This document shows positions 1 through 64,000 of a stretch of 64,000 nucleotides of DNA, one piece after another. Positions within the stretch are counted from its first letter, which is position 1. The number at the start of each line of letters is the position of its first letter. Under the pieces are notes generated by a model that saw only the letters and a list, made by a program, of their open reading frames with translations, was not told the DNA's origin and ran no database searches. This stretch comes from Acidimicrobiia bacterium (GTDB lineage: Bacteria; Actinomycetota; Acidimicrobiia; Spongiisociales; UBA5794): the NCBI GenBank assembly GCA_030065575.1, contig JASJDZ010000001.1, positions 209,884 through 273,883 of the forward strand, given 5' to 3'. A program made the translations under genes and the position numbers.

Positions 1-374
1 TGGGGCCCGAACACAATCAGCGCGACTACGAGGCCTGGACATCGAGCATCGAGCACATCAGGTCGACCCCCGGCTTCCCCGATCCGGACGACGACTGGCC
101 GTACCCGATGAGTCTCGACGACAACATGTCCGACATGCTGATGCACGCTCGCCACTTTGAGGAACGTCGTGGTTTCACCTACTCGATCCTCGACGGCGAC
201 GACGTGATCGGCTGCGTCTACATCTATCCAACGCGTGACCCCGACCACCAAGCCGAGGTGTCTTCATGGGTTACGGCCGCCCGAGCCAACTTGGATCGAG
301 TCGTTTGGGAGGCACTGTCGGCGTGGCTGGAGACCTGGCCGTTCGACAGCTTCGCATACGATTCGCGAAGCTAG
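1..374 (+). CDS. GNAT-like acetyltransferase family protein, C-terminal part (5' end outside window)
   Basis: Frame 3 is open from the window edge ('GPEHNQRDYEAWTSSIEHIRSTPGF...') and continues into the listed ORF 108..374. The family call is from remembered similarity only. Confidence 0.4.
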   Translation, partial: GPEHNQRDYEAWTSSIEHIRSTPGFPDPDDDWPYPMSLDDNMSDMLMHARHFEERRGFTYSILDGDDVIGCVYIYPTRDPDHQAEVSSWVTAARANLDRVVWEALSAWLETWPFDSFAYDSRS

Positions 375-1408
375 AGATCGAGGACCGTCACCCGCACCTC
401 GTCCGGTGCGGCCTGTAGATAGAGCACGGCTCCAGTCGGTCCCACCTCGAGGGACCGGGCAATGTCCACGAACTGATTGGCGACGTCAATCACGACCTCA
501 CCCATCACATCACCGTCGGGCGAGCGACGTTGCACTCGCTGCGTCACCCGGATCGCTGCACCGCTCGTGTCAACCTCATCGATCACGATGAGTGTCGTGC
601 CGTTAGGGGCCACGCCCAGCACCCTCACGCCGCCGAGATCGGTCTGCCGGGTGACTGTGTAGGAGTCCATCCCGATGTTGAGCTGCGTTTTGCGATCGAG
701 CTCCGGAGTCACAATGACCTCTGAGCCCCGGTAGAACGGATTCGCTTCGGACGTGACTTCACCCGCGTCGCTCACTCGCACGTAACGGTTGCCGTCCTCG
801 TACTCGAGAAGGAGCCCGTCATCGTCGGCCGTGAGACCGGTGAGGCCCGCGCCGAAGCGGAGGCCGGCGGGCACATCGATCGACTGCGTCACGTCACCGG
901 CCTCATCGAGGACCAGCACCCGATATCGATCCATGGCAATGAGCACATCGAGCAGGGCTAGCCCATTCCCCAGCGACACAACGTCGACGATCGACGCAAC
1001 GTCGTATTCAGCAAGCTCGAAGGGTGGCAGCTCCTCTCCGGTCGCCGTGAACTGGAGCAAGCGTGGCTCACCGCGACGCACTGCAATCGTGTCGGCGACA
1101 ACCACCGATCCATCATCCATCACCGTGAAAGAGGTCGGACCGCCGGGCGGGTCGCCATCGAGGTCATAGGTAACCCCGGTTTCGCCGACGGCGATCGAGA
1201 ACGAAGCGGGTTCGGGAGCTGGGGCCCTGGTCGTTGTCGGGGCGACGGTCGTGGTGGGAACGGTCGAGGTGGGAGCTGTCGACGTGGACGTGATCACCGT
1301 TGGAGCCGGCGTCGAAGTAGTGGTTCCGGCACTATCACAGGCAACGGAAGACAGCGCGAGGAGAACCAGGGCGAGCGCACGCATCACAGGAGCGAACCCA
1401 GGTCTCAC
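371..1408 (-). CDS. secreted lipoprotein, function unknown
   Basis: 345-aa ORF with a signal peptide and lipobox ('LLALSSVAC'), then a Thr/Pro-rich linker. The stop overlaps the upstream convergent gene end. Confidence 0.75.
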   Translation of the reverse strand: MRPGFAPVMRALALVLLALSSVACDSAGTTTSTPAPTVITSTSTAPTSTVPTTTVAPTTTRAPAPEPASFSIAVGETGVTYDLDGDPPGGPTSFTVMDDGSVVVADTIAVRRGEPRLLQFTATGEELPPFELAEYDVASIVDVVSLGNGLALLDVLIAMDRYRVLVLDEAGDVTQSIDVPAGLRFGAGLTGLTADDDGLLLEYEDGNRYVRVSDAGEVTSEANPFYRGSEVIVTPELDRKTQLNIGMDSYTVTRQTDLGGVRVLGVAPNGTTLIVIDEVDTSGAAIRVTQRVQRRSPDGDVMGEVVIDVANQFVDIARSLEVGPTGAVLYLQAAPDEVRVTVLDL

Positions 1409-1572
1409 GGCAAAGCCTCAATCGATCTATGGGCATCTAGGGCAGCGTCAATCGCCTGGACGGTAGTCAGGACTGCGCCTTGCGGCCCATCTCCACCGTT
1501 TTGCCGGACACAGCGCCAACATGTTGGCGCCAGGTACGCCAGAACCAATAGGGCCCTATCAACCGCGAGAGC

Positions 1573-2046
1573 ATGTATGCGGAGTTTGGCTCAAAGCAAG
1601 GTCTCTTCGAGGCGGCGCTGGAGCGATACGACAATGAGCACCTGTCCAGGGTGCTGGCCCCGCTAGAAGCACCCGAGGCTGGGGTTGACGCCATCCGACA
1701 GGCCTTTGCGGGCTATGCCAGCGCCAGTGAAGGTTGGTTTCAGGGACGCGGCTGCCTGATGGCCAACACGGCCGTCGAGCGCGGAGCCCTCGACGAGGCG
1801 AGTGGGCAGTACACGGCCGCCTATCTGGCACGGATCAATGCGGCGTTCCGGAATGCACTGGGGAACGCACGCCACTCCGGCGACCTTGGCCCCGAAGCCG
1901 ACGTCGATGAGTTGGCTGCCTTCTTCACGACTGCTCTCGTCGGCGTCGCCGCAAGCATCCGGGCGCAGGCTCCCCCGGAGCAGCTTCATGCGACAAGCAG
2001 AGTCGTAGCAACGGTCCTCGATTCTGCGGCCGCCGGATCGGTATAG
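1573..2046 (+). CDS. TetR/AcrR-family regulator, C-terminal part only (no in-frame HTH)
   Basis: Begins 'MYAEFGSKQGLFEAALERY', which matches the end of the TetR HTH helix 3 and the start of the ligand domain. An in-frame TAG at 1549..1551 closes the frame upstream. Confidence 0.5.
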   Translation: MYAEFGSKQGLFEAALERYDNEHLSRVLAPLEAPEAGVDAIRQAFAGYASASEGWFQGRGCLMANTAVERGALDEASGQYTAAYLARINAAFRNALGNARHSGDLGPEADVDELAAFFTTALVGVAASIRAQAPPEQLHATSRVVATVLDSAAAGSV

Positions 2047-2063
2047 AACTACCCCGAAGCCAA

Positions 2064-3017
2064 CTACGCGTGGGGTCGATCCCGCCACCAATCCGGCCCG
2101 TGGGGATCGGCGCACTCGAGTGCGGCCCGGTCCCAACCGGCAAGGTCGGCCGCAGCGGCGTGAGTCGTTTCGAAGAACGCCAGCAGCATTCCATCCGGAT
2201 CATCCGCCTCCGCGACCGCCGCATAGGGCAGGACGAACTCGCCCAGGTCGCTCAGCCAGAACGCCTCTGCAGGCTCGACGGGGGACGACTCGAAACCTTC
2301 CGGGATTGGATATGCGTAGGAGTAGAAGATCGGATCCGGCGCCTCGCGGTTCCCCGGCCAGAACCCGGCGCTGGTGACTTCGTGGGAGTAGGCCTCCTGG
2401 GCAACGTCGAGCGGGAAGTTCGGTATGCCACCGGGGTGAGCGGGCGCAGTCCGCCCCGAGAAGCGGGTCACTGCGAGGTCGAAACTGCCCCAGAAGAAGT
2501 GAACCGGGCTCGACTTGCCTCGGAAGCCGGCGCGGAAGCGGCCCATGACCCGGCTCCCATGGACCAGCGCGTGCCACAGCTTCCGAACTTGGTCGATATC
2601 AAAAGCCAGCGGACGATTGTCCTCGTCGAATGGAACAGCGTTGGGAATCTCGCTTGGAACACGATGGATAGTCACGGGCATATCCAGCGAGTCGAGCGCC
2701 TCCATGACGGCGGCGTAGAAGTCGGCAACAGTTCCCGGGCTCAGTGGCACAGATCGGCTATCGCCCTTCGTCGTGGTGATCTCGAGACGCCCGCGATGAA
2801 GATCGAACGCCATCTCTAAACCCTGCGAACCATATGGGATCAACGTGGTCCCCAGACCAGTGGCACCGACGTAGAGGGGGACACTCCATGAGTGATTCAG
2901 CCACGGTGACTGCACCATTCTTATCTTGCCCACGATCTGAGAGAAGAGGTGAAACGCCTCGATTGTGTCTGCCCAGTCATCGCTGGGCAGGGAGGGCCAG
3001 TGACCGTTGTCGCTCAT
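2064..3017 (-). CDS. DUF5996 family protein
   Basis: 317 aa. Blocks 'SPVHFFWGSFDLAVTRFSGRTAPAHPGG' and 'EAYSHEVTSAGFWPG' match the DUF5996 family as I remember it. Confidence 0.75.
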   Translation of the reverse strand: MSDNGHWPSLPSDDWADTIEAFHLFSQIVGKIRMVQSPWLNHSWSVPLYVGATGLGTTLIPYGSQGLEMAFDLHRGRLEITTTKGDSRSVPLSPGTVADFYAAVMEALDSLDMPVTIHRVPSEIPNAVPFDEDNRPLAFDIDQVRKLWHALVHGSRVMGRFRAGFRGKSSPVHFFWGSFDLAVTRFSGRTAPAHPGGIPNFPLDVAQEAYSHEVTSAGFWPGNREAPDPIFYSYAYPIPEGFESSPVEPAEAFWLSDLGEFVLPYAAVAEADDPDGMLLAFFETTHAAAADLAGWDRAALECADPHGPDWWRDRPHA

Positions 3018-3083
3018 AGATACCTACTCGTAGCCGTCTGCCGACAGTATGGTCCGGCTCACTTGGAGCCCGCGCCGCTTTCC

Positions 3084-4085
3084 CTAGATTCCCCGCTCGT
3101 CGAAGCGCCACAGCCCGGCGTCGGTCGCCGCTCGATACGCGGCCCGAATCTCGTCGGAGTTGGGACGCCTGCCGATGTCGGCATAGCGATCAGAACCCGG
3201 GACCCGATGCTCCGGCCGATACTGAGCCATGATGTTCACAAAGGTGTCCTCGGAAACCTCCTCGGCGAGCCAGCCGAAGATGGCAGCGGCTTCGTCGGTC
3301 TGGCCCGGCATGACCAGATGACGAATCAGTAGGCCGCGCCTCGCCAGGCCGCCGCTGTCGACAACGAGATCCCCCACCTGACGGTGCATCTCCTGGATGG
3401 CGATGCGGACGACTTCGGGATAGTCCTTCGCCCTGGCCAGCCGTCGCGCCGTCTCGGGTTCCCAGAACTTGAAGTCGGGCATGTAGATATCGACGAGGCC
3501 GTCCATCAGCTGCAATGACACCAGAGCGTCATAGGCGCTGGTGTTGTAGACGACGGGGATGCGCAGACCGTGTGGAACGGCGATGGCCAGCGCTTCAACC
3601 ACCTGTGGGGCAACGTGTTCCGGAGTGACCAGATTGATGTTGTGGCAACCGACTGTTTGCAGATCGAGCATCAGCGCCGCCAACTCCTCGTCGGTGCACT
3701 CGCGGCCGGCGGGTCCCTGAGAGATATCCCAGTTCTGGCAGAAGACGCAACGGAGATTGCACGAACCGAAGAAGATCGTCCCCGAGCCGCGCCACCCGCG
3801 AAGACAGTCCTCCTCGCCGCCGTGGGCGAAGGCGGCGGTGACCCGAGCCAACCTGCCGATGCGGCACACTCCCTCCTCATCGGCGAGCCGGTCGACCCCG
3901 CAGTCACGGGGGCAGGCAACGCAGTCGCTGAGCTCATCACGAGCTGCCTCCACCTTGGCGGGGAGGCCCCCGGCTTGCCAGGTGGTGTAGGCAATAGGTT
4001 CGCTGCGCTCTACGACGAACTGATCGTCCATACCTCGAAGCGTACGGACCGGATCGCCGACGTCAACAAGGCTGCGATTCGGCAC
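3084..4085 (-). CDS. radical SAM protein, PflX-like (pyruvate formate-lyase activase homologue)
   Basis: Radical-SAM CX3CX2C motif 'CNLRCVFCQN', plus an upstream Cys cluster 'CVACPRDCGVDR'. 333 aa. Confidence 0.75.
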   Translation of the reverse strand: MPNRSLVDVGDPVRTLRGMDDQFVVERSEPIAYTTWQAGGLPAKVEAARDELSDCVACPRDCGVDRLADEEGVCRIGRLARVTAAFAHGGEEDCLRGWRGSGTIFFGSCNLRCVFCQNWDISQGPAGRECTDEELAALMLDLQTVGCHNINLVTPEHVAPQVVEALAIAVPHGLRIPVVYNTSAYDALVSLQLMDGLVDIYMPDFKFWEPETARRLARAKDYPEVVRIAIQEMHRQVGDLVVDSGGLARRGLLIRHLVMPGQTDEAAAIFGWLAEEVSEDTFVNIMAQYRPEHRVPGSDRYADIGRRPNSDEIRAAYRAATDAGLWRFDERGI

Positions 4086-4286
4086 ACGGGGAACTCGGCT
4101 GTCGATGCCCGCTACCGGTCATCAGCAGCCTCGCCAGATGGTTCGAACGGGCCTGGGATTGGGTTGGCTCCTTGCCTTCCAAGGCGACCAGGAAACGCTA
4201 GCGCCGGGCGGGCGTAATCAGTCAATCCGCGCGCCGATTTCTCTCCGAACAAAGGGCAAAGCTTCCCAAGACTCGGAGACCAAAAC

Positions 4287-4766
4287 ATGGCCATCGCAAC
4301 CAAGAGCTGGCTCGACACCGCACACTCGTCGAGCTGGGCTGACTCGCCCTTCTTCGCAGAAACCGTCGAGCTACTTCGCTCTGTTCGTGACCATGACTTC
4401 GACTCGCTAGCTGACCTCTGCGATGACGACTTCGGCATCGTCGATCTCGATCCAAACGGCGGCAGCGTCATGGTGAGGAATCGTGCAGAGTGGGAGGGCT
4501 GGTTCAACAACCTCTTCGCCCAGCTCTCTGCCATCGGTGCTGCCACCGACAGCGAGATTCTCGACTATCAGGTCCTACCGACTGCCGACATGGCCCTAAG
4601 CGTGGTCGAGTTCCGGCAGAGCCTGTCCATGGGCGAGTCGACGGCATTCTTCGACTGCGTGACCACCATCGTTTGGAAGCGCACCGAATCCGGCTGGAAA
4701 GAGGCCCGCTGGCACGTTTCTCTCCTCTCCACCGATATCCCGGAGGACTTCCCGGTAGCCGCCTGA
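4287..4766 (+). CDS. NTF2/SnoaL-like (DUF4440-type) protein
   Basis: 159-aa ORF of the right size with an alpha+beta cone-like pattern ('WKRTESGWKEARWHVS' C-terminal strand). Coding-like composition. Confidence 0.55.
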   Translation: MAIATKSWLDTAHSSSWADSPFFAETVELLRSVRDHDFDSLADLCDDDFGIVDLDPNGGSVMVRNRAEWEGWFNNLFAQLSAIGAATDSEILDYQVLPTADMALSVVEFRQSLSMGESTAFFDCVTTIVWKRTESGWKEARWHVSLLSTDIPEDFPVAA

Positions 4767-4841
4767 ACCCTCTGGCCCCCTCGCATCAAGACCTCTCGCT
4801 TCGTCCCGGCGGAGCGTCCCCTAGATCCCAACCACAAATAC

Positions 4842-4857
4842 CGACGCTCGAGCGTCG
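4842..4857. promoter_or_regulatory. perfect 16-nt palindrome CGACGCTCGAGCGTCG in the rhodopsin leader
   Basis: Read directly. It ends 20 nt upstream of the ATG at 4878, just before the RBS 'GAAAGGAAG'. Confidence 0.4.
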
Positions 4858-4877
4858 AAACTGAAAGGAAGTGACTC

Positions 4878-5690
4878 ATGTCATTCGAGAACGAGTTTGC
4901 GTATACCGTGACCCAGTTCGAGGTCGTCCTCGGGGTGTTCACCCTGACGGCAGCGGTCTTTGCGGCGGTACTCGTCTACTCACTGGTCACCGCAGGGAGC
5001 ATCGCTCCTCGATATCGCCTGACTTCCTACCTGACCGGAGTGGTCATGGTGTCGGCGTTCATCGAGCTCGGCTTGCTTGCCCTGCGATGGAACGGCGCTT
5101 TCGCCTTCGACGGCTCCCTATATGCGTCGACGGGCGAGCTGTTCTCCAACGGGTTCCGCTACATGAACTGGAGCATTGACGTTCCCGTTCTGCTGACCCA
5201 GCTGCTGATTGTCGCCGGCATCACCGGTGTGACGTTCCGCAAGCGCTGGGCATCCTTCGTCATTGCCGGTCTCGGCATGATCTGGACTGGCTACATCGGC
5301 CAATTCGACGAGATCGAGGGTGGCGCGGCCTTCTGGGGCTGGGGCGCAGTCAGCACCCTGTTCTACTTCTGGCTGCTGTATGTCGCCTATCAGACCCTTC
5401 GGGATGCCAAGGCGACGGCTCCGAACGAGGGAATCAAGAAGCTGTTCAACTACGTGTGGATCCTGTTCATCGTTTCGTGGACGATCTACCCGCTCGCCTA
5501 CCTAATGCCGCAGATCAGCGCAACGGTCGAGGGTGTGGTTGCTCGCAACCTCATCTACAGCTTCGCCGACATCGCATCGAAGGCCGTCTACGGCATCCTG
5601 CTCGCCGTGATCGCCCAGAAGCTCAGCGCCCTGCGTGGCTTCAAGCCGGCCATCGAGGCCGAAGAGGCCTTCGCCGAGCAGACCAACTAG
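4878..5690 (+). CDS. microbial (type-1) rhodopsin with NDQ motif, Na+-pumping rhodopsin (KR2-like)
   Basis: Seven hydrophobic segments. Helix C 'RYMNWSIDVPVLLTQL' gives N/D/Q at the BR D85/T89/D96 positions. Schiff-base Lys lies in 'FADIASKAVYG'. KR2-like blocks 'VVMVSAF', 'TGYIGQF' and 'WILFIVSWTIYPLAYLMP' are present. Good RBS. Confidence 0.9.
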   Translation: MSFENEFAYTVTQFEVVLGVFTLTAAVFAAVLVYSLVTAGSIAPRYRLTSYLTGVVMVSAFIELGLLALRWNGAFAFDGSLYASTGELFSNGFRYMNWSIDVPVLLTQLLIVAGITGVTFRKRWASFVIAGLGMIWTGYIGQFDEIEGGAAFWGWGAVSTLFYFWLLYVAYQTLRDAKATAPNEGIKKLFNYVWILFIVSWTIYPLAYLMPQISATVEGVVARNLIYSFADIASKAVYGILLAVIAQKLSALRGFKPAIEAEEAFAEQTN

Positions 5691-5715
5691 CCAACTCAGG
5701 CTCCTAAACGACACG

Positions 5716-5740
5716 GGACCCCCTGCTCAGCAGGGGGTCC
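5716..5740 (+). terminator. GC-rich hairpin terminator after the rhodopsin gene
   Basis: GGACCCCCTGC-TCA-GCAGGGGGTCC, an 11-bp perfect stem, 26 nt after the stop. Confidence 0.7.
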
Positions 5741-5774
5741 TCGTCGTTAAGCTGATCCGCCGCTCCTCTTTCCC

Positions 5775-5822
5775 GTTCTGGCGTCCCAAATCGGAATATG
5801 TTCACTTCTGGGACGCAAGAAC
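5775..5822. repeat. 48-nt imperfect palindromic repeat, copy 1
   Basis: GTTCTGGCGTCCCAAATCGGAATATGTTCACTTCTGGGACGCAAGAAC. About 85% identical to the copies at 6792 and 57696, and self-complementary (GCGTCCCA/TGGGACGC arms). Confidence 0.85.
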
Positions 5823-5866
5823 CACAAGGGGGTCGATGTACGCGACCAGATGTGCGACGCTCGACC

Positions 5867-6787
5867 GTGTCGAATCTTGAAGAGCTGCTAGGTCCAATCG
5901 CAGAGTCGCAACATGGGGTGTTCTCGCTCGACCAGGCACGCCGAGTCGGTGTTGAGCGATCGACCCTGGATAAGCGTGTCGCCCGCGGTGCTCTGACTAG
6001 AGCCCAGTCCACCGTCTACGTGTTCCCGGGATCCGCAGCCACATGGCAACGGGAGGTCACCTCCCTCGTACTGTCCGTTCCCGGGCTAGCCGCTGCGTCG
6101 CACAAGACCGCAGCGTTCATCTGGGGCATGACCTCGTTCGAACCGAGGATCACTGAGGTGGTTACTGCGCGGCACCGTCGAATCCATCGCCAGAACCCGC
6201 AGATTCACGAGTCGAAGGATCTTCACCCCGCAGATGTCATCCTCGTCGACGGGATCCCAACTACGACCTCGGTCCGCACCGTCGTTGATGTGGGGGCCTC
6301 TGCCTCACAGCAGTATGTCGAACACTGTCTCGACACGGGGCTCCGACTAGGGCTATTCACCTTGATAGAGGTTCAGGCGTTCATCAAGCGGGTCGCGCGC
6401 TCCGGCCGGTCCGGCATCGGAAAGATCCGTCCACTGGTGGATGAGCGCATCGGATGGCATGCGGCCACGGAGAGTGCGCTCGAAGACCGATTCCGGCGGC
6501 TCATCACCCGCTCGGGGCTTCCGGTTCCGGCGTCGCAGTACCTCGTCCACGAGGCCTCCGCGATCGTTTGTCGCGCCGACTTCGCCTACCCGGACCATAG
6601 GATCCTCATCGAACTCGACGGCGAGCAGTATCACATGGATCGAGCGACCTTCCAGAATGATCGCGAGAAGCAGAATCGAGCCCATGCGCTCGGCTGGACC
6701 GTGTATCGATTCACTTGGCGCCAAGTGAAGGACGCCCCTGAATCAGTGGTTGCCACACTCAGCGCCGCGCTCAGCACTCCTCGGTAA
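5867..6787 (+). CDS. DUF559 endonuclease-domain protein with N-terminal AbiEi_4-like wHTH
   Basis: The C-terminus ('ILIELDGEQYH...REKQNRAHALGWTVYRFTWRQV') is typical of DUF559/Vsr-like proteins. The N-terminus reads 'GVFSLDQARRVGVERSTLDKRVARGAL'. The track ORF starts at ATG 5798 inside the repeat, so GTG 5867 is a more plausible start (uncertain). Confidence 0.8.
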   Translation: MSNLEELLGPIAESQHGVFSLDQARRVGVERSTLDKRVARGALTRAQSTVYVFPGSAATWQREVTSLVLSVPGLAAASHKTAAFIWGMTSFEPRITEVVTARHRRIHRQNPQIHESKDLHPADVILVDGIPTTTSVRTVVDVGASASQQYVEHCLDTGLRLGLFTLIEVQAFIKRVARSGRSGIGKIRPLVDERIGWHAATESALEDRFRRLITRSGLPVPASQYLVHEASAIVCRADFAYPDHRILIELDGEQYHMDRATFQNDREKQNRAHALGWTVYRFTWRQVKDAPESVVATLSAALSTPR

Positions 6788-6791
6788 TGGG

Positions 6792-6839
6792 GTTCTGGCG
6801 CCCCAGATCGGAACATATTCACCTCTGCGACGCCTGAAT
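6792..6839. repeat. 48-nt imperfect palindromic repeat, copy 2
   Basis: GTTCTGGCGCCCCAGATCGGAACATATTCACCTCTGCGACGCCTGAAT, starting 5 nt after the DUF559 stop. Confidence 0.85.
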
Positions 6840-7017
6840 GAGTGGGTGTGCAATCCGCCCGCCGCCCTGTCAGCGCGGCTGGAGGGCCCGCCGCAATAGG
6901 GCCTCCGCCGGATGCACGGACTCCAGCGGAGCATTGCGTCCCGGCGTGCGCCCACCAATCCGCTGTTCCTGCTCGCTACGGACACAGGTTGAACACCACC
7001 AGAGACGCGAGACAACC

Positions 7018-8001
7018 ATGGAAAGAGTCTTAGTCACCGGCGGAACGGGCTTCATCGGTGTTGAACTGGTCGAGCATCTCTGCCAAATGGGCTACCGACC
7101 TCGAGTGCTTACCCGGCGGCCGCATCGGGCGGCTCTACTCTCGCGCGCCGCCGTCGAGGTCGTTCACGGAGACCTCTTCAGCGAAACGTCACTGCGCCGT
7201 GCACTCGACGGCGTCGATACCGTGATCCATCTCGGCGCCAGGGCCAGCTTCGAGTCCTACCGCCGCCTCGAGCCGACAATCGTGGACGGAACTGCTCGCC
7301 TGGGCCGGTTGGCTGCGGAAACAGGGGTGCGCCACTTCGTCTTCAGTAGCAGCCTATTTGTCTATGGCGGCCAGGAGACCCCCATTGGGCCTGATACTCC
7401 CGCCATGCCCGTCATGGACTACGGCCGAGCCAAGGTTGAGGCGGAGAATGCCCTTCTCGCCGCTGGTGCTGCGAGCGGGATGACCGTAGCCAACCTGCGC
7501 TTCCCCCACGTATACGGACCCCAGTCGATCCTCTTCCAGCAGGCGCGCAAGGGGATCGCTCTCTTCCCGGGCCGAATGGCCAACCACTGCGGGCAACTTC
7601 ATGTCGAGGACGCGGCCCGCATATTGGCCCGGGTCGCCCAGGATCGGTGGTCGGGTACCTCGGCCGTTTCCGACGGAACAAACGTCACCTGGACTGAGTT
7701 CTTCTCGATCCTCGAGGAGCTCTATCCGCGAGTGCGCCTCGTAACGCTTCCCTCGTGGTTCGCATATGCCGGAGCGGCCGTTCTCGAGCCGATTACCTCC
7801 CGGAGGTCCCGCCCCACTCTGTATACGAAGGACACTGTGGTTGGGTTCAACCTCGACCTACCCGTTGAACCAGGTCTCGTCTGGGACGATATCGGTATCG
7901 AGCCGCTGTATCCCAGCGTTGCAGAGGGGATCCCGGCCGTACTCGACGGTTACGTGAGATACCGTTGGCGTCATCCCATCCAGGATCGGCGGAAGGAATG
8001 A
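7018..8001 (+). CDS. NAD-dependent epimerase/dehydratase (extended SDR)
   Basis: 'MERVLVTGGTGFIGVELVEHL' Rossmann motif at the internal ATG 7018. The upstream 60 codons of track ORF 6838 are Arg/Cys-rich and non-coding-like. Confidence 0.85.
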   Translation: MERVLVTGGTGFIGVELVEHLCQMGYRPRVLTRRPHRAALLSRAAVEVVHGDLFSETSLRRALDGVDTVIHLGARASFESYRRLEPTIVDGTARLGRLAAETGVRHFVFSSSLFVYGGQETPIGPDTPAMPVMDYGRAKVEAENALLAAGAASGMTVANLRFPHVYGPQSILFQQARKGIALFPGRMANHCGQLHVEDAARILARVAQDRWSGTSAVSDGTNVTWTEFFSILEELYPRVRLVTLPSWFAYAGAAVLEPITSRRSRPTLYTKDTVVGFNLDLPVEPGLVWDDIGIEPLYPSVAEGIPAVLDGYVRYRWRHPIQDRRKE

Positions 8002-8981
8002 GCGAACCTGCTGACAGTGCCGACGTGATCGTGGTCGGGGCCGGCATGGCAGGCCTGACCGCAGCCCGGGAGCTAAAACAGGCCGGAGTGTCGACTCTGA
8101 TCGTCGACAAGGGACGGGCCCCCGGGGGCCGAATGGCAACCAGGACGATCAACGGTGCCCGCTTTGATCATGGAGCTCAGCACTTCAGTGCGCGCTCCGC
8201 CGAGTTTCGAAGCAAGGCCGCCGAACTGCAGGACGCCGGTGTCGTCCGCAGTTGGTATGAGGCCGACAGCAGGACAACTCCCGGCCTGCGCCGCGAACCG
8301 CGACTAGTCGGCGTGGGCGGCATGCGTCGCATCCCAGAGCATCTGGCCGATGGACTGGATGTGCGGATGTCGATCACAATCGATCGGCTCCACTGGGACG
8401 GCTCGGAAATCATCGCTCTCGCCGGGAACACGCCCATTGCGCGCGGCTCGGCGATCATTCTCACTCTCCCGGTGCCGCAGTTGATCAACCTGCTCGGGGC
8501 CAGCGACACGCAGCCGAGCACTGCGACGCGCGACCATCTCGGCGCAGTCAGTTACAACCCCAGCTTTGCGGTGATGGCCACGCTCGACGCGCCCGGCGGA
8601 CTGCAGGACGGTCACCTCGCAGGGCCGACACAGGACGTCGCTTGGATCGCAGATAACCAGCACAAGGGCACGTCGGAGCTACCCGCAGTGACGATCCACT
8701 CGACCGCCGACTATGCCGCTGCTCATCTCGACGCGGACCGGGATCAATGGACGGATCATCTTGCCAACCAGGTTGCGCCGATCCTGGAGGGGAGGATCAT
8801 CGACGCCGTGGGACATCGGTGGATGTATGCGGAGCCCCGGACAACGTTCGATTCGGGAGCTATTGCCCTCGACTCTGCTCCCCGGACCGTGCTGGCCGGC
8901 GAGGTGTTTGCGGGCGCCAAGGTCGAGGGGGCGTTCCTCTCCGGACTGGCAGCTGCCGGTGCGGTCCTGGAGATGCAGTGA
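7998..8981 (+). CDS. NAD(P)/FAD-dependent oxidoreductase (amine-oxidase/renalase-like, COG3380-type)
   Basis: 'DVIVVGAGMAGLTAARELKQAG' dinucleotide-binding motif. The ATG at 7998 overlaps the upstream stop (ATGA). Confidence 0.75.
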   Translation: MSEPADSADVIVVGAGMAGLTAARELKQAGVSTLIVDKGRAPGGRMATRTINGARFDHGAQHFSARSAEFRSKAAELQDAGVVRSWYEADSRTTPGLRREPRLVGVGGMRRIPEHLADGLDVRMSITIDRLHWDGSEIIALAGNTPIARGSAIILTLPVPQLINLLGASDTQPSTATRDHLGAVSYNPSFAVMATLDAPGGLQDGHLAGPTQDVAWIADNQHKGTSELPAVTIHSTADYAAAHLDADRDQWTDHLANQVAPILEGRIIDAVGHRWMYAEPRTTFDSGAIALDSAPRTVLAGEVFAGAKVEGAFLSGLAAAGAVLEMQ

Positions 8982-9361
8982 AGCACGCTCGGGCGTCACT
9001 AGAGATAAGCGCAACTGCCGATGAGGTATGGCGCCTCATTTCCGAGTTCGACTACTGGCCACAGTGGGGCCCAACGGTCCTAGCCGTCGCGAGCAATGCA
9101 GCAGCAGTCGGGCACGGGGTGACCGGACGGGTCAAGACGATCGGGGGCCTGTGGTTGCCCTTCACCATCGTCGAGGTCGAGCCCGGCCGCTCGTGGAGCT
9201 GGAAAGTCGCCGGCGTGCCTATGACGGGGCACAGCGTCACCGACCTGGGCGACGGCAAGATCATGGTCGAGTTCACCGTTCCGATGCTTCTAGCTCCCTA
9301 CGTACTCGTGCTCCGGAGAGGCCTGAGCAATCTCAAGCGCATGGCCGAGGCAGGCCCGTAG
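8978..9361 (+). CDS. SRPBCC (polyketide cyclase/START-like) domain protein
   Basis: GTG 8978 overlaps the upstream stop (GTGA). 'ISATADEVWRLISEFDYWPQWGP' is typical of the SRPBCC N-terminus. 127 aa. Confidence 0.65.
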   Translation: MKHARASLEISATADEVWRLISEFDYWPQWGPTVLAVASNAAAVGHGVTGRVKTIGGLWLPFTIVEVEPGRSWSWKVAGVPMTGHSVTDLGDGKIMVEFTVPMLLAPYVLVLRRGLSNLKRMAEAGP

Positions 9362-9652
9362 CTACCTCCGCAGGTAAGGCGGCACGCGATAGGTGTAGGT
9401 GGCGTTCGGCCCAACCAACTTCACCTCATCGGCTTCCCGATCGAAGACGATGGTGTCCCAGGCCGCTTCGAGATCATGCAATGGCATGAAGGACTTCGAA
9501 GTCCCATCCTGCCGAAGTGCCAGGCCGGTGCCCTTCGCAGAGAACTCGACTTCCTCTTCCGACGTGACGACCTCTCCAAGCGGCTCGAAGAAGGCTCGAA
9601 AGGACGCAACCACTGCGGGCCATTCGATCCGGGCAACTACCTCATCAGACAT
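9362..9652 (-). CDS. hypothetical protein
   Basis: Acidic 96-aa ORF from the internal Met 'MSDEVVARIEWP'. The longer track ORF (to 9760) would overlap the upstream gene. Confidence 0.45.
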   Translation of the reverse strand: MSDEVVARIEWPAVVASFRAFFEPLGEVVTSEEEVEFSAKGTGLALRQDGTSKSFMPLHDLEAAWDTIVFDREADEVKLVGPNATYTYRVPPYLRR

Positions 9653-9686
9653 GACCTCGAGGCTAGTGGAGGGCCCGGATGCGCCT

Positions 9687-10412
9687 CTACTGCGCAGCTT
9701 CCTCGGCCTTAGGAGGCTGCTTGCCCTTCGAGCGCAGCTTGCGTAGTTGCGAAGCACCACTGGAACTGAACGCGCTTCCCGGGCTCAGACGTCTCCGTGG
9801 GCGTTTTGGGGTCTCCTTCGCCTTGCGCCGTTTCGCTCCCCCGCGGAATAGGACAGCACCGATGAGGACCACGAAGAGCCCGACGGCCGGACCCCAGACG
9901 ACCGGCGAGTTCACAAAGGCTGTAAGCGATTCGAGAGCAGTAGCGGCAGTACGTTCGGCTTCTGCTGCTTCCGTGTACCTCACCGCAGTAGACCCCACCA
10001 CAGATGTGTATCCGGCTGGGATGGATCCATTCGGCCTGAAGAGCATCGTCGCAGTGCAGAGCGAGTCGGCGAATGGCTGCGCGTCGTTCGACGGGACAAC
10101 CAGATAGGTCCTACCTTCCTGGTATGTGCGATCGTTCGGGCCGGAGGATGCACCGTCGGGGTCACCGCCGTACACAAGAACGATGGAATCGAGTAGGGGC
10201 CCCTTCCATATCTCGACCACCTTCATCGCGGCAACGCGATCATTCGAAGCTAGCGAATCCACTTTGCCGACAAAGACAACGTCGGCGCGCCGCAGAGCAT
10301 TAACGACGTCAGGTGATTCGGCGCATGCTGCGCGAGCCGGGGCAGCATCAGCCACGAGAACGAAGCTGAGTCCCAGCAAACAAAGCACCACTGCGGTGAT
10401 CCGACGAGCCAT
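9687..10412 (-). CDS. secreted protein with C-terminal TM anchor and basic tail (mature N-terminal Cys; possibly TIMP/OB-like)
   Basis: Signal peptide 'VVLCLLGLSFVLVADAAPARA|AC'. C-terminal helix 'VVWGPAVGLFVVLIGAVLF' followed by 'RGGAKRRKAKETPKRPRRR'. Last gene of the TadG/TadE string. Confidence 0.7.
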   Translation of the reverse strand: MARRITAVVLCLLGLSFVLVADAAPARAACAESPDVVNALRRADVVFVGKVDSLASNDRVAAMKVVEIWKGPLLDSIVLVYGGDPDGASSGPNDRTYQEGRTYLVVPSNDAQPFADSLCTATMLFRPNGSIPAGYTSVVGSTAVRYTEAAEAERTAATALESLTAFVNSPVVWGPAVGLFVVLIGAVLFRGGAKRRKAKETPKRPRRRLSPGSAFSSSGASQLRKLRSKGKQPPKAEEAAQ

Positions 10413-10458
10413 GGTTGTTCTATCGGCGGGCTGGGATCGCAGTTGAGCGAGACGCGGG

Positions 10459-10863
10459 CTACGGCGAGGGCGCGCAGGTATCGTCGGTGAACAACTCTCC
10501 CTCGGCCGTTGCGTTCAGGGTGACGGTTCCAGGACCGAGCGGCGAAAGAAGGTCCATGTCGCGGCTGAGCGACACGCGAATGGAATCGCCGCCAGCGGGG
10601 CACGTAACCACAACGTCTGAAGGGAACGTGTCCGGGTGGTTCAAACTCTCGGCGACCCGGGTCTGGACTCCCGAGTACGCATCCGGGTAGTACGAACCCC
10701 ACAAGGATCCTTCCTGGACTGCCTGGTGAAGCTCGATCTTGGCGTAGACCAACCGGCCAACGTCGAGGAGACCAAAGAGGAGCAGGACGAGGAGGGGAAG
10801 CACCAGCGCCGTCTCGACGAGAGCCACGCCCTGGTCCTTCTCGTTGGTCCTTCGGCGCATCAT
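10459..10863 (-). CDS. TadE-like pseudopilin
   Basis: 'DQGVALVETALVLPLLVLLLFGLLDVGRL' TadE N-terminal motif. The start overlaps the upstream stop (ATGA). Confidence 0.85.
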   Translation of the reverse strand: MMRRRTNEKDQGVALVETALVLPLLVLLLFGLLDVGRLVYAKIELHQAVQEGSLWGSYYPDAYSGVQTRVAESLNHPDTFPSDVVVTCPAGGDSIRVSLSRDMDLLSPLGPGTVTLNATAEGELFTDDTCAPSP

Positions 10864-11345
10864 GGTGAGAGGATCGTTCGTCGATCGACGGATGTGACTG
10901 TTAACGACCCGAGGATGTCACCAATAATCGGAGTAATTGGCTCAAAGCCGTAGCTCGTGGTCACCAGGATCCGGTCGCCATTCCCCAAGTCGCCGGGATC
11001 CGGCGCCGGTCCACCCACGGGACAGGTGTCCTTCACCACGGTCGCCGGCCCCGAGTCGTATTCGATTGTGATATTCGCCGGCAGCAGCTCGATGCTCTCC
11101 GACAACCACATGCCGGCGTCGCGGATAGCTGGACAATCGACATAGTGGGGGTCGCCAATCCCGTTTGTGCCCACCGCCGATCCGTGTCGCGCTGCTTCCC
11201 GGCTGGCGGTCCGTACTGCATTGTGGGTCGAGATGAGACGGGCGCTATCGATGACGCCGAAGAGCAAGAACAGGATGAGGGGTAGCACGAGAGCGGACTC
11301 GACGAGGGAGGCGCCATTCTCGGACCGGAGTGATCGCAACATCAT
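10860..11345 (-). CDS. TadE-like pseudopilin
   Basis: Internal start 'MMLRSLRSENGASLVESALVLPLILFLLFGVIDSARL'. ATGA overlap with the TadG-like gene. Confidence 0.85.
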   Translation of the reverse strand: MMLRSLRSENGASLVESALVLPLILFLLFGVIDSARLISTHNAVRTASREAARHGSAVGTNGIGDPHYVDCPAIRDAGMWLSESIELLPANITIEYDSGPATVVKDTCPVGGPAPDPGDLGNGDRILVTTSYGFEPITPIIGDILGSLTVTSVDRRTILSP

Positions 11346-12481
11346 CGCAGGAGCTGCACTTTGAAGTCGGGGGGCAGGCCGGAGCCACCAGAATCGATCG
11401 TTATGTTGGAGCCGTTGAGGCGAACCGAATAGCCAATCAGGGACCCGGTGACCGTGGTGTTGTCCGAGCCGTTGAACTCGATGAGGCCGTTGGGGCCGTA
11501 GATGATCCCGGTCCACTCGTTGCTTGACCCGCCCATGTTGACCACGAACTTGTCACATTGCTCAACGCCGGAATAGGGCTGAGCTCCGAAGGCAAGCAAG
11601 CCGTCCACGTAGGGGTTCAGCTCCTGATCTGATGCGCTGAACTCAATGAAGCCCTCCGCAACCAGAGTTACGTCCGCAGTGATCGTCTTGTCGAGCTTGA
11701 TATTGCCTTTTGCGTAGTACAGCCCGTCACCGCGTGACTCGATGTACGAACCATCTATGTCGCCATTGCGGTAGTAGTACTCAGATCCGGCCGCAGTCGC
11801 GTTTGAGCTACCGGGCTGGTAGTCGGCTAACTCAAAGTTGACAGGCGATGACTGCGGCGTGATCGACTGGGGGTAGCCGGTATCGAAGGTGTTGCCACCG
11901 CCGCCGTTGGTGAAGTAGTCCACATATGTGACCGTATCAACCGGCGGATTAGTCGTTCCGAAGTCGTTGCTCGAGCCGCCGATGCGGATCCCATCATTGC
12001 TGTGTACCCCGCCGTAGATCGTCTGATTCGACCCCGAAATATCTATCTGGTCCTTGCCCCAGTTAGAGCAGTTGTCCCCGAGAGCGAAGATGCTCGTCGA
12101 TGCGCTGCTTGCTCCAGTGCATGCAGCTGCAGCGTTGGCGTTCACCGAGAGAGTGCTCAACCCGAGGAGCTGAGCAAACCCGAGAGCGACATCATCCCCA
12201 ACCGAGGCCTCCCACTCGCCGGATGATGGCTCTGTCAGTGTCAGGTCTCCAGCCGTATGACCGTTTCGTATGGTCGCGGTCTGCGCAGCCGTCGTCGGGT
12301 CGTTGCCGTGGCAGTCGGCCCAGGCCGCCGAGAGGGCAGCGTGATCAGCGGCATTCTGTACGGCGCGTCGCGCCACCATGACCATCCCAATGTCAACCGC
12401 TAACGCACTCAGCATGAGCAGAACAACGAGGGAAACGGTCACCGTCACCAGCACGGCGCCTTCTTCGCTCGGGCCTTTCAT
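11342..12481 (-). CDS. TadG-like (Tad_N domain) putative pilus-assembly protein
   Basis: 'GAVLVTVTVSLVVLLMLSALAVDIGMVMVARRAVQNAADHAALSAA' matches the Flp pilus TadE/G-like N-terminal domain. Gly/Ser/Asn-rich remainder. Confidence 0.8.
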   Translation of the reverse strand: MKGPSEEGAVLVTVTVSLVVLLMLSALAVDIGMVMVARRAVQNAADHAALSAAWADCHGNDPTTAAQTATIRNGHTAGDLTLTEPSSGEWEASVGDDVALGFAQLLGLSTLSVNANAAAACTGASSASTSIFALGDNCSNWGKDQIDISGSNQTIYGGVHSNDGIRIGGSSNDFGTTNPPVDTVTYVDYFTNGGGGNTFDTGYPQSITPQSSPVNFELADYQPGSSNATAAGSEYYYRNGDIDGSYIESRGDGLYYAKGNIKLDKTITADVTLVAEGFIEFSASDQELNPYVDGLLAFGAQPYSGVEQCDKFVVNMGGSSNEWTGIIYGPNGLIEFNGSDNTTVTGSLIGYSVRLNGSNITIDSGGSGLPPDFKVQLLR

Positions 12482-12611
12482 ATGATTCCTCAGACGACCA
12501 TTTCCCTATCGGCATTAGCGGCGGTGAATCTTTAACCGCTTGGCCCATTCAGCGGCGGGAAGTGGCGTTATGAGGCCGACAATCGTGGCCGTCGGATCGA
12601 CCCGATCTGTT

Positions 12612-13169
12612 CTATCTGGTGGCTTCGATCAAGATGAACTCAGCGAGCAGCCCGAGGCGGTCGCCATCGAGGATGAACCGGGTAACCGCCCCCATGTTGG
12701 TCGGCAGATCGACGTCCTGGTCACCGAGGAACCCATCGCAGCCAATCTCCGTCTGCGCAAATGCAGGACCGAGGGTGATCGGCTGACCTTCCGGGGTGTT
12801 GTCGAGAGCCGATTCCGGCTCGTAGTAGGTGCCGGAGGTCGCGAAGGTGGTTCCCCCTGAGTTACAGCCGGTGTTGTAGGAGACGGACCCGTCGGCATTG
12901 AACTCGATGAACACCGGATCGCTGCCGACGACGTTGGTGAAGCCACCACCATCGGGCAGTGCGTAGTTGGTGATTTCCCACCTGCCGAGCAGTTCTTCGC
13001 TGCGGTCCTCGCCTGCGGGCGGCTCGGGCTCGTCCGGCGGCAACGTGGTAGTAACTGTTGTCTCAGCCGCCGTCGTTGCCGGGGCTTCTGTAGTGGAAGT
13101 GGATTCGTCGCCACCGCATGCCGCAATGGCCAGTGTCAGCGCAATGAGAAGCGTTGTTCGTTTGAGCAT
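12612..13169 (-). CDS. META-domain (HslJ-like) lipoprotein
   Basis: Lipobox 'LTLAIAAC'. META-like pattern 'WEITNY...FNADGSVSYNTGCNSGGTTF...TEIGC'. Confidence 0.65.
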   Translation of the reverse strand: MLKRTTLLIALTLAIAACGGDESTSTTEAPATTAAETTVTTTLPPDEPEPPAGEDRSEELLGRWEITNYALPDGGGFTNVVGSDPVFIEFNADGSVSYNTGCNSGGTTFATSGTYYEPESALDNTPEGQPITLGPAFAQTEIGCDGFLGDQDVDLPTNMGAVTRFILDGDRLGLLAEFILIEATR

Positions 13170-13223
13170 GGCTGAACCCTATACGCCGGGGTTCCGGTCT
13201 GGTGCCGCATTACGCAATGGAAC

Positions 13224-14318
13224 TCAGGGATGAGGCTGCCTGGAGACGACCTTCGCTTCGCCCGACGCCCCGGCAAATCTCCCGCCGAAGTACTTACGGA
13301 AAGCCCATCGCGACAGCCGATCGCCCCCCAGCCGGTACTTCAAACCGTTGCTGTAGATCTGGAGCAGGTACACCGTTTCTCGGTCGTTGCTGTCGGTATA
13401 TCGATCCTTGGCGGCATTCCAGATTCCGCCGTACCCAACCGACTTCAAGCCAAGCCCGACGGCAACCCCAACCGACTCCGCAATGATCGCCTCATAGGCG
13501 TGGTGATTGTCCCTCGATCGATCAAACCCACCCTCAGAAAGCTCTAGGTGATCTCTGTGGCGTACAAAGGACTGCAGCCCGGTGACACTTCCCTCGTTCT
13601 CCGTGTAGATGTGAACGGTGTCCTCACAGTTGGTGAAGAACGAACCACAAACCTGGTACGCATACTCCTTGAACTGCCATCGGCCGATACCTCCGTGATG
13701 ACGGTAGGTCGCCAAGACCAAATCGGAGAAGCGCCGTGCGAGTTCCGGATCGACTGGCCCTTCCCGGACATGGACGGTGCCACCTGCCTTGGAGTGATTG
13801 CGCAGGTGTCGCCGGAGCCGCTTGTGGAGAGCGAGGAAGTCGGCCTTGGTTTCGTAGCCACTGCAGTCGATCCGGCCGAGCCGGTAGTCCGTCTCTAGCA
13901 ATCGGTGTCGGATGAGCGGTAGCGCGGTGCGAACGTCATCATCGATCCGCCCGAAGAACATGCCGTAGAACATGCTGCGGCGGGCTATAGCCCCGAGCAG
14001 GGCAGCCGCCACGCGGGGCCGATCTGCCCGCTCTGTGTAGTAGAAGGCAGTATCCCAACCGACGTGGTTGCCCTCTCCAAGCAACTGCTTGATGGAGACA
14101 AACGGTCGAGCACTCATCAAGCTGGTGACGCCCAGAAGCTCACCGCTCTGGTCTACTGCTCGCAGGAGTTGGAAGAAGCGGCCCGCCGGCGGGATCACAT
14201 CGAGCATGCTCAGCGCAATTCCTCGCTTCAGCAGATCTGGCTCGAGAGCGATGCGCTCTTCCGGGCGCAGCGAATCCTTCGATACGATTACCCGGGCCGG
14301 TATGCCGCCGTCCCCCAT
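13224..14318 (-). CDS. hypothetical protein (possible GNAT/FemAB-fold acyltransferase)
   Basis: 364-aa ORF with coding-like composition. The fold guess is from weak recollection only. Confidence 0.5.
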   Translation of the reverse strand: MGDGGIPARVIVSKDSLRPEERIALEPDLLKRGIALSMLDVIPPAGRFFQLLRAVDQSGELLGVTSLMSARPFVSIKQLLGEGNHVGWDTAFYYTERADRPRVAAALLGAIARRSMFYGMFFGRIDDDVRTALPLIRHRLLETDYRLGRIDCSGYETKADFLALHKRLRRHLRNHSKAGGTVHVREGPVDPELARRFSDLVLATYRHHGGIGRWQFKEYAYQVCGSFFTNCEDTVHIYTENEGSVTGLQSFVRHRDHLELSEGGFDRSRDNHHAYEAIIAESVGVAVGLGLKSVGYGGIWNAAKDRYTDSNDRETVYLLQIYSNGLKYRLGGDRLSRWAFRKYFGGRFAGASGEAKVVSRQPHP

Positions 14319-14389
14319 TTGTCCTCTCTTGCCTCGAACCTCAATCGGATCGTTCGGCCCAGCCTATCTGGGTTGGCAGAGGGCCGTGG

Positions 14390-15274
14390 CTAGGAGGATC
14401 GACTTGACTGCATCAACCGTGCATACGGAGAGGTTGTTGCGGGCCCGCTGCGGCCAACGGCTGGTTCGCCCAGCGCTACGTCGAGGATCGACTCCAGTGC
14501 CTGCGCTCCTGCCGGATCGTCAGGATCGATCAGCTCGGCGTGCCTGGTCTCGAGGATCTCCAACCCGACAGGGTGACCTGCCTCATCGAGTTGGCTGAAG
14601 TAGCGCTCGGCAAACTCGGCGGGGACATTGGCATCGCGGGCGCCGTGGACCATCACCAGCGGGATTTGGCTCGACCTGGAGACACCGTCGATCAGGTAGG
14701 GAGTGTGATCCTTGTCCCAGCTCCGGGTGGCTACCTTCGAGTCGTACTTGTAGGCGCCGCCGAGCCCGACGACAGCCTGCGGCAGATGCGAGATCCCCGG
14801 TAGGCAGTCAAAGTCGTAGGAACCCTCCGCGGTGAGCCGAATCGCCGTTGCCGGATACCCGCCATACGAGAACCCAACCAGAATCAGATTCTCCGGGTCG
14901 GCTCCGAACTCGGCTGCTCGGCTCCGTGAGTACCGGATCGAGCACACAACGTCGCGGAAGGTGTCTTCGATCTCCTGCTGGCTGCGGGGCTGGCCGCTGT
15001 AGTAGTTGGGGACTGCGACGACTGCGCCGCGGCCTGCGAGGGTCCGGGCGAGCGGTGTCATGTCGCCGTTGCCCTTGTCGCCACCACCGTGCAGCAGCAC
15101 GATGAGCGGTGCAGCGCCGGCTGCTTGGGACGGAACGTGGAAGTCGATGGTCTGCCCCTGCGGCACCGACTGGCCGGCAACGACTGTTGAGTCGCTTGCG
15201 GATCCAATGGCCAGCGGCCCGAAGCTGATGAGTACCAAGGTGAGGGCGATGGTGGTGCGTGTTGTGTAGCTCAT
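14390..15274 (-). CDS. secreted alpha/beta hydrolase (esterase)
   Basis: Signal/TM 'IALTLVLISFGPLAIGSAS', oxyanion 'VLLHGGG' and nucleophile elbow 'GFSYGG'. Start taken at the internal Met. Confidence 0.8.
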   Translation of the reverse strand: MSYTTRTTIALTLVLISFGPLAIGSASDSTVVAGQSVPQGQTIDFHVPSQAAGAAPLIVLLHGGGDKGNGDMTPLARTLAGRGAVVAVPNYYSGQPRSQQEIEDTFRDVVCSIRYSRSRAAEFGADPENLILVGFSYGGYPATAIRLTAEGSYDFDCLPGISHLPQAVVGLGGAYKYDSKVATRSWDKDHTPYLIDGVSRSSQIPLVMVHGARDANVPAEFAERYFSQLDEAGHPVGLEILETRHAELIDPDDPAGAQALESILDVALGEPAVGRSGPATTSPYARLMQSSRSS

Positions 15275-15418
15275 GCCGCCACGGTCCGTGATGGGCCTTA
15301 GCGCGGCATTAGCCGCCAATTAGCGCCTCGAGCAGGGCGTTTAAGTCACGTGAAAGGTCAGATTGATGAGCTTCCTGGGTGACAGATTTGCCCTACCAAA
15401 GCGACGGGGAGCGTTTCT

Positions 15419-18400
15419 ATGCTTGACTACAGAGACGGGAAAAGGGGTGGCGTGGAATTCCGCGTTCTTGGAACTCTCGAAGCGGCACACGACGGGGAGC
15501 CGATCGATCTGGGCCCCCTCCGGCAGCGTTCCCTACTTGCGCTGCTGTTGATCCATGCGAATCGTGTAGTTGCAACCGATCGAATCCTCGAAGAGCTCTG
15601 GGGTGACGATGCTGTCGGTAAGGAGAACGCGCTGTGGGTGTACATCTCGCGCCTGCGCAGCGTCCTCGAACCGGACCGTCAGGGGCGTGGTGAGAGCACC
15701 GTCCTGGTGACACGCGATCACGGCTACATGCTGTCAATCGAGCCTGAGTCCATTGATGCGCACCGATTCGAAGCATCGGTCAATGTCGGCCGCTCGTCGG
15801 TACTCGACGACCCGTCCAAGGCGTCATCTGTATTGCGAGAAGCCGCCGACATGTGGCGCGGCCGAGCCTATGAGGACTTCGCCTACGACGAGTTTGCGCA
15901 GGCCGAGATCTCCCGGCTCGAGGAGCTACGCCTGGAAGCGATCGAAGGGCGCATCGAAGCCGATTTGCGGAGGGGCCAGGCTGGGGAGCTGGTCGGCGAG
16001 CTCGAAGCACTCCACCAGGATCATCCGCTGCGCGAGCGCTTTGTGAGTCAGCTGATGCTGGCGCTCTACAGGTCGGGGCGTCAGGCGGAGTCACTGCGCA
16101 CCTTCGAGCGGTTCCGTCGCCATGTCGGCGAGGAGATGGGAATCGAACCGTCTCCGGAGCTGTGTCGCCTGGAGGAGCAAGTGCTCCTGCACGACTCCCG
16201 GATCCAGGCCCGCAGGCCGAGTGCGGCCCGCTCCCCCGGCGGGCTCGTGGGATCCAATCCCTTCAAGGGACTGCAAACCTTCCTCGAACACGACAGCCCC
16301 GACTTCTTTGGCCGGGATCGACTGCTCGCCGACATCGTGCGACGGCTCGAGGAGGGCGCCGGGCTCCTCGCTCTTGTCGGTCCGAGCGGTTCGGGCAAGT
16401 CGAGCGCAGTGCGGGCCGGCCTGATCCCGGCACTACGCAAGGGGGCAATCGAGGGCTCCGACCGGTGGCTCATTGCACAGATGGTGCCCGGTTCTCAACC
16501 GTTTGCAGAACTGGAGGCTGCGCTGTTGCGGTCGTCGCTGGACGCTCCCGACTCGCTTTCCGAGCAGCTTGCCGACCCGGAGGTAGGGATCCTGCGGGCT
16601 GCCTTGCGGGTATTGCCGGACGACCAGGGCTGTCTTGTGCTCGTTATCGACCAGTTCGAGGAGCTATTCACCCTCGTCGATGACGAGCAGCGACGCAGTC
16701 GTTTCCTGGCGAATCTGCTGACGGCTCTCGACGACAGCCGGGGCCGGGTGGTTGTGGTCTTGACCCTTCGCGCCGATTTCTACGATCGGCCGCTGGCCTA
16801 CCCCGAGTTTGGCTCTCGAATGGGTAGCGGCGTTATCAACGTGGTTCCGCTATCGCCCGATGAGCTGGAGGTTGCCGCACAGCGGCCCGCCCAACAAGCC
16901 GGCGTCTCGATCGAACCGGCGCTGCTGGCCGCGTTGCTGACGGACGTCGTGGGCCGACCCGGAGGACTGCCTCTGTTCCAATACACGCTTACCGAGCTGT
17001 TTGATCGCCGGGTGGGTGATCTGCTCACGCTGGATACCTACCGGTCTATCGGGGGCGTTGGTGGAGCACTCACCAAGCGTGCTGAGGATCTCTATTCGCA
17101 ACTCGACGATGCTCAGCGGCAGGCCGCGGGCCAGTTGTTCCTGCGGCTGGTAACAATCACAAAAGACGACGAGTGGGGCCGGCGCCGGGTACCGGCGTCC
17201 GAGATGGTGTCCCTCGACGTCGACGTTGTTGCGTTGCAGGCCGTCATCGAGCTCTATGCCGCGCACCGGCTTCTGACCCTGGATCGGGACTTCGTGTCCG
17301 GCTCGCCGACTGTCGAGGTGGCGCATGAGGCGCTGCTCACGGAATGGGATCGCCTCCGCGACTGGATAGCCGACGGGCGTGAGGATGTGCGCCGCCATGC
17401 CTCGCTCCGCCTGGCGATGGAAGAGTGGATCGAGGCAGACCGCAACGCCGACTTCCTTCTCTCTGGCAGTCGCCTGGAGAGGTACGAGGAGTGGTCGGGC
17501 ACGGCGCAACTGCAGCTCAATGCGGGGCAGCGAGGTTTCCTGGAGGCCTCGATCGCGGCACGAGATCTTGCCACTCAGGTCGAGCAGGAGCGACTGGAAA
17601 CTGAGGCGAGAACCGCCCGATCTGCCAGGCGACGGCTCTGGGGCCTGGCAGCTGCGGTGACTGTCCTTGTAGCCGTCGCGATCATCTGGGGCGTCGTCGC
17701 TCTCGGCCCGGCACCAGCGACGGTGGCGATGTTCACCCCCAGTGATTGGCCCGAAAGCATGACCGATCTGATGGAGACGGGCTTTGCCCGTGCCGAACGT
17801 GAGCTCGATGTCGAGGTAGAGCTCCTCACTGGTCGATTCAGCGACGTGGAGAGCGAGTACCGCAACCTGGCCGAGTCGGGGACCGACCTGATCATCGTCG
17901 ACAGCAACCTGTCTGTGGCTCCCTGGCTCGAGGGAGTCATTGCGGACTACCCGGACACAGCCTTCGCTCTCATCGATCCGTTCTTCGTAATGCCGACCGG
18001 CGCGCTCTCCGTCGGCTTCGCCAATCAGGATGCCGCCTACCTGGCAGGGCTGGCCGCCGCGCTGACAACCGAGAGCGGAGTGGTCGGGTTTGTGGGCGGA
18101 GCTCAAGTCAACTCCGTCACGTCCTGGCGGGCCGGGTTCGAATCGGGAGTCTGGGCCGTGGACTCAGCAATCGACGTCCTGGCAATCCCGGCGACCGCCG
18201 ACACCAGCGGGTTCGCCGACACTGCCGCAGCCAAAGCTGCCGGTACACAGCTGTTTGAGAGCGGTGCCGATGTCATCCTGGCAGTAGCGGCTGACGCAAG
18301 CCTCGGAGTTGTCGAGGCGGCCTGGGAGCAAAGTGAGAGCACGGGCACGCAGCGCTGGGCAATCACTCCCGACTCGGATTGGTGGCCGACCGTGGACGAG

Positions 18401-18973
18401 CACCTAAGGCCGCACGTCCTGACGTCGGCGATCAAGGGCTTGGACGTTGCAGTGTTCGAGACAATCAAGACGCTGACCGAGGGAGAGTTCGAGCCGGGCA
18501 TCAGGACCCTCACGCTGGCCGATGGGGCGTTTTCCCTCACGTCCTCAGGTGAGTACATGACCGAGGATCAGCTGTCACGCATCGCCGACCTGAGCGCAAC
18601 TGTGATCTCCGGTCAAGCGGTCGTACCGGAGTTCCCCGAGGGCGAGATCCTCGCGCCGCCCGGTGTTGAGGTAGCGGAGAGGATCGCCGTTACTTGGGAC
18701 GGAACCACGTGCAGTTACGGCAGCGAACTGACCACTCTCGATATCGGTACGGCCATGCGGCTCGACTTCACAAATTCGAGCTCAGGAATAGCGGAAATGG
18801 CGGTAATGCAGGTCCAACCCGAGTTGGAATTGCAGTTGGTTGTTCCCACCGGGCCCCAGAGCGGAGCCTACGGCTTTGCCGTCCTGGGCCCGGGGAGCTT
18901 CGAGGTGAGCTGTCTGCCCAGCGGCCTCATGCCATGGGAAAGAACGACCGGAGCCATTCTGACCGCCGGGTAG
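15419..18973 (+). CDS. SARP-type wHTH-BTAD / nSTAND P-loop NTPase / TM / extracytoplasmic BMP (PnrA-like) binding-domain fusion protein
   Basis: The N-terminus 'VEFRVLGTLEA...' has the OmpR-type wHTH plus BTAD pattern. 'NPFKGLQTFLEHDSPDFFGRD', Walker A 'GPSGSGKSS' and Walker B 'LVLVIDQFEELF' follow. The TM helix is 'LWGLAAAVTVLVAVAIIWGVVAL'. The C-terminus has BMP-like 'VVGFVGGAQVNSVTSWRAGFESGV'. Confidence 0.85.
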   Translation: MLDYRDGKRGGVEFRVLGTLEAAHDGEPIDLGPLRQRSLLALLLIHANRVVATDRILEELWGDDAVGKENALWVYISRLRSVLEPDRQGRGESTVLVTRDHGYMLSIEPESIDAHRFEASVNVGRSSVLDDPSKASSVLREAADMWRGRAYEDFAYDEFAQAEISRLEELRLEAIEGRIEADLRRGQAGELVGELEALHQDHPLRERFVSQLMLALYRSGRQAESLRTFERFRRHVGEEMGIEPSPELCRLEEQVLLHDSRIQARRPSAARSPGGLVGSNPFKGLQTFLEHDSPDFFGRDRLLADIVRRLEEGAGLLALVGPSGSGKSSAVRAGLIPALRKGAIEGSDRWLIAQMVPGSQPFAELEAALLRSSLDAPDSLSEQLADPEVGILRAALRVLPDDQGCLVLVIDQFEELFTLVDDEQRRSRFLANLLTALDDSRGRVVVVLTLRADFYDRPLAYPEFGSRMGSGVINVVPLSPDELEVAAQRPAQQAGVSIEPALLAALLTDVVGRPGGLPLFQYTLTELFDRRVGDLLTLDTYRSIGGVGGALTKRAEDLYSQLDDAQRQAAGQLFLRLVTITKDDEWGRRRVPASEMVSLDVDVVALQAVIELYAAHRLLTLDRDFVSGSPTVEVAHEALLTEWDRLRDWIADGREDVRRHASLRLAMEEWIEADRNADFLLSGSRLERYEEWSGTAQLQLNAGQRGFLEASIAARDLATQVEQERLETEARTARSARRRLWGLAAAVTVLVAVAIIWGVVALGPAPATVAMFTPSDWPESMTDLMETGFARAERELDVEVELLTGRFSDVESEYRNLAESGTDLIIVDSNLSVAPWLEGVIADYPDTAFALIDPFFVMPTGALSVGFANQDAAYLAGLAAALTTESGVVGFVGGAQVNSVTSWRAGFESGVWAVDSAIDVLAIPATADTSGFADTAAAKAAGTQLFESGADVILAVAADASLGVVEAAWEQSESTGTQRWAITPDSDWWPTVDEHLRPHVLTSAIKGLDVAVFETIKTLTEGEFEPGIRTLTLADGAFSLTSSGEYMTEDQLSRIADLSATVISGQAVVPEFPEGEILAPPGVEVAERIAVTWDGTTCSYGSELTTLDIGTAMRLDFTNSSSGIAEMAVMQVQPELELQLVVPTGPQSGAYGFAVLGPGSFEVSCLPSGLMPWERTTGAILTAG

Positions 18974-19015
18974 CAACCGAGGTCAGGACCTGAGCGAAGG
19001 TCAATCTCGCAATCA

Positions 19016-19044
19016 GGAACCCCCCTGACACACAGGGGGGTTCC
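19016..19044. terminator. bidirectional hairpin terminator between convergent genes
   Basis: GGAACCCCCCT-GACACAC-AGGGGGGTTCC, an 11-bp perfect stem. Confidence 0.7.
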
Positions 19045-19064
19045 GGGTTCTCTTCGCTCGGGGC

Positions 19065-19241
19065 CTACGGCCGGTCGGGTGGTCGCCGTTTCCGCAAGCG
19101 CCCGGAACGGCGTGCGGCATCGACCAGTATGGCCTCGATCTGGGCGTTCACCGAGCGAAACTCGTCTGCCGCCCACGACTCGTAGACGTCGTAGAGCTCC
19201 TGGGGAATCCGAAGCAGATACTGCTTTCGTTGGCGCGCCAT
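19065..19241 (-). CDS. Arc/MetJ-type ribbon-helix-helix DNA-binding protein (58 aa, not in ORF track)
   Basis: My translation is '[58 protein letters not shown]'. SD GGGGAG lies 6 nt upstream, and the ORF starts 18 nt after the SPFH stop. Confidence 0.7.
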
Positions 19242-19259
19242 GCGATGCTCCCCGGTTCG

Positions 19260-20168
19260 CTACCGACTCAGCGTCCCTACGTTCACAACCGGGTTCGTCG
19301 GCTGATCACTAGCGATAACGGTCATCAAGTTGGCAGCGAAGGTCGCCTTGCGATCCTCGTCGAGAGCGATGGAATCATGACCCGCATCTCCCTCTTCGAG
19401 GCCGGCGACTGCATCACGCACCATGAGCACGGCACCTTCGACGATCTTCTTGCGAGCAGCGACAATGGCGGCCGCCTGTTGCCGGCGCAGCATCGACTCG
19501 GCGATCTCCGGGGCATACGCCAGGTCGGTGATACGGGTCTCCATGATCTCTACCCCGGCGTCGTCGGCGCGATCCTGCAACTCGACGAGAAGATCCTCGT
19601 TGATCTCACTGGTGGCGCCGATGAGCGTCGTCACATCCGTCTCATCAAACGCGTCATATGGGTACGACCGGGCGAGCTGGCGAACGGCGGACTCCGACTG
19701 GATCTGCACGTAGTTCGTGAAGTTGTCGACGCCGAACACGGCCCGAGCAGTGTCGGTGACTCGCCACACGACGACCGCGGCAATCTCGATCGGGTTGCCG
19801 CGCGCATCGTTGACCTTCGAGGTCTGCGTGGTGAAGTTGCGCACCCGCAGCGATACCTTCTTCTTGATGTACAGCGGATTGGCCCAGCGCAGCCCCGGCT
19901 TTGCGTCGCTTCCCCGATAGTCGCCGAACAGGGTCAGCACGGCCGACTGGTTGGGCTGGATCATGTAGAAGCCGATTGAGACGATGACAACCAGAAGCGA
20001 CAGGAGACTCGCCAGGAGGATCATCCATAGGCTCCCGTTTATCGCTCCGAAGATGAACAGGGCAATTGAGCCGAGCAGCATGACGATGTCGGCCAGCAGC
20101 CAGGGGATACCTCCCCGGGACCGGGCCGGTGTCTCGACTATCTGCAAGTTGGTTTCCCGAACAGTCAC
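19260..20168 (-). CDS. SPFH/Band-7 domain membrane protein
   Basis: N-terminal TM helices, then the SPFH pattern 'PNQSAVLTLFGDYRG...PGLRWANP...AAVVVWRVTD'. GTG 20168 is preferred (SD AGAGGAG 5 nt upstream) over the track TTG 20186. Confidence 0.85.
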   Translation of the reverse strand: MTVRETNLQIVETPARSRGGIPWLLADIVMLLGSIALFIFGAINGSLWMILLASLLSLLVVIVSIGFYMIQPNQSAVLTLFGDYRGSDAKPGLRWANPLYIKKKVSLRVRNFTTQTSKVNDARGNPIEIAAVVVWRVTDTARAVFGVDNFTNYVQIQSESAVRQLARSYPYDAFDETDVTTLIGATSEINEDLLVELQDRADDAGVEIMETRITDLAYAPEIAESMLRRQQAAAIVAARKKIVEGAVLMVRDAVAGLEEGDAGHDSIALDEDRKATFAANLMTVIASDQPTNPVVNVGTLSR

Positions 20169-20193
20169 GATGACTCCTCTTGTCAACTGAGGG

Positions 20194-20223
20194 TACTATC
20201 AGAATGATATCATATTGATAGTA
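20194..20223. promoter_or_regulatory. 30-nt near-perfect palindrome (operator candidate) in an AT-rich divergent promoter region
   Basis: TACTATCA-GA-ATGATATCAT-AT-TGATAGTA: 8-bp outer arms plus a perfect 10-nt central palindrome, 26 nt upstream of the SPFH start. Confidence 0.6.
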
Positions 20224-20271
20224 CGAATTGCAATGGCAACCGGCAGTAATCCCGCGGGCTAGCGTTTCGAC

Positions 20272-21129
20272 ATGACCACCGCGCCGGAGAAACCACGTCG
20301 CCTCCACGACCTCGACGCACTGCGCGGTTTCGCCATGCTGCTCGGCATCGCATTACACGCCGCGTTGGCGTTCATCCCCGGCTTCTGGGCAGTCAAGGAC
20401 TCAACAGCATCGTTCAATGGGCCCTACGACGAGGTCCTCTTCGCAATCCACGGCTTCCGGATGCCGCTCTTCTTCCTCCTGAGCGGGTTCTTCACCGCAA
20501 TGCTGTGGAAGAGGCGCAGCCCTCATCCCCCTCACCTTGATACCCCAGTTGATGATGGGTGGCGGCGGTGAGGAACCTGTGTTTGGGCCGGATACGTCGA
20601 CGGGTCTCGTGCCCCTGTGGCACGTACCGGGCTACTACGCGATCTTCTTCGCCGTTGGAGCGCTGCTCTGGGGTCGAACCTCTACCGACGGCACACCGAT
20701 GATCGAGCGGCTGAGCCGGTGGTGGGGGCCCATCCTGCCGCTGACGCTCTTTCTCGTCCTCCCGTTCGCCCTCGGGGCCACGTTCGGCGAGGAACGCGAC
20801 TGGGGCTTCGCTTCGCTACTCCAGGTCATCTACACCTGGGGGATGATCGTTGGGCTCATGGGGTGGTTCTGTCAAAGGAACGGCGCGGGGTGCGGTATCT
20901 GTCAGATTCGTCGTACTGGCTGTACCTGGCGCACTTCCCGCTCGTGATCTTCCTTCAGTCGCTCATCCGCTCGCGGGACCTTCCGGCTGGGGTCAAGTTC
21001 TGGGGATTGCTCATCTTCGCCAGCGCCGTGTTGCTGGGTTCCTACCAGCTGTTCGTCCGGTACACCCCGATCGGCACGATGCTGAACGGCAAGCGGACAC
21101 GTCCATCAAGGGTGCTGACCCGGGCCTGA
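20272..21129 (+). pseudogene. acyltransferase-3 family (OpgC/OafA-like) gene interrupted by two frameshifts
   Basis: The N-terminus is in frame 1 ('LDALRGFAMLLGIALHA...FRMPLFFLLSGFF'). The hydrophobic middle is in frame 2 (20522..20880). The C-terminus is back in frame 1 ('VRYLSDSSYWLYLAHFPLVIF'). Confidence 0.6.
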
Positions 21130-21214
21130 TCCGACCGAAGTTGCAGGATGACAGAAGCGTCTTCCATGTGTTCCTCAGGCCGGTACTCTCCGGCCTTCGC
21201 ATGGAGGTAGCCAA

Positions 21215-21568
21215 ATGGCACAGAAGACAATCGGCGCCGGCGTGGCGCTCATCGCACTTGGAGTTCTCGTATCGATCGCATCGGACTCCAGCAGCGCTAC
21301 CTCGCTGATCCCGGCGATCGTTGGGGCAGTGTTTGTGGTGCTCGGGCTAGGCGCCCGGATGCGGCCCGCCATTGCACACCACCTCATGCACGCGACAGCA
21401 GCCCTTGCCCTTCTGATAATCCTCGGCAGCCTGGGATCGGCAATCGGGCGGGGCAGCACCGGATGGGCGCTGTTCGCCCAGCTCGGTTCGGTCGTCATCG
21501 CCGGTGTCTACCTCGGCTACGCCGTAGCCTCCTTCCGGCGAGCCCGACAGGCGCGTAGCGCCGAGTAG
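21215..21568 (+). CDS. small integral membrane protein (about 4 TM)
   Basis: 117 aa with four hydrophobic segments and a basic C-terminus. Confidence 0.6.
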   Translation: MAQKTIGAGVALIALGVLVSIASDSSSATSLIPAIVGAVFVVLGLGARMRPAIAHHLMHATAALALLIILGSLGSAIGRGSTGWALFAQLGSVVIAGVYLGYAVASFRRARQARSAE

Positions 21569-21598
21569 CAACACCTCGGACGAGGAAGCCGCGATCCG

Positions 21599-22993
21599 TC
21601 AACTCAGGATTGTCGTGAGCTCGTCCCGGCTGAGGTTGTAGGAGGCTGGTGGCATATCGTCGGCCACCAATCGAGCTCGTGCCATCAGCTCGTCGTCATC
21701 GAGACAGCTCGATGGAGTGTCGAACCCCTGATTCACTGCGGTCCAGCGCCGCCAGCACTCCATGTCCCGCATGGACGCCCGCACCATCCGGGTGCGATCG
21801 GAGACATCACCGTTCGCCGGGTTGCCCAGGGCCTCGTTGAGGGCCCGGCGCATACCTTCATCCGAGGCAACGGCATCCCACAGGTACGGCAGCAGGCGGT
21901 CCTCCTTGACACGATCGAACTCGTAGGTGATCTCCTCAGGCCGATCCGTCACCCGGAGGAGAGATCGGAGCTCCAGAGCACCTATGGCGGCGAGGGCAAT
22001 GCCACGGCCGAGGCTCGGGTTCGTCGACAGGACCGAGTCGCCGACGTTGACGATCCCGATTACCGACGGGCGGTCGCCGTTCCAGAAGCGGAGCCGGCGA
22101 TTCTGGATGGCACCCATGGGGAGGACATCGCTGATCGGAGTAGCGACGGCGGGGTCGACCCAGTGTGCGATCGGATCGAGTTTGCGGGCGACGGCAGTGA
22201 ATACCTCAGGATCGCGGAGCCGGCGCAGGATCTTGTCGCTGCCGAGCCCGACCATGGCCAAACCGAACACGCCTGAATCGCCCGGGAAGTTCAGTGCCAC
22301 CAAACCGGGCGCCATACCGCCAAACAGGCCTGCAACGTTCTCTGGGTAGGTGCCGTCGTGGGTGCGGAACCACATGGAGTGGTAGGTGAAGCCGTCGCTC
22401 TCGCTCCATTGCTCGACGGGTGCTCCGAGCGCTTCGAACCACTTCGGGGCGGCCGTGCGGCGCCCCCCGGAGTCGATGACCAGATCTGCTTCGACATCGC
22501 CGTTCTCAGTGGTCACACCCCGGATGGTGGGGATTCCGTTCGGGTCGAGCTCACCGGCGAGCAATCCCGTGACGGCCATTCCCCGGCGCACGTCAACATT
22601 CGGCTCGGAGTCGGCGGCGAGGGCCATGAGGCGGTCAAATGTGGTGCGGCGCATGACCTCGACGCGGAATCGGCGGCGATCCTCTTTGGTCACCGCATCG
22701 GGATCTGGAGCGAAACGGGTCAGGTGGTCTGACGTGTAGGTATCGGACTTCTCGACGCCGGCCCACACGTCGGGCAATTCCTCGACCAATACCTCGCGGG
22801 TCCTGCCGAGGAAGCCGTGGGGTTGGCGCACTTGCGATATGCCCTTGCGGGTCCAAGAGTTCCACGCTGCTTCGTTGGACGCCGGTGGAGGCTCGGCATC
22901 CCGCTCGAGCACGGTCACGTCATGACCGTCCCGGGCAAGGAGCAAACCAGTCAATAGTCCGCCGGCACCGCCTCCGACCACCACGATTCTCAT
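21599..22993 (-). CDS. FAD-dependent oxidoreductase/monooxygenase-like
   Basis: 'MRIVVVGGGAGGLLTGLLLARDGHDVTVLERD' GxGxxG-plus-acidic motif. 464 aa. Confidence 0.75.
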   Translation of the reverse strand: MRIVVVGGGAGGLLTGLLLARDGHDVTVLERDAEPPPASNEAAWNSWTRKGISQVRQPHGFLGRTREVLVEELPDVWAGVEKSDTYTSDHLTRFAPDPDAVTKEDRRRFRVEVMRRTTFDRLMALAADSEPNVDVRRGMAVTGLLAGELDPNGIPTIRGVTTENGDVEADLVIDSGGRRTAAPKWFEALGAPVEQWSESDGFTYHSMWFRTHDGTYPENVAGLFGGMAPGLVALNFPGDSGVFGLAMVGLGSDKILRRLRDPEVFTAVARKLDPIAHWVDPAVATPISDVLPMGAIQNRRLRFWNGDRPSVIGIVNVGDSVLSTNPSLGRGIALAAIGALELRSLLRVTDRPEEITYEFDRVKEDRLLPYLWDAVASDEGMRRALNEALGNPANGDVSDRTRMVRASMRDMECWRRWTAVNQGFDTPSSCLDDDELMARARLVADDMPPASYNLSRDELTTILS

Positions 22994-23280
22994 GCGCTCT
23001 CCCTCCCTCGCATCGGGAACCAGAGGCTAGCGACGGCATCATTGCTTCTCAGACGCTCAACGACCGCGTAACCTTGTCAACAGTGGCCGCCTTCTTGGAG
23101 AGGGCACTGGGTTGAAAGGAACCGCAGCAACGAGGGAACCTCACGGAGTCCCGCAAACGTTCTACTGAAGAGACCCGCCGAAGGGACAAGCATGAGTACA
23201 CGAGTCACGGCCACCGCCATTGCGGTAGCCATCACCGCCGCAACTCTCATCCTGGCAACGGCTCACGCAGTCGGCGCTAT

Positions 23281-25176
23281 CTAGGCCGCTGCCTCGTTGT
23301 CAACGGCTTCCGGACAGCGGCGCAGCACACCGTTGCCGCCTTCTTCACGACGCCACTTGGGCACGTCGGCAAAGAGACGAGCGATGTCGTCGGCATCCAG
23401 TGTCTCTCGTTCGAGCAGCTCAGCAGTCATAGCCTCCAACGCATCGCGGTGAGCCGCAAGAACGGTATCGGCCTCCTTCTGTGAGTTGTCGAGCAGGCGC
23501 CGGATCTCAGCATCGATCGCAGTTGCAGTGCCATCGGAGTAGGACTGCTGCCCCCCAACGGTCTGGCCGAGGAAGCCGGTTTCGCCGTCATTGAGACGCA
23601 TGAAGCCAAGCGCGTCGGTCATGCCGAATCGGGTCACCATCTGGCGGGCGATATCCGTTGCTTTCTCCAGGTCGTTTGAAGCTCCCGTCGTCGGATCGCC
23701 GTACACGAGATCCTCGGCGGCGCGCCCCCCGGCGAGCATTGCCATCTGATTCCACAGTTGGCTGCGATGGATGAGACGACGCTCCTCCTCAGGAAGCGAC
23801 TGGGTGTAGCCGAGTGCTTGCCCGCGCGGGATGATCGTCACCTTGTGCAGTGGATCCGCACCGGGCAGGGCCCACCCGACCAAGGCATGGCCCGCCTCGT
23901 GATAAGCAACGACCTCGCGCTCCAACGGGGTCAGCACCGAGCCACGCCGCTCGGGGCCAGCCATCACCTTGTCGACGGCGTCTTCCAGTTCGGCATTTCC
24001 CACGAGCTTCTTGCTCCGGCGGGTCGCCAGCAAAGTCGCTTCATTCAGCACATTCGCCAGGTCGGCGCCGGTGAACCCGGGCGTACGCTTGGCAACCGTC
24101 TCGAGATCGATCTCGTCCGAGAGTGGCTTCCCCTTGGCATGAACGCCGAGGATCGCCACCCGACCCGCAAGGTCTGGACGATCGATCAGGATCTGGCGGT
24201 CGAACCTGCCGGGACGGAGCAGCGCAGCGTCGAGCACGTCAGGGCGGTTGGTTGCGGCCATCACAATGACGCCGGTCTGGTTGTCGAAACCATCCATCTC
24301 GACGAGCAACTGGTTCAGAGTCTGCTCCCGCTCGTCGTTGCCGCCACCGAGACCCACTCCACGGCTGCGTCCGACGGCGTCGATCTCATCGATGAACACA
24401 ATTGCCGGGGAGGCTTCCTTAGCTTGCTTGAAGAGGTCGCGCACCCTGCTGGCACCGACACCGACGAACATCTCGACGAAGTCGGAGCCTGAGATCGAGA
24501 AGAACGGAACACCCGCTTCGCCGGCAACCGCACGAGCGAGGAGCGTCTTGCCGGTACCCGGAGGGCCGGTGAGGAGCACGCCCTTCGGGACCCGAGCGCC
24601 CATCGACTTGAAACGAGTGGGCGACTCGAGGAAGTCACGGATCTCAGCGATGTCTTCGAGGGCTTCGTCGAGCCCGGCGACGTCAGAGAACTTCACCTTG
24701 GGTTGATCGGCAGTCACCTGATTGGCCTGCGCCTTGCGGATGTTCATCAGGCCGCCCTGAGCACGACCGACTCCGCGGAAGATCAATATGGCGAGCCCAA
24801 CGATCAACAGAATGGGAAGCAGGCCGATGATGGTGGCGAGGATGCCGGGACCGGAACGCTCGACGGTCGTTTCCGCGTTGGAGGCGAGAAGTAGCGCTGT
24901 TATATCGCCTTCGAACCCGTCGGGGTACGAAGTCGAGAACGCGGTCGCTCCATCGATCGGGGTTCTCAGTTCGCCCACGATTTCGTCTGCATCGACCCTG
25001 ATTGTGGCGGTTGCGATCTCATCTTCGGCAACCAGAGTTTCCAGCTGATCCAGCGTGATCTGGGTCGTTGCCTGGTCGCTTGCCGGTGGCGCGAAGAGCA
25101 CACTGATCAGCAGCGTTGCGCCGATGATCAACAGAATTGGACGTATACGAGACTGCGGGGTGCGGGCGTTCATCAT
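23281..25176 (-). CDS. ftsH: ATP-dependent zinc metalloprotease FtsH
   Basis: Two N-terminal TM helices, Walker A 'GPPGTGKT', SRH '[20 protein letters not shown]' and zinc motif 'HEAGHA'. Start taken at the internal 'MMNARTPQ'. Confidence 0.95.
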
Positions 25177-25374
25177 TTTCCGTTCGGAGCTGATACATAT
25201 ACATCGGTGCCGAGCACGGTTGTGGATGCCTTCGAGCCCTCCCTCAGACCCTGTGGTTGCCCTCCCAAAGAATGGCCGGCTGGGGACACGGCCGGCAGAA
25301 CTCAGAGGTAGGCTCGAACGCAGAGCATCCGGCCGCACCAGCGGTGGGTACGAGTTCAATTGGACACGGCTTCA

Positions 25375-27045
25375 ATGTCTGCTCTGAACCGGTTCAAGCA
25401 ATCAGATGCGTTCTGGCATCTTGAAACCTCCCTGGTGGTCCTTGCCGTCCTGCTTTCGATCATGGCGCTGTTCTCCAACCCAACCCGATCGGGCGCCGTG
25501 TCCGAGGAAGCACAGCCGATATCCGGTGTGATCGCTCAGGCGAATGCCATGCCCCACCAGGGTTGGGCGCCCATGACGGTCTACTTCAGCGCCTTTGGAA
25601 GTCGCTCGACGAGTGGGGACATCCTGCGATACGAGTGGGATCTGGATGGCAATGGCCTCTACGACACTGAAACCGCCGACGGCTACGCCAGCTACACCTA
25701 CGCGAAGCCGGGCGACTACGTGGTAACTCTGCGAGTCGTGGATGAAGCCGGTGCCAGGGCAACCGACAGTCTCACGGTATCTGTTCGCCATCCCGGGTCG
25801 AGCCCGGTGGATTACTGGACGGTTTTTGACGACAGCAGGGTGCAGAGGGTCGATATCGAGTTGACCCAGGCCGCGTGGGATGAGCTCTGGGTCGATCCCG
25901 AGTCCAAGCGAACCGTCAGAGCTGACGCAGAGGTATTCGGGGAGAGACTCAACGACGTCGGATTCCGAATGAGAGGACAGTTCTCCTTGCGGGAATCTGG
26001 GGAGAAGAAGCCGTGGAAGATCGACACCGACTTCTACGTCGACGGCCAGGAGTACCGGAACCTGAAGCAGCTGATGTTCATCAACAACATCGGCGACCCG
26101 ACCATGGTCAGCGAGAAGGTGGCCTACGACCTACTGGGCTTCGCCGGGGTGCCCGCATCGCACGTCAGCTTCGTTGAACTCTGGATCGACATCACAGATG
26201 ACGGCGCGGGTCCTGTCTTCTGGGGTGTGTACTCGATGGTGGAACGAGTCGACAGGAAGTTCCTCGCAGCCAGATTCGGGAACGACAGTGACCAGGGGAA
26301 TCTCTACAAGGCAAGCCATGCGCAGAGAGGCCCCATGGATCTGATCTACTACGGCGACAGCATCGAGAACTACCCGACGCAAGGCGGACAGTATGCCTAC
26401 GGGAAGGTCACCAACGAGGAGGAGAACGACTACTCCGACGTGATCAACCTCGCCAGGGTGATCGACGGCACCACCTATTCCACCTGGGAGGACTTCGCAG
26501 AGGCTCTGGAGGAGGTGTTCAACGTGGATACCTTCCTGCGCTACATCGCCGTGATGAACGCTTTCGCCACCTGGGATTACTACCCGTACACGGGCAACAA
26601 CTTCTTCCTCTACAACAACCCTGCGACCGGCAGGTTCGAGTGGATTCCCTGGGATCTAACGGTGGGAGGGGACACGCGCACTCCCCTCTTCGAACTCACC
26701 GACTTCGGGTTCCTGGAACGGGCTCCGCTCTACGAGAACGTCTTCGAGGTCGAACGGTATCGCTGGAAGTACGCGGCCTACCTCGACCTCCTCGCCAGGA
26801 ACCGTTTCAACTACGACATCATCTACGCATCAACGAGCGGGCTGCACGACATGATCGCCCCCTACGTGACGCAGGGCACCGGGGACAAGATGTACTTCGG
26901 TGACACGGCCATGTTCCCGTACGAGAGCTTCGCAGGCGGGTGGGACGGACTGGCGACCTTCGCCGGTGAGAGAAGCCGTTTCATCCTCGAGGAGCTTGCC
27001 TCAATGCAACAGCAATCCGTCTTCGACTCAGGAGGATCACAGTGA
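25375..27045 (+). CDS. membrane-anchored PKD-domain + CotH kinase family protein
   Basis: N-terminal anchor 'LVVLAVLLSIMALF'. PKD-like 'MTVYFSAFGS...YEWDLDGNG...GDYVVTLRVVDEAG'. CotH-like blocks 'NLYK' and 'NNFFLYNNPATGRFEWIPWDL'. Confidence 0.8.
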   Translation: MSALNRFKQSDAFWHLETSLVVLAVLLSIMALFSNPTRSGAVSEEAQPISGVIAQANAMPHQGWAPMTVYFSAFGSRSTSGDILRYEWDLDGNGLYDTETADGYASYTYAKPGDYVVTLRVVDEAGARATDSLTVSVRHPGSSPVDYWTVFDDSRVQRVDIELTQAAWDELWVDPESKRTVRADAEVFGERLNDVGFRMRGQFSLRESGEKKPWKIDTDFYVDGQEYRNLKQLMFINNIGDPTMVSEKVAYDLLGFAGVPASHVSFVELWIDITDDGAGPVFWGVYSMVERVDRKFLAARFGNDSDQGNLYKASHAQRGPMDLIYYGDSIENYPTQGGQYAYGKVTNEEENDYSDVINLARVIDGTTYSTWEDFAEALEEVFNVDTFLRYIAVMNAFATWDYYPYTGNNFFLYNNPATGRFEWIPWDLTVGGDTRTPLFELTDFGFLERAPLYENVFEVERYRWKYAAYLDLLARNRFNYDIIYASTSGLHDMIAPYVTQGTGDKMYFGDTAMFPYESFAGGWDGLATFAGERSRFILEELASMQQQSVFDSGGSQ

Positions 27046-28439
27046 GTGGAAATCGCGTCTGTCGAGTCGGGGTCCTCGTCCTGATGGGAGTCCTGCTCAC
27101 GGCCTCCCCGGTGCGAGCCGACGACGGAGGATTTGCCGAGACATTCGACGATACGGGCCTCGCCGGCTGGGAGCAGCAGGGTGACACGATCGTCGAAGCC
27201 GGCATTCTCAAGATGTCGCCACCGTCGATGGTTACGAGGCCCGGTACGTGGTCTGGAATATCGCTGACAGTGGAACTCCGCCTCGATGCTGAGGGATTCG
27301 CGGTAATCGACTACATGGTCACGGAGGGGCAGCACTACTCCCTGACCGTGCTGTCGGAGCAGGTGTTCCTGGAGCAGGTAACCGAGGACGATCAGGTACG
27401 CCTGTGGGAGACAACCGATTCCACCGTCACGGATGATTGGAGCACGGTGACGATCGGATTCGACGGCACCGACCACACGGTGACAATCAACGACAGCCTC
27501 CTGGCCACGGTCGCAGACTCGAACCCACTGGCAGCCGGCGGGGTCAGGCTTCACATCCCTGCCGGATCTCTCGTCGAGTTCGACGAGGTGACACTCGTGG
27601 CTCAGTCAGGTGACGCTGGCGAATTGGGTGAAACCGCCCCTGAACCCGCCGAGGAGATGACCCCAATCCCGGGGGAGGAGATGCCGCCCGGAGAGCAGGA
27701 CACCCCTCCGGTCGAGGGGCAAACCGGCGCGGTCGCCGACCCGGCGAGCGAGACCACGACCGACACGGGGTTCTTCAGCGACTTCTTCGCCACACAGCCG
27801 AACAACGTCGAACTCAGAACCTTTGCTGTCAATCTCGGCCTCGCTGCGATCGTCGCCTACATCCTGAGTCTGGCCTACATCCATTGGGGGGCCTCCCTAT
27901 CCAACCGAAGGGTCTTTGCCGCCAACTTCATGTTGCTGACGTTGACGACGACCTCCATCATCCTGGTCGTCCGTTCGTCGGTTGCCCTATCGCTCGGTCT
28001 CGTCGGCGCACTGTCCATCGTGCGTTTCCGGGCTGCAATCAAGGAACCGGAGGAGTTGGCCTACCTGTTCCTCGCCATCGGCCTCGGTATTGGCCTCGGT
28101 GACAACCAGCGTCTGGTGGTGTTGCTGACTCTCGTTGTTGCGATCGTGGTGATCGGCCTCATGAAGTTGTTCCGCAACCCCACCGCCGATCCCAATCTGC
28201 ACCTGGCGGTTGCCTCCAACGCGCCCAACAAGGTCGGTCTCGAGGACATCACAAACGTGCTCGACCAGCATTGCTCGCAGGTGAAGCTGCTTCGCTTCGA
28301 TGAGGATCCTGACACGCTGGAGACATCGTTTCTTGTCGAGTTCAAGCGAGTCTCCGATGTCGGCCAGACGAACGCCGCACTGCAAGCTCTATCTCCCGGG
28401 ATGCAGGTAACACTGCTCGACAACAGGGGAATCTGGTAG
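27042..28439 (+). CDS. secreted jelly-roll (DUF1080/LamG-like) domain + acidic Pro/Glu linker + DUF4956 membrane domain protein
   Basis: GTG overlaps the CotH stop, with RBS GGAGGA. Signal peptide 'VLVLMGVLLTASPVRADD'. DUF4956 hallmark 'LGLVGALSIVRFRAAIKEPEELAYLFLAIGLGIGLG'. Confidence 0.8.
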   Translation: MSGNRVCRVGVLVLMGVLLTASPVRADDGGFAETFDDTGLAGWEQQGDTIVEAGILKMSPPSMVTRPGTWSGISLTVELRLDAEGFAVIDYMVTEGQHYSLTVLSEQVFLEQVTEDDQVRLWETTDSTVTDDWSTVTIGFDGTDHTVTINDSLLATVADSNPLAAGGVRLHIPAGSLVEFDEVTLVAQSGDAGELGETAPEPAEEMTPIPGEEMPPGEQDTPPVEGQTGAVADPASETTTDTGFFSDFFATQPNNVELRTFAVNLGLAAIVAYILSLAYIHWGASLSNRRVFAANFMLLTLTTTSIILVVRSSVALSLGLVGALSIVRFRAAIKEPEELAYLFLAIGLGIGLGDNQRLVVLLTLVVAIVVIGLMKLFRNPTADPNLHLAVASNAPNKVGLEDITNVLDQHCSQVKLLRFDEDPDTLETSFLVEFKRVSDVGQTNAALQALSPGMQVTLLDNRGIW

Positions 28440-28446
28440 GCACGCC

Positions 28447-29121
28447 ATGGCCAGTTACCGGTACGAGCGGAAGTTCCTCGTAGACCAGCTCGACGAGCAC
28501 CAGGTGATGGGGCTGATCCGGCGCCACCCGGCGATGTTCTATCAGCCCTACCCGCCCCGGATCAACAACAACTTCTATATGGACACGGCCGACATGGTGC
28601 ACTACCACGACAACGTCATCGGCTCTGCCGACCGACGAAAGGTGCGGATCCGCTGGTACGGATCGTTGACGGGCCTCGCGGCAGAGCCGGTGCTCGAGTT
28701 CAAGATCAAGCGCGGATTGGTGGGTACCAAGCGCCAGTATCGAGTTCCCGGCTTCACGGTAGGGCGCGGGTTCAAGACGAAGGAGGTGATGCGAGGGATC
28801 CTCGGAGGGGACCTTCCCCCCGAAGTCAGGAGTTCACTGAGAACGGTGAACATCGTGCTGATGAACAACTACCACCGCCGCTACTTCGTCTCGCGAGACG
28901 GGCGGTTCCGGCTCACCCTCGACACCAAGATGGCCTACTACCGAATTGCGGAAACGAGCAACTGGATGGCCCATAGGCAATCCGACCAACGCAACGTGAT
29001 CCTGGAACTCAAGTACGGAATCGAGGACGACGCAGCCGCTTCTAAAGTGTCCACCTTCTTCCCCTTCCGCATCACCAAGAGCTCTAAGTACGTGCAGGGA
29101 ATAGAGCGGGTGTATATGTAG
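28447..29121 (+). CDS. VTC-domain (CYTH-like polyphosphate polymerase domain) protein
   Basis: 'YRYERKFLV' N-terminal CYTH/VTC signature and 'RKVRIRWYG'. 224 aa, 8 nt after the upstream stop. Confidence 0.75.
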   Translation: MASYRYERKFLVDQLDEHQVMGLIRRHPAMFYQPYPPRINNNFYMDTADMVHYHDNVIGSADRRKVRIRWYGSLTGLAAEPVLEFKIKRGLVGTKRQYRVPGFTVGRGFKTKEVMRGILGGDLPPEVRSSLRTVNIVLMNNYHRRYFVSRDGRFRLTLDTKMAYYRIAETSNWMAHRQSDQRNVILELKYGIEDDAAASKVSTFFPFRITKSSKYVQGIERVYM

Positions 29122-29166
29122 GTCGACGATCGGGGGGACCCGGCGAGGAAAGTTAGTGTCGGGTAC

Positions 29167-30354
29167 ATGGATGACACTTCGGTCACCGAGATAGCGGCGT
29201 TGTGCAGCCGGGTACTGCGCCGGAACTGGCGTGAGGGTGAAGAGAACGGGCGGCACTACGGGTTCACCGCCCCCAGCCCCGGCCACTATCCCTGGCAGTG
29301 GTACTGGGACTCGGGGTTCCATGCCATCGTCTGGCGTCGACTCGATCCCGACCGATCGCGACTGGAGCTCGAAACGCTCCTCGACAGCTCCCAAGAAGGG
29401 TTCATCGGACATACGTCCTTCCTCGGGCGCCCGCTCGACCTGGAGCGGGCAAGTCGATACAACGTTGCCACCCGCCACGCCCCTACCACGAGCACGATCC
29501 AGCCGCCTCTGCTCGCCTGGGCCTGGTCGATTGCGGTCGGCGACCCCACCGCAGAAGCGCGCATCTCGGAGCATCACGAATGGCTGCGCTCTCACCGTGA
29601 CCTCGAGGGGGACAATCTGTTGTGGCTGATCCAGCCAGATGAATCCGGGATGGATGCCTCGCCGAAGTTCGATCATGTTTGGGACCGCCGTGCGCACGGT
29701 CGTTGGCCGTTTCCGCTGCTCATTCACGGCAACCGCCGACGCGGTTTCGATGCCCGTCGCATTGCCGCAGAGCGGCGCCCGGTCGTGTGCGAGGTGGTGA
29801 CCAACGTTCTTTGGTCGCTGTCCGAGCAGGCGATGGGTAACCCCTCACCGACGCCATCCCTGGTGGATCGGCTCTGGAAGGATGATCTGGGCCGATTCGT
29901 TGACGACGTGCGATCCCCAGCACGTTCGATCGACGCTGCGGATATCCCGCTCACCTGGGACACCCTTGCCCCGCTGGCTCTTCCCGACCTCCCTGACGAG
30001 ATAGGTCACCGGCTCGTGCGGGAGATTCTGCTCCACCCGGATGAGTTCTGGGGTGGCGTACCGCTGCCATCTGTGGCACTCAACGACCCAACCCATACCT
30101 CCCGCGAGTTCTTCTGGGGCCGACGACGCATTTGGCGCGGTCCTAGCTGGGTCAACGCGGCCTGGTTCGTTTGGATGGGTCTCAATCGGCTCGGATACGC
30201 ACAGGAGGCAGGTGAGCTGCGGGATCGTCTGGTTTCTGTCGTGCTGCGAGAGGGACTTCGCGAGTACTACGACGCCCACACCGGAAGCGGCATGGGTGCC
30301 CAGGACTTCGGCTGGTCGGCTCTCGTATGGGAGATGGTGGACCCAGTGGGCTGA
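29167..30354 (+). CDS. (alpha/alpha)6-barrel glycoside hydrolase (GH63/MGH1/trehalase-like)
   Basis: 'YPWQWYWDSGFHAIVW', 'RGPSWVNAAWFVWMGL' and 'EYYDAHTGSGMGAQDFGWSA' are typical blocks of this superfamily. Confidence 0.7.
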   Translation: MDDTSVTEIAALCSRVLRRNWREGEENGRHYGFTAPSPGHYPWQWYWDSGFHAIVWRRLDPDRSRLELETLLDSSQEGFIGHTSFLGRPLDLERASRYNVATRHAPTTSTIQPPLLAWAWSIAVGDPTAEARISEHHEWLRSHRDLEGDNLLWLIQPDESGMDASPKFDHVWDRRAHGRWPFPLLIHGNRRRGFDARRIAAERRPVVCEVVTNVLWSLSEQAMGNPSPTPSLVDRLWKDDLGRFVDDVRSPARSIDAADIPLTWDTLAPLALPDLPDEIGHRLVREILLHPDEFWGGVPLPSVALNDPTHTSREFFWGRRRIWRGPSWVNAAWFVWMGLNRLGYAQEAGELRDRLVSVVLREGLREYYDAHTGSGMGAQDFGWSALVWEMVDPVG

Positions 30355-30364
30355 TGCCGCTCCC

Positions 30365-31516
30365 TCACCCGACCTGCCACGGGTCGATGACGACCTTGAC
30401 CGCGTCCTCCTCCATCGACTTGGCGATCGCAGCCGCCGTCTCGCTGAGACCGAAGCGGTGGGTAACGAAGTCCCGTAGACCCGACGCATCGCGGGCCATC
30501 TGCCGCATCCCTGGGAGGTAGCCAGAGGCCTCCTGGCCGGAGACCCCGATGACCCGTATGCCTTTGCTCACCAGGTGCCGGTTGGGGAAGATCTCGACAG
30601 GTCCCAGGTCGCTGAAGTTACCGACCATCACTGCCAGCCCACCCGGCCGGGTCGCATCGAAGACCGTGGGCACCACCTCAGGAACCCCGGCCGCCTCCAC
30701 CACCACATCGCCGCCACCGTCTGTCATCTCGAGTAACTCCGCAGACAACTCCGCTTGGCTCATACCCCGGTTGCCTACCGTCATCGTTGCACCGAGGGTC
30801 AGGGCGAACTCGAGACGGCCCCCGAGCAGATCCACGGCGATGATCTCGCCCGCTCCCAACATCCGCGCCTTGACAATGTGGAGCAGCCCGAGCGGTCCGC
30901 ACCCGATGACAATCACGGTGTCGTCGAACAGGAATGACTCCCCCGGCACCGCCGACATCTGCCGCGCCCGGTCTAGACCAACCGTGACCGCAAACACCTC
31001 AGCGAGCACTGCGATCTCATCTGGCACATCGTCGGGAACCTTGAAGAAGTAGGTACCGGGGAGGGTGTGCATGTACTGCGACCATCCACCGAGGAGATGG
31101 GGCGGCTCGGCGCAGGTCATGGTGTTGCCGTAGTCGCGGATGTTCTCGCACAGGGTGTACGGCCCGCGTCTGACGCACGCCCGGCAGTGGCCGCACACCA
31201 GGTTGGGCCCGACCACTACACGATCGCCCGGTTGGAGAAGGGTCCCGGCATAGTCCCGAATGGGGCCATTCGCCTTGACCAACTCGCCGACGATTTCGTG
31301 CCCCTGGATGATCGGGAACGGCGTTTCGCTCGGGTTCGACAGTCCGGTGTACTGACCGGTGTAGCCCTGATAGGTGTGCTTGTCGGTGCCACAAATGCCA
31401 CAAAGGTTCACCTTGACAATGGCTTCTCCCGCCTCGACCAGGTCCCCGATGGGGTAATCGCGCACCTCATACTCACAAGGTGCCGTGAGCACTGCCGCGA
31501 GACTCATTCCATCCAT
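30365..31516 (-). CDS. zinc-dependent alcohol dehydrogenase (MDR family)
   Basis: 'CGICGTDKH', 'GHEIVGE', the structural-zinc Cys cluster 'CGHCRACVRRGPYTLC' and the Rossmann motif 'GCGPLG'. Confidence 0.85.
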   Translation of the reverse strand: MDGMSLAAVLTAPCEYEVRDYPIGDLVEAGEAIVKVNLCGICGTDKHTYQGYTGQYTGLSNPSETPFPIIQGHEIVGELVKANGPIRDYAGTLLQPGDRVVVGPNLVCGHCRACVRRGPYTLCENIRDYGNTMTCAEPPHLLGGWSQYMHTLPGTYFFKVPDDVPDEIAVLAEVFAVTVGLDRARQMSAVPGESFLFDDTVIVIGCGPLGLLHIVKARMLGAGEIIAVDLLGGRLEFALTLGATMTVGNRGMSQAELSAELLEMTDGGGDVVVEAAGVPEVVPTVFDATRPGGLAVMVGNFSDLGPVEIFPNRHLVSKGIRVIGVSGQEASGYLPGMRQMARDASGLRDFVTHRFGLSETAAAIAKSMEEDAVKVVIDPWQVG

Positions 31517-31582
31517 CAGTCTCTCCGTTGTCGACCGAGCAGACCATCAACATGATTGCACCTGGACGGGTCGCCCCGGAGA

Positions 31583-33097
31583 TCAGCCGGCAAGCGCTAC
31601 GAAGACGAAGGCAGCCACCCCTCCTGCGATCAGGTACCCGAGCGCGACCCATAGGGTCGCTCGGAGTATCGAGCCTTCGTTGCCCGTTTCGCCAACCACC
31701 GCCGCGGCTGCGATCACGTTATGTGGGGCGATCATGTTCCCGGCAGCCGCCCCAAATCCCTGTACTCCAACCAGTGGCAGGATCGGTGCCTCCAGGGTTT
31801 GTGCGGTTGCCACCTGGAAGTCGGTGAAGAGAATGTTGGAGGCGGTGGCCGACCCGGTGATGAAGGTTCCGAGAGCTCCCACGATCGCAGCAAAGGCCGG
31901 CCACGAGTCTCCGGCAGCGCTGGATGCGGCTTGAGCCAGGGTGTCGATCATGCCGGCAGCAACCATGACACGGGAGAGCCCGAGCATGGCGACCAGGGCG
32001 ACGACGACCGGGCCGATCTGGCCCAATGCGCGCTGCAGGGCGGTAGTAGCCCCTCGTAGAGAGCCCTGCTGGATCAGTGCGCCCATCAACAGCCCTCCAA
32101 AGAGGAGTGTGCCCGGGTGGTAGAGAGGAGCGAACGAGCCCGAGAAACCGCCCGCGAGCTCCCACTTGATCTCGATCTCCTGGAGGAAATCGGACAGTCC
32201 GGGAACGAGGCGGGTGGTAAGAACAAGACCGACAACGCTGAGATATGGGGCGGCGGCCCACAGGGCAGTGTGATCCTCACGAGGGGCTGATGACTTCTCG
32301 GCCGGGCTCCTGCGGCGCATCAGCCACACGAACCCAAGCCCGCCCAGCAGCGCTCCACCGAGGGTGGGCAGCTCCGGCCCGATGGCCCAGGCGAGTCCCA
32401 TGTATGGGATGAGGAACAGGGCAGCGGCGGCAACCGCAGCCGGAATCGCCGACCGGCTCCGATCCCCCGGGGCCGAGCCCCGGCTTGCCAGCACTACGAC
32501 GGCCACAGCCAGCGCCACTCCGAGCAGGGCGTGGTAGGGAGCAGTGGCCCGGGAGATCTCGAGGGCGGTGAACTCTGTGGCGGCAACCTGGGGGACGATC
32601 GGGGTACCTATTGCGCCAAAGGACACTCCGGCAGCATGACCGACCAGCGCCAGGATCACAGCCTGGCTCGGGGCGAAGCCAGCGCCTACCAGGAAGGGAG
32701 CCGCAAGGGCCGCAGAGGTGCCGAACCCAGCTGCGCCTTCCATGAACAGAGCGAAGAACCAGGCGACGAGGAGCGCAAGGATCCGAGGATCACCGGTCAC
32801 CCGTCCCAGGGCACGTTCGAGAATGCCGATGCCTCCCGATGCCACCTGAATCTGGTGTATGGCCAGGGCCGGGATGATGATCCACAGGATTGCAGCCGCT
32901 GTGAACAGGGCTTCCGCCAGGGCACCGGTGGTTGCCGCCCCGCTGCCTACCTGCGCGGCTAGCGACTCCCGGAATGGTCCCCACGCCAGGACCAATGAGA
33001 CTGCCAAGCCGGCCACACCGGCGCGTGCGGCCGGCCAGCGCAGAGCCAGCATCAGGACGAGTATCAGCAGGATGGGAAGAACAGCGAGGAATGTCAT
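31583..33097 (-). CDS. lctP: L-lactate permease family transporter
   Basis: 504 aa, polytopic. The 'EGAAGFGTSAALAAPFLVGAGF...FGAIGTPI' block is typical of the LctP family. Confidence 0.8.
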   Translation of the reverse strand: MTFLAVLPILLILVLMLALRWPAARAGVAGLAVSLVLAWGPFRESLAAQVGSGAATTGALAEALFTAAAILWIIIPALAIHQIQVASGGIGILERALGRVTGDPRILALLVAWFFALFMEGAAGFGTSAALAAPFLVGAGFAPSQAVILALVGHAAGVSFGAIGTPIVPQVAATEFTALEISRATAPYHALLGVALAVAVVVLASRGSAPGDRSRSAIPAAVAAAALFLIPYMGLAWAIGPELPTLGGALLGGLGFVWLMRRRSPAEKSSAPREDHTALWAAAPYLSVVGLVLTTRLVPGLSDFLQEIEIKWELAGGFSGSFAPLYHPGTLLFGGLLMGALIQQGSLRGATTALQRALGQIGPVVVALVAMLGLSRVMVAAGMIDTLAQAASSAAGDSWPAFAAIVGALGTFITGSATASNILFTDFQVATAQTLEAPILPLVGVQGFGAAAGNMIAPHNVIAAAAVVGETGNEGSILRATLWVALGYLIAGGVAAFVFVALAG

Positions 33098-33252
33098 GGG
33101 CGGACGAACTCGTTAGGCAACGCGTCTCGGCGCCTGGATCATACGCCGATGAGGGATACCGCAGCGGGCTGCGGATCAGTGAATCCACCATTTCTTCGTA
33201 GCTCACATTCCATCCGGACGCTCCCGGTGCAGTTGCAGCAACTGAACAGCGT

Positions 33253-33279
33253 GAAGCCCCCTGCAGTGCAGGGGGCTTC
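33253..33279 (-). terminator. GC-rich hairpin terminator
   Basis: GAAGCCCCCTG-CAGTG-CAGGGGGCTTC, downstream of the minus-strand gene ending at 33348. Confidence 0.65.
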
Positions 33280-33347
33280 GCAGCTTCCAAGGGCATAATC
33301 TCGACCCGCAGCCACTGATTCCCGTTTGCGATGGCGACGACTCGACG

Positions 33348-33899
33348 CTACCGACCGAACCAGATGACCTTGGAGAACTTGAGCCCATCCTGAGTCGGGA
33401 CAATCGACGTCACCAGAAGGCCATCCACGCCCTCAACCTGACCTCGCATCGCCGCTCGTAGCGTCGATTCACCGACGACAATCACGGCATCGGTGTTGAT
33501 TGCCTCCAAGGGACCTATGCCCTCATATGCCCTACCGATGACCTCCGCTCCACGAGTCTCAATGCCAACACCATCGACATGCAGTGCCGCCGGCATGAAC
33601 AACGATGCAACGGTCTCAGCGTCCGGATCTGCGATTGCGGCGATGAAATCGTCGTACAGGGCTCGCACTTCAGCCTGCTGCGGGTGACTGGTGGAGGCAA
33701 TCTCGGCAGCCGCGGTCTCGGCTGCTTCGAGCTGGCTCTCGAGGTCGCTGACGGTGCTGCGCTCGCCGAGCCACAAGGAGCCAAGCGCCACAACCGCAAT
33801 TGCGAGAAGGGCCACGGCGACCAACAACCACGAATTCCTGTCTGCTGATCGGGGTGGTGTTTCGGTGCTCTGCACCTTTTCCATCGTCTGCATGGTCAT
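33348..33899 (-). CDS. single-pass membrane protein with extracytoplasmic SnoaL/NTF2-like domain
   Basis: Internal start 'MTMQTMEK'. TM 'WLLVAVALLAIAVVALGSLWL'. 'VRALYDDFIAAIADPDAETVASLF' SnoaL-like start. Confidence 0.6.
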   Translation of the reverse strand: MTMQTMEKVQSTETPPRSADRNSWLLVAVALLAIAVVALGSLWLGERSTVSDLESQLEAAETAAAEIASTSHPQQAEVRALYDDFIAAIADPDAETVASLFMPAALHVDGVGIETRGAEVIGRAYEGIGPLEAINTDAVIVVGESTLRAAMRGQVEGVDGLLVTSIVPTQDGLKFSKVIWFGR

Positions 33900-33949
33900 C
33901 TTCCTCTCAATCTGCGGGACTGCTCCAATCCCGATGTCTTGACGTTCTC

Positions 33950-34345
33950 CTACTGCGGTTGTGGCGGAGTGGTGGCGGGGTGTGTGGCGATTCCGACGAG
34001 TGAGCCAGAGAGCCACCACCTCGGGCGGGTCACGTCACGGGATCCGATCAGCGACCCGCCGACACCGAGGAACCGGCCGGTGCCTCCGACGATGGCGAGC
34101 GTCACCACACCTACGGTGTCCAGGCGATAGGTCCCGTAGAGAGCATTGCTCTTGCTGTCGACGATGGTCACCCAGCCACGCGAGGCGGACGATCCGGCAG
34201 TTGCGACAAGGGTGAACGCACCAACCGAGCCCAACTCTCCGCGCACTGCCTCATCGCCAAACACCCCCTCCAGCCATCCCGACGTCGCAACCGCGTGGTC
34301 CCAGGGGACGTCCGTTCCATCCGTGGCATCCCGGTTGTCGCTCAT
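33950..34345 (-). CDS. hypothetical protein
   Basis: 131-aa ORF divergent from the SARP gene. No recognisable motif. Confidence 0.4.
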   Translation of the reverse strand: MSDNRDATDGTDVPWDHAVATSGWLEGVFGDEAVRGELGSVGAFTLVATAGSSASRGWVTIVDSKSNALYGTYRLDTVGVVTLAIVGGTGRFLGVGGSLIGSRDVTRPRWWLSGSLVGIATHPATTPPQPQ

Positions 34346-34430
34346 GCGGAGATCGTCGGAGGCCTTGGTGGTGGTCGAGTTGTCGACGAGTTGTGGTCGC
34401 TACCGTCGTCCAATTCGATACGATGTCCGT

Positions 34431-37367
34431 ATGGAGGTTCGGATCCTCGGTCGCGTCGAGGTGACTAACGATGGTGCCACGATCCAAATCGAGGGACCCA
34501 AGGAACGAGCGATCCTCTCCGCACTCGCACTCGAAGCCGGCACCCCCGTTACCTCAGGTCGGCTATGCGATGTGTTGTGGGGGGACGAGCCGCCGGAAAC
34601 TGCGACAAAGACCCTGCAGTGGCACGTTTCGCGGCTGCGGCGCTCGATCGGAACCGACATCGTCGTGACCGAACCCGGCGGGTACTCCCTCGGCGTATCA
34701 CCAGAAGATGTGGATGCCATCCGCTTTGAACGGCTACTGGTCCATGCACGCGATCTGCTCCTCCGCGATGACCCAGCTGCCGCTGCCCAGGATCTCGAAA
34801 CCGCTCTCGAACTGTGGTCGGGTGCCCCTCTTACCGATGGAGCCGCCAGCGGCTATCGCACCGGACAGGACCGCCGCTTCGCTGAGCTACACACCCTTGC
34901 CCACGAACGCTTGGTCGAGGCCGAACTCGGGCTCGGGCACCACGAATCGATGATCCCACGTCTCCACGCCATGATCGCCGTGGAGCCCTATCGCGACCGG
35001 CCCCGGGAACTCCTGATGCTCGCCTTGTATCGAGCGGGGCGCCAGGCGGACGCACTGCGATCGTATGCCGACTACCGCAAGCTGCTCGTAGAGGAACTCG
35101 GCATCGATCCCTCAGAGGGAGTCCGCGAACTCGAGGAGCGAATCCTGCGCCAGGATCCCCAACTCGACCATCGGCCACCTCCTCCGCCCTCCAATCTGCC
35201 GCGGGAGAGAGATCCCATTATCGGGCGCTCTGGCGATGTCGGCGCCGTTATCGATGCCATCGGCCCTCACACAATTGTCACACTCGTCGGAGCGGGCGGT
35301 ATGGGCAAGAGCCGTCTCGCCCTAGCGGTAGCTCATCAGACCCAGCCGACGTTCCGTGACGGGACATTTTGGATCGATCTAGCCGCGCTGCGCCCCCACG
35401 ACAACCTCGCCGAGCACATCGCGGCAACACTCGGCGCAACCCCGGCACCCGGACAGCCCGCTATCAGTGCACTCGCAGTGTTCTTAGCACGCCGCGACAT
35501 CCTGATCGTGCTCGACAACTGTGAGCATCTTCTGTCCGAAGCTGCGGAACTCGGTGCAATTCTTGTCGAGGCAGGATCCGGGGTTCGCGTTCTGGCAACC
35601 TCACGCGCAGCGTTGGGTCAGCCGTCGGAGCGTCGCATGGTCGTGGGCCCCCTCAGCACCGATCGAACGGAGGGCGCACCATCAGAGGCCGAGGAGCTCT
35701 TCCGGCTCCGGGCTAGCGAGCACTCATCGCTTGGCATGAGCGACGATGAGGGCACCGACATCGCAGAGCTTTGCAGGATGCTCGGCGGCATACCCCTGGC
35801 AATTGAGATCGCAGCAGCTCGCTCCGATGTCCACACAGCTCGCGAGATCATCGATGAGATCGAGGCGACCGGCCGACTCCCCAGCCGGACAGAGACTCCA
35901 GAGCATGTGCGGCAAGAGAACCTCGACTACGTTCTCGACTGGTCGTACTCCATGCTCGAACCTGAGGAACAGGTTGCGTACGACAAGCTCGCCGTCTTCC
36001 GCGGTGCGTTCGACCTCGACGCAGCAGCCGAAGTTCTCGACCGGGAAAGGTCCAGCGCAGGTCATCTTCTCGGAAGATTCCTGGCCGCATCCATGGTCGT
36101 TCCAGCCGACCCAGGAAGTGGCGTGCGGAGATTCCGACTCCTCGAGCCTCTCCGTCTCTACGCCCGATCACACCTGGACGACGAGGCATACGTCGCGACC
36201 TCGACTCGGCATGCGGATTACTACCGGAACTTCTGCTCAGAGTCGTCTGTGTACGTGAAAGAAGACGTCACTGGATGGCGGGGACGGATTCTTCTCGATG
36301 ACCGGAACATCACCGCTGCAATCGAATGGTCGCTCACTAATGGAGGACCCGGTTTTGCTCTACCGTTTGCCGACAACATCGGCGACGCCTGGTATCGATC
36401 CGGCCAGTACCAGCGATGCTTCCGGGTGCTGTCTGAGATGCTCGAACACGCTGGCGATGCCCCACCAGCCCTTCGCGCCAGTGCGCGCAACGCAATCGTG
36501 TGGCCTGCCCTGCTTTCCGGTGAGAGTCAGACTGCCTTTGCGCACGTCTCCAAGGCGATCGAGGAAGCCGAGGAAGCAGGCGATGCCGTGCAGCTTGCCT
36601 GGGCCCGGTGGTCCCTGGCACACATGCTGGTTCTAGGTGTCGGAGACTTCGCGTCGGCCTTCCCTCTCTACGACGCCGCCATCGAGGCGGCGGGTAGCGA
36701 CCTCGAGCAGTTTGGCTCTCTCACCGGCCTTGGCGTAGCGGCGCGAGCCCAAGCTCGGGCCATGGCGGATATCGAGGCGCCCGACGACGTGGAGTCACTC
36801 GATCGGGCCGAGAGGCTGCTCACCCAGATCAACGACATGTCGGGGCTCGCTCACGTCTGGATGGCGCGCTCCATAAGGGCAATCAGAGAGGGCGACGTCC
36901 GTCGAATTCGGTTCACCTCGGAACGGACGATCCACTTCGGACGCCTGGTTAGCGAACCGGTGTACGAGCACATCGGCCTTTTCGGGCGAGCCGTGGGCGA
37001 GCTGCTAGGCGCCAACCTGCCCAGCGCCCTCGACACCACTTACCAGTCGGTGCGCATCTGCGAGGCAACGCAGAATCTCCTCCAGCTCGGCGTCTCTCTC
37101 CAGGCGCTTGCGGTAGTTGCCGTCGAAGTCGGCCAGATGCGAGAGGGAGCAACGCTCTACGAAGCTGGGACATCACTTGCTGCCCCGTGGCCAATGTTCG
37201 AGCGGATCTTTGCTCCGTACTTCGAGAAGTGTGCAGATGAACTGGGCGACGATTTCGATGTCGCACGCAAGCGAGGTGCAGAGCTGACCGTCGACGAGGC
37301 TATGGCGCTAGCCGCATCGATACGGATCCGGCCGGAGGAAGGCTCGGTGCAGGACTCATCGACCTGA
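34431..37367 (+). CDS. AfsR/SARP-family regulator (wHTH-BTAD + NB-ARC ATPase + TPR-like C-terminus)
   Basis: Internal ATG 'MEVRILGRVEV...'. BTAD 'DAIRFERL...MLALYRAGRQADAL'. Walker A 'GAGGMGKS' and 'ILIVLDNCEHL'. Confidence 0.85.
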   Translation: MEVRILGRVEVTNDGATIQIEGPKERAILSALALEAGTPVTSGRLCDVLWGDEPPETATKTLQWHVSRLRRSIGTDIVVTEPGGYSLGVSPEDVDAIRFERLLVHARDLLLRDDPAAAAQDLETALELWSGAPLTDGAASGYRTGQDRRFAELHTLAHERLVEAELGLGHHESMIPRLHAMIAVEPYRDRPRELLMLALYRAGRQADALRSYADYRKLLVEELGIDPSEGVRELEERILRQDPQLDHRPPPPPSNLPRERDPIIGRSGDVGAVIDAIGPHTIVTLVGAGGMGKSRLALAVAHQTQPTFRDGTFWIDLAALRPHDNLAEHIAATLGATPAPGQPAISALAVFLARRDILIVLDNCEHLLSEAAELGAILVEAGSGVRVLATSRAALGQPSERRMVVGPLSTDRTEGAPSEAEELFRLRASEHSSLGMSDDEGTDIAELCRMLGGIPLAIEIAAARSDVHTAREIIDEIEATGRLPSRTETPEHVRQENLDYVLDWSYSMLEPEEQVAYDKLAVFRGAFDLDAAAEVLDRERSSAGHLLGRFLAASMVVPADPGSGVRRFRLLEPLRLYARSHLDDEAYVATSTRHADYYRNFCSESSVYVKEDVTGWRGRILLDDRNITAAIEWSLTNGGPGFALPFADNIGDAWYRSGQYQRCFRVLSEMLEHAGDAPPALRASARNAIVWPALLSGESQTAFAHVSKAIEEAEEAGDAVQLAWARWSLAHMLVLGVGDFASAFPLYDAAIEAAGSDLEQFGSLTGLGVAARAQARAMADIEAPDDVESLDRAERLLTQINDMSGLAHVWMARSIRAIREGDVRRIRFTSERTIHFGRLVSEPVYEHIGLFGRAVGELLGANLPSALDTTYQSVRICEATQNLLQLGVSLQALAVVAVEVGQMREGATLYEAGTSLAAPWPMFERIFAPYFEKCADELGDDFDVARKRGAELTVDEAMALAASIRIRPEEGSVQDSST

Positions 37368-37436
37368 CGACTGCGTCAGGTCGAGCTTCAATCTCATCAC
37401 CAAGACCCCGCGGATGCTCACGATAGAATCGCTCCG

Positions 37437-37823
37437 ATGCAGACGTTCTCGACCGCCATCACCGAATACACCATCCGCAACGACGGAATCGTTGTTGGGC
37501 GTGACATCAACCCTGAAACACCGCGCACCACGGCCAATATCGCCGAATCCTTCGATCGTCTCTCAGCAGTAACTCAGGGCAAGCGGTTCCCAGGGCTTTG
37601 GGATGCGAGATTGGTACCGGAGTTCCCCTTCAGCGTCTGGCAGGTGTTCGTTGATCGGATCGACAAGGTCGTCAGTGCGCTGGCGATCCTGGTTGACAGC
37701 GAGGCCGATCGAGCCTTTGGCGCCTTTCCTAAGGCGATTGATTCAATGCTCATCCCGGTTCGTGTGTTCCAAGACGAGGACGAAGCGATCGCTTGGCTGG
37801 GGCAGTTCGTTGACAAGGCCTAG
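37437..37823 (+). CDS. hypothetical protein (possible STAS/SpoIIAA-like fold)
   Basis: 128-aa ORF, 69 nt after the SARP gene. The fold guess is weak. Confidence 0.45.
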   Translation: MQTFSTAITEYTIRNDGIVVGRDINPETPRTTANIAESFDRLSAVTQGKRFPGLWDARLVPEFPFSVWQVFVDRIDKVVSALAILVDSEADRAFGAFPKAIDSMLIPVRVFQDEDEAIAWLGQFVDKA

Positions 37824-39034
37824 CGGTCGAGCGACTTGCGCCACGCCGAGAAGGACGAAACCGAACCTGCCCGTGGGCGGCGCAACCAGGGCCAGGGGTG
37901 CAACTCCACCGGGTTGACCGTCGCAGCCTTGCGGCGCCACCCTGGAACGGGGGTGAAGGTGGCGGCTATCGCCCTGCCGGCCAGTACCTCTTCCGGCTGT
38001 CCGAGGTGTACCTCGAGCGATCGACGACCGGCTAGTTCTGCCAACGTCTCTGTGAGGAAGACGAGCCGTTTCCCATCGAGCTGGAGCCGCGCCAGTAGGG
38101 CTGCGTCAAACACGAATACGGCCGGTAGGTCGGGATGAGAGGCCAGCGCAGGATCACGATCACCGAGCGATTCCGCAGTGATCCAGACTGCTTCCGGCGT
38201 GCCGGTCGTCTCGATGCTCTGCGGGCCTGCGGTGCCCGGCGCGTCGGGGTCGGACTTCAAGAGTGGATGCGCCTCAATTCGTTCTAGGTCGGGATCATCC
38301 GGCCAGTCGGCGATCGGGCAGTCCCGCTCGTGATGACAGGAGCGACAGAGCCCCGGGGCACGTCGCTCTACCTGCTGCCGGGAGAACCCGTAGGGGCGCC
38401 CGGTGCCGGTCCCGACGGTCCATTGCCAGCCCAGCCGATTGGCAGCACGAGATCCATCGAGCAGGTGCCTGAAGAATCGATCCTCGCCACTGCGCCAGTC
38501 TGCGCCCTCCCTCACCGCCCAATGTGAGGCCAGCCACATCCTGGCCTGATTGACGACCCAACCGTCGTCTTCCAGTTGGCGTACCGCCAGGTCGACGCAG
38601 CTCATTGTGCGCGGCCACCCGTCCCGTTCCGAGTCCCCCCGCAGTGAGGCGCGCAGCCCATGGCGTGTGGACGTTCCCAGCCGGGCATAGAGATGACGGG
38701 CGTACTCTTGCCACATCAGTTCGTCGCGGAACTTGGAGACGTCCCGACTCGGACCGCCTCCAACGGCTGTCCAGGCTTCGGGAAGAGTTATCAGGTTGTG
38801 GCGAATGTACGGGGACAGTCGGGAGGCTCCCTGCCGATCCTCGGGCCAGACCTCGTTGCGCTGAGCGGCGTAGCCGGAAACATCGAACGACGCCAGGGCG
38901 TCGTCTGCTGCCCGCTGCCCGCCAACGAAGGCGGGTGATCCGACTGCGCTCCCCGAGTACAGGCCGCCGAGGTGAGTCTCCACCCATCTGCTCCCCGACC
39001 TTCGGTCAAATTCCGGGGTGGGGAGCGGGGTCAT
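37820..39034 (-). CDS. cryptochrome/photolyase-family FAD-binding protein with apparently permuted domain order
   Basis: The N-terminal two-thirds has FAD-domain blocks ('ASRLSPYIRHNLI', 'FRDELMWQEYARHLY', 'NQARMWLASHW', 'ANRLGWQWTVG'). The C-terminal ~110 aa resembles the photolyase alpha/beta domain ('VWITAESLGDRDPAL...AVFVFD...KRLVFLTETLAEL'). Confidence 0.7.
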   Translation of the reverse strand: MTPLPTPEFDRRSGSRWVETHLGGLYSGSAVGSPAFVGGQRAADDALASFDVSGYAAQRNEVWPEDRQGASRLSPYIRHNLITLPEAWTAVGGGPSRDVSKFRDELMWQEYARHLYARLGTSTRHGLRASLRGDSERDGWPRTMSCVDLAVRQLEDDGWVVNQARMWLASHWAVREGADWRSGEDRFFRHLLDGSRAANRLGWQWTVGTGTGRPYGFSRQQVERRAPGLCRSCHHERDCPIADWPDDPDLERIEAHPLLKSDPDAPGTAGPQSIETTGTPEAVWITAESLGDRDPALASHPDLPAVFVFDAALLARLQLDGKRLVFLTETLAELAGRRSLEVHLGQPEEVLAGRAIAATFTPVPGWRRKAATVNPVELHPWPWLRRPRAGSVSSFSAWRKSLDR

Positions 39035-39150
39035 GAGGTCACCGCAGTAAGCCGATCAAAGCTGCTCTCGGTTGGGCGCACTGTTTCACTCCGCTCACGG
39101 GTCCGAGGCGTGCCCTGGCACCGTACATAGGTTGCCACACGGAATCGAAC

Positions 39151-39528
39151 ATGACCCCAGCCAATCGACCAAACAAGACCTGCGTCACCTGCGGCCGCCA
39201 GTTCCAGTGGCGCCGCTCCTGGGCGCGCAACTGGGACGAGGTCAAGTACTGCTCCCAGGGCTGTCGCCGCAGCAAGCCGGGGCCTCGCGAGCGAGAGCTC
39301 GAGCTTGCAATCCTCGAAGTGCTGGCAGGGAGAGCGAGGAAAGCATCGATCTGCCCATCGGAGGTTGCCCGCTCGGTTCAGCCCGATGACTGGCGGCCCC
39401 TGATGGAGCCGGTCCGGCAGGCCGCTCGGCGCCTGGTTGCGGCTGATGCGGTTGAGATCACCCAGGGAGGACGACCGGTCGATCCGTCGACAGCACGCGG
39501 GCCAATCCGCATCCGCCTTCGCCGGTAA
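39151..39528 (+). CDS. DUF2256 zinc-ribbon + DUF3253 fusion protein
   Basis: 'KTCVTCGRQFQWRRSWARNWDEVKYCSQGCRR' (DUF2256), then 'ICPSEVARSV...WRPLMEPVRQAARRL...GPIRIRL' (DUF3253). Confidence 0.75.
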   Translation: MTPANRPNKTCVTCGRQFQWRRSWARNWDEVKYCSQGCRRSKPGPRERELELAILEVLAGRARKASICPSEVARSVQPDDWRPLMEPVRQAARRLVAADAVEITQGGRPVDPSTARGPIRIRLRR

Positions 39529-39671
39529 GCCGGTGCTCCGTCGACTCCGTATCAACCGATCGGTTGATACGACGGCTCCACCGATTGTCGTCCGGGTTTG
39601 ACCTGATCGACCGATGCCAACCACATCGACATCATTCACACTGGCACCACAGTTCAACCAAAGGAACCAAC

Positions 39672-39950
39672 ATGACAACCGCCACCAACGCAGCAACCAA
39701 CGATCACCCCGCAACAGACGTCGACCGGTACGAGCATCAGCGCCGTGCCTTCCGCCTCCACTTCAACGTGTTCATCGGTTCGATGATCATCATCTTCCTC
39801 GTGAATCTCGCTACCAACGCCGCTGCCGGCATCACCGGTGAATGGTGGGCATGGTGGTCCGCACTCGCGCTGGTTGGATGGGCTCTCGGTCTGACCGTCC
39901 ACGGACTCGTCCTCCGGATGGCTCGCCCCCAGAGCGTGGAACTGGCGTAG
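39672..39950 (+). CDS. 2TM-domain membrane protein
   Basis: Internal ATG with RBS AAAGGAA. The 'RRAFRLHFNVFIGSMIIIFLVNL...WWAWWSALALVGWALGLTVHG' pattern matches the 2TM family. Confidence 0.65.
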   Translation: MTTATNAATNDHPATDVDRYEHQRRAFRLHFNVFIGSMIIIFLVNLATNAAAGITGEWWAWWSALALVGWALGLTVHGLVLRMARPQSVELA

Positions 39951-39967
39951 CGCGGACGACGGGGGTC

Positions 39968-41728
39968 CTATCCGTCCAGCGGCAAGCCCCAGCCGGAGCC
40001 AGCGGTACGCGTGTTGTGCGCGAAGTGACGATGGATCTTCCCGTCGCGATGGTTGTAGACCCACATGCCGACCTGCTCCAGACCGATGCTGGGAGCGTTC
40101 TCGACAATGGGATGGGCAGACCAGTCGCCACTGGCCACGACATCGTCACCGCACTGGATCTCCAACTCCGGTGGGTAGAGAGGAACCAATGCCTCCACCT
40201 CGGCTGCGCCCGACCAGTAGAGGCCCTCGGGGAGGTTGATCACAGCCGGCTCGTCGGTCATCGCCGCCATCATCTCGCTTGCGCTTCGAACCTTGCCTGA
40301 GCCTTCGAGTATCGAGCAGAAGTCGCGTGCCTCGGCCGCAACGGCTGCATCGCCGATGGGTCCGAACTCCTCACCATCCGCGACGTCCGTACCGTAAGCG
40401 AGGTGCCACTGGATGCCACCGCCATGGATCCGCAACACCCAGATTCCCTGGTTTGATGATCCACCTTCCGCGCCGACGGCTGTGTACGGAATCGCTACCC
40501 AGTCCCCCGATACAGTCAACGCTTCACCGCATTCGACTTGCGATTGCTTGGTCGAACCAAGCGATGCAAGCACCGCCGCCGAGCCGGAGATCAGGTCATC
40601 GCTGAGGCCTCTCTTGAAGGAAATCCCCTCGGGAATGGACAACCCATCGGGCGGTACCTCGGCATAGGTGGCGTCATCAGCGAGGAGGGTTGCGACGTCC
40701 GGCCAAGCGTCGCAGTACCGGCGAGCCTGCTCTGCGTAGTGGTCGGGACTCGCGAAGCCCGGCTCCATGATCGTGTCGAGCATCGCCTCAACGGCAGCCA
40801 CGCCGCCGGGATTGTTGGGTACGTCTAACCACTCGCTGGCCTCCCACCACTCGCCATCGCCTTCCCACCTTGTGAACATGACGTCGAAGTGGTCGGCCCC
40901 GTCGAGCACCGTTAGCTCGACATTCTCGAACCCGTCGTCAACGAGGGCTCCCATTGCGTCTTGAGGCTGCCAGGGCGCACACACCTCGTCATCGCTACCG
41001 ACAACGAGTTGAACTTCGGCATCGAAGTGGGTCCAGCCCCAGGCGGCCGGATCAAACGGGAATCTGGTTCCATCGATCAGGGACTCGAAATAGCAGCTAC
41101 TGAGCGTAACCAAGCGATCCGGCCGCGGAACCTGCTCTGCTGCAGGACACCTATCGAACGACCCCTCTGGGCCAAACTCGAACTCGTTCAGAACCAGACC
41201 AAGGCCCACAATGCCTCCGAGCGAGTGCCCGACCACAGTGACCGGTCGGGTGAGGTCTCCGTTGAAGTCGCCCGCCAGGGTCCGCATGTGCCGGTGCGCG
41301 CACTCGGCGTCGCGGTACGGGTTTCTGACGTCGGTATCAATGTCCCGAGCGCGGTAATCCGGGGCGAAGACCACGACTCCCTCGCCGGCCAGCCTCTCAG
41401 CGATCAATCTGTAGTGAGCCGCCTTCTCCGACCATCCGGGAAGCAGCAGAACGACTGGGAACTCGTCCTCGGCGTCGGGCGCCCACACCGTGATGTTCTC
41501 GATGTCGGGACCGGAGAGCCCTTCTGTCATGATCACCGGATACTCACCCGTCACGACCGGAGCGGGCGGTGGTTCGGGGTCGGTGGGCGCGGGCGCCGTC
41601 GTCGTAGTGACCGAGGTTTCTGCTCCCGTCTCCGACGTTGAGGTTGTCTCCTCCGCAGTCCCACTGCAGGCCGTCGCGACCATCAACAAGACCAGTCCGA
41701 TTGCTGCCTTCGATTTCCACGTCCGCAT
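39968..41728 (-). CDS. lipoprotein: alpha/beta hydrolase + C-terminal tandem SnoaL/NTF2-like domains
   Basis: Internal ATG with SD GGGAGG. Lipobox 'LLMVATAC'. 'VVLLLPGWSEKAAHY' and nucleophile 'GHSLGG'. Confidence 0.75.
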   Translation of the reverse strand: MRTWKSKAAIGLVLLMVATACSGTAEETTSTSETGAETSVTTTTAPAPTDPEPPPAPVVTGEYPVIMTEGLSGPDIENITVWAPDAEDEFPVVLLLPGWSEKAAHYRLIAERLAGEGVVVFAPDYRARDIDTDVRNPYRDAECAHRHMRTLAGDFNGDLTRPVTVVGHSLGGIVGLGLVLNEFEFGPEGSFDRCPAAEQVPRPDRLVTLSSCYFESLIDGTRFPFDPAAWGWTHFDAEVQLVVGSDDEVCAPWQPQDAMGALVDDGFENVELTVLDGADHFDVMFTRWEGDGEWWEASEWLDVPNNPGGVAAVEAMLDTIMEPGFASPDHYAEQARRYCDAWPDVATLLADDATYAEVPPDGLSIPEGISFKRGLSDDLISGSAAVLASLGSTKQSQVECGEALTVSGDWVAIPYTAVGAEGGSSNQGIWVLRIHGGGIQWHLAYGTDVADGEEFGPIGDAAVAAEARDFCSILEGSGKVRSASEMMAAMTDEPAVINLPEGLYWSGAAEVEALVPLYPPELEIQCGDDVVASGDWSAHPIVENAPSIGLEQVGMWVYNHRDGKIHRHFAHNTRTAGSGWGLPLDG

Positions 41729-41739
41729 TCGACACCTCC

Positions 41740-43041
41740 CTAATCCACGATTTCGCCGACCCAAATCACGTTGCCGTCGGCAATGACGAGTCGGTTCTCG
41801 TCGGCGGCGATTGCGATGACCGTCTTGCGGTCGGCCAATACCGTTGTCGACTCTCGTCCGTCGAGTGTCAGTTCCACGCCATCGGTCTGCGAGAACGGCC
41901 CGACACCGCCGAGCGCGTAGGCCCAGCCGAAGGGGGTCGCTACGAGGGGATGGCCTATCTCGAGGTCGATGGTTTGCCAACTGAGTCCGTCGTCTTCGCT
42001 CAGCCAGGCAGATCCCCAATGTGAGGTAGCGATGATTGCATCGGCGAAGCCGACGAAGCCGATTCCTTCCCCTCGATGCGGGCCTTCGAGCGGTGCCCAC
42101 TCGATGCCGTCGCGAGATCTGAACCGGATGACTCGCGCCGTCTCCGGCCCCTCCACGGGGAACCTGCGCATGTGCAGCTCAGCGAGGAATCCATCTGCGA
42201 GAGCATCAATTGAGTTAACGACGACGGTGCTGAACGGCTCGCGTAGGCCGGGCTGTGGCGTGGGAGGCAAGGCCGTCATGTCTGTCGGGATGTCGATCTC
42301 GGAGTTGGTATCGATCGGCACTAGCTCGAATGCATCACCCTCGAGCCTCCACAACAGGTGCTCCCCTGTTCGTCCCTCCCCGTAAATGACTATGCCTGTC
42401 TGGCTCGATGCGACGTGAACGATGTCGAATGCGACGCCCGGATCGTCCATCGGTAACTGCTCCCAAGTGGCACCGAAGGAGTCGAGGCGCTCGAACCATT
42501 CCCTATTGCCGCCTGCGTACAGCGCCCCGCCGTGTACAGCAATGTGGTTTGCCGCCGCCGGTTGGTCCTCGAGGGGCGCCCATTCGAGTCCATCCTGCGA
42601 GGCCAGTATTCCCGGAGCCACGAAGTCGTAGACGGCGACGAAGCCGCCATCGAACGCCTCGAGGTGCATGAACCAAGAGCTGAGCGGCTCGGATGCTTGC
42701 CAGCTGAAGGTTGGAACCGAGGTTATGGGTTCAATGGCGGTCGCCGTTGTAGTCGGAACGGGAGAAGCAACCTCCTCGCTTTGACCTCTCCCGACGAGGG
42801 CCATGACGCCAACCGCCAGTAATGCCAGAACTGTCGTCGCTGTGGCGATGGCTGTCCCTCGCCATATCGGCAGCCCGGCGAGCTGACGCGTGTGGGTCTT
42901 GGGGCTGGTCGTAGCCAGCTCATCCAGACTGCGCACACCAAGCACCTCGGCTGCCGTCAGCCTTGGATCAGGGAGATCCTCGAGATCCTCAACAGGGTCA
43001 ACCCGGCGGACCAGCTCGATGACTTGGCGCTCGTCTAGCAC
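41740..43041 (-). CDS. putative anti-sigma factor: N-terminal cytoplasmic segment, TM, BNR/Asp-box beta-propeller-like ectodomain
   Basis: Overlaps the sigma gene stop. TM 'AIATATTVLALLAVGVMALV'. Repeated Asp-box-like 'SQDGLEW', 'SRDGIEW' and 'SEDDGLSW'. Confidence 0.65.
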   Translation of the reverse strand: MLDERQVIELVRRVDPVEDLEDLPDPRLTAAEVLGVRSLDELATTSPKTHTRQLAGLPIWRGTAIATATTVLALLAVGVMALVGRGQSEEVASPVPTTTATAIEPITSVPTFSWQASEPLSSWFMHLEAFDGGFVAVYDFVAPGILASQDGLEWAPLEDQPAAANHIAVHGGALYAGGNREWFERLDSFGATWEQLPMDDPGVAFDIVHVASSQTGIVIYGEGRTGEHLLWRLEGDAFELVPIDTNSEIDIPTDMTALPPTPQPGLREPFSTVVVNSIDALADGFLAELHMRRFPVEGPETARVIRFRSRDGIEWAPLEGPHRGEGIGFVGFADAIIATSHWGSAWLSEDDGLSWQTIDLEIGHPLVATPFGWAYALGGVGPFSQTDGVELTLDGRESTTVLADRKTVIAIAADENRLVIADGNVIWVGEIVD

Positions 43042-43595
43042 TCTGACTCCTTCGGGGCTGTGCTCAGAAGCCCTTCAGTCCATACATGGTTTGAACGGCC
43101 TAGTTCTTTCCCCAATCTGCGGATTGCGCGGTGGAGACGGACATCGACGTTCCCACGGGTTATTCCGAGCAGGTCGGCGATGGCCGCGTGGGGCAGTTCA
43201 TCCCAATACGCCAGGAGAATGAGCTCACGATCCTGTTCTCGGAGTCTGCCTAGAGCCTCGAGCACGAGCCGATCATCCTCACGACGTACGACGACGGTCT
43301 CGGGCTGGGCCGCGGGATCACTCTCACCACCCGTCAGCCAACGGCGCGCTATCCGACGCCGATTGGAGACAGTTCGATTGTGTGCGGCGAGTGTCTTGCG
43401 GGCTACGCCAAACAGCCAGTAGGCGGCTTGCTCGCCGTCCGGCACATCACTGAGTTTCCGCCACGCAACGACGAAGACTTCCTCAGCAAGATCCTGAGCG
43501 ATCGCGCTGCCGGCCGTTCGGCGAATCAGGTAGCCCAGTACTTCTCGGTAATGGGCCTGGTAGAGGTCAGTGAATCGTGCCTGGGCGGAATCCAC
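43035..43595 (-). CDS. ECF (group 4) sigma-70 factor
   Basis: Region 2 'DLAEEVFVVAWRKL'. Region 4 'ELILLAYWDELPHAAIADLLGITRGNVDVRLHRAIRRL'. Confidence 0.9.
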   Translation of the reverse strand: MDSAQARFTDLYQAHYREVLGYLIRRTAGSAIAQDLAEEVFVVAWRKLSDVPDGEQAAYWLFGVARKTLAAHNRTVSNRRRIARRWLTGGESDPAAQPETVVVRREDDRLVLEALGRLREQDRELILLAYWDELPHAAIADLLGITRGNVDVRLHRAIRRLGKELGRSNHVWTEGLLSTAPKESEC

Positions 43596-43719
43596 AGCGC
43601 ATTACTCCTCGCGCTTTCACCCTATCAATGACGCAACGAGCCGTGGCCTTACATATGCATCTGAGCACCGAACGAAGTTGGTGCTGATACATCCGGAAAC
43701 TCGACCGAGAAGTTCAGCC

Positions 43720-44142
43720 CTAGGCCATGGAACCAGCCTGCCCGATGACGAGTTCGAAGACGGGGATGACTCTCTCGGTGCCGGCCTGGTACTCGGCGAA
43801 GTTAGAGATCGCGGCCGCCTGTCTGGCGTATACAGCGTCGCGCTCGCTTCCACTGATTTCGACGGCCGTCGCCGGCATGGTCTCCGTGCCGATCTCGAGG
43901 GTCACGGTCGGGGTCGCCTTGAGGTTGTGGTACCAGGCTGGATGGGAGTCGCTTCCACCCTTGGAGGCAAAGATGAAGAGGCGATCGCCCTCTCTGCGGT
44001 AGACGAGAGGTGTGATGCGCTCGAGACCCGACTTCGCGCCTTTGTTGTGCAGGATCAACACGTCCTTGTCGGCGAACCAGCCCCCCACTTTGCCGGCGTT
44101 CGCACGGAACTCCTCGATCACCTTTGCGTTCCACTCTGACAC
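43720..44142 (-). CDS. deazaflavin(F420)-dependent nitroreductase family protein (DDN/PNPOx-like)
   Basis: 'EWNAKVIEEFRANAGKVGGWFADKDVLILHNKGAKSG...PAWYHNLKATP' is the family signature. GTG 44142 has an upstream AAGGGA. Confidence 0.8.
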   Translation of the reverse strand: MSEWNAKVIEEFRANAGKVGGWFADKDVLILHNKGAKSGLERITPLVYRREGDRLFIFASKGGSDSHPAWYHNLKATPTVTLEIGTETMPATAVEISGSERDAVYARQAAAISNFAEYQAGTERVIPVFELVIGQAGSMA

Positions 44143-44345
44143 AATCGGATCCCTTGACTCGTGTGGACCGGGAAACCCACGGCAACAGAGCACTATTCCC
44201 GTCCGTTGCATCGTTCGGTCCCCGTCGAGCTTGCGTCGGACAAAGTCGATCCACCCGACGGAAACCAACTCATCGGGCACTAACTTGCGGAAGACGAACC
44301 TGTCGGCGACGTGCTTCTTTCACATGACGCAACCTGGCGTCGCCT
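44143..44345 (-). pseudogene. remnant of a YdeI/OmpD-associated family paralogue
   Basis: Translates to '*KKHVADRFVFRKLVPDELVSVGWIDFVRRKLDGDRTMQRTG', against 'WKKHVHDRYVSREVVLDELVSVGWIDGVRRKLDEDRTMQLIG' in the intact gene 53689..54267. TGA replaces the conserved Trp, and the C-terminal half is missing. Confidence 0.75.
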
Positions 44346-44543
44346 TACATGTCCGGCGCCGCAGGCATGACTTATTGGCAGGAGAAGGGTGCAACACCAT
44401 TTGGCAGGTCGGAAACAAACATCCTTGAAGCTCGAGAACGCGAAACGCTACGCTCCTCGTGCGGACGGGGGACGATCAAGGCCGACATGGCCACAGATCG
44501 AATCAGGGGCCCTTAGGACGAAAACAAGGAAGGGGAGCGGCAG

Positions 44544-45209
44544 ATGTCATTCTGGGACCGCCTAACTGAAGGCCTGCGCGACGTGGGCACCGCCATTGGA
44601 GAGTGGGCACCGAAGGTATTCGGCGCACTCGTAATCCTGATTGTTGGATGGTGGATTGCTCGAGTTCTGCGCAACATCATCAAGCGCCTATTGGATACCA
44701 AGCCTGTGCAGGGAATACTCGACGCCGCCGGGATCAACTCGGCACTCGCCGGGTCTGGCTACCAGGCGTCGGCCTTAGTGTCATCGATTGCCTACTTCTT
44801 CTTGTGGCTGACGGTGCTGCTGCTGACGTTCCAGGCGTTGCAGGCCGATGCGATCGTTGACCTACTAGAGCGGATGATCGCAGTCACGCCGCTGATCCTC
44901 CTGGCGTTCATCGTTGTCGTGATCGCCGCTGCAGTCGGCACCTTCGTCGCCGGCCTTGTCCAACCGTGGGCCGACACCAATGGAGTGACCTGGCTGCCGT
45001 GGCTGACTCGGGTGGGCTTCATCCTCTTCGGTTTAGTTACCGCACTCGAGATGCTGGAGATCGGATTCTTCGTCAATGCACTGACAACCGCCATCTTCGG
45101 CGGACTCGGCATTGCCTTTGCAATCGCCTTCGGTGTAGGCGGAATCGATACGGCGAAGCAGTGGTGGGCGAAGTACCTGAGCCCGCGCGAGAGTCGCGTC
45201 GACGACTGA
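44544..45209 (+). CDS. membrane protein with conserved TM-helix repeats (CmpX-like)
   Basis: 221 aa. 'VFGALVILIVGWWIARVLRNIIKRLL' and repeated hydrophobic helices. RBS AAGGAAGGGGAG. Confidence 0.6.
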   Translation: MSFWDRLTEGLRDVGTAIGEWAPKVFGALVILIVGWWIARVLRNIIKRLLDTKPVQGILDAAGINSALAGSGYQASALVSSIAYFFLWLTVLLLTFQALQADAIVDLLERMIAVTPLILLAFIVVVIAAAVGTFVAGLVQPWADTNGVTWLPWLTRVGFILFGLVTALEMLEIGFFVNALTTAIFGGLGIAFAIAFGVGGIDTAKQWWAKYLSPRESRVDD

Positions 45210-45399
45210 TTTCAAGTCGCAATCGGAACATCGGGGGCGCCGCTGAGGCGCCCCCGACTTCGTGGAGCCGACTCGGGCGGAACGACCAGTGACAGTATGC
45301 GCTTCACAACGTCGTGGCCGGCGTCGCCGCGGTCGAGCCGGAGACTGACAGGGCTGGAGCGGGCGGTAGTCTTCTGACCGGTCCCAGGGAAGGTTCTGA

Positions 45400-46647
45400 G
45401 TGACGTTGATCGAGGCCGCTCCGGCGATCCTGCTGCTGATCCTCTCCGTGTTCGCGGCGGCAGCATCGTTCAATGCGATTCGGCCGTTTCGGAGCATTGT
45501 GCTGCTGCTCCCCAGCATGCTGTGGTCGTGGTTGGTTCTAGGGCTGTTGGGTCAGCTCCTGATTGCCCAAGTACTGACCGCAGCTGTACTGATCGCCGTC
45601 GGCGCTCTGGACTACCCGGTCGGTTTGGTAGCTCTCTCGATCCTGGCGGTCTCTTGGGTCGGCATGCTCTATTCGATCCTGCGGACGCGAGCGGCAAAGC
45701 GCGTGGTCGATGAGGCGCTTGCCGAGGCCGGGGTGCCGCGCACACCAGCGGTCGTGGCGAGATGGCGGACCTTCCTGGCTCTGCCGATTCGGGGCCGCTC
45801 GGTCGCCAAGATCAAGAATGTGCCTTTCCGACGCGTTGCCGGCCGAACTCTCAAGCTGGACATCTTCCATGGGCGTTCGGTAGACACGAACCGCCCCGTG
45901 TTCGTCTACATCCACGGTGGGGCCTGGGTCATGGGCAGCCGGCGAGAGCAGGGCCTGCCGGTCGTCCATCACCTGGCGCGCAACGGATGGCTCTGCTTCT
46001 CCTTGAGCTACCGGCTGAGCCCGGGTGCCGGCTGGCCGGAGCACCTCGTCGACATCAAGGCTGGTTTGGCGTGGATTCGAGACCACGCGAGCGAATACGG
46101 TGGCGACGCCTCGTTCGTCGTCGTGTCCGGAGGGTCGGCAGGTGGGCACTTAGCTGCCATGGCCGGGCTGACCGCCAACCAGACTCTCTACCAGCCCGGA
46201 TTCGAAGCAGAGGACACCTCGGTCGACGTTGTGGTGCCTATCTACGGGGTCTATGACATGACCAACCGGCTGGGTCGACAGAGCAACCAATTCCTCCCCC
46301 AACTGATCGAACCGCTGGTAGTCAAGGCGTATCTCGAGGATGAACCTGAGAAGTTCTTCGACGCCTCGCCGATCGACCGCATTCACTCAGATGTGCCTCC
46401 CTTCGTCATTCCTCATGGCGATCTCGACACGCTCTCACCGATCGAGGAGGCCCGCGCCTTCGTCGAGAAGCTGCGAGCAACCTCTACTCAGCGGGTCGTG
46501 TACATGGAGTTTCCTGGTGCGCAGCACATCTTTGATCTCGGATACTCATATCAATCCGCGCAAATGATCGAAGGAATCCTCTCGGTCGTGGAGGACGAGT
46601 ACCGGAAGACCCGCGAGCGAGGTGCGGCCGGCAGCGAGCTGAGCTAG
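45400..46647 (+). CDS. membrane-anchored alpha/beta hydrolase (HSL-type esterase/lipase)
   Basis: N-terminal TM helices, 'VFVYIHGGAWVMG' and nucleophile 'SGGSAGGHL'. Confidence 0.8.
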   Translation: MTLIEAAPAILLLILSVFAAAASFNAIRPFRSIVLLLPSMLWSWLVLGLLGQLLIAQVLTAAVLIAVGALDYPVGLVALSILAVSWVGMLYSILRTRAAKRVVDEALAEAGVPRTPAVVARWRTFLALPIRGRSVAKIKNVPFRRVAGRTLKLDIFHGRSVDTNRPVFVYIHGGAWVMGSRREQGLPVVHHLARNGWLCFSLSYRLSPGAGWPEHLVDIKAGLAWIRDHASEYGGDASFVVVSGGSAGGHLAAMAGLTANQTLYQPGFEAEDTSVDVVVPIYGVYDMTNRLGRQSNQFLPQLIEPLVVKAYLEDEPEKFFDASPIDRIHSDVPPFVIPHGDLDTLSPIEEARAFVEKLRATSTQRVVYMEFPGAQHIFDLGYSYQSAQMIEGILSVVEDEYRKTRERGAAGSELS

Positions 46648-46653
46648 CCGGGC

Positions 46654-48045
46654 TCACCCTAGAAACTGCGGAAGAGTCTCGAGGTAGGCAACCATCCACT
46701 CAGCCCCCTTATGGAACAGCTCGACGTCCATCCTCTCGTTGGGAGCGTGGTTGCCGTCATCCGGCAGCCCGAAACCAGGCATGACAACCGGCACACCGAA
46801 CCGCCCCTGGAACAAGCCCACCATTGGCTCAGAGCCACCGCCATGGAGGAGCAGCGGCGTCTCCCCGTGGGAGACTTCATAGGCGAGCGACGCCGCCCCG
46901 ATCCAAGGACTAGCGGGATCCATCGCCGCCGGCGGTGAACCGAATCCCGCCTGCTCGGTAAGCGCAACAGACACAGTGCTCGGTGCGAGGGCCAGGAGGA
47001 ATCGGCGGAGTTTCTCCATTACGTCCTCCACGCTCTGCTGAGGGACGAGCCGCATCGAGATCTTTGCGTGGGCAGTCGAAGGGAGCACGCTCTTCTTGCC
47101 TGCGCCGGTGTAGCCGCCAGTGATTCCGACGATGTCGAGAGTGGGTCGAGACCCCACGCGCTCCGCCAGGGTGTATCCCGACTCACCTGCCAGTTCGGGA
47201 GCGCCGGTCAGAGCAATCCCCAACTCATCCGTGATCGGGGAGGAGTTGATTCTGTCTCGCTCGGCTTGGTCCAGCTCAATGACGTCGTCGTAGAAGCCGG
47301 GGATGAGCACCTTGCGAGTGGTCCCGTCCTGAAGGGCGGCGAGCATTCGAGCGAGGACGTTGATCGGGTTGTCGACAGAACCACCGAACGTGCCGGAATG
47401 GAGATCGGTTTGTGGTCCGGTAACGGTCAACTCCACGAACGCATGACCCCGGACAGAGATCAGGATCACCGGATGGTTGCGATCGAGCATCAGGGAGTCG
47501 GCCGCCACGACTGCATCACACGAGAGGCGTTCGGCTTCGCTCTCGAGCAGATCGCTCAGATGAACGGAGTTGATCTCCTCCTCTCCCTCGATCAGCACCG
47601 TCACATTCACCGGGAGCGGCGTCCCAGTCTGGATGTACGCACTCACTCCGTTCAGCAAGGCCATGAACTGGCCCTTGTCGTCGGACGCACCGCGGCCCCA
47701 GATGAATCCATCCTCGACAACCGGGGCGAAGGGGGGAAGGATCCACTCCTTCTCATTGTCAGCCGGTTGCACGTCGTAATGCCCATACACGAGCAGCACC
47801 GGTCGACCGGGAACCTTGTGCCACGTCGCAGTCACCGCCGGGTACCCCTCGGTCTCGAGAATCGCAGCGGACTCGAATCCAAGATGCTGGAGGTGGGCCA
47901 CCAACCACTCCGCGGCATTCCTGATGTCCTCCCCGTGTGCTCCATCAGTTGAGACGGTTGGGAACCTCATCAACTCGAGCAGCGAAGACTCCGCCCTTGC
48001 CCTCGTCGACGCTAGGTAGGTGAGCGGACCCGGGTCGTCAGCCAT
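46654..48045 (-). CDS. M20 family dipeptidase/metallohydrolase
   Basis: Internal start 'MADDPGPLTYL'. 'LLVYGHYDVQP' and 'IWGRGASDDKGQ' M20 motifs. Confidence 0.85.
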   Translation of the reverse strand: MADDPGPLTYLASTRARAESSLLELMRFPTVSTDGAHGEDIRNAAEWLVAHLQHLGFESAAILETEGYPAVTATWHKVPGRPVLLVYGHYDVQPADNEKEWILPPFAPVVEDGFIWGRGASDDKGQFMALLNGVSAYIQTGTPLPVNVTVLIEGEEEINSVHLSDLLESEAERLSCDAVVAADSLMLDRNHPVILISVRGHAFVELTVTGPQTDLHSGTFGGSVDNPINVLARMLAALQDGTTRKVLIPGFYDDVIELDQAERDRINSSPITDELGIALTGAPELAGESGYTLAERVGSRPTLDIVGITGGYTGAGKKSVLPSTAHAKISMRLVPQQSVEDVMEKLRRFLLALAPSTVSVALTEQAGFGSPPAAMDPASPWIGAASLAYEVSHGETPLLLHGGGSEPMVGLFQGRFGVPVVMPGFGLPDDGNHAPNERMDVELFHKGAEWMVAYLETLPQFLG

Positions 48046-49390
48046 CTGTAAGTACAGCGCTCTCGGCGGCCTTGGCCCGTCGGAAGCGAGAGAGGAAGAA
48101 GACTGCGAGGACGGCAGCAATGGCCGGCGACCAACCCATCAGGAACCGGATCGAAGTGACGGCTGCGTCCGGCTGTGAGGTCAAGTCAGAGTCGTAGCCA
48201 GATGTGGACAACAGCACTCCGAGCAGAAGACCCTGAATCGTGAACGCAAGCTTGACGACCGCACCGTTGATCCCGAAGAAGACACCTTCTCTGCGTTCTC
48301 CTTTGGAATGGCTGTCGATGTCGATAACGTCGGAGAGAGCCACGATGGGGCACATCATGTAGCCGGCGAGACCCGGAGCGATGAGCCACGCACCGATCGC
48401 TCCGCTGGTGAAGCCATCGGCAAAGGCCATGACGACCAGGCCGGGCACCAATAGGAGCGAGGACAACTGCCACGCTCTTTCGACGCCGATCCTCGGAGTG
48501 ACCCTCCTCCAGATGATCAGGAACGGAATGGCCAGGATGAATGTCAGGCCGAGGATGACTGCCTCGGCATCTCCTGCTCCGAGCGTGCCCAGGAAGGTTT
48601 CGGTGTCACCGTCGATCCCGAGCGCGTACTTGCGCCAGAGCGGGAGGGTGGCGGCCAGGATGACGAAGACGTACTCCTTGGCGAGGTTGGCTCCGATGTA
48701 CCAGCGAAAGGAGGTATAGGAGAACACGGCGGTGAAGCCGTCAACGATTCCCGGCGTGCTCTCGTCGGGGTCGATCGGCTTCTCCTTCACCTTGATAACG
48801 GAGACCAGGTAGCCGATGGCGGTGATGGCACCGATGACCAAACCCATCTGCCACCACCCCACGTCCTCGCTGAGGATGGGAGCCAGCACGAAGGCGAGAA
48901 GGAGCGCAATCACAGCGAGGATTTCCCGCAGCGCCGCTATCGAGGAGCGTTCCTCGATCGTCTCGGCGATCTCCGGGAACAGAGCGTTGTTAGCCATCGT
49001 CAGCAGCGTCAGCAGCGTGTCGAAGACAAAGACGCTTACGAGGAACCAGGCCGCGACGAGGAGGGAGTCGCCTTCCGGAGGCGTGAATATCAGGAAGAAG
49101 GACACACCGAGGGGTACTGCTCCCCAGAGGATGTATGGAATCCGTCGCCCGCGGCGCCAACGAGTTCGGTCGGACAGATTCCCCATCAGAGGATCATTAA
49201 CGGCATTCCATATGCCAAAGGCCGCCCAAATCCATCCGACGGTGGCTGCCGATAGACCGACGATCTCCAGATAGAAGTACTGGACCCGGTTGGTGAATGC
49301 CTGCTGGCTGATCGTGTTGGCGAAGTTGCCCCAGGAGTAATTGAAGTTCCTCAGGCGATGCGGCTTCTCCGGCGACGCAACATGACTCAT
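48038..49390 (-). CDS. MFS/GPH-family (glycoside-pentoside-hexuronide-like) transporter
   Basis: Internal start 'MSHVASPEK'. 'NRVQYFYLEIVGLSAATVGWIWAAFGIWNAVNDPLMGNLSDRT' is the GPH signature. About 12 TM helices. Confidence 0.75.
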   Translation of the reverse strand: MSHVASPEKPHRLRNFNYSWGNFANTISQQAFTNRVQYFYLEIVGLSAATVGWIWAAFGIWNAVNDPLMGNLSDRTRWRRGRRIPYILWGAVPLGVSFFLIFTPPEGDSLLVAAWFLVSVFVFDTLLTLLTMANNALFPEIAETIEERSSIAALREILAVIALLLAFVLAPILSEDVGWWQMGLVIGAITAIGYLVSVIKVKEKPIDPDESTPGIVDGFTAVFSYTSFRWYIGANLAKEYVFVILAATLPLWRKYALGIDGDTETFLGTLGAGDAEAVILGLTFILAIPFLIIWRRVTPRIGVERAWQLSSLLLVPGLVVMAFADGFTSGAIGAWLIAPGLAGYMMCPIVALSDVIDIDSHSKGERREGVFFGINGAVVKLAFTIQGLLLGVLLSTSGYDSDLTSQPDAAVTSIRFLMGWSPAIAAVLAVFFLSRFRRAKAAESAVLTDG

Positions 49391-49577
49391 GCAGACCCCT
49401 TCTCCCAGCTTGCCCGGTACCGGGCCGCTCCCGCAGCTCGGGAGGACCGTCATCATGTCGGTGAACGGCAATCTACTTGGCCGTCACCATGCCTGTCATG
49501 CAGGGTTAGCTGGTCGCGAGCTAAGCGTCGCGATGGCGCGGGCCTATCCTCAAGGCCCGGCGGGATGGGGAGCGTAG

Positions 49578-52241
49578 ATGGAGAATGGATTTCTGGTCCT
49601 CCGCCTCGATGATGACCGTCTGACGGTTGAGAACTCGGGAGGCAAGGCAGCGAACCTGAGTCGTCTGGCGGCCAACGGCTTCCCAGTCCCGCAGGGATTC
49701 GTTGTGGGAGTGTCTGCGTACGTCCACCACGTCCGCACCTCGGGCCTTCTGGACCGCATTGCTGAAGCATTGCAGTCAGCGGGCGGTCCTCAGGATGCAG
49801 ATCTCCGAGAGCTGGCAGCGGAGATTGAGCAGTGGTTCCTCGAATCCGAGATCGAGCCGACGCTGCTCGCCGCGATCGCCGACCACTACGCAGCAATGGG
49901 TTCACCACCGCTGGCAGTGAGATCTTCGGCAACGCTCGAGGATCGCAGCGATTACTCCTACGCAGGGCAACAGGAGACCTTTCTCAATGTGCGCGGAGAA
50001 GGGCCGCTCAGGAAGGCCATTCTGAGATGCTGGGCGAGCCTGTTCAGCGAGCGTGCCATTACCTACCGGATTGCGACAGGAGATGTTGGTGCCGAGATCG
50101 GGATTGGTGTGGTCGTCCAGGAGTTGGTCCCAGCTCGTGCGGCCGGTGTCTTGTTCACCGCGGATCCCCGCTCTGGAAACCGAAGGGAGATGGTCGTAGA
50201 GGCGGTTGCCGGTCTTGGCGAAGGGCTCGTCTCGGGGCGATTGGAGCCCGACCGATACCGCATTGACGCCGCCACCGGGTCTGTCCTCGAGTCTCGTCGC
50301 GGGGAGCGGAGCAGTTCGCTTCAACCGGTGCCCACGGGAGGTACCAGGATGGAGGATGAGCGTGGCGTCCTGGTTCTCGACGAACCAGACCTGCGCTATC
50401 TCGCCGAAATGGGGAATCGCGCATCGGAACTGTTCGGTGGACCGCAGGACATAGAGTGGGCTCTCGCCGGGGACCGCCTATGGATTCTGCAGTCGCGCTG
50501 GATCACGTCGCTGTATCCCATACCGGACGGATTCGGCCCCGAGGAGATTCACGTGTTGGTCTCCTACGCCTCCACCCAGGGTTTCACCGATCCGATAACT
50601 CCGCTCGGGCGCGATGTGATTCGAAGCGTCCACGCTGCGTCAGGCCGGGTGTTCGGCTACGAACTCGGCGTCGACGCTCCGGAGACCCTGATTGAGGCTG
50701 GCGAGAGGCTCTGGCTCGATGTGACCGGCCTCTTTCGGAGCCGGCTCGGGAGAAGGGCGCTCCACAGCTTGCTCCGGGTGCTCGAGCCCAGTGCGGAGCG
50801 GTCCCTGCGATCACTGCGGCAGGATCCGAACCTGGCGACCACGGGTGGGATGTCGCTGCGTTTTGCCTGGCGAGTCTTCCCTGTAGCTGCCCCGATGATC
50901 GGGCGCTTGCTGGTGGCGCTCGCCCGTCCTCATCGAGAGGCCGGTCGCTTCCGTGCCGAGGCTGCAATGGAACTGGACCGCGTTCGGGCGACATTCGAGG
51001 GCGAATTGGGGCTGCGCGAGAGCGCTGAGCTGGCCGTGTCTGCGCCGATGGACATCACCGAAGCGATGCTTCCGCGGTTCATCCCTCGCTATTGGGCGGG
51101 TGTGCTGGCTCAGTTGGTCTTCAACTCCCTGGCGCGGTCACTTCCTGATGGGTCTGAGCTAGTCCTGCGTGCCACACGCGGACTCCCCAACAACGTCACG
51201 AGCGAGATGAACCTGAGACTTGCCGAGGTTGCGGACTTGATTGTGGGCGACTCTTCGAGCCTCCCGCTGTTCGCCGAGGAGACCGCTTCGTCGCTTTCGG
51301 CGCGTTTCAAGGACGGTCGTCTTCCTGCGCCCTCGCAAGATGGCATCGAGGTGTTCCTCGAGGAGTACGGCGCACGAGGGGTCGGGGAGATCGACATCGG
51401 CCGCGTTCGCTGGAGGGACGAACCTGAACCCGTGCTGGAAACCCTCAAGGGCTACGTCGCCTGGCAGGAGGACGGGAGTAGCCCGCTCCGGCGCTTCGAG
51501 GACGCGGCAGAGGACGCCGACGGGGCGGTAGACAGGGTCGTCCGAGAACTGCGGGAAACCCGCTTTGGCTTGCCGAAGTCACGGCTTGCATCGTGGGCAG
51601 CCGTGAGGATGAGAGCCCTCATCGGGTTGCGGGAGAGCCCCAAGTTCAACACGGTGCGCGTGAGGGGTCTCGTGAGAGAGGCGGTGCTGAGGAACGGATA
51701 TGACCTGGTGGAGCAGGGAATCCTCGACGAGGCAGAGGATGTCTTCTACCTGGAGGCGGACGAGCTACGGCGGGGCCCACAAGCATCAGATGAATCATGG
51801 AAGGGTCTCGTCTGCGATCGGAAGGCTGCCATACGGCGGGAGGAGAAGAGGCGCCAGCTTCCCCGACTCATGCTCAGTGATGGGAGGGTGTTCTACGAGA
51901 CAGTGGAGTCACCCCTTGATGACGGGAGTGACCTCACCGGAGATCCCGTTTCGCCCGGGGTGGTCGTAGGTAAGGTGCGCGTGATTTCAGATCCGGCCAA
52001 CGAGCGGGTCACCCCGGGTGAGATCCTCGTTTGTCACGCAACGGACCCTGCTTGGACCCCGCTCTTCCTGGCGGCCGGCGGAGTCGTGATGGAAGTAGGT
52101 GGCCTGATGACTCACGGTTCCGTCGTCGCACGAGAGTTCGGGATTCCCGCTGTAGTCGGAGTCCGACACGCCACCTCACTTCTCCACACCGGGCAACAAA
52201 TCCGGTTGGACGGAACAACCGGCCGGATCTCGATCATGTGA
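49578..52241 (+). CDS. PEP-utilising enzyme with rifampicin-phosphotransferase-like architecture
   Basis: N-terminal PPDK/PpsA ATP-grasp ('GGKAANLSRLAANGFPVPQGFVV', 'LAVRSSATLED'). Long middle region. C-terminal swivel His domain 'GGLMTHGSVVAREFGIPAVVG'. 887 aa. Confidence 0.7.
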   Translation: MENGFLVLRLDDDRLTVENSGGKAANLSRLAANGFPVPQGFVVGVSAYVHHVRTSGLLDRIAEALQSAGGPQDADLRELAAEIEQWFLESEIEPTLLAAIADHYAAMGSPPLAVRSSATLEDRSDYSYAGQQETFLNVRGEGPLRKAILRCWASLFSERAITYRIATGDVGAEIGIGVVVQELVPARAAGVLFTADPRSGNRREMVVEAVAGLGEGLVSGRLEPDRYRIDAATGSVLESRRGERSSSLQPVPTGGTRMEDERGVLVLDEPDLRYLAEMGNRASELFGGPQDIEWALAGDRLWILQSRWITSLYPIPDGFGPEEIHVLVSYASTQGFTDPITPLGRDVIRSVHAASGRVFGYELGVDAPETLIEAGERLWLDVTGLFRSRLGRRALHSLLRVLEPSAERSLRSLRQDPNLATTGGMSLRFAWRVFPVAAPMIGRLLVALARPHREAGRFRAEAAMELDRVRATFEGELGLRESAELAVSAPMDITEAMLPRFIPRYWAGVLAQLVFNSLARSLPDGSELVLRATRGLPNNVTSEMNLRLAEVADLIVGDSSSLPLFAEETASSLSARFKDGRLPAPSQDGIEVFLEEYGARGVGEIDIGRVRWRDEPEPVLETLKGYVAWQEDGSSPLRRFEDAAEDADGAVDRVVRELRETRFGLPKSRLASWAAVRMRALIGLRESPKFNTVRVRGLVREAVLRNGYDLVEQGILDEAEDVFYLEADELRRGPQASDESWKGLVCDRKAAIRREEKRRQLPRLMLSDGRVFYETVESPLDDGSDLTGDPVSPGVVVGKVRVISDPANERVTPGEILVCHATDPAWTPLFLAAGGVVMEVGGLMTHGSVVAREFGIPAVVGVRHATSLLHTGQQIRLDGTTGRISIM

Positions 52242-52252
52242 GCTGTCGCCGA

Positions 52253-53002
52253 CTACTGCGAGGTGTCCCGGCCGCCTCCGCCTCCCGACCGACTTGCCGA
52301 GGGCCGCAAGCTGTAGCGGCTCACCTTCCTCCAGAAGCTCCCCATACCGAGCAGCTCTGCGATGTCCTGCTCCCCAGGAAGCGTGCCTTCCGACTTGAAT
52401 TGGAAGTACTGGCGTAACTCCGGGATCATCGCCGTCCAGTAGAGAGCGTTTGCGACAACGGCGAACCCGATCTGCCATGGATCGCCGGTCGTCCACCAGA
52501 TCCACGGGATCATCAGGACTACCCCCGACCATCGAAGCACGAGCACTCTTCCCGCCAGGATCCCAACGACGATGCTCACAACGGTGGTCACCACGACCCC
52601 CAACCAGTCGACGACCAGAAACGCCCCATACACCGTGGACAGTCCCATCCCCCCTTCGAACCGGTGGTAGATCGGGTATATGTGGCCAACGATGGCGGCG
52701 GTCGCGGCAATCAGGTAGTACGGCTCGTCGGGCTGCCATGCCAAGAAGACCAAGGCAACGGCCACAGCCTTGAAGGCGTCCAGCAGCGCGGTCAGGCACC
52801 CTTCGCGGGAGCCCAGTTGCTCGCGCACGGAGTTGGCACTCACCGACTTGCCCTCGAAGTCCGATTCCGAACCGGGGACATCACGATGGAGTTTGCGGTA
52901 ATCGCGACCTGGAGCCCGGATCCGCATGACAATCCGCGCAAAGGAGAGCGACCCCACCAAGTAACCGACTAGTGCAGCCAGAACTGCAGGCCAGACCGTC
53001 AT
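52253..53002 (-). CDS. PlsY-family (glycerol-3-phosphate acyltransferase-like) membrane protein, divergent and C-terminally extended
   Basis: The 'AALVGYLVGSLSFARIV' N-terminus and polytopic profile resemble PlsY. The canonical GSGN motif was not seen, so the call is tentative. Confidence 0.5.
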   Translation of the reverse strand: MTVWPAVLAALVGYLVGSLSFARIVMRIRAPGRDYRKLHRDVPGSESDFEGKSVSANSVREQLGSREGCLTALLDAFKAVAVALVFLAWQPDEPYYLIAATAAIVGHIYPIYHRFEGGMGLSTVYGAFLVVDWLGVVVTTVVSIVVGILAGRVLVLRWSGVVLMIPWIWWTTGDPWQIGFAVVANALYWTAMIPELRQYFQFKSEGTLPGEQDIAELLGMGSFWRKVSRYSLRPSASRSGGGGGRDTSQ

Positions 53003-53056
53003 CGAACTGCCGAGTTGCGCATTGGCCTAGGTTGGCACAAAGCGGACCCCCCTTGC

Positions 53057-53190
53057 GTTTTGGCGGATCTGAGGCCCGCATATGGGCCTGGTGTACGCCG
53101 AAACCGGGAGGTGACGGCGCCACTTGGTTTTGGCGGATCTGAGGCCCGCATATGGGCCTGGTGTACGCCGAAACCGGGAGGTGACGGCGC
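53057..53190. repeat. tandem direct repeat, 2 units with 70-bp period, each carrying two hairpins
   Basis: An identical 64-nt unit 'GTTTTGGCGGATCTGAGGCCCGCATATGGGCCTGGTGTACGCCGAAACCGGGAGGTGACGGCGC' occurs at 53057..53120 and 53127..53190. Hairpins are AGGCCC-GCATAT-GGGCCT and CGCCG-N14-CGGCG. Confidence 0.95.
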
Positions 53191-53224
53191 AACGGCCTGT
53201 CGTCGGCGGACGTAGGATGCGGTC

Positions 53225-53647
53225 ATGGATCTGATACGTCATGTCGTGGTGTTCGATGCTGCAGACGTAGCAACGGAGAGCGCGTTCTGGGCTGAGATGC
53301 TCGGCGGGAGCGTGGTTGACGAAGACCCGCAGTTCCATTGCGTAATTGATAGTCAGGGGAACTGGCTCGTAGGCGTGCAACATGCGCCGGACCACGTTCC
53401 TCCGGATTGGCCCGACGGCGAACCTCAACAGGTTCACATTGACTTCCATGTGACCGATCCGGCGGCAGCGCATCGCCGCGCTATCGACCTCGGCTCTCGA
53501 CTACTCCAGGATGCGACGGACCCGGATGCCGACCACGGCTACCGGGTGTATGCCGATCCTGCTGGTCACCCCTTCTGCCTGGGGTGGGGTCACCCGAATC
53601 ATGAGCAACTCGCCCAGTTCCTCTCCACATACGGCGAGGCCGACTGA
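53225..53647 (+). CDS. VOC/glyoxalase-family protein
   Basis: 140 aa. 'VHIDFHVTD...RAIDLG...YRVYADPAGHPFCL' is VOC-like. Confidence 0.7.
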   Translation: MDLIRHVVVFDAADVATESAFWAEMLGGSVVDEDPQFHCVIDSQGNWLVGVQHAPDHVPPDWPDGEPQQVHIDFHVTDPAAAHRRAIDLGSRLLQDATDPDADHGYRVYADPAGHPFCLGWGHPNHEQLAQFLSTYGEAD

Positions 53648-53688
53648 TCGAAAGGCAGAGCACCGGCGACGCTCCTGCCTTGACGCCG

Positions 53689-54267
53689 TCACATCTGCGG
53701 AATGCGTCGTCCCTCGGCAGTACTGCTGGCTAGCCGCTCGATTCGGTTGGCTCGGGTGGCCGTCGTTCTCGCCAGCTTGATCCAGCGAAGTACGTTGCGG
53801 CGATAAGAGGGCGGCAGGGCTTCGAACTGGGAGGTCGCTTGCGGGTGCGCCTCCAACGCTGCTGCCAGGTCGACGGGAACGATGAGGGCATCGACATCGT
53901 CCATGAAGGTCCACGAGCCGGTGCGCTTCGACATCTCAATGGATGCCAGCCCCGCATCGGTCATCCGTCCTTCGTTGATGAGCCGGGCTGCCCGATCCTT
54001 GTACGACTTGGCCCAGTACTGGGTGCGGCGGGGCCCAATCAGTTGCATCGTTCGGTCTTCGTCGAGCTTGCGTCGGACACCGTCGATCCATCCGACGGAA
54101 ACCAACTCGTCGAGGACTACCTCGCGGGAGACGTACCTGTCGTGGACGTGCTTCTTCCACGTGATGAGCCACACACTTTCGTCCTGTGCGTAATGCTCTT
54201 CGAGCCAGGACCGCAATTGAGCGGGCGAGCTGGCTTCGACCTGCTTCATATCATCGAGCTTCGTCAT
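53689..54267 (-). CDS. YdeI/OmpD-associated family protein
   Basis: Internal start 'MTKLDDMKQVE'. 'WLITWKKHV...VGWIDGVRRKLDEDR...YRRNVLRWIKLARTTATRANRI' matches the YdeI family. Confidence 0.75.
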   Translation of the reverse strand: MTKLDDMKQVEASSPAQLRSWLEEHYAQDESVWLITWKKHVHDRYVSREVVLDELVSVGWIDGVRRKLDEDRTMQLIGPRRTQYWAKSYKDRAARLINEGRMTDAGLASIEMSKRTGSWTFMDDVDALIVPVDLAAALEAHPQATSQFEALPPSYRRNVLRWIKLARTTATRANRIERLASSTAEGRRIPQM

Positions 54268-54314
54268 GGTTGAATAGAGGTACGGCAGCGACCGAATTTG
54301 CGGATGCCGAAGAC

Positions 54315-54671
54315 TCAGCGCACGAGTGCGTTCAGGTCGAAGGCAATGAGTACGAGCAGCAGGCCGATGACCCCGATGTGGATTGCGGTGATCGGACGGC
54401 GCCAACGATGCTGCGCCCGCCAGAACCTCCGGATACTGAAGACGTTGGCGGCGATGGCGACAACGCCGATCGTGATCCCGAGTACAGGCCCGACGCCCGG
54501 TGCCAACCCGACTAGCGGAAGAGCGAATGGGAGCACGACGTAGGTGAGCGTGCATCGAATGGCCGATATCGCTATCGAGACACTGAATGCGCGCTCAGGG
54601 CGTATGGGTGATGTCGGCGCCACGGGCAGCTTCATTTCGAGCCTCGTGTCTTGACCAGACGTCTTGGTCAT
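54315..54671 (-). CDS. small membrane protein
   Basis: 118 aa with three hydrophobic helices. Confidence 0.5.
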   Translation of the reverse strand: MTKTSGQDTRLEMKLPVAPTSPIRPERAFSVSIAISAIRCTLTYVVLPFALPLVGLAPGVGPVLGITIGVVAIAANVFSIRRFWRAQHRWRRPITAIHIGVIGLLLVLIAFDLNALVR

Positions 54672-54741
54672 CGCTCCTCACCGGGCTGGGTGCCAGAGAT
54701 TACCGATGTCGCTGGGCGAAACCGGACGGTCCACCACCCAC

Positions 54742-55704
54742 CTACCCGTCGATCACCACCACCACCTTGCCGCTGACTCGCTTGCCACCTTGCATCGCCA
54801 TTGCCGCTGCCGTCTCTTCCAACGGGAAGGTGCGGTCAATCACAGACTTGATCGCTCCAGACACCATGAGCTCCGCAAGTGTGGTCAGGTCTTCGGTCGT
54901 GAACTGTGCGATGAAGCTGAAGACCTTCTCTTCCTGTTCCGACGCCTTGTAACCGCCCATCTTGGCTATGAATGCCATGGTGTCCATGCCCAGCGCGCCG
55001 ATTGAGACCATCCGCCCTGTCTCTGTGAGGTTCTTCACGTACACCTCGAAATCGCGGTCACCGACCATGTCCAGAATGAGGTCATAGGGTCCGGTGCCAT
55101 CCCAATCCTGCTGGGTGTAGTCGATCACTTCGTCGGCGCCGATGCTTGTCACCATGTCGATGTTCCGGGTGCTGCACACCGCTGTCACCTGGGCATCGAA
55201 GGACTTCGCTATCTGCACCGCATAGATCCCCACACCGCCAGATGCCCCAATGATCAGGACACGCTGACCGGATGTGATGTGCCCTTGATCCCGCAGGCCT
55301 TGCAGGGCGGTGAGCCCTCCGGTCGGGATGGCAGCGGCGTCTATGAAAGACACCTTCTCCGGCTTGTGGACTAAGGCCTTCTCCGACGCGAGGGCGAACT
55401 CTGCGAAGGCTCCCTTTGCTGCCCCAAAGACGGCATCGCCTACAGCAAACCGGGTGACGTCATTCCCCACGGCCACGACCGTCCCAGCACAGTCGCCGCC
55501 CATGGCGTGATCCGTCGGTTCTGGGTCACCGTACGCTTGCCGGAGCATGGGGATCTTGCCCTCCATGCGATGCCAATAGGAGGGGTTGGTTGCTGCCGCA
55601 TGTACCTTCACCAGCACCTGATCACCTTCTGGCGTGGGCTGATCGACTTCCTCCAGCGTGAGAACGTCGGGGCTGCCGTACCTCCGGGCCAGGATTGCCT
55701 TCAT
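54742..55704 (-). CDS. NADPH:quinone oxidoreductase-like MDR family protein
   Basis: Internal start 'MKAILARRYGSPDVLTLEEV...VLVKVHAAATNP'. Rossmann motif 'VLIIGASGGVG'. Confidence 0.85.
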   Translation of the reverse strand: MKAILARRYGSPDVLTLEEVDQPTPEGDQVLVKVHAAATNPSYWHRMEGKIPMLRQAYGDPEPTDHAMGGDCAGTVVAVGNDVTRFAVGDAVFGAAKGAFAEFALASEKALVHKPEKVSFIDAAAIPTGGLTALQGLRDQGHITSGQRVLIIGASGGVGIYAVQIAKSFDAQVTAVCSTRNIDMVTSIGADEVIDYTQQDWDGTGPYDLILDMVGDRDFEVYVKNLTETGRMVSIGALGMDTMAFIAKMGGYKASEQEEKVFSFIAQFTTEDLTTLAELMVSGAIKSVIDRTFPLEETAAAMAMQGGKRVSGKVVVVIDG

Positions 55705-55828
55705 GTTTCCTCTCAACCTGTAATGCCACTCCTGTGGCGAGGGCGCGATTCTGGCAGACGTCGTGCAGGCGTGTCGACGTACCTTGCAGGCTCGGTTTGA
55801 GTACCACTCGAGCGAGCCACCGCCGCCG

Positions 55829-56047
55829 TCACTCCTCCGGGTAGTCGAACACGTCGTCGAGACCGACACCAAACACCCGGGCGATCTTGAATGCCACCTC
55901 TAGCGACGGCGAGTACTTGCCCTGCTCGATTGCATTCACAGTCTGCCGGGTCAAGCCGATTGAGTCGGCGAGGTCGCCCTGCGTCATCTCGTCCGCATCG
56001 AACCGGAGGCGACGGATCCTGTTGGTGACCTTGGTCGGTTTGGCCAC
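55829..56047 (-). CDS. XRE-family HTH transcriptional regulator (YozG-like)
   Basis: 'MTQGDLADSIGLTRQTVNAIEQGKYSPSLEVAFKIARVFG'. 72 aa. Confidence 0.9.
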   Translation of the reverse strand: MAKPTKVTNRIRRLRFDADEMTQGDLADSIGLTRQTVNAIEQGKYSPSLEVAFKIARVFGVGLDDVFDYPEE

Positions 56048-56049
56048 GG

Positions 56050-56472
56050 CTACATCCCCCGTCGGTAGAGAACAATTCGAGTGCCCACCGAGGTCAGCTC
56101 GGCAAGAACGAGGCCGGCGAGGATGACATTTGCAATCCAGAAGTGGTCGGCCTCGGTCATCGCAAGCGCCAGCGCGACCAGCGCTCCAGCGGCAAGAGCA
56201 AACTGGCCGATGTACTCGCCGTGGCGGGTGATCTCCTTGTCACGCTCATCGCTGCGATCCGCGTCCTTCGGTCCTGCGATGGCTACCAGGACATGTGCTG
56301 CCGCTGCCAGTACCACCACGGCGACGACGGTCGCCAGCATCATCCCCTGGTACGAGATCTCGGCAACGTCGCCGGAGATCTCCCCGGCAATCGACACGAA
56401 GTACCAGCCGTAGACCACCGCCAGGACAGCGCCCATGATCCAGGCACTCTTCTCTTGAAACGTCATTTCCAA
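56050..56472 (-). CDS. DUF2178-like membrane protein (partner of the small XRE regulator)
   Basis: 140 aa with four TM helices. It ends 2 nt before the XRE start, which is the usual gene pair arrangement. Confidence 0.6.
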   Translation of the reverse strand: MEMTFQEKSAWIMGAVLAVVYGWYFVSIAGEISGDVAEISYQGMMLATVVAVVVLAAAAHVLVAIAGPKDADRSDERDKEITRHGEYIGQFALAAGALVALALAMTEADHFWIANVILAGLVLAELTSVGTRIVLYRRGM

Positions 56473-56542
56473 ACTCCAATGTGTCTAATTTTCTTGACAG
56501 ACTGTAATTTATTGCCGACAGCATGCCATGTCAAGTATTTTC

Positions 56543-56563
56543 GACACCAATCTAATTGGTGTC
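56543..56563. promoter_or_regulatory. inverted repeat GACACCAAT-cta-ATTGGTGTC (operator candidate)
   Basis: Perfect 9-bp arms in an AT-rich stretch, about 70 nt upstream of the DUF2178-XRE operon start. Confidence 0.5.
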
Positions 56564-56762
56564 CCCTCACTCGGTGTTGGCCGGGTAGCTAGTCCAGCCC
56601 ACCGAGCGGTCCTGACTCGGCGATTGACGACCCGTCTTGTCACCCGGTGCACATGGCTGCGCCCGGTGGCATGGAGTTGGGCTGCATTGCGGGGGCCGAG
56701 CGCCCTTGGTCCCGGCAAGTCTCCACCGATAGAGTCCCGTACGTGCCCCGAACCCTGGAGGA

Positions 56763-57680
56763 GTGATGCGACGCCGCTCATATGAAGGTGAGGCCGACGT
56801 GGCGCTGCTCCAGCGCTTCAACGCCGAGTCGATAGCCGCCACCGGCGGGTGCGGATACCTACACCCCGGCGACATCGTTCACCACCTGTTCTACGGCAAC
56901 AGGGCCTTCGACCCGGGCGACCTGGCGACGATCTGGGAGGACGAGTCCGGGGTGGCCGCGTGGGTGCTCGCCCATCCGACGTTCCGGTCGTACGACATCC
57001 AGGTCCGCCACGACCTGCGTGGCGGAGCATTTGAGCGTGACGTTCTGGAGTTCGCCGACGCCCGCATCGTCGAGGTGATGAAAGCCAACGGCGTTGAGAG
57101 CGACGTGATCCTCGGCGACGCGTTCCGCTGCGACCTGGCACGGATCACGCTGATGACTGAGCTGGGCTGGAAGCGCGACGACGACCCGCCGTACATCATC
57201 AACCGGGCGCGGATCGCCGATGTCCCCGAGCCCGAGGTCCCCGACGGCTACAGGATCCGCTCCGTCGTGGGCGTGGAGGAGGCGGCGGAGGTGGCAGCGG
57301 TGCACCAGGCGGCGTTCCCCGGCGCCGGTTGGACCGAGGAGCAGTACCGGTGCGTGATGGAGTCGCCGGGCTACGACCCGGCACGGGAGTTGGTGGCGGA
57401 AGCCGCCGACGGCACCTTCGCGGCGTTCGTGGTCACCTGGTACGACGAGCTGAACCGAACCGGACTGATGGAAGCGGTCGGCACCCATGTCGATCATCGC
57501 CAGATCGGCCTCGGCCGGGCGATCGTGCGCTTCGCCGCCCACCACATGGCTGCCGCCGGGGGGATGGAGTACGCCACCGTCGCAAACTCGGAGTCGAACG
57601 TTGCATCGTCCGCTCTGTACCGCAGCGCCGGGTTCGAGCCCTGGCAGGTACTCGACGGCTACGTCAAGCCGATCGGTTGA
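56763..57680 (+). CDS. two-domain GNAT N-acetyltransferase (mycothiol-synthase-like architecture)
   Basis: 305 aa. C-terminal GNAT core 'VGTHVDHRQIGLGRAIVRFAAHHMAAAG...ALYRSAGFE'. Confidence 0.7.
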   Translation: MMRRRSYEGEADVALLQRFNAESIAATGGCGYLHPGDIVHHLFYGNRAFDPGDLATIWEDESGVAAWVLAHPTFRSYDIQVRHDLRGGAFERDVLEFADARIVEVMKANGVESDVILGDAFRCDLARITLMTELGWKRDDDPPYIINRARIADVPEPEVPDGYRIRSVVGVEEAAEVAAVHQAAFPGAGWTEEQYRCVMESPGYDPARELVAEAADGTFAAFVVTWYDELNRTGLMEAVGTHVDHRQIGLGRAIVRFAAHHMAAAGGMEYATVANSESNVASSALYRSAGFEPWQVLDGYVKPIG

Positions 57681-57695
57681 CGGGCGTCCTCAACG

Positions 57696-57743
57696 GTTCT
57701 GGCGTCCCAGAACGGAATATGTTCCCGTCTGCGACGCCAAAAC
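57696..57743. repeat. 48-nt imperfect palindromic repeat, copy 3
   Basis: GTTCTGGCGTCCCAGAACGGAATATGTTCCCGTCTGCGACGCCAAAAC. 19 of 24 arm positions can pair. It starts 16 nt after the GNAT stop. Confidence 0.85.
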
Positions 57744-57777
57744 GACAGAAGCCCCCAACCATCGAGGTCACGCGTGG

Positions 57778-58485
57778 CTACTCCTTGGACTCCCAACGGA
57801 AGATCTCAAGGCGGGAGATCAAGTCTCCGTCGATCGTGACCTGGGCCTCACCGATCCAGGGCTCGCCTCTGTTAGCAAACTCAAACGAGAAAGCGAAGGT
57901 GCCTTCACCCGTGGGCACGAGCTCACCGGTTAGCTGACCGTTAGAAACCGCTCGCCCATCATCGCTCTCAACCGCGCTGGCGATCGCATCCCGGCCCACG
58001 AAGGTTCCGGTGGGGGACGGATCCTCGTACACCCCCTCTTCTGTGAACAGAGTCGCGACCGCCTGACCGTCGTACACGTTCCAAGCAGCGAAGAAGCTGC
58101 CGACCCTTGCGGTGGCGATCTCGTGCGGCGTTGGTGCAGCGACTTCGTCGTCTCCGGACATCAGGATCCCGATACCGATCGCGCCTACAACGAGGACAAT
58201 CACAGCAGCAAACGCAGCCACGGCTGCGCCCCAACGCACCGGCCGACGAGTCTCGATGACTTCCTTGCGTTCCATGGTTTCCATGTCGCTCCCTTCGTCG
58301 AAGAGGAGCGGATCACGTGGAGGCGGGAACTCGACGATGGGGGTTCCGGACTCGATCGACCGGGACTCCCGAATCAGAAGGGTCAACGGGGGACGGGAGT
58401 CGGAGAGCCAGTTCGGCAGCCCTTCCTCGTTGGGGACTGGGTTGGCATTCGTGAACCGACGGAACAGATCATCTCGGTCGATCAT
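57778..58485 (-). CDS. putative anti-sigma factor: TM + extracytoplasmic SnoaL/NTF2-like domain
   Basis: Internal ATG overlaps the sigma stop (ATGA). TM 'AAVAAFAAVIVLVVGAIGIGIL'. 'FFAAWNVYDGQAVATLFTEEGVY'. Confidence 0.65.
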   Translation of the reverse strand: MIDRDDLFRRFTNANPVPNEEGLPNWLSDSRPPLTLLIRESRSIESGTPIVEFPPPRDPLLFDEGSDMETMERKEVIETRRPVRWGAAVAAFAAVIVLVVGAIGIGILMSGDDEVAAPTPHEIATARVGSFFAAWNVYDGQAVATLFTEEGVYEDPSPTGTFVGRDAIASAVESDDGRAVSNGQLTGELVPTGEGTFAFSFEFANRGEPWIGEAQVTIDGDLISRLEIFRWESKE

Positions 58486-59030
58486 CCGCCCACCTCCCTT
58501 CGTCGAAGGAATCGGCCTCGCGCTCTTGTCACCACGCCGAGTTCTTTCGCCAGACGGTCCAGCGCCCGGTTGAGCCTCTTGCTCACCGCATTGGGGCTGC
58601 ACCCCAGGATCGAAGCGATCTTACTTCGGTCGAGTTCCTCCCAACCAGCCAATCGAAGGACCTCCTGGTCCTCGGGCCGGAGACGGGCGGCTGCGGCGAC
58701 GATGTCACTGTTCTCCTGGCTCTGTACAAGTTGCGGCTCTGGCTCGGATGCCGAACCGTCGCCAACAACCCGCAGCCGAAGCGTGGCTGAGCGCAGCCGA
58801 TGTGCCGATCGCCGCTGGTTGGCCAGCACCCGCCGCGCAACACCGTAGAGCCACGGCAATTCCCGTCCGGGCGGCATGTCGGCCTTCCTCCTCCACGCCA
58901 CCATGAATGTCTCGGCCGCAGCGTCCAACGCATCCTCCCTCTGAGTCCTCCGTACGCAGTAGCGGAGCACAGCGTCGTAATGGCTGGCGTAGACCCTCTC
59001 GAATCTCTGCCGGTCATCCACCGTGCTCAC
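58482..59030 (-). CDS. ECF (group 4) sigma-70 factor
   Basis: 'DALDAAAETFMVAWRR' region 2 and 'EVLRLAGWEELDRSKIASILGCSPNAVSKRLNRAL' region 4. GTG start with SD GAGAGG. Confidence 0.9.
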   Translation of the reverse strand: MSTVDDRQRFERVYASHYDAVLRYCVRRTQREDALDAAAETFMVAWRRKADMPPGRELPWLYGVARRVLANQRRSAHRLRSATLRLRVVGDGSASEPEPQLVQSQENSDIVAAAARLRPEDQEVLRLAGWEELDRSKIASILGCSPNAVSKRLNRALDRLAKELGVVTRARGRFLRRREVGG

Positions 59031-59045
59031 CTCACCTCTCGTGAA

Positions 59046-59087
59046 GGCTCCTCAATGCATGTATGTCCGCTGCCCGATTGAGGAGCC
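59046..59087. promoter_or_regulatory. 11-bp perfect inverted repeat with 20-nt spacer in the ECF sigma leader
   Basis: GGCTCCTCAAT-N20-ATTGAGGAGCC, ending 16 nt upstream of the sigma start codon. Confidence 0.5.
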
Positions 59088-59387
59088 AGGATTCCTGGGA
59101 CCACAACCATCAGCTCAGCTACTCACGAAGGCGTGTTGGGGACCTGCGCCGTGACTTCGGAGACTCGAGGAACACATCCTTTGCCGGGCTCGAAGCCATC
59201 AGCAAACTCCCGTCAACACCAGCTCTACTCAATTAGACCACCGGCTGCCGCTCCTGCGCGCTCCCTGTCTATCCCGGCACCGCATGGACCCAAGCGGCGG
59301 GTTCGCGAACCCATTTCCGACACGGGGGATGTTGGGTCGTTGTGCGCACTCTGATCGTCCCCCGGGGTCAACCGACGAATGTCCCAA

Positions 59388-59485
59388 GGAGTCCATTTGC
59401 ATTGGGTTCCGGGCCAGCGGCTGTCCTACCTGTTCCACCCAGACCCGCCTGATCGTGCTGCGTTGGGTAGAACATCGGTTAGAAG
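59388..59485. repeat. 98-nt intergenic repeat 'A' (second copy at 62643..62741)
   Basis: The core 'CCAGCGGCTGTCCTACCTGT.CCA.CCAGACC..CCTGATC.TGCTGCGTTGGGTAGAA.ATCGG.TAGAAG' is about 90% identical between the copies, in the same orientation. Confidence 0.85.
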
Positions 59486-59543
59486 GCACCCCCTAGGCTG
59501 TTGAGGCAACAGGGTCAGTACGAGAGCGAAAGGGGAGAGTGCC

Positions 59544-60911
59544 ATGACCGACCGCCCGAGCATCCTGTTCTTTCATCTCGACAATGTGAGCCAGGGTGAT
59601 TTTGGCTGCTACGGCGGGGGCTTCCCGATAGGTGCGGAGACGCCGAATATCGACCGGTTCGCCGCAGAGGGCAAGCTCCTCACCAACTACAACGTCGAGG
59701 CGCAATGCACCCCGACCCGATCGGCCCTGATGACCGGTCGCCATTCAGTCCGCACCGGGTGCATCTCGGTTGTTGGCCATACCGGGACAATCCAGTGGGA
59801 AGTCACTATTGCCGACCGCCTCAAGGAACTCGGGTACCGCAACGCGATCCTCGGTAAGTGGCACATCGGCAACTCGCCGGGCCGGCTTCCCACCGACCAT
59901 GGCTTCGACTATTGGTACGGCATTGGTGGAACATGGGACGAGTCGCTGTGGCCGAGCGACAAGTGGTTCCGGGAATCAGGGCTCGAGCCAGCCCATGTCC
60001 AGGAATCCACGAAACCGGGGGAGATCAAGAAGCTAGAAGTGCTGGACACCGACGTCCGCCGCGACATCGACCGCACCTTCCTCGACAAAGGCAAGCAATG
60101 GATGGAAGACTCGGTTGCGGCAGATGAGCCGTTCTTCCTGTACTTCAACCACTCCAATGTGCACTGGCCAACCCTGCCGCGAGCCGAGTACGTCGACTCG
60201 TCAGATGGTGGTGCGGTGGCCGACTGTATTGAGATGGTCGACGCCGACTTCCAAGAGCTCCTCGACAAGATCGATGACCTCGGCATTGCCGACAACACGA
60301 TCGTGGTGTTTGCGGGTGACAACGGGCGGGACACCAGCTTCCACGCCCCCGGCAATCAGAACGCACCAGGGAACTTCAAGGGTGGCTACTTCTCCACAGG
60401 TGAAGGCAACAACCGGACCGTGTGCATCGCCCGCTGGCCGGGCAAGATCGAACCCGACCGCTCGGACGGCATGATGCACGTCACCGACTGGTTCCCGACC
60501 CTCATGCACATGATCGACGAAGGTGAATCCGTGCCTGCCGACCGTGTCATCGATGGGATCGACCAGTCCGGGTTCATTCGAGGAGATCAGGACGACTCGA
60601 ACCGCGAGTACTTCCACATGTTCTTCGACAAGGTCCACGTCGGACTGCGGTGGCGCAACTTCAAGGTACTCACCCACAAGGTCGACACCGGGTACTCCCC
60701 GGTCCAGCAACTGGCCACCCCCCATGTCTACAACCTGACGGTCAACCCGGACGAGAGCACCCCGTACAACTACGACCTGGGGCACTCATGGGTCCTATAC
60801 AACGTCTACGCTCCACTGACCCAACAGCTGATGCAGTCACTCCAAGAGGACTCCGTTCCAGCCGGAGCACCAGTCGACTACGACCCCACGGCAGCAAGAG
60901 ACACGACATAG
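59544..60911 (+). CDS. Cys-type (formylglycine) sulfatase, no signal peptide
   Basis: 'QCTPTRSALMTGR' CxPxR motif and 'GKWHIG'. The N-terminus 'MTDRPSILFFHLDN' lacks a leader. Confidence 0.9.
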   Translation: MTDRPSILFFHLDNVSQGDFGCYGGGFPIGAETPNIDRFAAEGKLLTNYNVEAQCTPTRSALMTGRHSVRTGCISVVGHTGTIQWEVTIADRLKELGYRNAILGKWHIGNSPGRLPTDHGFDYWYGIGGTWDESLWPSDKWFRESGLEPAHVQESTKPGEIKKLEVLDTDVRRDIDRTFLDKGKQWMEDSVAADEPFFLYFNHSNVHWPTLPRAEYVDSSDGGAVADCIEMVDADFQELLDKIDDLGIADNTIVVFAGDNGRDTSFHAPGNQNAPGNFKGGYFSTGEGNNRTVCIARWPGKIEPDRSDGMMHVTDWFPTLMHMIDEGESVPADRVIDGIDQSGFIRGDQDDSNREYFHMFFDKVHVGLRWRNFKVLTHKVDTGYSPVQQLATPHVYNLTVNPDESTPYNYDLGHSWVLYNVYAPLTQQLMQSLQEDSVPAGAPVDYDPTAARDTT

Positions 60912-60934
60912 CTAGTCGCGGCCGTGAAACAACA

Positions 60935-60956
60935 AGAACCCCCATACGCGGGGGTT
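60935..60956 (+). terminator. hairpin terminator after sulfatase 1
   Basis: GAACCCCC-ATACGC-GGGGGTTT. Confidence 0.55.
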
Positions 60957-60963
60957 TCGATAG

Positions 60964-61022
60964 GACGCCCGGGAGAGCTCACACCTGCCGCTTGCGGCAG
61001 GCTCCATCCTTCTGATCCGTAG
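60964..61022. repeat. 59-nt direct repeat 'B' (left boundary of the Fic cassette)
   Basis: 56 of 59 nt identical to 62545..62603. Contains the hairpin CCTGCCG-CTTG-CGGCAGG. Confidence 0.9.
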
Positions 61023-61304
61023 TCGCTTGGAGATCGTGTTGCCCAGTGTTGTGTGGTGATCTCAAGTCTGCTGGCGTTGGGACTCCCGGGTTGTTTGGTC
61101 CGTGCAGTGCACCCGAAACAGCCGAGGTTATGCGTCGTTCGGCAGAAGTTGGGCAGAAGAAAGATCACGCTTCCTAGCGTGAGTTCTCACACTGTAATTT
61201 CACAACTAGATGAACCAGATGTGATATTGTTGTCTCTGAATGTCCCAGAGTGTCAAATCCAACTAGGGCTTCTCACAGAAGCACACACGAGTTAGGCAAT
61301 CGGA

Positions 61305-62477
61305 ATGGACGTCGAACGATTCTCAGCGTCACCGCTGGGCGAGGTGGTCCCCATCAGCGTCGAGCAGCATGGACGCACTATCGACCACTACGCGTTCCAG
61401 CCATATCCGCTTCCATCCGTCATCGAACTCGCCCCCGAGACTTACGCCACGATCGAGGCGGCTGCGATGGAACTGGGCCAGCTGGAGGGTTCCGCTGCGC
61501 AACTTGAGCGACCCTACTTGATCACTAGGCCGATTATCAGAAGGGAGGCGGTGAGTACTTCAGCCCTCGAGGGAACGTTCTCGACGCTGGAGGCCTTGTT
61601 CGCAGCGGAGTTGGTTGATGAGTACTCACGATCCGAGTCACTCCAAGAGGTAGCGAACTACGTTGCGGCGGCGGAGACCGCGGTAGCGCGGCTCCAAGAA
61701 CAACCGGTATCCCTCAACCTGGTGTGTGAGCTTCACCAAATATTGATGAGTGGAACCACACATGCCCCGTCGTCGGGACGTCTCCGCGAGACTCAGGTAG
61801 CCGTAGGCACGCCAGGCTCTCTGATAACGGAGGCTCGATTCGTACCCCCGCCCCCGGGTCCACATCTGGTGGATCTTTTCGGTGACTGGGAGAAGTGGAA
61901 CTACACGGCGCATGGCCTGCCTCTTCTGGCTCGGATCGCAGTCAGCCACTATCAGTTCGAGACAATCCATCCCTTCATTGACGGCAACGGCCGCATCGGT
62001 CGATTGCTGGCGATTCTCCTTTTGATCGACCGAGGACCTCTCTCCGACCACTACATGGTCCTTTCGCCCTACTTGGAGAGCAGGCGTTCGCGATACATCG
62101 ACTTACTTGCCCAGGTTACGGAGACGGGAGACTTCGACCCATGGGTCCGCTTCTTTGCAGAGGCCGTTCGTGCCGAAGCCGAGGCTGCGAGAAGACGAAT
62201 CTCAGCCCTGACCGACTACCGGGACGCTGTAGTGGACCACCTCCGCAGATCGGGATTGAAGGGTGTCATCATCGAGGTCGCCGAGGAGTTGATTGAACGC
62301 CCTGTGCTGACTCCAACGGTTGTGGCGAGCGCTATGAGCGTTAGCTACCAGACGGCCAATCGCGCAATCGGACGGCTTGTCGATGAGCAGATCCTCGAGG
62401 AGGCAACCGGGCGAACCTATGGCCGGATCTTCGTCGCCAACGAGGTCATGAACCTGCTGCGTCTCGGACCGGAGTAG
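61305..62477 (+). CDS. Fic-family protein (class II, with N-terminal inhibitory motif and C-terminal wHTH)
   Basis: Active-site motif 'HPFIDGNGRIGR'. N-terminal 'TSALEG' fits (S/T)xxxE(G/N). 390 aa, visibly lower GC than its neighbours. Confidence 0.9.
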   Translation: MDVERFSASPLGEVVPISVEQHGRTIDHYAFQPYPLPSVIELAPETYATIEAAAMELGQLEGSAAQLERPYLITRPIIRREAVSTSALEGTFSTLEALFAAELVDEYSRSESLQEVANYVAAAETAVARLQEQPVSLNLVCELHQILMSGTTHAPSSGRLRETQVAVGTPGSLITEARFVPPPPGPHLVDLFGDWEKWNYTAHGLPLLARIAVSHYQFETIHPFIDGNGRIGRLLAILLLIDRGPLSDHYMVLSPYLESRRSRYIDLLAQVTETGDFDPWVRFFAEAVRAEAEAARRRISALTDYRDAVVDHLRRSGLKGVIIEVAEELIERPVLTPTVVASAMSVSYQTANRAIGRLVDEQILEEATGRTYGRIFVANEVMNLLRLGPE

Positions 62478-62513
62478 CTCAACAAGAAGCCCCCTGCAGT
62501 TCAAGACGCAAGG

Positions 62514-62537
62514 AAGCCCCCTGCGGCGCAGGGGGTT
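62514..62537 (+). terminator. hairpin terminator after fic
   Basis: AGCCCCCTGC-GGC-GCAGGGGGTT. An extra unpaired copy of the left arm (GAAGCCCCCTGC) lies at 62487..62498. Confidence 0.6.
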
Positions 62538-62544
62538 CTTCAGC

Positions 62545-62603
62545 ACGCCCGGGAGAACTCGCACCTGCCGCTTGCGGCAGGCCCCATCCTTCTGATCCGT
62601 AGT
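62545..62603. repeat. 59-nt direct repeat 'B-prime' (right boundary of the Fic cassette)
   Basis: See 60964..61022. Confidence 0.9.
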
Positions 62604-62642
62604 TCCCTGCCCGCCGTACCACCACGTCACGTTCTGTGCCAT

Positions 62643-62741
62643 GGAGTCCCGTTCCATTGGTCTTCTCGGCCAGCGGCTGTCCTACCTGTCCCATCCAGAC
62701 CATCCTGATCATGCTGCGTTGGGTAGAAGATCGGGTAGAAG
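62643..62741. repeat. intergenic repeat 'A-prime'
   Basis: See 59388..59485. It lies 39 nt downstream of repeat B-prime (62603). Confidence 0.85.
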
Positions 62742-62816
62742 TCTCGTACAAGGATCACCGCCCCACGGCCTAGCCAGGACCCCTTGCCGAGAGAGTCACG
62801 TCACTCGCAATCGCGG

Positions 62817-64000
62817 CTAGTGGTCTCCCGGGACGTAGTCGACGGGTGCCCCAAACGGAACGCTGTCACGCTGCAAGGACATCATCAGCTCCCGAACCTT
62901 CGGCATGAACACCTCGTACAGAACCCATGAGTGGACGTCCTGATAGTTGTACGGCGTGTCCTCATCGGGGTTCACGGTGAGGTTGTAGATGTGGGGCGTT
63001 GCCAGCTTCAGGATGGGATCGGGTCCGCTCTCGACCTTGTGGGTCAGCACTTTGAAGTTCTTGTAACGCATGCCTACATGCACTCCATCGAAGAACATGT
63101 GGAAATGGTCGCGTTTCGACTCCTCGCTCACCCCGGCGAGAAACGCCGACTGGTCAAAGCCGTCCATCGTGCGGTCAGTCGGTACTGCGTCCGGTTCGCC
63201 GATGAGGTGCAGGAGTGTTGGGAACCAGTCGAGGACATGAATCATTTCGTCGGATTGGCGTGGCTCAATCTTCCCCGGCCACCTGACAATCCCGATGGTG
63301 CGATTGTTGCCCTCGTAGGTCGAGAAGTACCCGCCCCGCCAATTGCCGGGTGCGCTTCTGTTGTTGGGTGCGTGGAATGAGGTGTCGCGGCCATTGTCGC
63401 CGGCAACGATCACGATGGTGTCATCAGTGATGCCCAAGTCGTCGATCTTGGTGAGCAATCTTCCGAAATCGGCGTCGAGCATCTGCAGGCAATCCGGCAC
63501 GGCTCCGCCCTTGCTAGAGCCTTCGAATTCAGTCCTGGGAAGGGTGGGGAGATGAACGTTGGAGTGGTTGAAGTAGATGAAGAACGGATCGTCGGCCGCA
63601 GCAGAGTCCTCTATCCATGACTCGGCCTTCTCGAGGAACTCGAGATCGATGTCACGCCGCACGTCAGCATCGAGCACCTTGACCTTGCGCAGATCGCCGG
63701 GGCCTGACGATTCGAGGATGTGAGCGGGTTCGATGTCCTCGTCCCGGAACCACGGGTCCTGCGGCCACATGGCCTTGTCCCATGAACCATTGATGCCGTA
63801 CCAGTAGTCGAATCCCTTGTCGGTTGGATACCGCCCGTCGTCTTCGCCGATGTGCCACTTTCCATAGATAGCATTCCGGTATCCAAGATCCTTCAGTCGC
63901 TCAGCGATGGTGGCCTCCCAGGCCACGACCCCGGCTCCTGGGAAGGCATTGGTGCATCCGGTGCGAGCGGAGTATCGCCCGGTCATCAGAGCCGAGCGTG
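62817..64000 (-). CDS. Cys-type sulfatase paralogue (5' end outside window)
   Basis: Collinear with sulfatase 1 ('RLKDLGYRNAIYGKWHIG', 'GFDYWYG'). The frame stays open to the window edge ('...RSALMTGRYSARTG'). Confidence 0.9.
   Translation of the reverse strand, partial: RSALMTGRYSARTGCTNAFPGAGVVAWEATIAERLKDLGYRNAIYGKWHIGEDDGRYPTDKGFDYWYGINGSWDKAMWPQDPWFRDEDIEPAHILESSGPGDLRKVKVLDADVRRDIDLEFLEKAESWIEDSAAADDPFFIYFNHSNVHLPTLPRTEFEGSSKGGAVPDCLQMLDADFGRLLTKIDDLGITDDTIVIVAGDNGRDTSFHAPNNRSAPGNWRGGYFSTYEGNNRTIGIVRWPGKIEPRQSDEMIHVLDWFPTLLHLIGEPDAVPTDRTMDGFDQSAFLAGVSEESKRDHFHMFFDGVHVGMRYKNFKVLTHKVESGPDPILKLATPHIYNLTVNPDEDTPYNYQDVHSWVLYEVFMPKVRELMMSLQRDSVPFGAPVDYVPGDH

What the first reader, a model, noticed from the sequence alone, without database searches (positions are those of the whole stretch)
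4878..5690. NDQ-motif (Na+-pump type) rhodopsin in a GC-rich actinobacterial-type context
What the sequence shows:
- Helix C reads 'RYMNWSIDVPVLLTQL'. This puts Asn, Asp and Gln at the bacteriorhodopsin D85/T89/D96 positions.
- The retinal Lys sits in 'FADIASKAVYG', with Asp four residues before it (KR2 D251/K255 equivalents).
- Several blocks are near-identical to KR2 as I recall it: 'VVMVSAF', 'LFSNGFRY', 'TGYIGQF' and 'WILFIVSWTIYPLAYLMP'.
- Glu replaces KR2 D102.

Why it is unusual:
- NDQ pumps are best known from Bacteroidota and a few other lineages. The neighbours here (SARP regulators, DDN, TadE) look actinobacterial.
- No blh/crtEBIY genes occur anywhere in the 64 kb.
- The gene has its own leader palindrome and terminator and abuts repeat elements. 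That is compatible with an acquired single-gene module.
Basis: partly seen in the sequence, partly recalled or inferred. Interest (0 to 1): 0.7.

Follow-up and report, generated by a model that had tools for sequence, protein, structure and literature searches.

The report
ErNaR-type sodium-pump rhodopsin in Acidimicrobiia
The gene is a real light-driven sodium-pump rhodopsin of the recently described ErNaR-like subgroup, but it is a native gene shared by many uncultured Acidimicrobiia rather than an odd recent acquisition, so it is a fairly ordinary new member of a known family.

Summary
The ORF at 4878-5690 (+) is real. It encodes a 270-aa microbial rhodopsin (Pfam E 6e-36).

Alignment with PDB-verified KR2 and bacteriorhodopsin puts N97/D101/Q108 at BR D85/T89/D96 and D231/K235 at the Schiff-base positions. 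That is the full RNDQDK signature of NDQ sodium pumps.

It also has Glu63 at KR2 L74, the residue that defines "Subgroup 2". Its closest solved relative is ErNaR (E 7e-67, 45% identity, model TM 0.91). The sodium-pump reading is therefore supported, and can be narrowed to ErNaR-like.

The "unusual lineage, acquired module" reading is not supported:
- About 112 protein clusters and about 50 genome loci (species representatives), nearly all labelled Acidimicrobiia/Actinomycetota, carry orthologues at 66-93% identity.
- These form a clade with 99.5% bootstrap support and invariant key residues.
- dN/dS is 0.06-0.14.
- The locus is syntenic with its closest relatives.
- The repeat elements flank a 1.2-kb DUF559 insertion next door, not the rhodopsin.

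No crt/blh genes occur in the 64 kb. This is confirmed but uninformative.

One new observation: the NTF2-like (SnoaL_3) gene just upstream is a recurrent rhodopsin neighbour. It lies next to a DTE-type rhodopsin as well. In some relatives it sits with a B12-dependent LitR/CarH-like regulator and a photolyase-like gene.

The parts
4878..5690 (+). NDQ (RNDQDK) rhodopsin gene, 270 aa, Subgroup 2 / ErNaR-like; stop codon included
   Evidence: ORF. Pfam PF01036, E 6e-36. ErNaR 8qle E 6.6e-67 and KR2 E 6e-51. AF2 pLDDT 92.3. Foldseek best hits are ErNaR entries at TM 0.91.
5064..5066 (+). Codon GAG for Glu63. It corresponds to ErNaR E64 at the KR2 L74 position and is the extra Schiff-base counterion that defines Subgroup 2.
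   Evidence: Alignment. Definition taken from PMC11006869. Present in 110 of 112 clade members.
5166..5201 (+). Helix C motif codons: N97 (5166-5168), D101 (5178-5180), Q108 (5199-5201). These align with BR D85/T89/D96.
   Evidence: Sequence read. Alignment with verified KR2 and BR. Invariant in 112 of 112 clade members.
5568..5582 (+). Helix G codons: D231 (5568-5570) and the retinal-binding K235 (5580-5582). These correspond to KR2 D251/K255.
4864..4871 (+). Ribosome-binding site AAAGGAAG, 6 nt before the ATG
   Evidence: Sequence. GAAAGGA is invariant, and the neighbouring bases nearly so, in the alignment of the upstream regions of L001, L002, L004, L005 and L011.
4842..4857 (.). The 'leader palindrome' CGACGCT-CG-AGCGTCG, 21-36 nt upstream of the start. 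Its function is unknown.
   Evidence: Hairpins of different sequence lie at the same position in L004, L005, L011, L017 and L018. The fold is not better than shuffled sequence, z = -0.83. No Rfam match.
5716..5740 (.). Perfect 12-bp G+C-rich hairpin, 26 nt after the stop codon. Likely an intrinsic terminator.
   Evidence: A fold of 5700-5830, which also holds the first repeat copy, has z = -6.1. An equivalent hairpin is conserved in L001, L002 and L004, and a different hairpin sits there in L005 and L011.
4287..4766 (+). NTF2-like protein (Pfam SnoaL_3/DUF4440), 159 aa. A recurrent neighbour of rhodopsin genes and possibly co-transcribed here.
   Evidence: Pfam E 9e-12. Adjacent to the rhodopsin in 14 loci plus the window. 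Four of seven reverse look-ups also found it next to a rhodopsin. AF2 pLDDT 89 with a generic NTF2 fold.
5747..6937 (+). Segment of about 1.2 kb that L001 lacks (L004 lacks a similar stretch). It holds the AbiEi_4/DUF559 ORF (5798-6787), bracketed by 47-nt imperfect-palindrome repeats at 5775-5821 and 6792-6838. It is context, not part of the pump.
   Evidence: Repeats. Pfam. Indel boundaries: L001 joins window 5746 to 6938; the L004 match resumes at window 6997. A third repeat copy lies at about 57697-57743.
7018..8981 (+). SDR 'epimerase' gene (about 7018-8001) and a 338-aa Amino_oxidase-family flavoprotein gene (7965-8981). In relatives these are the conserved downstream neighbours of the rhodopsin.
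   Evidence: Pfam and NCBIfam give only generic matches. They lie directly downstream of the rhodopsin in L004, and the flavoprotein does so in L001 and L071.

Best explanation
The gene encodes a seven-helix, retinal-binding, light-driven outward Na+ pump of the NDQ family, Subgroup 2 (ErNaR-like). It is native to an uncultured Acidimicrobiia bacterium.

Inferred mechanism, by homology to ErNaR and KR2:
1. All-trans retinal is bound as a protonated Schiff base to K235.
2. After photoisomerisation the Schiff-base proton moves to D101.
3. Na+ enters from the cytoplasm past Q108, with S50/A243 at the entrance.
4. Na+ passes the deprotonated Schiff base and is held transiently by N97 and D231 in the O state.
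5. Na+ leaves past R94 and the E4/E145/R223 cluster.
6. E63 hydrogen-bonds D101 as an additional counterion. In ErNaR this makes the spectrum and the pumping nearly independent of pH and raises selectivity for Na+ over H+.

What is shown here: the fold, all of these residues, their invariance in the clade, purifying selection, and long residence at this locus.

What is inferred: ion specificity, direction of transport, the pentameric state, and the availability of retinal.
For: Family and closest relatives:
- Pfam rhodopsin.
- Best PDB sequence hits: ErNaR 229 bits, IaNaR 187, KR2 177, ClR about 166-170, xanthorhodopsin 114.
- AF2 model pLDDT 92.3 with seven long helices. Top Foldseek hits are ErNaR 9tbd/8qle/9tbf at TM 0.91.

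Diagnostic residues:
- RNDQDK signature plus E63, matching the published definitions (PMC11006869).
- KR2 E11/E160/R243, S70, W113, W215, Y218 and S254 equivalents are all conserved. Q78 is replaced by Leu and D102 by Glu, as in ErNaR.
- 112 of 112 clade members keep R, N, D, Q, D and K. 110 of 112 keep the Glu.

Evidence that the gene is in use and native:
- dN/dS 0.06-0.14 against seven orthologues.
- Conserved RBS and terminator hairpin.
- Synteny with close relatives.

Light-related context in relatives:
- The orthologue lies beside a divergent HTH_17 + B12-binding (LitR/CarH-type) regulator gene.
- It also lies beside a photolyase-like gene and a heliorhodopsin gene.
Against: - No transport assay exists for any actinobacterial member. 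Only two Subgroup 2 proteins, ErNaR and SrNaR, have been studied, and both are alphaproteobacterial. ErNaR is only 45% identical.
- ErNaR R19 and KR2 H30, which lie at the oligomer interface, are not conserved here (L18, G19).
- The cytoplasmic-gate pair differs in each protein: S50/A243 here, N61/G263 in KR2, A51/S254 in ErNaR. Cation selectivity could therefore differ.
- No retinal or carotenoid genes occur in the 64 kb. The rest of the genome could not be examined.
- The deeper phylogeny is unresolved in my NJ bootstraps: 17% for all Glu-bearing sequences as one group. Subgroup assignment therefore rests on the defining residue and the best hit, not on a supported node.
Confidence: 0.8

Rival explanations
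1. It is mainly a proton pump, or a mixed H+/Na+ pump, under the host's natural conditions. These are probably low-salt soil or sediment, so the Na+ label would be misleading.
For: - KR2-type NDQ pumps transport H+ when Na+ is absent, and ErNaR takes up H+ competitively at low pH (PMC11006869).
- Many orthologues come from MAG series that I recognise, from my own knowledge and untested here, as soil or sediment surveys.
- The cytoplasmic-gate residues differ from both characterised models.
Against: - The complete NDQ motif and the Glu counterion are invariant in the clade.
- A DTE-type proton-pump rhodopsin occupies an equivalent cassette in one relative (L067). That implies the two types are distinct functional alternatives.
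Confidence: 0.1
2. This is the first reader's view: the rhodopsin is a recently acquired, self-contained single-gene module brought in by horizontal transfer, as shown by its own leader, its terminator and the abutting repeats.
For: - The gene has its own RBS and a strong terminator, and a repeat element starts 85 nt after the stop codon.
- Its context differs among more distant Acidimicrobiia.
- NDQ Subgroup 2 genes occur in Alphaproteobacteria, Cyanobacteria and Actinomycetota. Ancient transfer between phyla is therefore likely.
Against: - SnoaL_3-rhodopsin synteny, with further shared flanking genes, holds in L001, L002, L004, L005 and L011 at 72-82% DNA identity.
- The repeats bracket the DUF559 ORF, a segment that L001 and L004 lack.
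- GC is 0.604 against 0.623 for the window. GC3 is 0.83, at the top of the window's range.
- The Acidimicrobiia clade is monophyletic at 99.5% bootstrap.
- dS of 0.6-1.1 to syntenic orthologues shows long residence at this locus.
- There is no tRNA gene in the window, and no integrase or transposase family was hit in the ORFs scanned.
Confidence: 0.07
3. The protein is an opsin without a working chromophore supply, or it has a sensory or regulatory role rather than an energy or ion-homeostasis role.
For: - No blh/crt genes in 64 kb.
- The gene has regulatory neighbours in relatives (LitR-like).
Against: - Strong purifying selection on every pump residue.
- There is no transducer-like neighbour.
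- Retinal genes are also unlinked to the rhodopsin in relatives.
- From my own knowledge, not tested here: retinal genes are usually unlinked to sodium-pump genes, and retinal can be scavenged.
Confidence: 0.03

Closest known systems
ErNaR, the light-driven Na+ pump of Erythrobacter sp. HL-111 (PDB 8QLE, 8QLF, 9TBD, 9TBF); NDQ rhodopsin Subgroup 2 (Podoliak et al. 2024, PMC11006869)
   Same: - RNDQDK motif.
- Glu at KR2 L74 (E63 here, E64 in ErNaR).
- Leu at KR2 Q78 and Glu at KR2 D102.
- The E/E/R extracellular cluster.
- Short N-terminus beginning MSFENEFAY, against SIENFLAY in ErNaR.
- Best sequence hit (E 6.6e-67) and best structural hit (TM 0.91).
   Different: - Only 45% identical.
- An actinobacterial host instead of an alphaproteobacterial one.
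- R19 and H20 of ErNaR are L18 and G19 here.
- The cytoplasmic-gate pair is S50/A243, against A51/S254 in ErNaR.
- A shorter D-E loop: the alignment shows 8 residues fewer.
- Never assayed.
KR2 (Dokdonia eikasta), IaNaR and the other Subgroup 1 NDQ sodium pumps
   Same: The NDQ motif, D251/K255, R109, S70, the E11/E160/R243 equivalents, and several near-identical blocks (VVMVSAF, TGYIGQF, WILF..SWT.YP.AYLMP).
   Different: - 39% identity.
- Glu instead of Leu at position 74.
- D102 of the interprotomer Na+ site is replaced by Glu, and H30 by Gly.
- N61/G263 are replaced by S/A.
NTQ chloride pumps (ClR / NM-R3, Nonlabens marinus)
   Same: The same 'omega rhodopsin' fold. TM 0.95 to the model, about 36-37% identity in the structural alignment, sequence E about 1e-48 to 2e-47.
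   Different: Thr instead of Asp at the central motif position. The window protein has Asp101, so it is not an NTQ pump.
Actinorhodopsins, acidirhodopsins and xanthorhodopsins (DTE H+ pumps). These are the rhodopsins usually reported from Actinobacteria.
   Same: An actinobacterial host. A DTE rhodopsin occupies an equivalent LitR / SnoaL_3 / photolyase-like cassette in L067.
   Different: The motif is DTE with His at KR2 L74. It is 29% identical to the window protein.

Membership tests
Microbial (type 1) rhodopsin, Pfam PF01036 | Seven-transmembrane fold matching the family profile | tested here: met
   Pfam E 5.9e-36 against a cut-off of 24.6 bits. The AF2 model has seven long helices, pLDDT 92.3. 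Foldseek TM is 0.87-0.95 to solved rhodopsins.
Microbial (type 1) rhodopsin, Pfam PF01036 | Retinal-binding Lys in helix G (BR K216) | tested here: met
   K235 aligns with BR K216 and KR2 K255.
NDQ rhodopsins / NaR clade (definition in PMC11006869) | Six-letter motif RNDQDK at KR2 R109, N112, D116, Q123, D251, K255, and a length above 250 aa | tested here: met
   R94, N97, D101, Q108, D231, K235; 270 aa. The definition was read.
NDQ rhodopsins / NaR clade | Light-driven outward Na+ transport | not testable with these tools
   This needs heterologous expression and ion-flux or electrophysiology assays. It is inferred only from homology.
NDQ rhodopsins / NaR clade | Bound all-trans retinal chromophore available in the host | tested here: inconclusive
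   No crt, blh or RPE65-type Pfam family occurs in the roughly 60 window ORFs scanned. The rest of the genome is not available.
NDQ Subgroup 2 (ErNaR-like) | Glu at the KR2 L74 position (ErNaR E64) | tested here: met
   E63. The definition was read.
NDQ Subgroup 2 (ErNaR-like) | KR2 D102 (interprotomer Na+ site) absent or substituted | tested here: met
   E87 is at that position. The clade varies here: D 58, E 19, S 18 and A 5 among 112 members.
NDQ Subgroup 2 (ErNaR-like) | Phylogenetic placement with Subgroup 2 rather than Subgroup 1 | tested here: inconclusive
   The best hits are ErNaR, and the NJ topology groups the query with the other Glu-bearing sequences. Bootstrap support for that grouping is only 17%.
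NDQ Subgroup 2 (ErNaR-like) | pH-insensitive spectrum and high Na+/H+ selectivity | not testable with these tools
   These are spectroscopic and electrophysiological properties.
NTQ chloride pumps | Thr at BR T89 / KR2 D116 | tested here: not met
   Asp101.
DTE/DTD proton pumps (actinorhodopsin, xanthorhodopsin, BR) | Asp at BR D85 and a carboxylate at BR D96 | tested here: not met
   Asn97 and Gln108.

The most novel reading that the evidence does not exclude
In Acidimicrobiia, the rhodopsin and the 159-aa NTF2-like (SnoaL_3) protein encoded next to it may form a two-gene, light-responsive module. In one subclade a divergently transcribed B12-dependent LitR/CarH-type photoregulator sits beside them and would control the module.

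On this reading the NTF2-like protein is a so far unrecognised accessory factor of rhodopsin function, for example in chromophore supply, handling or isomerisation, or in photoprotection.

The same protein family sits beside both NDQ Na+ pumps and a DTE H+ pump. The link would therefore be to the rhodopsin or its chromophore, not to the transported ion.
Probability: 0.25. Interest if true: 0.6.

Novelty: new member of a known kind. Interest (0 to 1): 0.3.

Why it matters
**Ecology.** NDQ Subgroup 2 has two characterised members, both from Alphaproteobacteria. This gene belongs to a large, well-conserved and wholly uncharacterised clade in uncultured Acidimicrobiia. If these proteins pump Na+, then sodium-based phototrophy or light-driven Na+ homeostasis is a common trait of that class.

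**Tools.** The clade is a stock of ErNaR-like variants. ErNaR itself is pH-robust and Na+-selective. Such proteins are of interest as optogenetic silencers.

**For the scan.** The gene is a correct call, but it is not an anomaly.

**The least expected result.** This lies beside the gene: a tightly conserved NTF2-like protein that travels with rhodopsins of two ion classes, in some relatives together with a LitR/CarH-type regulator and a photolyase-like gene. I found no paper in the searchable library that links a SnoaL/NTF2-like protein with a rhodopsin.

Tried and rejected
- **NCBIfam:** no model matches the rhodopsin or the SnoaL_3 protein.
- **Rfam on 3900-7100:** only one sub-threshold chance hit, so there is no known leader RNA.
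- **The leader palindrome as an RNA structure:** the fold is no better than shuffled sequence, z = -0.83. Hairpins of other sequence sit at the same place in some relatives, but 5-7-bp stems are common in 62% G+C DNA. I left it as unexplained.
- **A LitR-type operator in the window:** the AT-rich conserved block of the LitR-rhodopsin intergenic regions is absent upstream of both the rhodopsin and the SnoaL_3 gene here. No LitR homologue occurs in the 64 kb.
- **Carotenoid assignment for 7965-8981:** the best NCBIfam hits (HpnE, crtI_fam) cover mainly the N-terminal Rossmann segment and fall far below the cut-offs. I rejected this as evidence for carotenoid genes.
- **A blh seed from relatives:** none of the neighbourhoods examined contains crt or blh. 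I therefore could not test retinal synthesis in the relatives' genomes.
- **Fold search of the NTF2-like protein:** only generic NTF2-fold hits, namely the CaMKII hub, scytalone dehydratase and bile-acid dehydratase.
- **Deep phylogeny:** NJ bootstraps resolve only the Acidimicrobiia clade. The first bootstrap attempt timed out.
- **Literature:** no paper in the searchable library describes NDQ rhodopsins of Acidimicrobiia, or links SnoaL or LitR with rhodopsin. The ErNaR paper's supplements hold no taxon names.
- **The 47-nt repeat:** absent from all 73 related loci.
Full report
**1. The observation**

The ORF at 4878-5690 on the + strand starts with ATG, ends with TAG and encodes 270 aa. It matches Pfam Bac_rhodopsin over residues 21-248 with E 5.9e-36.

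To fix the motif positions I aligned the protein with KR2 and bacteriorhodopsin. I supplied both sequences from memory and then checked them against the PDB. KR2 is 280/280 identical to 7q36_A. BR matches bacteriorhodopsin chains over residues 1-249. The alignment gives:
- N97/D101/Q108 at BR D85/T89/D96, which are KR2 N112/D116/Q123.
- D231/K235 at KR2 D251/K255.
- R94 at KR2 R109.
- E87 at KR2 D102.

**2. What kind of NDQ rhodopsin it is**

The best solved relatives by sequence are three entries named only 'bacteriorhodopsin-like protein': 8qle, 9tbd and 9tbf (E 6.6e-67 to 1.1e-65). The structure search identifies these as ErNaR, the light-driven sodium pump of Erythrobacter sp. HL-111. Next come IaNaR (8jh0), KR2 (E about 6e-51), the NTQ chloride pumps and xanthorhodopsin.

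The paper describing ErNaR (PMC11006869) gives two definitions:
- The NDQ clade is defined by the six-residue motif RNDQDK and a length above 250 aa.
- The clade splits into Subgroup 1 (Leu/Ile at KR2 L74; includes KR2) and Subgroup 2 (Glu at that position; ErNaR E64, an extra Schiff-base counterion hydrogen-bonded to the NDQ Asp).

The window protein has RNDQDK and Glu63 at that position. Like ErNaR, it has Leu at KR2 Q78 and Glu at KR2 D102. It keeps the E11/E160/R243, S70, W113, W215, Y218 and S254 equivalents.

An AlphaFold2 model built on 32 homologues has pLDDT 92.3 and seven long helices. Its best structural matches are the ErNaR entries at TM 0.91. Identity is 45% to ErNaR and 39% to KR2.

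It is the most informative residue beyond the NDQ motif.

**3. How widespread it is**

The protein database returns 488 homologues at E <= 1e-10, of which the best 120 are listed. Of those, the 112 clusters at 66-91% identity are named, where they have a name at all, 'MAG: bacteriorhodopsin [Acidimicrobiia / Acidimicrobiales / Actinomycetota bacterium]'. A gap follows, down to about 50-56% identity, where Micromonospora and Blastococcus appear.

In the species-representative genome collection, about 50 loci labelled Acidimicrobiia, Ilumatobacteraceae or Actinomycetota carry an orthologue at 68-93% identity. Pseudokineococcus follows at 49-51% and several cyanobacteria at 44-47%.

Among the 112 closest clusters, R, N, D, Q, D and K are invariant, and the Glu is present in 110.

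A neighbour-joining tree puts all Acidimicrobiia sequences in one clade with 99.5% bootstrap support. Deeper nodes are not resolved: all actinobacterial sequences group at 29% and all Glu-bearing sequences at 17%.

An actinobacterial NDQ pump is therefore not an oddity. It is a large, conserved clade that has not been characterised. I found no paper in the searchable library that describes it.

**4. Native or acquired?**

The evidence points to a native gene.
- *Synteny.* tblastn and blastn against the fetched loci show that the closest relatives share the neighbourhood. L002 matches the window at 72-79% DNA identity across the DUF5996 gene, the radical-SAM gene, the SnoaL_3 gene, the rhodopsin and further genes. 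L001, L005 and L011 share the SnoaL_3-rhodopsin pair. L004 has rhodopsin-SDR-flavoprotein contiguous.
- *Selection and age.* Against seven orthologues dN/dS is 0.06-0.14 and dS is 0.6-1.1. The gene has therefore sat at this locus for a long time under strong purifying selection.
- *Composition.* GC is 0.604 against 0.623 for the window. GC3 is 0.83, at the top of the window's range.
- *Mobility markers.* There is no tRNA gene in the window, and no integrase or transposase family was hit in the ORFs scanned.

The 'repeat elements' are real. A 47-nt imperfect palindrome occurs at 5775-5821, at 6792-6838 and at about 57697-57743. The first two copies bracket the AbiEi_4/DUF559 ORF at 5798-6787, not the rhodopsin. 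L001 joins the equivalents of window 5746 and 6938 directly, and in L004 the match resumes at window 6997. The indel is therefore the roughly 1.2-kb DUF559 segment. Ancient transfer between phyla remains likely, given the scattered distribution of the family.

**5. Flanking signals**

- The RBS AAAGGAAG lies 6 nt before the ATG. Its core GAAAGGA is invariant in the five closest relatives aligned.
- A perfect 12-bp G+C-rich hairpin lies 26 nt after the stop codon. The same or a substitute hairpin is present in relatives. It is probably the terminator. A fold of 5700-5830, which holds this hairpin and the first repeat copy, has z = -6.1.
- The leader palindrome at 4842-4857 exists. Hairpins of different sequence occupy the same position in several relatives. 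The fold is not statistically distinguishable from shuffled sequence (z = -0.83), and Rfam has nothing there. I leave it unexplained.

**6. Chromophore supply**

About 60 window ORFs were scanned against Pfam, and some against NCBIfam. None is a phytoene synthase, phytoene desaturase, lycopene cyclase, blh (BCD) or RPE65-type oxygenase.

The 338-aa Amino_oxidase-family protein at 7965-8981 matches crtI and HpnE models mainly through its N-terminal dinucleotide-binding segment, far below the cut-offs.

None of the relatives' neighbourhoods that I examined holds such genes either. Strong purifying selection argues that the pigment is made. The whole genome could not be searched.

**7. What turned up beside the gene**

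*The NTF2-like neighbour.* The 159-aa protein encoded at 4287-4766 (Pfam SnoaL_3/DUF4440) lies within 300 nt of the rhodopsin in 14 of about 50 Acidimicrobiia loci plus the window. It occurs in three arrangements:
- upstream on the same strand;
- downstream on the same strand, with a 4-nt overlap in L066;
- downstream on the opposite strand.

Whenever it occurs within a 20-kb locus it is adjacent to the rhodopsin. The one exception is L056, where the rhodopsin looks degenerate.

*Reverse test.* I started from seven SnoaL_3 homologues chosen only because they sit on long contigs. Four lie next to a rhodopsin (L067, L070, L071, L073) and three do not (L068, L069, L072).

*The family itself.* It is tight: 369 database proteins, of which the 120 listed are 58-91% identical to the window protein. 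It has many invariant polar residues. Its model (pLDDT 89) shows a generic NTF2 fold.

*Not specific to Na+ pumps.* In L067 its neighbour is not an NDQ pump but a DTE-motif rhodopsin, with helix C reading RYVDWLLTVPLLLAEL and 29% identity to the window protein. The association is therefore with rhodopsins in general, not with Na+ transport.

*Other light-related neighbours.*
- In L019, L023, L026 and L030 (NDQ) and in L067 (DTE), a divergent gene directly upstream of the rhodopsin encodes HTH_17 + B12-binding_2 + B12-binding. From my own knowledge, that is the architecture of LitR/CarH-type light-dependent repressors.
- A roughly 400-aa photolyase-like protein (FAD_binding_7 only) lies next to the rhodopsin in L006, L010 and L067 and within a few kb of it in L024 and L029. 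A heliorhodopsin lies next to it in L006 and about 5 kb away in L029.
- The window has the photolyase-like gene 33 kb away, at 37820-39034, and no LitR homologue.

These neighbours support the view that the rhodopsin is part of a light-response gene set. They also raise the possibility that the NTF2-like protein is a functional partner. I found no paper linking SnoaL or NTF2-like proteins with rhodopsins.

**8. Verdict**

The gene is an NDQ sodium-pump-type rhodopsin, more precisely an ErNaR-like Subgroup 2 member. It is not an unusual or recently acquired gene in this host. It is one member of a large, vertically maintained Acidimicrobiia clade.

I file it as a new member of a known kind. I put confidence of about 0.8 in the light-driven outward Na+ pump mechanism, which is inferred by homology and has not been assayed.

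Interest is modest at 0.3. It comes mainly from the size of the uncharacterised actinobacterial clade and from the recurrent NTF2-like neighbour.

Noticed in passing
window 4287-4766 (+); also L001, L002, L005, L011, L015, L019, L023, L024, L026, L030, L033, L044, L045/L066, L067, L070, L071, L073: A tightly conserved 159-aa NTF2-like protein (SnoaL_3/DUF4440) lies directly beside rhodopsin genes in three different gene arrangements. In L066 the two genes overlap by 4 nt. It accompanies both NDQ pumps and a DTE-type rhodopsin (L067). Three homologues have no rhodopsin nearby (L068, L069, L072). Its function is unknown and its fold is generic NTF2.
   Followed up: partly
L019:1024-1770(-), L023:9095-9853(-), L026:2019-2759(-), L030:9095-9853(-), L067:5498-6262(-): A gene with HTH_17 + B12-binding_2 + B12-binding domains (LitR/CarH-type architecture) is divergently placed directly upstream of the rhodopsin in one subclade. 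The intergenic regions share an AT-rich conserved block. The window has no such gene and no such block.
   Followed up: partly
window 37820-39034 (-); L006/L065:11012-12217, L010, L024, L029, L067:7322-8539: A roughly 400-aa photolyase-like protein that matches only the FAD_binding_7 domain lies next to the rhodopsin in L006, L010 and L067 and within a few kb of it in L024 and L029. The window's copy is 33 kb away from the rhodopsin. A heliorhodopsin gene lies next to the NDQ rhodopsin in L006/L065 and about 5 kb from it in L029.
   Followed up: partly
window 5775-5821, 6792-6838, about 57697-57743: A 47-nt imperfect-palindrome (REP-like) repeat occurs three times in the window, where none is expected by chance. 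It is absent from all 73 related loci. It is present on four metagenome contigs (JAAUYE, JAAUYK and JAAUXZ series). Two copies bracket the AbiEi_4/DUF559 ORF at 5798-6787, a segment of about 1.2 kb that relatives L001 and L004 lack.
   Followed up: partly
L077 (JAAUYK010239873.1) against window 56064-57894: A public metagenome contig of 1831 nt is 99.95% identical to the window. The same organism, or a near-identical strain, is therefore present in that metagenome and could be used to recover the rest of the genome.
   Followed up: no
L056:9820-10613 and L070:4323-4925: These look like degenerate rhodopsin copies. The L056 NDQ homologue aligns with Q/H at the D251/K255 positions and matches only in pieces. 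L070 has a DTE-type rhodopsin that lacks its N-terminal half, beside a truncated LitR-like gene. They may be pseudogenes or assembly errors.
   Followed up: no
window 15419-18973 (+) and 34146-37367 (+): Two large SARP-type regulators (Trans_reg_C + BTAD + STAND NTPase). The first carries a C-terminal Bmp/PnrA-like substrate-binding domain, which is an unusual fusion for a transcriptional activator.
   Followed up: no
window 25360-29121 (+): Three same-strand genes in a row: a CotH kinase-like protein with PKD domains, a DUF4956 protein (with a 3-keto-disaccharide hydrolase-like N-terminal region) and a VTC-domain protein. This looks like a conserved cassette of unknown role.
   Followed up: no
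window 4842-4857: The palindrome CGACGCT-CG-AGCGTCG lies 21-36 nt upstream of the rhodopsin start. Hairpins of different sequence occupy the same position in L004, L005, L011, L017 and L018. The fold is not statistically stronger than shuffled sequence, and no Rfam family matches.
   Followed up: partly

What the first reader, a model, noticed from the sequence alone, without database searches (positions are those of the whole stretch)
15419..18973. Transmembrane SARP-nSTAND regulator with an extracytoplasmic BMP/PnrA-type ligand-binding domain
A single 1184-aa ORF joins four parts:
- an OmpR-type wHTH plus BTAD;
- an nSTAND-type P-loop module ('NPFKGLQTFLEHDSPDFFGRD', 'GPSGSGKSS', 'VIDQFEELF');
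- one TM helix (about residue 745);
- a roughly 430-aa C-terminal region with BMP-family lipoprotein blocks ('VGFVGGAQVNSVTSWRAGFESGV').

BTAD-nSTAND proteins usually end in WD40/TPR repeats. A periplasmic-binding-protein ectodomain would make this a one-component, membrane-spanning, nucleotide-switch-gated sensor, possibly of nucleosides.
Basis: partly seen in the sequence, partly recalled or inferred. Interest (0 to 1): 0.6.

Follow-up and report, generated by a model that had tools for sequence, protein, structure and literature searches.

The report
Membrane-spanning SARP-STAND regulator and its target
One intact gene of an uncultured Acidimicrobiia bacterium encodes a transcription activator anchored in the membrane, with an ATP switch inside and a remodelled solute-binding domain outside. 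Its own DNA box sits next door in front of a secreted esterase gene, so this unstudied signalling design can be tested directly.

Summary
Window 15419..18973 (+) is one uninterrupted 1184-aa ORF with five parts:
- OmpR-type wHTH plus BTAD (the SARP module)
- a full-length nSTAND1 NTPase
- one N-in/C-out TM helix (743-765)
- a Bmp/PnrA-fold domain

The same architecture recurs in more than 25 clusters at 90% identity, and in about 30 of the best 150 clusters at 50% identity. It is therefore a real family, mostly from Acidimicrobiia, and I found no paper that describes it.

1. The TM helix is not special to the Bmp version: 67 of 79 nSTAND1 relatives from many phyla have one just after the NTPase.
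2. Nucleoside sensing is doubtful. Stand-alone Bmp proteins of the same class keep all eight pocket residues. This protein keeps five of the eight and has lost the base-stacking Phe-Asn loop.
3. A likely operator exists. Three GCTAAK heptamers at 11-bp spacing (15296-15324, minus strand) are unique in the 2.8-Mb genome. They lie at the AfsR-box position of a leaderless promoter for the divergent secreted esterase gene. Orthologues carry the same box.

The ligand and the way the signal crosses the membrane remain inferred.

The parts
15419..18973 (+). Regulator gene, 1184 aa, monocistronic
   Evidence: RBS GGGGAG at 15406-15411; terminator downstream
15497..15733 (+). OmpR-type winged-helix DNA-binding domain (aa 27-105)
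   Evidence: Pfam Trans_reg_C 3e-15; closest solved structures are AfsR 8hvr/8k60 and EmbR 2fez
15752..16186 (+). BTAD domain (aa 112-256); together with the wHTH it forms the SARP module
   Evidence: Pfam BTAD 9e-43
16259..17449 (+). nSTAND1 NTPase (aa 281-677). Walker A GPSGSGKSS is aa 321-329 (nt 16379-16405); Walker B VLVID..EE is aa 407-415 (nt 16637-16663)
   Evidence: Pfam nSTAND1 3e-111, full model length; motif residues invariant in 21 homologues
17450..17644 (+). Cytoplasmic juxtamembrane segment (aa 678-742), ending in ARRRLW
   Evidence: Sequence and family consensus. A helical, signal-carrying role is inferred
17645..17713 (+). Single transmembrane helix (aa 743-765), N-in/C-out
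   Evidence: KD 2.66; 6 K+R before versus 0 after; same feature in 67 of 79 nSTAND1 relatives
17723..18643 (+). Extracytoplasmic Bmp/PnrA-fold domain (aa about 769-1075) with a remodelled ligand pocket
   Evidence: Pfam Bmp 2e-33; AF2 pLDDT 94.5; Foldseek hits to Lbp, PnrA, BmpD, TmpC and Med; pocket mapping
18677..18970 (+). Cupredoxin-like beta-sandwich (aa 1087-1184) with invariant Cys1098/Cys1165 and no His
   Evidence: AF2 pLDDT 92; Foldseek hits to the EfeO Cup domain, FtrB and auracyanin, TM 0.6-0.66; invariant Cys pair
19016..19044 (+). Terminator-like hairpin after the gene
15296..15324 (-). Candidate operator: GCTAATT-ggcg-GCTAATG-ccgc-GCTAAGG, three heptamers at 11-bp spacing, pointing at the esterase gene
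   Evidence: Only occurrence of GYTAAK-N5-GYTAAK in the window (expected 0.01) and in the whole 2.8-Mb genome. Same box beside the orthologues
15281..15286 (-). Putative -10 hexamer GACCGT. It lies 9 nt after the last heptamer and 6 nt before the ATG, which implies a leaderless mRNA
   Evidence: Read from the sequence. Geometry compared with the SARP rule in PMC10936776. Inferred
14390..15274 (-). Divergent target gene: secreted alpha/beta-hydrolase (carboxylesterase type), 294 aa counted from the internal ATG that begins a signal peptide
   Evidence: Pfam BD-FAE 6e-13, above its cut-off; PDB carboxyl- and acetyl-xylan esterases. The listed TTG start at 15319 would lie inside the box
15340..15357 (+). 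Degenerate two-heptamer box (TTTAAGT-cacg-TGAAAGG), 61 nt before the regulator's ATG. It sits where the orthologues have their strong autoregulatory box
   Evidence: Comparison of intergenic regions. Weak match (5/6 and 3/6)

Best explanation
The gene encodes a single-pass, membrane-anchored, one-component transcription activator.

Inside the cell are a SARP DNA-binding and activation module and an nSTAND1 NTP-driven switch. Outside are a Bmp-fold 'Venus flytrap' domain, whose pocket has diverged from the nucleoside-binding type, and a disulfide-stabilised cupredoxin-like domain.

Inferred mechanism:
1. An extracytoplasmic cue (a small molecule other than a canonical nucleoside, or a protein partner) changes the conformation or packing of the ectodomains.
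2. This change is passed through the TM and juxtamembrane helix to the nSTAND1 module.
3. The NTP-bound module oligomerises and lines up SARP domains side by side on GYTAAK heptamers spaced 11 bp apart.
4. The SARP domains recruit RNA polymerase, as AfsR does, to a promoter without a -35 element.

In this genome the one strong site drives a leaderless mRNA for the divergent secreted carboxylesterase gene. A degenerate second site may give weak autoregulation.

Shown here: the architecture, the fold, conservation of the family, the remodelled pocket, and the uniqueness, geometry and conservation of the box. Inferred: the topology in vivo, the ligand, how the signal crosses the membrane, and actual binding and activation.
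For: - Domain assignment.
- Topology.
- Family recurrence.
- Ectodomain fold: AF2 pLDDT 94.5; Foldseek E about 1e-20 to PnrA, BmpD and Lbp.
- NTPase motifs are invariant.
- The SARP module is closest to AfsR and EmbR.
- Box uniqueness: the triple GCTAAK repeat is unique in the window (2 overlapping hits against 0.01 expected) and in the genome (expected 1.4 pairs and 7e-4 triples; only this site found).
- Box position: if transcription starts at the A of the esterase ATG, the two proximal 11-bp units span -39 to -18. The afs box of AfsR spans -40 to -19, and SARP repeats are spaced 11 bp with the 3' repeat about 8 bp from the -10 element (PMC10936776).
- Box conservation: among 114 fetched loci the exact pattern occurs only beside fused regulators. 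With one mismatch allowed it is found upstream of 7 orthologues (L013, L014, L108, L109, L111, L112, L114), and L113 carries a weaker pair that falls below that threshold. Each of the eight also has an oppositely oriented set facing the divergent gene, only weakly in L112.
Against:
- The -10 hexamer (GACCGT) is poor and the leaderless start is inferred.
- The spacer to the -10 element is 9 nt, not 8.
- In the orthologues the divergent gene encodes an NTF2/SnoaL-like lipoprotein, not an esterase. The target here is therefore lineage-specific, and the window's autoregulatory box is degenerate.
- In classical STAND proteins the sensor touches the NTPase directly. A membrane between them requires a different, unknown coupling.
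- Pocket residues vary widely within the family, so the domain may bind no small molecule at all.
Pocket geometry and the Cys-Cys distance were not measured.
Confidence: 0.65

Rival explanations
1. One reading: the ectodomain is still a nucleoside (or ribosyl-compound) receptor, so the protein is an extracellular nucleoside sensor.
For: The three ribose-contacting positions are kept (BmpA D98, D225, K242 = D853, D985, K1006). Two of the three conserved pocket Phe positions are also kept, including one of the two that sandwich the base (F151, F176 = F907, F932). The best structural matches are all nucleoside-bound proteins.
Against: The first stacking Phe and the adjacent Asn are Met781/Thr782, V224 is Pro, and the DxGGxGD loop is missing. 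F27A alone abolishes binding in BmpA. Six stand-alone Bmp proteins of the same class and two Bmp-permease fusions keep all eight positions, whereas fused homologues vary at F27, N28, F176, V224, D225 and K242. Fused branches are 2- to 10-fold longer in the tree.
Confidence: 0.22
2. The Bmp domain no longer binds a small molecule. It serves as a docking or dimerisation platform, in the way Med (a Bmp-fold lipoprotein) acts in comK regulation, or ToxS and VtrC act as partners for ToxR and VtrA. The cue would then be a secreted partner protein or an envelope state.
For: The best TM-score normalised to the target is to Med 2hqb (0.81). Pocket positions are not conserved within the family. Orthologous loci always pair the regulator with a divergent secreted NTF2/SnoaL-like lipoprotein gene under the same box. 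An extra cupredoxin-like domain without metal ligands is attached.
Against: This genome has no detectable homologue of that lipoprotein. Five pocket residues, including the ribose triad, are kept in this member. No interaction data exist.
Confidence: 0.25
3. It is an NLR-like conflict or immunity sensor, as proposed for many nSTAND1 proteins, with transcription as its effector output.
For: nSTAND1 was defined in predicted conflict systems (PMC8195603; PMC7159879). The sensor pocket evolves quickly.
Against: There is no hit to PADLOC defence models (best E 0.004). No toxic effector domain is present. The neighbours are housekeeping or envelope genes with no defence-island context. The target is an esterase.
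Confidence: 0.07
4. The hydrophobic stretch is not a membrane helix, and the Bmp-fold domain is cytoplasmic, like the PBP-fold effector domains of LacI/PurR repressors.
For: Foldseek also retrieves LacI-family cores at E about 1e-9. No experimental topology exists.
Against: KD is 2.66 over 19 residues. K+R counts are 6 before and 0 after. The same segment and charge bias occur in 67 of 79 relatives, against 7 of 79 inside the NTPase and 1 of 76 in the rest of the C-terminus. A Cys pair is invariant in the last domain of an otherwise Cys-poor protein. All Bmp-family relatives found are exported.
Confidence: 0.05

Closest known systems
AfsR and other 'large' SARPs of Streptomyces (SARP-NOD-TPR); EmbR of M. 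tuberculosis
   Same: The N-terminal wHTH+BTAD module matches (phmmer 3e-36 to AfsR and 8e-33 to EmbR). A P-loop STAND-type switch follows it. The predicted operator is made of direct repeats at 11-bp spacing, placed where the afs box sits.
   Different: The NTPase is nSTAND1, not the AfsR NOD: the match to AfsR stops at residue 299, and the NCBIfam AfsR equivalog scores 166 bits against a cut-off of 1430. There is no TPR. The sensor lies beyond a membrane helix, outside the cell. AfsR is soluble.
ToxR/CadC/TcpP-type transmembrane transcription regulators
   Same: The topological plan is the same: an N-terminal cytoplasmic OmpR-type wHTH, one TM helix and a C-terminal extracytoplasmic sensor, with one-component logic. 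CadC also has a periplasmic disulfide.
   Different: Those proteins have no BTAD and no NTPase between the DNA-binding domain and the membrane, and their sensor domains are unrelated. A census of such regulators (PMC10269533) does not mention SARP, BTAD or Bmp.
PnrA/TmpC, BmpA-D and Lbp: Bmp-family nucleoside-binding lipoproteins of ABC transporters
   Same: The fold is the same (Foldseek E 1e-18 to 1e-20, 20-27% identity), as are the ribose-contacting Asp, Asp and Lys.
   Different: It is anchored by a TM helix of a larger protein rather than by a lipobox. None of 14 loci has an adjacent Bmp-type ABC permease. The base-recognition loop is lost. An extra cupredoxin-like domain is attached.
nSTAND1-WD40 proteins (kinase, caspase, HTH or SARP - nSTAND1 - TM - WD40), including two paralogues in this genome
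   Same: They share the NTPase family and the same hydrophobic helix, at a median of 48 residues after it. Some also have the SARP N-terminus.
   Different: Their C-terminal module is a WD40 propeller instead of Bmp plus cupredoxin. The two paralogues here also carry a Ser/Thr kinase between BTAD and nSTAND1.
EfeO N-terminal Cup domain and FtrB (cupredoxin-like periplasmic domains)
   Same: The C-terminal 98 residues have the same fold (TM 0.60-0.66, E 5e-5).
   Different: There is no His in the domain, so the type-1 copper ligand set is absent. Two invariant Cys probably form a disulfide instead.

Membership tests
SARP (Streptomyces antibiotic regulatory protein) family | N-terminal OmpR-type wHTH followed by a BTAD domain | tested here: met
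   Pfam Trans_reg_C 56.5 bits (cut-off 26.2) and BTAD 146.5 bits (cut-off 22.1); AfsR and EmbR are the top PDB hits
SARP (Streptomyces antibiotic regulatory protein) family | Operator of direct repeats at 11- or 22-bp spacing, with the 3' repeat about 8 bp from the -10 element | tested here: inconclusive
   A unique triple GCTAAK repeat at 11-bp spacing lies next to the gene and is conserved in the orthologues. The spacer to the best -10 candidate is 9 nt. Binding was not tested
AfsR-type large SARP (SARP-NOD-TPR) | AfsR-type NOD followed by a TPR sensor; NCBIfam equivalog NF053617 | tested here: not met
   166 bits against a cut-off of 1430, and only residues 7-327 match. No TPR hit above threshold
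nSTAND1 NTPases (PF20703) | Full-length match to the family model with Walker A and Walker B motifs | tested here: met
   373 bits (cut-off 27.1), model positions 1-378 of 379. GPSGSGKSS, D411 and E414 are invariant in 21 homologues
Bmp/PnrA family (PF02608) substrate-binding proteins | Bmp sequence family and type-I PBP fold | tested here: met
   115.9 bits (cut-off 24.1); phmmer 6e-25 to Lbp 7x0r; Foldseek E 2e-20
Bmp/PnrA family (PF02608) substrate-binding proteins | Complete nucleoside pocket (BmpA F27, N28, D98, F151, F176, V224, D225, K242) | tested here: not met
   The eight positions read M, T, D, F, F, P, D, K here. Stand-alone relatives keep all eight
Bmp/PnrA family (PF02608) substrate-binding proteins | Lipoprotein or SBP encoded with ABC-transporter permease and ATPase genes | tested here: not met
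   It is anchored by an internal TM helix. No Bmp-type transporter genes lie beside the window gene or 13 homologous loci
ToxR-like transmembrane transcription regulators | Cytoplasmic N-terminal wHTH, single TM helix, extracytoplasmic C-terminal sensor | tested here: inconclusive
   Predicted from the sequence. Topology is not experimentally testable here. The inserted BTAD and NTPase have no counterpart in ToxR or CadC
Cupredoxins | Greek-key beta-sandwich with His/Cys/His/Met copper ligands | tested here: not met
   The fold matches, but residues 1080-1184 contain no His. The two Cys are invariant
Anti-phage defence STAND systems (Avs/bNACHT-like) | Match to known defence-system models and a defence-island context | tested here: not met
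   Best PADLOC E-value is 0.004, on the P-loop only. The neighbours are not defence genes

The most novel reading that the evidence does not exclude
The nSTAND1 clade as a whole would be a large, unrecognised class of transmembrane NLR-like receptors. The NTP-gated oligomerisation switch would sit in the cytoplasm, and the sensor (WD40, or here Bmp plus cupredoxin) would sit outside the cell, coupled through one helix. That is a coupling mode no studied STAND protein uses. This member would be a foraging circuit: the remodelled Bmp pocket would sense a product or substrate of the secreted esterase that the regulator itself switches on.
Probability: 0.3. Interest if true: 0.8.

Novelty: new variant of a known kind. 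Interest (0 to 1): 0.55.

Why it matters
Large SARPs and other STAND/NLR switches have been studied only as soluble proteins whose sensor domain touches the NTPase. In this family the sensor is on the other side of the membrane. That raises a concrete mechanistic question: how does one helix gate a STAND switch?

The system is also unusually easy to test. It offers one protein, one unique operator and one adjacent target promoter. A comparative series is available as well, because orthologues have the same box but a different partner gene, and paralogues have WD40 sensors.

The work also shows that a transporter-type binding domain changes its pocket once it is recruited as a sensor. This cautions against transferring 'nucleoside' annotations to such fusions.

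Tried and rejected
- **Conserved gene neighbourhood.** Neighbours of distant homologues (L015-L017) share nothing with the window and include no ABC permease.
- **Fusion link to the neighbouring hydrolase.** P0018 carries a C-terminal alpha/beta-hydrolase and hydrolase genes on both sides. Its similarity to the window's esterase is limited to the oxyanion-hole segment (E 7e-4 over 39 aa), and no other locus holds an orthologue of the window's esterase. I kept this only as a weak lead.
- **Sigma-70 consensus promoter scan.** It found nothing in 15200-19300 or 12400-15420, as expected for SARP-dependent actinobacterial promoters.
- **Pfam on the last 114 residues.** Only noise; the fold search was needed.
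- **PADLOC.** No defence match.
- **Literature.** Searches for nSTAND1/BTAD/Bmp combinations found no description of this architecture. One search was wasted on substring matches.
- **Partner gene.** The NTF2-like partner lipoprotein of the orthologues was sought in the window's genome and not found.
- **Model coordinates.** They are not exposed to the Python box. The Cys-Cys distance and the open or closed state of the cleft could not be measured.


Full report
**1. Observation**

Window 15419..18973 (+) is a single 1184-codon ORF with no internal stop. A GGGGAG ribosome-binding site lies 7 nt before the ATG, and a 12-bp GC-rich hairpin with a T-tail lies at 19016-19044.

Pfam places four domains, all above their curated cut-offs:
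- Trans_reg_C at residues 27-105
- BTAD at 112-256
- nSTAND1 at 281-677 (373 bits, the whole model)
- Bmp at 781-1041 (116 bits)

The only strongly hydrophobic stretch is 743-765 (Kyte-Doolittle 2.66). Six Arg/Lys lie in the 22 residues before it and none in the 23 after it.

**2. It is a real, recurrent architecture**

- A search restricted to residues 735-1184 found about 24 clusters (90% identity level) of 1135-1250 aa with the same four Pfam domains, 33-52% identical in the ectodomain. One belongs to the cultured actinomycete Fodinibacter luteus.
- Twenty-one full-length members align with 56% mean column identity. The Walker A motif (G321-S329), D411 and E414 are invariant.
- A scan of 1.84 billion cluster representatives with the ectodomain gave 129 hits at E <= 1e-30. 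About 30 of the best 150 are proteins of 1000 aa or more with the match in their last third.
- In 301 genomes of the same class, 104 have a Bmp homologue, but only about ten of these lie in open frames longer than 900 aa. The fusion is therefore sporadic.

**3. The outside part**

AlphaFold2, run with the family alignment, models residues 766-1184 at pLDDT 94.5. Foldseek against the PDB puts nucleoside-binding Bmp proteins first:
- Lbp 7x0r, pneumococcal PnrA, BmpD and TmpC/PnrA, at E 1e-18 to 2e-20
- then RfuA, AtzT and Med

The last 98 residues form a separate eight-strand sandwich (pLDDT 92). Its best matches are cupredoxin-like domains: the EfeO Cup domain, FtrB and auracyanin (TM 0.60-0.66). 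This domain has no His, so it lacks a type-1 copper site. Its two Cys (1098 and 1165) are invariant in 19 homologues. That fits a disulfide and hence an extracytoplasmic location. I could not measure the Cys-Cys distance because the coordinates are not exposed.

**4. The pocket is remodelled**

The BmpA paper lists the conserved nucleoside pocket as F27, D98, F151, F176, V224, D225 and K242. It also shows that F27A or F176A abolishes binding (PMC13325309). The BmpD paper adds the neighbouring Asn.

I mapped these positions through the HMMER alignments to TmpC and Lbp and a MAFFT alignment.
- The window protein reads M781, T782, D853, F907, F932, P984, D985, K1006. The sugar-binding half is kept and the base-recognition loop is lost.
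- Six stand-alone Bmp proteins from genomes of the same class, and two Bmp-permease fusions, keep all eight residues and the DxGGxGDxSFN loop.
- The SARP-nSTAND1 fusions vary at six of the eight positions.
- In a maximum-likelihood tree the window's ectodomain sits in a 100/100-supported clade of 18 fused proteins. Fused branches are much longer than those of the stand-alone proteins.

The 'nucleoside' guess is therefore weakened but not excluded.

**5. The membrane helix is a family trait of nSTAND1**

The same genome has two paralogues of the form wHTH-BTAD-Ser/Thr kinase-nSTAND1-hydrophobic helix, one of them followed by WD40 repeats.

I examined 79 nSTAND1 ORFs fetched from species-representative genomes of Actinomycetota, Chloroflexota, Cyanobacteria, Bacteroidota, Proteobacteria and other phyla.
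- 67 have a 19-residue window with KD >= 1.8, at a median of 48 residues after the NTPase.
- The same threshold is reached in only 7 of 79 inside the NTPase, and in 1 of 76 in the remaining C-terminus.
- Mean K+R is 5.6 in the 15 residues before the helix and 2.3 in the 15 after it.

Pfam confirms WD40 propellers after that helix in the five of the seven sampled members that have any Pfam match downstream of nSTAND1. The two Aravind-group papers that define nSTAND1 do not discuss this arrangement in the passages I could find.

**6. A cognate operator and target**

Scanning upstream regions for repeats at 10-12 or 21-23 nt spacing brought out a heptamer G(C/T)TAA(G/T)N repeated at 11-nt spacing.

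In the window:
- It occurs three times on the minus strand (15296-15324): GCTAATT ggcg GCTAATG ccgc GCTAAGG.
- The pattern GYTAAK-N5-GYTAAK has 2 overlapping hits in the 64-kb window against 0.01 expected.
- It occurs nowhere else in the 2.8-Mb assembly (expected 1.4 pairs and 7e-4 triples).

In other loci:
- With one mismatch allowed it is present upstream of seven orthologues: L013, L014, L108, L109, L111, L112 and L114. L113 has a weaker pair that falls below that threshold.
- Each of these eight intergenic regions also has a second, oppositely oriented set of two or three heptamers facing the divergent gene, only weakly in L112.

In the window the strong set faces the divergent gene. Its last heptamer ends 21 nt before an ATG at 15274. 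That ATG opens a typical signal peptide of an alpha/beta-hydrolase (BD-FAE/carboxylesterase type). The TTG start listed by the ORF finder (15319) would lie inside the box.

If transcription starts at that ATG, the two proximal 11-bp units span -39 to -18. The afs box of AfsR spans -40 to -19, and the general SARP rule is 11-bp spacing with the 3' repeat about 8 bp from the -10 element (PMC10936776). A weak -10 (GACCGT) lies 9 nt after the last heptamer, and there is no Shine-Dalgarno sequence. I therefore read this as a SARP-dependent leaderless promoter for the secreted esterase.

The plus-strand set, which is strong in the orthologues and would give autoregulation, is degenerate here (15340-15357).

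**7. What differs from the orthologues**

In eight orthologous loci the divergent gene encodes a secreted NTF2/SnoaL-like lipoprotein. These lipoproteins are homologous to one another. The window's genome has no detectable homologue, and an esterase gene occupies that slot.

One homologue (P0018) carries an alpha/beta-hydrolase domain in place of the cupredoxin-like domain and is flanked by hydrolase genes. The sequence link to the window's esterase is only generic.

**8. Mechanism**

Shown: the domain order, the fold, the intact NTPase motifs, the predicted topology, the remodelled pocket, and the unique, conserved and correctly positioned operator.

Inferred, in order:
1. A cue outside the cell alters the ectodomain.
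2. The TM and juxtamembrane helix passes this change to nSTAND1.
3. The NTP-bound oligomer arrays SARP domains on the direct repeats.
4. The SARP domains recruit RNA polymerase by the 'sigma adaptation' route seen for AfsR.

The membrane tether implies that DNA is bound at the membrane, as for ToxR and CadC. Alternatively the cytoplasmic part could be released by proteolysis. I have no evidence on either point.

**9. Comparison and novelty**

The closest studied proteins are the large SARPs (AfsR) for the output and switch logic, ToxR/CadC for the topology, and PnrA/Bmp proteins for the sensor fold. The protein fails the membership tests for AfsR-type SARPs, for canonical nucleoside-binding Bmp proteins and for known defence STANDs.

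I found no paper that describes the architecture. Several earlier notes of this scan flagged the same family in other genomes. Their claim of an adjacent DNA box is reproduced here. Their 'partner gene' is replaced in this genome by an esterase gene.

I rate the finding a new variant of a known kind, of moderate to good interest. The main reason is that it offers a compact, testable case of a STAND switch gated from across the membrane.

Noticed in passing
genome contigs C78:63999-69864 (+) and C10:10506-13794 (-, cut by the contig end); not in the window: Two paralogues of the form wHTH-BTAD-Ser/Thr kinase-nSTAND1-TM helix. The C78 copy (1955-aa frame) continues into a long WD40 region and is followed directly by a 447-aa SARP ORF.
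   Followed up: partly
79 nSTAND1 ORFs in loci L018-L097: 67 of 79 have a TM-like helix at a median of 48 residues after the NTPase, with a positive-inside charge bias. Controls: 7 of 79 inside the NTPase and 1 of 76 in the rest of the C-terminus. nSTAND1 proteins may in general be single-pass membrane proteins with their WD40 region outside.
   Followed up: partly
window about 34140-37365 (+) and other contigs: The 2.8-Mb MAG carries at least ten further large (850-1330 aa) SARP-type ORFs without nSTAND1, one of them inside this window (1075-aa frame). That is a large repertoire for a small genome.
   Followed up: no
L013, L014, L108, L109, L111, L112, L113, L114: the gene divergent from the regulator: Orthologous loci pair the regulator with a divergently transcribed secreted lipoprotein that has an NTF2/SnoaL-like domain (133-416 aa; homologous among loci). 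It lies under an oppositely oriented heptamer set and may be a co-sensor or the primary target.
   Followed up: partly
window 14390-15319 (-): The longest-ORF start (TTG at 15319) of the alpha/beta-hydrolase gene is probably wrong. The ATG at 15274 begins a signal peptide and leaves the heptamer box outside the coding region. No Shine-Dalgarno sequence precedes it, which suggests a leaderless mRNA.
   Followed up: yes
P0018 / L110:6001-10251: A 1416-aa family member has an alpha/beta-hydrolase domain after the Bmp domain in place of the cupredoxin-like domain. It is flanked by a fragmented Abhydrolase_1 gene and an Abhydrolase_11 gene.
   Followed up: partly
L016:11155-13830: A second copy 1.5 kb downstream of the full-length regulator is split into an nSTAND1 ORF (590 aa) and a Bmp ORF (261 aa). 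It is probably a decaying tandem paralogue.
   Followed up: no
P0027, P0028 (724-744 aa): These are fusions of a Bmp domain with the BPD_transp_2 permease domain. They keep the full nucleoside pocket, which contrasts with the regulator fusions.
   Followed up: no
window 12612-13169 (-) and 21599-22993 (-) versus L013: The META-domain lipoprotein and the FAD-dependent oxidoreductase near the regulator have 31-34% identical counterparts near the orthologue in L013. This is loose synteny around the locus.
   Followed up: no

What the first reader, a model, noticed from the sequence alone, without database searches (positions are those of the whole stretch)
25375..30354. CotH kinase / DUF4956 / VTC-polyphosphate-polymerase-like / glycosidase operon: a candidate uncharacterised envelope system
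Four co-directional, tightly spaced genes follow one another (GTGA overlap, then 7-nt and 45-nt gaps):
- a membrane-anchored extracytoplasmic PKD+CotH atypical-kinase protein;
- a DUF4956 polytopic membrane protein;
- a cytoplasmic VTC/CYTH tunnel-fold protein ('YRYERKF'), homologous to the catalytic domain of eukaryotic polyP polymerase Vtc4;
- an (alpha/alpha)6 glycoside hydrolase.

From memory, the CotH+VTC+DUF4956 trio recurs in diverse bacteria, but I know of no experimentally assigned function.

One hypothesis follows from the parts list. A VTC-like enzyme and DUF4956 channel would make and export polyphosphate (or another phospho-polymer). An outward-facing CotH kinase would then use or modify it at the cell surface. 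ftsH is divergently adjacent.
Basis: partly seen in the sequence, partly recalled or inferred. Interest (0 to 1): 0.75.

Follow-up and report, generated by a model that had tools for sequence, protein, structure and literature searches.

The report
Membrane kinase–channel–polyphosphate enzyme gene trio
This bacterium carries a conserved three-gene set whose function nobody has shown: an outward-facing CotH kinase, a DUF4956 membrane protein, and an enzyme resembling the yeast polyphosphate-making enzyme, which together may make polyphosphate inside the cell and use it to phosphorylate surface sugars outside.

Summary
Four co-directional genes lie at 25375-30354 with the stated junctions and domains.

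The conserved unit is three genes, not four:
- PKD-CotH (25375-27045)
- lectin-like ectodomain + DUF4956 (27042-28439)
- a stand-alone VTC tunnel enzyme (28447-29121)

The GH63-like glycosidase (29167-30354) had no homologue next to the trio in any of 83 related loci.

Co-occurrence is strong in both directions:
- Anchored on VTC, 54 of 56 genome loci with enough flank carry all three genes on one strand. They span more than 10 phyla, including Methanosarcina.
- Anchored on DUF4956, 24 of 24 metagenome loci carry VTC and 19 of 24 have a detectable CotH.
- Gene order varies (CDV, DCV, DVC, VDC).

The VTC protein keeps the Vtc4 residues needed for polyphosphate synthesis, including the lysine that inactive Vtc2/Vtc3 lack. 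The CotH keeps both catalytic aspartates and has an N-terminal membrane anchor.

The trio is already published as accessory genes of Gram-positive pel operons. Knock-out phenotypes there are modest and no mechanism is known. That work reported the trio is absent outside pel loci, which this scan contradicts.

Synthesis and export of polyphosphate to supply an ecto-kinase acting on surface glycans is the best-fitting mechanism. It is untested.

The parts
25177..25374 (.). Divergent intergenic region between ftsH (probable start about 25176) and cotH. The last ~70 nt form a leader conserved with relative L001 and contain a TAGGCT -10-like hexamer.
   Evidence: One search gives the sequence. One search aligns it with L001, where the upstream gene is different. 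No sigma-70 consensus promoter and no Rfam family were found.
25375..27045 (+). Gene 1: membrane-anchored PKD-CotH atypical kinase, 556 aa.
   Evidence: Pfam CotH 2.6e-47 and PKD_4 6.9e-12. PDB 5jd9 B. cereus CotH matches at 2e-9. The start is confirmed by relatives.
25420..25473 (+). N-terminal hydrophobic anchor of gene 1 (residues ~16-33, LETSLVVLAVLLSIMALF), preceded by R6/K8/H15. Predicted topology is N-in, C-out.
   Evidence: Kyte-Doolittle 15-mer score 2.85. The same feature is present in 40/41 type-A and 23/25 type-B CotH partners, and the exceptions are ORFs cut by contig ends. The topology itself is inferred.
25561..25785 (+). PKD domain of gene 1.
   Evidence: Pfam PKD_4/PKD. It matches collagenase ColH PKD domains in the PDB.
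25966..26982 (+). CotH kinase domain of gene 1. D401 is the catalytic Asp (B. subtilis D228) and D427 the metal-binding Asp (D251). K211, E290 and N409 are also invariant.
   Evidence: Alignment to 5jd9. The catalytic residues are taken from PMC7821199. All five residues are conserved in 41/41 type-A homologues.
27042..28439 (+). Gene 2: signal peptide + lectin-like ectodomain + linker + DUF4956 five-helix membrane domain + cytoplasmic ACT-like domain, 465 aa.
   Evidence: Pfam DUF4956 7.3e-15. AF2 model. It is 100% identical to an NCBI 'DUF4956 domain-containing protein [Acidimicrobiia bacterium]'.
27042..27119 (+). Signal peptide of gene 2 (residues 1-26, ...SPVRA|DD).
   Evidence: Helix 3-19 in the model. 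A26 is invariant in 25 homologues. Cleavage is inferred.
27132..27608 (+). Beta-sandwich ectodomain of gene 2 (residues 31-189), concanavalin-like lectin/glucanase fold. Probably binds glycan.
   Evidence: pLDDT ~90. Foldseek top hits are GH16 beta-glucanases, CBM66 and galectins at E 1e-8 to 1e-7. Pfam 3keto-disac_hyd 3.3e-5, below threshold here but recorded for most homologues.
27615..27785 (+). Disordered Pro/Glu-rich linker of gene 2 (residues 192-248).
   Evidence: pLDDT below 50. Length and sequence vary among homologues.
27804..28172 (+). DUF4956 membrane domain (five predicted helices, residues 255-377). The motif RSSVALSLGLVGALSIVRFRAAIKEPEEL is near-invariant.
   Evidence: Helix predictions come (pLDDT 55-65). 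Charged-loop positions agree with an N-out/C-in topology (inference).
28197..28421 (+). C-terminal beta-alpha-beta-beta-alpha-beta (ACT-like) cytoplasmic domain of gene 2 (residues 386-460).
   Evidence: AF2 secondary structure, pLDDT ~80. The S. intermedius homologue SIR_1592 is described as TM + ACT (PMC12345266).
28447..29121 (+). Gene 3: stand-alone cytoplasmic VTC/triphosphate-tunnel enzyme, 224 aa. It is a candidate polyphosphate polymerase.
   Evidence: Pfam VTC 2.7e-22. AF2 pLDDT 88.9. Foldseek top 13 hits are yeast Vtc2/3/4 tunnel domains at E ~1e-12. Catalytic residues are mapped.
29167..30354 (+). Gene 4: cytoplasmic GH63 / MGH1-like (alpha/alpha)6 glycoside hydrolase. It is adjacent and possibly co-transcribed, but it is NOT part of the conserved module.
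   Evidence: Pfam MGH1-like_GH 3.2e-47. NCBIfam glucosylglycerate hydrolase scores only 92 bits against a 550-bit cut-off. No homologue in 83 related loci.

Best explanation
**The unit.** Genes 25375-29121 form a self-contained three-gene cassette that works as one trans-membrane unit.

**Proposed mechanism.**
1. The cytoplasmic VTC-type tunnel enzyme (gene 3) polymerises phosphate from ATP, as yeast Vtc4 does.
2. It docks on the cytoplasmic face or ACT-like domain of an oligomer of the DUF4956 protein (gene 2), which passes the polyphosphate chain across the membrane.
3. Outside, the membrane-anchored CotH kinase (gene 1) uses that chain as an energy-rich phosphoryl donor, in a compartment with no ATP. 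It phosphorylates a cell-surface or secreted glycan, or possibly a protein.
4. The lectin-like ectodomain of gene 2 and the PKD domain of gene 1 hold the substrate.

**Shown by tool results.**
- The three families are obligately linked.
- The active-site residues of both enzymes are intact.
- The topology signals are present.
- The module repeatedly sits next to exopolysaccharide genes in other lineages.

**Inferred only.**
- Polyphosphate synthesis by gene 3.
- Transport by gene 2.
- Polyphosphate as the donor for gene 1.
- Glycan as the substrate.

The glycosidase downstream is a neighbour, not a component.
For: **Linkage**
- In 56 genome loci anchored on VTC with at least 4.5 kb upstream, 54 carry DUF4956 + CotH + VTC on one strand within 6 kb.
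- In 24 metagenome loci anchored on DUF4956, 24 carry VTC and 19 have a detectable CotH. Two of the five remaining loci were inspected, and both have a ~970-aa beta-helix protein in the CotH position.
- There are zero background hits beyond 6 kb.
- Gene order is permuted (CDV, DCV, DVC, VDC) and flanking genes differ. Selection, not inherited synteny, therefore keeps the genes together.
- Stop/start overlap or gaps of 7-9 nt occur here and in relatives.

**VTC enzyme**
- The top structural matches are Vtc2/3/4 tunnel domains.
- Residue mapping to Vtc4:
  - K9 = K200
  - R67/R69 = R264/R266
  - K86 = K281
  - Y142/R144 = Y359/R361
  - S213-K214 = S457-K458
- K214 sits where inactive Vtc2/Vtc3 carry Ile/Leu.
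- All of these residues are invariant in 18 sequences from more than 10 phyla.

**CotH**
- Both catalytic aspartates are present in 41/41 type-A homologues.
- An N-terminal anchor is conserved in both architectures.

**DUF4956**
- The topology is N-out/C-in. The membrane core is near-invariant, rich in Arg/Lys at the cytoplasmic face and in Ser/Thr/Asn within the helices.

**Glycan link**
- The ectodomain has a lectin/CBM fold.
- The other architecture has CotH fused to a beta-helix domain.
- The module lies inside Wzx/Wzy/GT4/Wzc clusters in Bacteroidota, next to GT2/PMT genes in L097, in Gram-positive pel operons, and in the C. perfringens NELoc-2 locus with a glycosyltransferase and a deacetylase.
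- Deleting the CotH or the DUF4956 gene changes Pel level and aggregation in S. intermedius.

**Precedent**
- The yeast VTC complex couples a tunnel polymerase to a pore lined with positive charges.
Against: - No biochemical activity is known for any bacterial VTC or DUF4956 protein. The library search found none.
- Characterised CotH kinases use ATP. Nothing shows that a CotH fold can take polyphosphate.
- In S. intermedius, the VTC knock-out had no aggregation phenotype, whereas the CotH and DUF4956 knock-outs did. The latter two also changed Pel amount in opposite directions. A simple linear pathway does not predict this.
- DUF4956 is not homologous to the Vtc1-type channel. Its nearest, and only weak, relative is MgtC (E 0.04-0.23), which is a regulator, not a transporter.
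- The membrane part of the model has low confidence (pLDDT 55-65).
- No VTC fusions appeared among the 150 best VTC relatives, all of them 169-292 aa.
- In the second architecture, the catalytic-Asp column of CotH aligns to a conserved His, so phosphotransfer by the third partner may not be universal.
- The alignment of S213-K214 to S457-K458 rests on a short motif match that is not significant on its own.
- The E187 = E426 equivalence is inferred from strand order only.
Confidence: 0.4

Rival explanations
1. A cytoplasmic phosphate-metabolism or regulatory module. The VTC enzyme makes or hydrolyses polyphosphate or triphosphate inside the cell. The DUF4956 protein acts like MgtC, as a membrane regulator or sensor whose ACT-like domain binds a small ligand, and it relays a signal. 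CotH is an ordinary ATP-dependent protein Ser/Thr kinase, or a scaffold, that tunes exopolysaccharide or envelope machinery. Nothing is exported.
For: - DUF4956 is weakly MgtC-like with a C-terminal ACT-like domain. JGI names some homologues 'YhiD'.
- The authors of the S. intermedius study assumed the polyphosphate stays cytoplasmic.
- The VTC knock-out has no phenotype, while the CotH and DUF4956 knock-outs shift Pel levels in opposite directions. That pattern looks regulatory.
- Tunnel enzymes include many triphosphatases (hits 14-27).
Against: - CotH carries a conserved N-terminal anchor plus PKD or beta-helix domains that are typical of extracytoplasmic proteins. No ATP is available there.
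- The closest sequence and structure relatives of gene 3 are the VTC polymerase family, not the triphosphatases. It keeps the K458-equivalent lysine.
- A regulator would not be expected to co-occur so strictly with one enzyme family across bacteria and archaea in unrelated contexts.
Confidence: 0.25
2. A surface polyphosphate or phospho-polymer deposition system in which CotH is not a kinase for other substrates. VTC + DUF4956 secrete polyphosphate as a matrix, chelating or capsule-like polymer. The CotH-family protein anchors, caps, trims or ligates it to glycans.
For: - The core pair VTC + DUF4956 is more constant than CotH (24/24 against 19/24).
- Type-B partners have an unusual active-site column and big beta-helix domains.
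- PPK-independent extracellular polyphosphate that resists exopolyphosphatase, as if its ends were blocked, has just been reported in the Bacillus cereus group. That organism has no VTC homologue.
Against: - In the architecture found in this window, the full kinase catalytic set (K211, E290, D401, N409, D427) is invariant. This argues for phosphotransfer chemistry.
- No polyphosphate ligase activity is known for the CotH fold.
Confidence: 0.2
3. A four-gene envelope operon in which the GH63-like glycosidase is a functional member. It would trim the glycan that the kinase modifies.
For: - Same strand, a 45-nt gap, a Shine-Dalgarno-like GAGGAAAG before the ATG, and no terminator between genes 3 and 4.
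- Gram-positive pel-linked versions carry a different glycoside hydrolase (DUF4832) nearby.
Against: - No homologue of gene 4 lies in any of 83 related loci, including the closest relatives at 71-86% VTC identity.
- Gene 4 has no signal peptide or membrane segment.
- It belongs to the cytoplasmic mannosyl-/glucosylglycerate hydrolase-like GH63 group.
- In S. intermedius the hydrolase occurs independently of the trio.
Confidence: 0.05
4. Chance adjacency of unrelated genes.
For: None beyond the lack of direct functional data.
Against: - Co-occurrence holds in 54/56 and 24/24 loci, with permuted order, across more than 10 phyla, and with zero background hits.
- The start and stop codons overlap.
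Confidence: 0.02

Closest known systems
Eukaryotic VTC complex (yeast Vtc4/Vtc3/Vtc1 polyphosphate polymerase-translocase; PDB 3G3Q, 7YTJ, 8I6V)
   Same: - Gene 3 has the same tunnel fold (Foldseek E ~1e-12, TM-score ~0.68 on the query) and matches Pfam VTC.
- The residues that bind triphosphate/Mn2+ and are needed for synthesis are conserved, including the K458 equivalent.
- As in yeast, the enzyme is tied to a membrane protein with basic residues at its cytoplasmic face. Here the tie is genetic rather than covalent.
   Different: - Gene 3 is a 224-aa stand-alone protein with no SPX domain and no fused transmembrane domain.
- The membrane partner (DUF4956, five helices + ACT-like domain) is unrelated to the three-helix Vtc1-type domain.
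- The product would go to the cell exterior, not into a vacuole.
- A third, outward-facing kinase partner has no counterpart in the yeast complex.
- Activity is untested.
cotH / polyphosphate-polymerase / DUF4956 (+DUF4832 hydrolase) accessory genes of Gram-positive pelDEADAFG operons (Whitfield et al., PMC7112168; S. intermedius SIR_1594-1591, PMC12345266)
   Same: - The same three protein families are adjacent and co-directional.
- CotH is predicted to be secreted or surface-located, VTC cytoplasmic, and the DUF4956 protein is TM + ACT.
- A glycoside hydrolase lies nearby.
- Function is unknown.
   Different: - No pel or other exopolysaccharide genes were found among the 46 larger ORFs of this 64-kb window that were scanned.
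- The published analysis reported failing to find the trio outside pel loci. Here it is a free-standing cassette in Acidimicrobiia/Chloroflexota, and it sits inside Wzx/Wzy clusters in Bacteroidota.
- The accessory domains differ. PKD replaces FN3 on CotH. DUF4956 carries an extra signal peptide + lectin-like ectodomain. The hydrolase is GH63-like rather than DUF4832, and it is not conserved.
Bacillus CotH spore-coat protein kinase (PDB 5JD9)
   Same: The atypical kinase fold family is the same (Pfam 2.6e-47; PDB match 2e-9). The catalytic Asp (D228) and metal-binding Asp (D251) equivalents are present.
   Different: - Bacillus CotH acts in the mother-cell cytoplasm with ATP on coat proteins CotB/CotG.
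- Gene 1 has a membrane anchor and a PKD domain and is predicted to face outward.
- The organism is an Acidimicrobiia MAG, a class not known from my own knowledge to form endospores.
- Substrate and phosphoryl donor are unknown.
MgtC / YhiD / SapB family membrane proteins
   Same: A small helical membrane domain is followed by a cytoplasmic ACT-like domain. Sequence similarity of type-B DUF4956 proteins to Pfam MgtC is weak (E 0.04-0.23). MgtC has links to phosphate and ATP homeostasis (as cited in PMC12345266).
   Different: Gene 2 itself gives no MgtC match even at E = 10. It belongs to the separate Pfam family DUF4956 and is strictly paired with a VTC enzyme. Here it also carries an ectodomain.
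Clostridium perfringens NELoc-2 pathogenicity locus
   Same: It contains CotH-family and VTC/polyphosphate-polymerase-domain genes, together with a glycosyltransferase and a polysaccharide deacetylase (PMC11677781).
   Different: It is plasmid or pathogenicity-locus borne in a Firmicute. tblastn of gene 3 against the plasmid collection found no match at E <= 1e-3, so the relationship is distant. The composition differs: two VTC-like genes, a HEAT-repeat protein, and a sigma/anti-sigma pair.

Membership tests
VTC / Vtc4-type polyphosphate polymerase tunnel domain (Pfam PF09359) | Sequence match to the VTC family model above its curated threshold | tested here: met
   79.9 bits against a 23-bit cut-off, covering 2-234 of 235 model positions. 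Profile against PDB: Vtc2 4.5e-7, Vtc4 4.8e-5.
VTC / Vtc4-type polyphosphate polymerase tunnel domain (Pfam PF09359) | Closed beta-barrel 'triphosphate tunnel' fold | tested here: met
   AF2 model has mean pLDDT 88.9 and pTM 0.85. The top 13 Foldseek PDB hits are Vtc2/3/4 tunnel domains, followed by other tunnel metalloenzymes. This is a predicted structure, not a solved one.
VTC / Vtc4-type polyphosphate polymerase tunnel domain (Pfam PF09359) | Residues required for polyphosphate synthesis in Vtc4 (K200, R264, R266, K281, Y359, R361, E426, S457, K458) | tested here: met
   K9, R67, R69, K86, Y142, R144 and S213-K214 align to them and are invariant across phyla. The E426 equivalent (E187) is inferred, not aligned. 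The S457/K458 match rests on a short motif.
VTC / Vtc4-type polyphosphate polymerase tunnel domain (Pfam PF09359) | Lysine at the position that separates active Vtc4 (K458) from inactive Vtc2 (I522) and Vtc3 (L527) | tested here: met
   The 'TKSSKYVQG' of gene 3 aligns with 'PKFSKFIHG' of Vtc4 and 'PKFSIFVQG' of Vtc2. The lysine is invariant in 18 sequences.
VTC / Vtc4-type polyphosphate polymerase tunnel domain (Pfam PF09359) | Polyphosphate polymerase activity with ATP | not testable with these tools
   Needs an enzyme assay.
Eukaryotic VTC complex architecture | SPX domain and C-terminal Vtc1-type transmembrane domain fused to the tunnel domain | tested here: not met
   Gene 3 is 224 aa with the VTC domain only. 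The 150 best relatives are 169-292 aa.
CotH kinase family (Pfam PF08757) | Sequence match above the curated threshold | tested here: met
   162.3 bits against a 23.8-bit cut-off, covering 2-321 of 322 positions.
CotH kinase family (Pfam PF08757) | Catalytic Asp (B. subtilis D228) and metal-binding Asp (D251) | tested here: met
   D401 and D427 align to the two Asp residues 23 apart in 5jd9. The residue roles come from PMC7821199. Both are present in 41/41 type-A homologues.
CotH kinase family (Pfam PF08757) | Protein kinase activity and spore-coat role | not testable with these tools
   There is no spore-coat context. The anchor + PKD domain argue for a different, extracytoplasmic role.
DUF4956 (Pfam PF16316) | Sequence match above the curated threshold | tested here: met
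   55.5 bits against a 30.6-bit cut-off.
MgtC family (Pfam PF02308) | Sequence match to the MgtC model | tested here: not met
   Gene 2 gives no hit even at E <= 10. Type-B relatives give only 12-15 bits against a 31.4-bit cut-off.
cotH-PPP-DUF4956 accessory module of Gram-positive pel operons | The three families adjacent and co-directional | tested here: met
cotH-PPP-DUF4956 accessory module of Gram-positive pel operons | Contiguity with pelDEADAFG | tested here: not met
   46 of the larger ORFs of the 64-kb window were scanned with Pfam. None is a pel, GT4, Wzx or Wzy gene. The same holds in L001 and L002.
cotH-PPP-DUF4956 accessory module of Gram-positive pel operons | DUF4832-type glycoside hydrolase partner | tested here: not met
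   The downstream hydrolase is GH63/MGH1-like and is not conserved with the trio.
GH63 / MGH1-like glycoside hydrolases (gene 4) | Family model match; equivalog-level match to glucosylglycerate hydrolase | tested here: inconclusive
   Pfam MGH1-like_GH gives 162 bits (met). NCBIfam GluglyHdase gives 92 bits against a 550-bit cut-off (not met). Gene 4 is a family member of unknown specificity.

The most novel reading that the evidence does not exclude
The cassette is a prokaryotic polyphosphate synthase-translocase that is non-homologous, in its membrane part, to the eukaryotic VTC channel. Its product powers phosphorylation outside the cell. It would be a dedicated way to deliver phosphoanhydride energy to an ecto-kinase that decorates surface or secreted glycans. 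It would also be a third, PPK-independent route to polyphosphate in bacteria and archaea.
Probability: 0.3. Interest if true: 0.88.

Novelty: new variant of a known kind. Interest (0 to 1): 0.62.

Why it matters
- **Polyphosphate synthesis.** In prokaryotes, polyphosphate synthesis is attributed to PPK1 and PPK2. The polyphosphate literature searched here treats the VTC polymerase as eukaryotic. A catalytically intact VTC-type enzyme, locked to a membrane partner in thousands of prokaryotic lineages, would add a third route if it is active. The profile search found 5,651 clusters at 50% identity, a count that may include eukaryotic VTC proteins.
- **Extracellular phosphorylation.** How bacteria phosphorylate anything beyond the membrane, where there is no ATP, is an open problem. 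An exported phosphoanhydride polymer feeding an anchored kinase would be a simple answer. It can be tested directly with three small proteins.
- **Links to biofilm and virulence.** The module sits in biofilm and virulence loci (Pel in streptococci, NELoc-2 in C. perfringens). Its chemistry could therefore explain properties of matrix polysaccharides.
- **Correction to the literature.** This scan corrects a published statement that the trio is confined to pel loci. It also shows that VTC + DUF4956 is the constant core of the module.

Tried and rejected
- **Single-sequence PDB search with gene 3.** It found nothing. Profiles were needed.
- **tblastn of gene 3 against the plasmid collection.** No match, so no annotated plasmid example such as NELoc-2 could be pulled in.
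- **Rfam scan of 24800-30600.** No RNA family.
- **Promoter and terminator scan.** No sigma-70 consensus promoter and no terminator between the genes. The scan is not suited to this high-GC actinobacterium.
- **Glycosidase as a member of the system.** Rejected: 0 of 83 loci.
- **ftsH adjacency as meaningful.** Rejected: the flanks differ in L001, L002 and the P0068 contig.
- **Other conserved neighbours.** All-against-all clustering of flank ORFs gave only the three families, their antisense shadow ORFs, and lineage-restricted exopolysaccharide genes.
- **MgtC membership of DUF4956.** Not met.
- **Fusions between the three families as evidence of physical contact.** None seen.
- **Active-site status of the type-B CotH partners.** Still inconclusive. 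The catalytic-Asp column aligns to a conserved His, with a conserved Asp six residues upstream.
- **Shared upstream regulatory motif.** Only a ~70-nt leader shared with one close relative was found. No Pho-box-like repeat could be established from three sequences.
- **Complex prediction.** Not possible.

Full report
**What is in the window.**
- Four ORFs lie on the + strand at 25360/25375-27045, 27042-28439, 28447-29121 and 29167-30354.
  - The gene 1 stop overlaps the gene 2 GTG start (GTGA at 27042-27045, with AGGAGGA just upstream).
  - Seven bases separate genes 2 and 3.
  - Forty-five bases separate genes 3 and 4.
- No terminator-like site lies between the genes.
- Pfam confirms every domain call:
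  - gene 1: CotH 2.6e-47 and PKD 6.9e-12;
  - gene 2: DUF4956 7.3e-15;
  - gene 3: VTC 2.7e-22;
  - gene 4: MGH1-like/GH63.
- ftsH is divergent upstream and a Zn-dependent alcohol dehydrogenase is convergent downstream.
- Gene 2 is 100% identical to an NCBI protein from an Acidimicrobiia metagenome-assembled genome, so the window comes from an uncultured actinobacterium. Its GC content is about 62%.

**Anatomy of the three proteins.**
- *Gene 1.*
  - The protein starts at ATG 25375. Relatives begin with the same sequence.
  - A hydrophobic stretch at residues ~16-33 follows basic residues. A PKD domain and the CotH domain come next.
  - Aligned to B. cereus CotH (PDB 5jd9), D401 and D427 fall on the two aspartates 23 residues apart. 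These correspond to the catalytic D228 and metal-binding D251 of B. subtilis CotH.
  - Both aspartates, plus K211, E290 and N409, are invariant in 41 homologues.
- *Gene 2.* The AlphaFold model shows these parts in order:
  - a signal-peptide helix;
  - a confident beta-sandwich at residues 31-189;
  - a disordered Pro/Glu-rich linker;
  - five membrane helices at residues 255-377, predicted with low confidence;
  - a C-terminal ACT-like domain.
- The beta-sandwich matches GH16 glucanases, CBM66 and galectins. It is therefore probably a glycan-binding ectodomain.
- The charged loops agree with an N-out/C-in topology (inference).
- The membrane core RSS(V/L)ALSLGLVGALSI(V/I)RFR(A/T)AIKEPEEL is essentially invariant from Acidimicrobiia to Methanosarcina. 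The partner VTC proteins are only about 42% identical over the same range.
- *Gene 3.*
  - It is a stand-alone 224-aa protein with no signal or membrane segment.
  - Its model is confident (pLDDT 88.9).
  - Its 13 best structural matches in the PDB are the tunnel domains of yeast Vtc2, Vtc3 and Vtc4. Other triphosphate tunnel enzymes follow.

**Is the VTC enzyme likely to be active?**
- The cryo-EM study of the yeast complex lists K200, R264, R266, K281, Y359, R361, S457, K458 and E426 as needed for polyphosphate synthesis. It states that only K458 differs in the inactive paralogues, being I522 in Vtc2 and L527 in Vtc3.
- Profile alignments place the window residues as follows:
  - K9 on K200;
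  - R67/R69 on R264/R266, through the shared R-x-R-W-Y-G motif;
  - K86 on K281;
  - Y142/R144 on Y359/R361;
  - S213-K214 on S457-K458.
- Vtc2 shows S-I at the last position in the same alignment.
- All of these residues are invariant in 18 sequences from more than ten phyla.
- The E426 equivalent (E187) is inferred only. The last motif match is short and not significant by itself.

**Is the linkage real?**
- *VTC-anchored scan.* I scanned one genome per species of GTDB with a VTC profile and kept 80 loci. I then searched their six-frame ORFs with HMMs built from the window proteins and from a divergent CotH.
  - Of the 56 loci with at least 4.5 kb upstream, 54 carry DUF4956, CotH and VTC on one strand within 6 kb.
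- *Architecture A.* Found in Acidimicrobiia and Chloroflexota, and the one in this window. The order is PKD-CotH, then ectodomain-DUF4956, then VTC.
- *Architecture B.* Found in Bacteroidota, Planctomycetota, Gemmatimonadota, Thermotogota, a complete Methanosarcina genome and others.
  - The order is a short DUF4956, then a ~870-aa CotH fused to a beta-helix domain, then VTC.
- *DUF4956-anchored scan.* A reciprocal scan of metagenomes was anchored on DUF4956.
  - All 24 loci with enough flank have VTC, and 19 have a detectable CotH.
  - Two of the five remaining loci were inspected. Both have a ~970-aa beta-helix protein in the CotH slot.
- Four gene orders occur.
- No DUF4956 or CotH hit occurs in the 343 kb of flank lying more than 6 kb from VTC.
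- Flanking genes differ even among close relatives.
- Clustering of all flank ORFs found no other widely shared neighbour.
- The unit is therefore a three-gene cassette whose constant core is VTC + DUF4956.

**The glycosidase and ftsH are neighbours, not members.**
- Gene 4 has no homologue in any of the 83 related loci.
- It lacks a signal peptide.
- It belongs to the cytoplasmic mannosyl-/glucosylglycerate-hydrolase-like GH63 group, without reaching the equivalog threshold.
- It may be co-transcribed in this genome. That would be a local accident.

**Context elsewhere points to glycans.**
- In Bacteroidota the cassette sits among Wzx, Wzy, Wzc-like, initiating sugar transferase and GT4 genes. 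Extra CotH paralogues are also present there.
- Locus L097 has GT2, methyltransferase and PMT-type genes beside it.
- Published work places the same three families, plus a DUF4832 hydrolase, directly after Gram-positive pel operons.
- They also occur in C. perfringens NELoc-2, together with a glycosyltransferase and a polysaccharide deacetylase.
- This window shows no such genes among the 46 larger ORFs scanned. Here the proteins themselves carry the likely glycan-binding parts.

**What is already known.**
- The trio was described in 2019/2020.
- In S. intermedius:
  - deleting the CotH gene lowered Pel and aggregation;
  - deleting the DUF4956 gene raised Pel but lowered aggregation;
  - deleting the VTC gene had no aggregation phenotype.
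- The authors proposed a link to phosphate metabolism and assumed the polyphosphate stays in the cytoplasm.
- They also reported that the arrangement was not found outside pel loci. The scans here contradict that.
- I found no paper assigning an activity to a bacterial VTC or DUF4956 protein.
- A 2026 preprint reports PPK-independent extracellular polyphosphate in the Bacillus cereus group and notes that no VTC4 homologue is present there. This shows the question is open, but it says nothing directly about this cassette.

**Most likely mechanism.**
- My best reading, at confidence about 0.4, runs as follows.
  - Gene 3 makes polyphosphate from ATP at the inner face of the membrane.
  - A gene 2 oligomer conducts the chain outward, by analogy with the coupled synthesis and translocation in yeast VTC.
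  - The anchored CotH uses the chain as a phosphoryl donor on a surface or secreted glycan, which the lectin-like and PKD domains hold in place.
- This reading explains four things:
  - why an outward-facing kinase, with no ATP available, is tied to a cytoplasmic phosphoanhydride-polymer enzyme and a membrane protein;
  - why the anchor on CotH is conserved;
  - why the membrane core is under extreme constraint;
  - why the module travels with polysaccharide genes.
- Several facts weigh against it:
  - no activity has been shown for any bacterial VTC or DUF4956 protein;
  - known CotH kinases use ATP;
  - the VTC knock-out is silent in S. intermedius;
  - DUF4956 is unrelated to the Vtc1 pore and only faintly MgtC-like;
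  - the membrane part of the model has low confidence;
  - the active site of the architecture-B CotH partners is uncertain.
- The rivals are a cytoplasmic regulatory module (0.25), a surface polyphosphate deposition system in which CotH is not a general kinase (0.2), a true four-gene operon (0.05), and chance adjacency (0.02).

**Verdict.**
- The unit is three genes, not four.
- It is a new variant of a gene group that was already described but never characterised. Here it is free-standing, carries different ectodomains, and lies in lineages where it had been reported absent.
- The mechanism is an attractive, testable inference, not a finding.
- Interest is moderate to high, because three small proteins could settle two questions:
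  - whether prokaryotes have a VTC-type polyphosphate synthase and exporter;
  - how phosphorylation outside the cell is energised.

Noticed in passing
window 4878-5690 (+): A microbial rhodopsin gene (Bac_rhodopsin 5.9e-36). An FAD amine-oxidase/desaturase-like gene (7965-8981) and an NAD-dependent epimerase-family gene (6838-8001) lie nearby. This suggests a light-using aquatic Acidimicrobiia.
   Followed up: no
window 15419-18973 (+) and 34146-37367 (+): Two very large OmpR-type/BTAD regulators fused to STAND NTPase domains. The first (1184 aa) also carries a C-terminal Bmp/PnrA-like solute-binding domain, an unusual sensor fusion.
   Followed up: no
window 25300-25374; L001 4860-4931: A ~70-nt leader before cotH is conserved between the window and relative L001, although the upstream genes differ (ftsH here, a trehalose-6-phosphate phosphatase-like gene there). 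It contains TAGGCT, which fits the actinobacterial -10 pattern TANNNT. This is possibly the cassette's own promoter/5'UTR.
   Followed up: partly
window 23281-25359 (-): The ftsH ORF as listed starts at a TTG at 25359, which adds ~61 residues with no FtsH similarity. The likely start is the ATG near 25176 (MMNARTPQ...), which leaves a ~198-nt divergent intergenic region.
   Followed up: partly
L061 6549-10675; L065 6663-17681; L069: In the second architecture the CotH partner is ~870 aa and fused to a right-handed beta-helix/pectate-lyase-like domain. The column of its catalytic Asp aligns to a conserved His, with a conserved Asp six residues upstream. Saprospiraceae loci carry up to four CotH-like paralogues in a row, next to Wzx/Wzy genes.
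   Followed up: partly
window 27990-28070 (gene 2 residues ~311-338) and all DUF4956 partners: A ~30-residue stretch of the DUF4956 membrane domain, SS(V/L)ALSLGLVGALSI(V/I)RFR(A/T)AIKEPEEL, is practically invariant across bacteria and an archaeon. The rest of the protein and the VTC partner diverge to ~40% identity. This is unusually strong constraint for an uncharacterised membrane protein.
   Followed up: partly
L097 8368-11280; L124 7732-10647; L143: Some DUF4956+VTC pairs have no recognisable CotH. In L097 and L124 a ~970-aa protein occupies that position; only its C-terminal beta-helix is recognised by Pfam, so it may be an even more divergent CotH-like domain. L143 has no such partner nearby.
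   Followed up: partly
window 59544-60911 (+), 61305-62477 (+), 62817-63986 (-): Two sulfatase genes flank a Fic/DOC-family gene.
   Followed up: no
window 10860-12481 (-): TadE-like and TadE/G-like Flp-pilus assembly genes.
   Followed up: no
window 49578-52241 (+): An 887-aa protein with a PPDK_N ATP-binding domain and a PEP-utilising mobile domain. It is a PEP-synthase/phosphotransferase-like enzyme of unknown role and another phosphoryl-transfer enzyme in the window. No link to the cassette was found.
   Followed up: no
window 2064-3017 (-), 19260-20186 (-); L001 1-2862: DUF5996 and Band_7/SPFH genes occur both in the window and just upstream of the trio in relative L001. This indicates partial synteny that has been broken by insertions around the cassette.
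   Followed up: no
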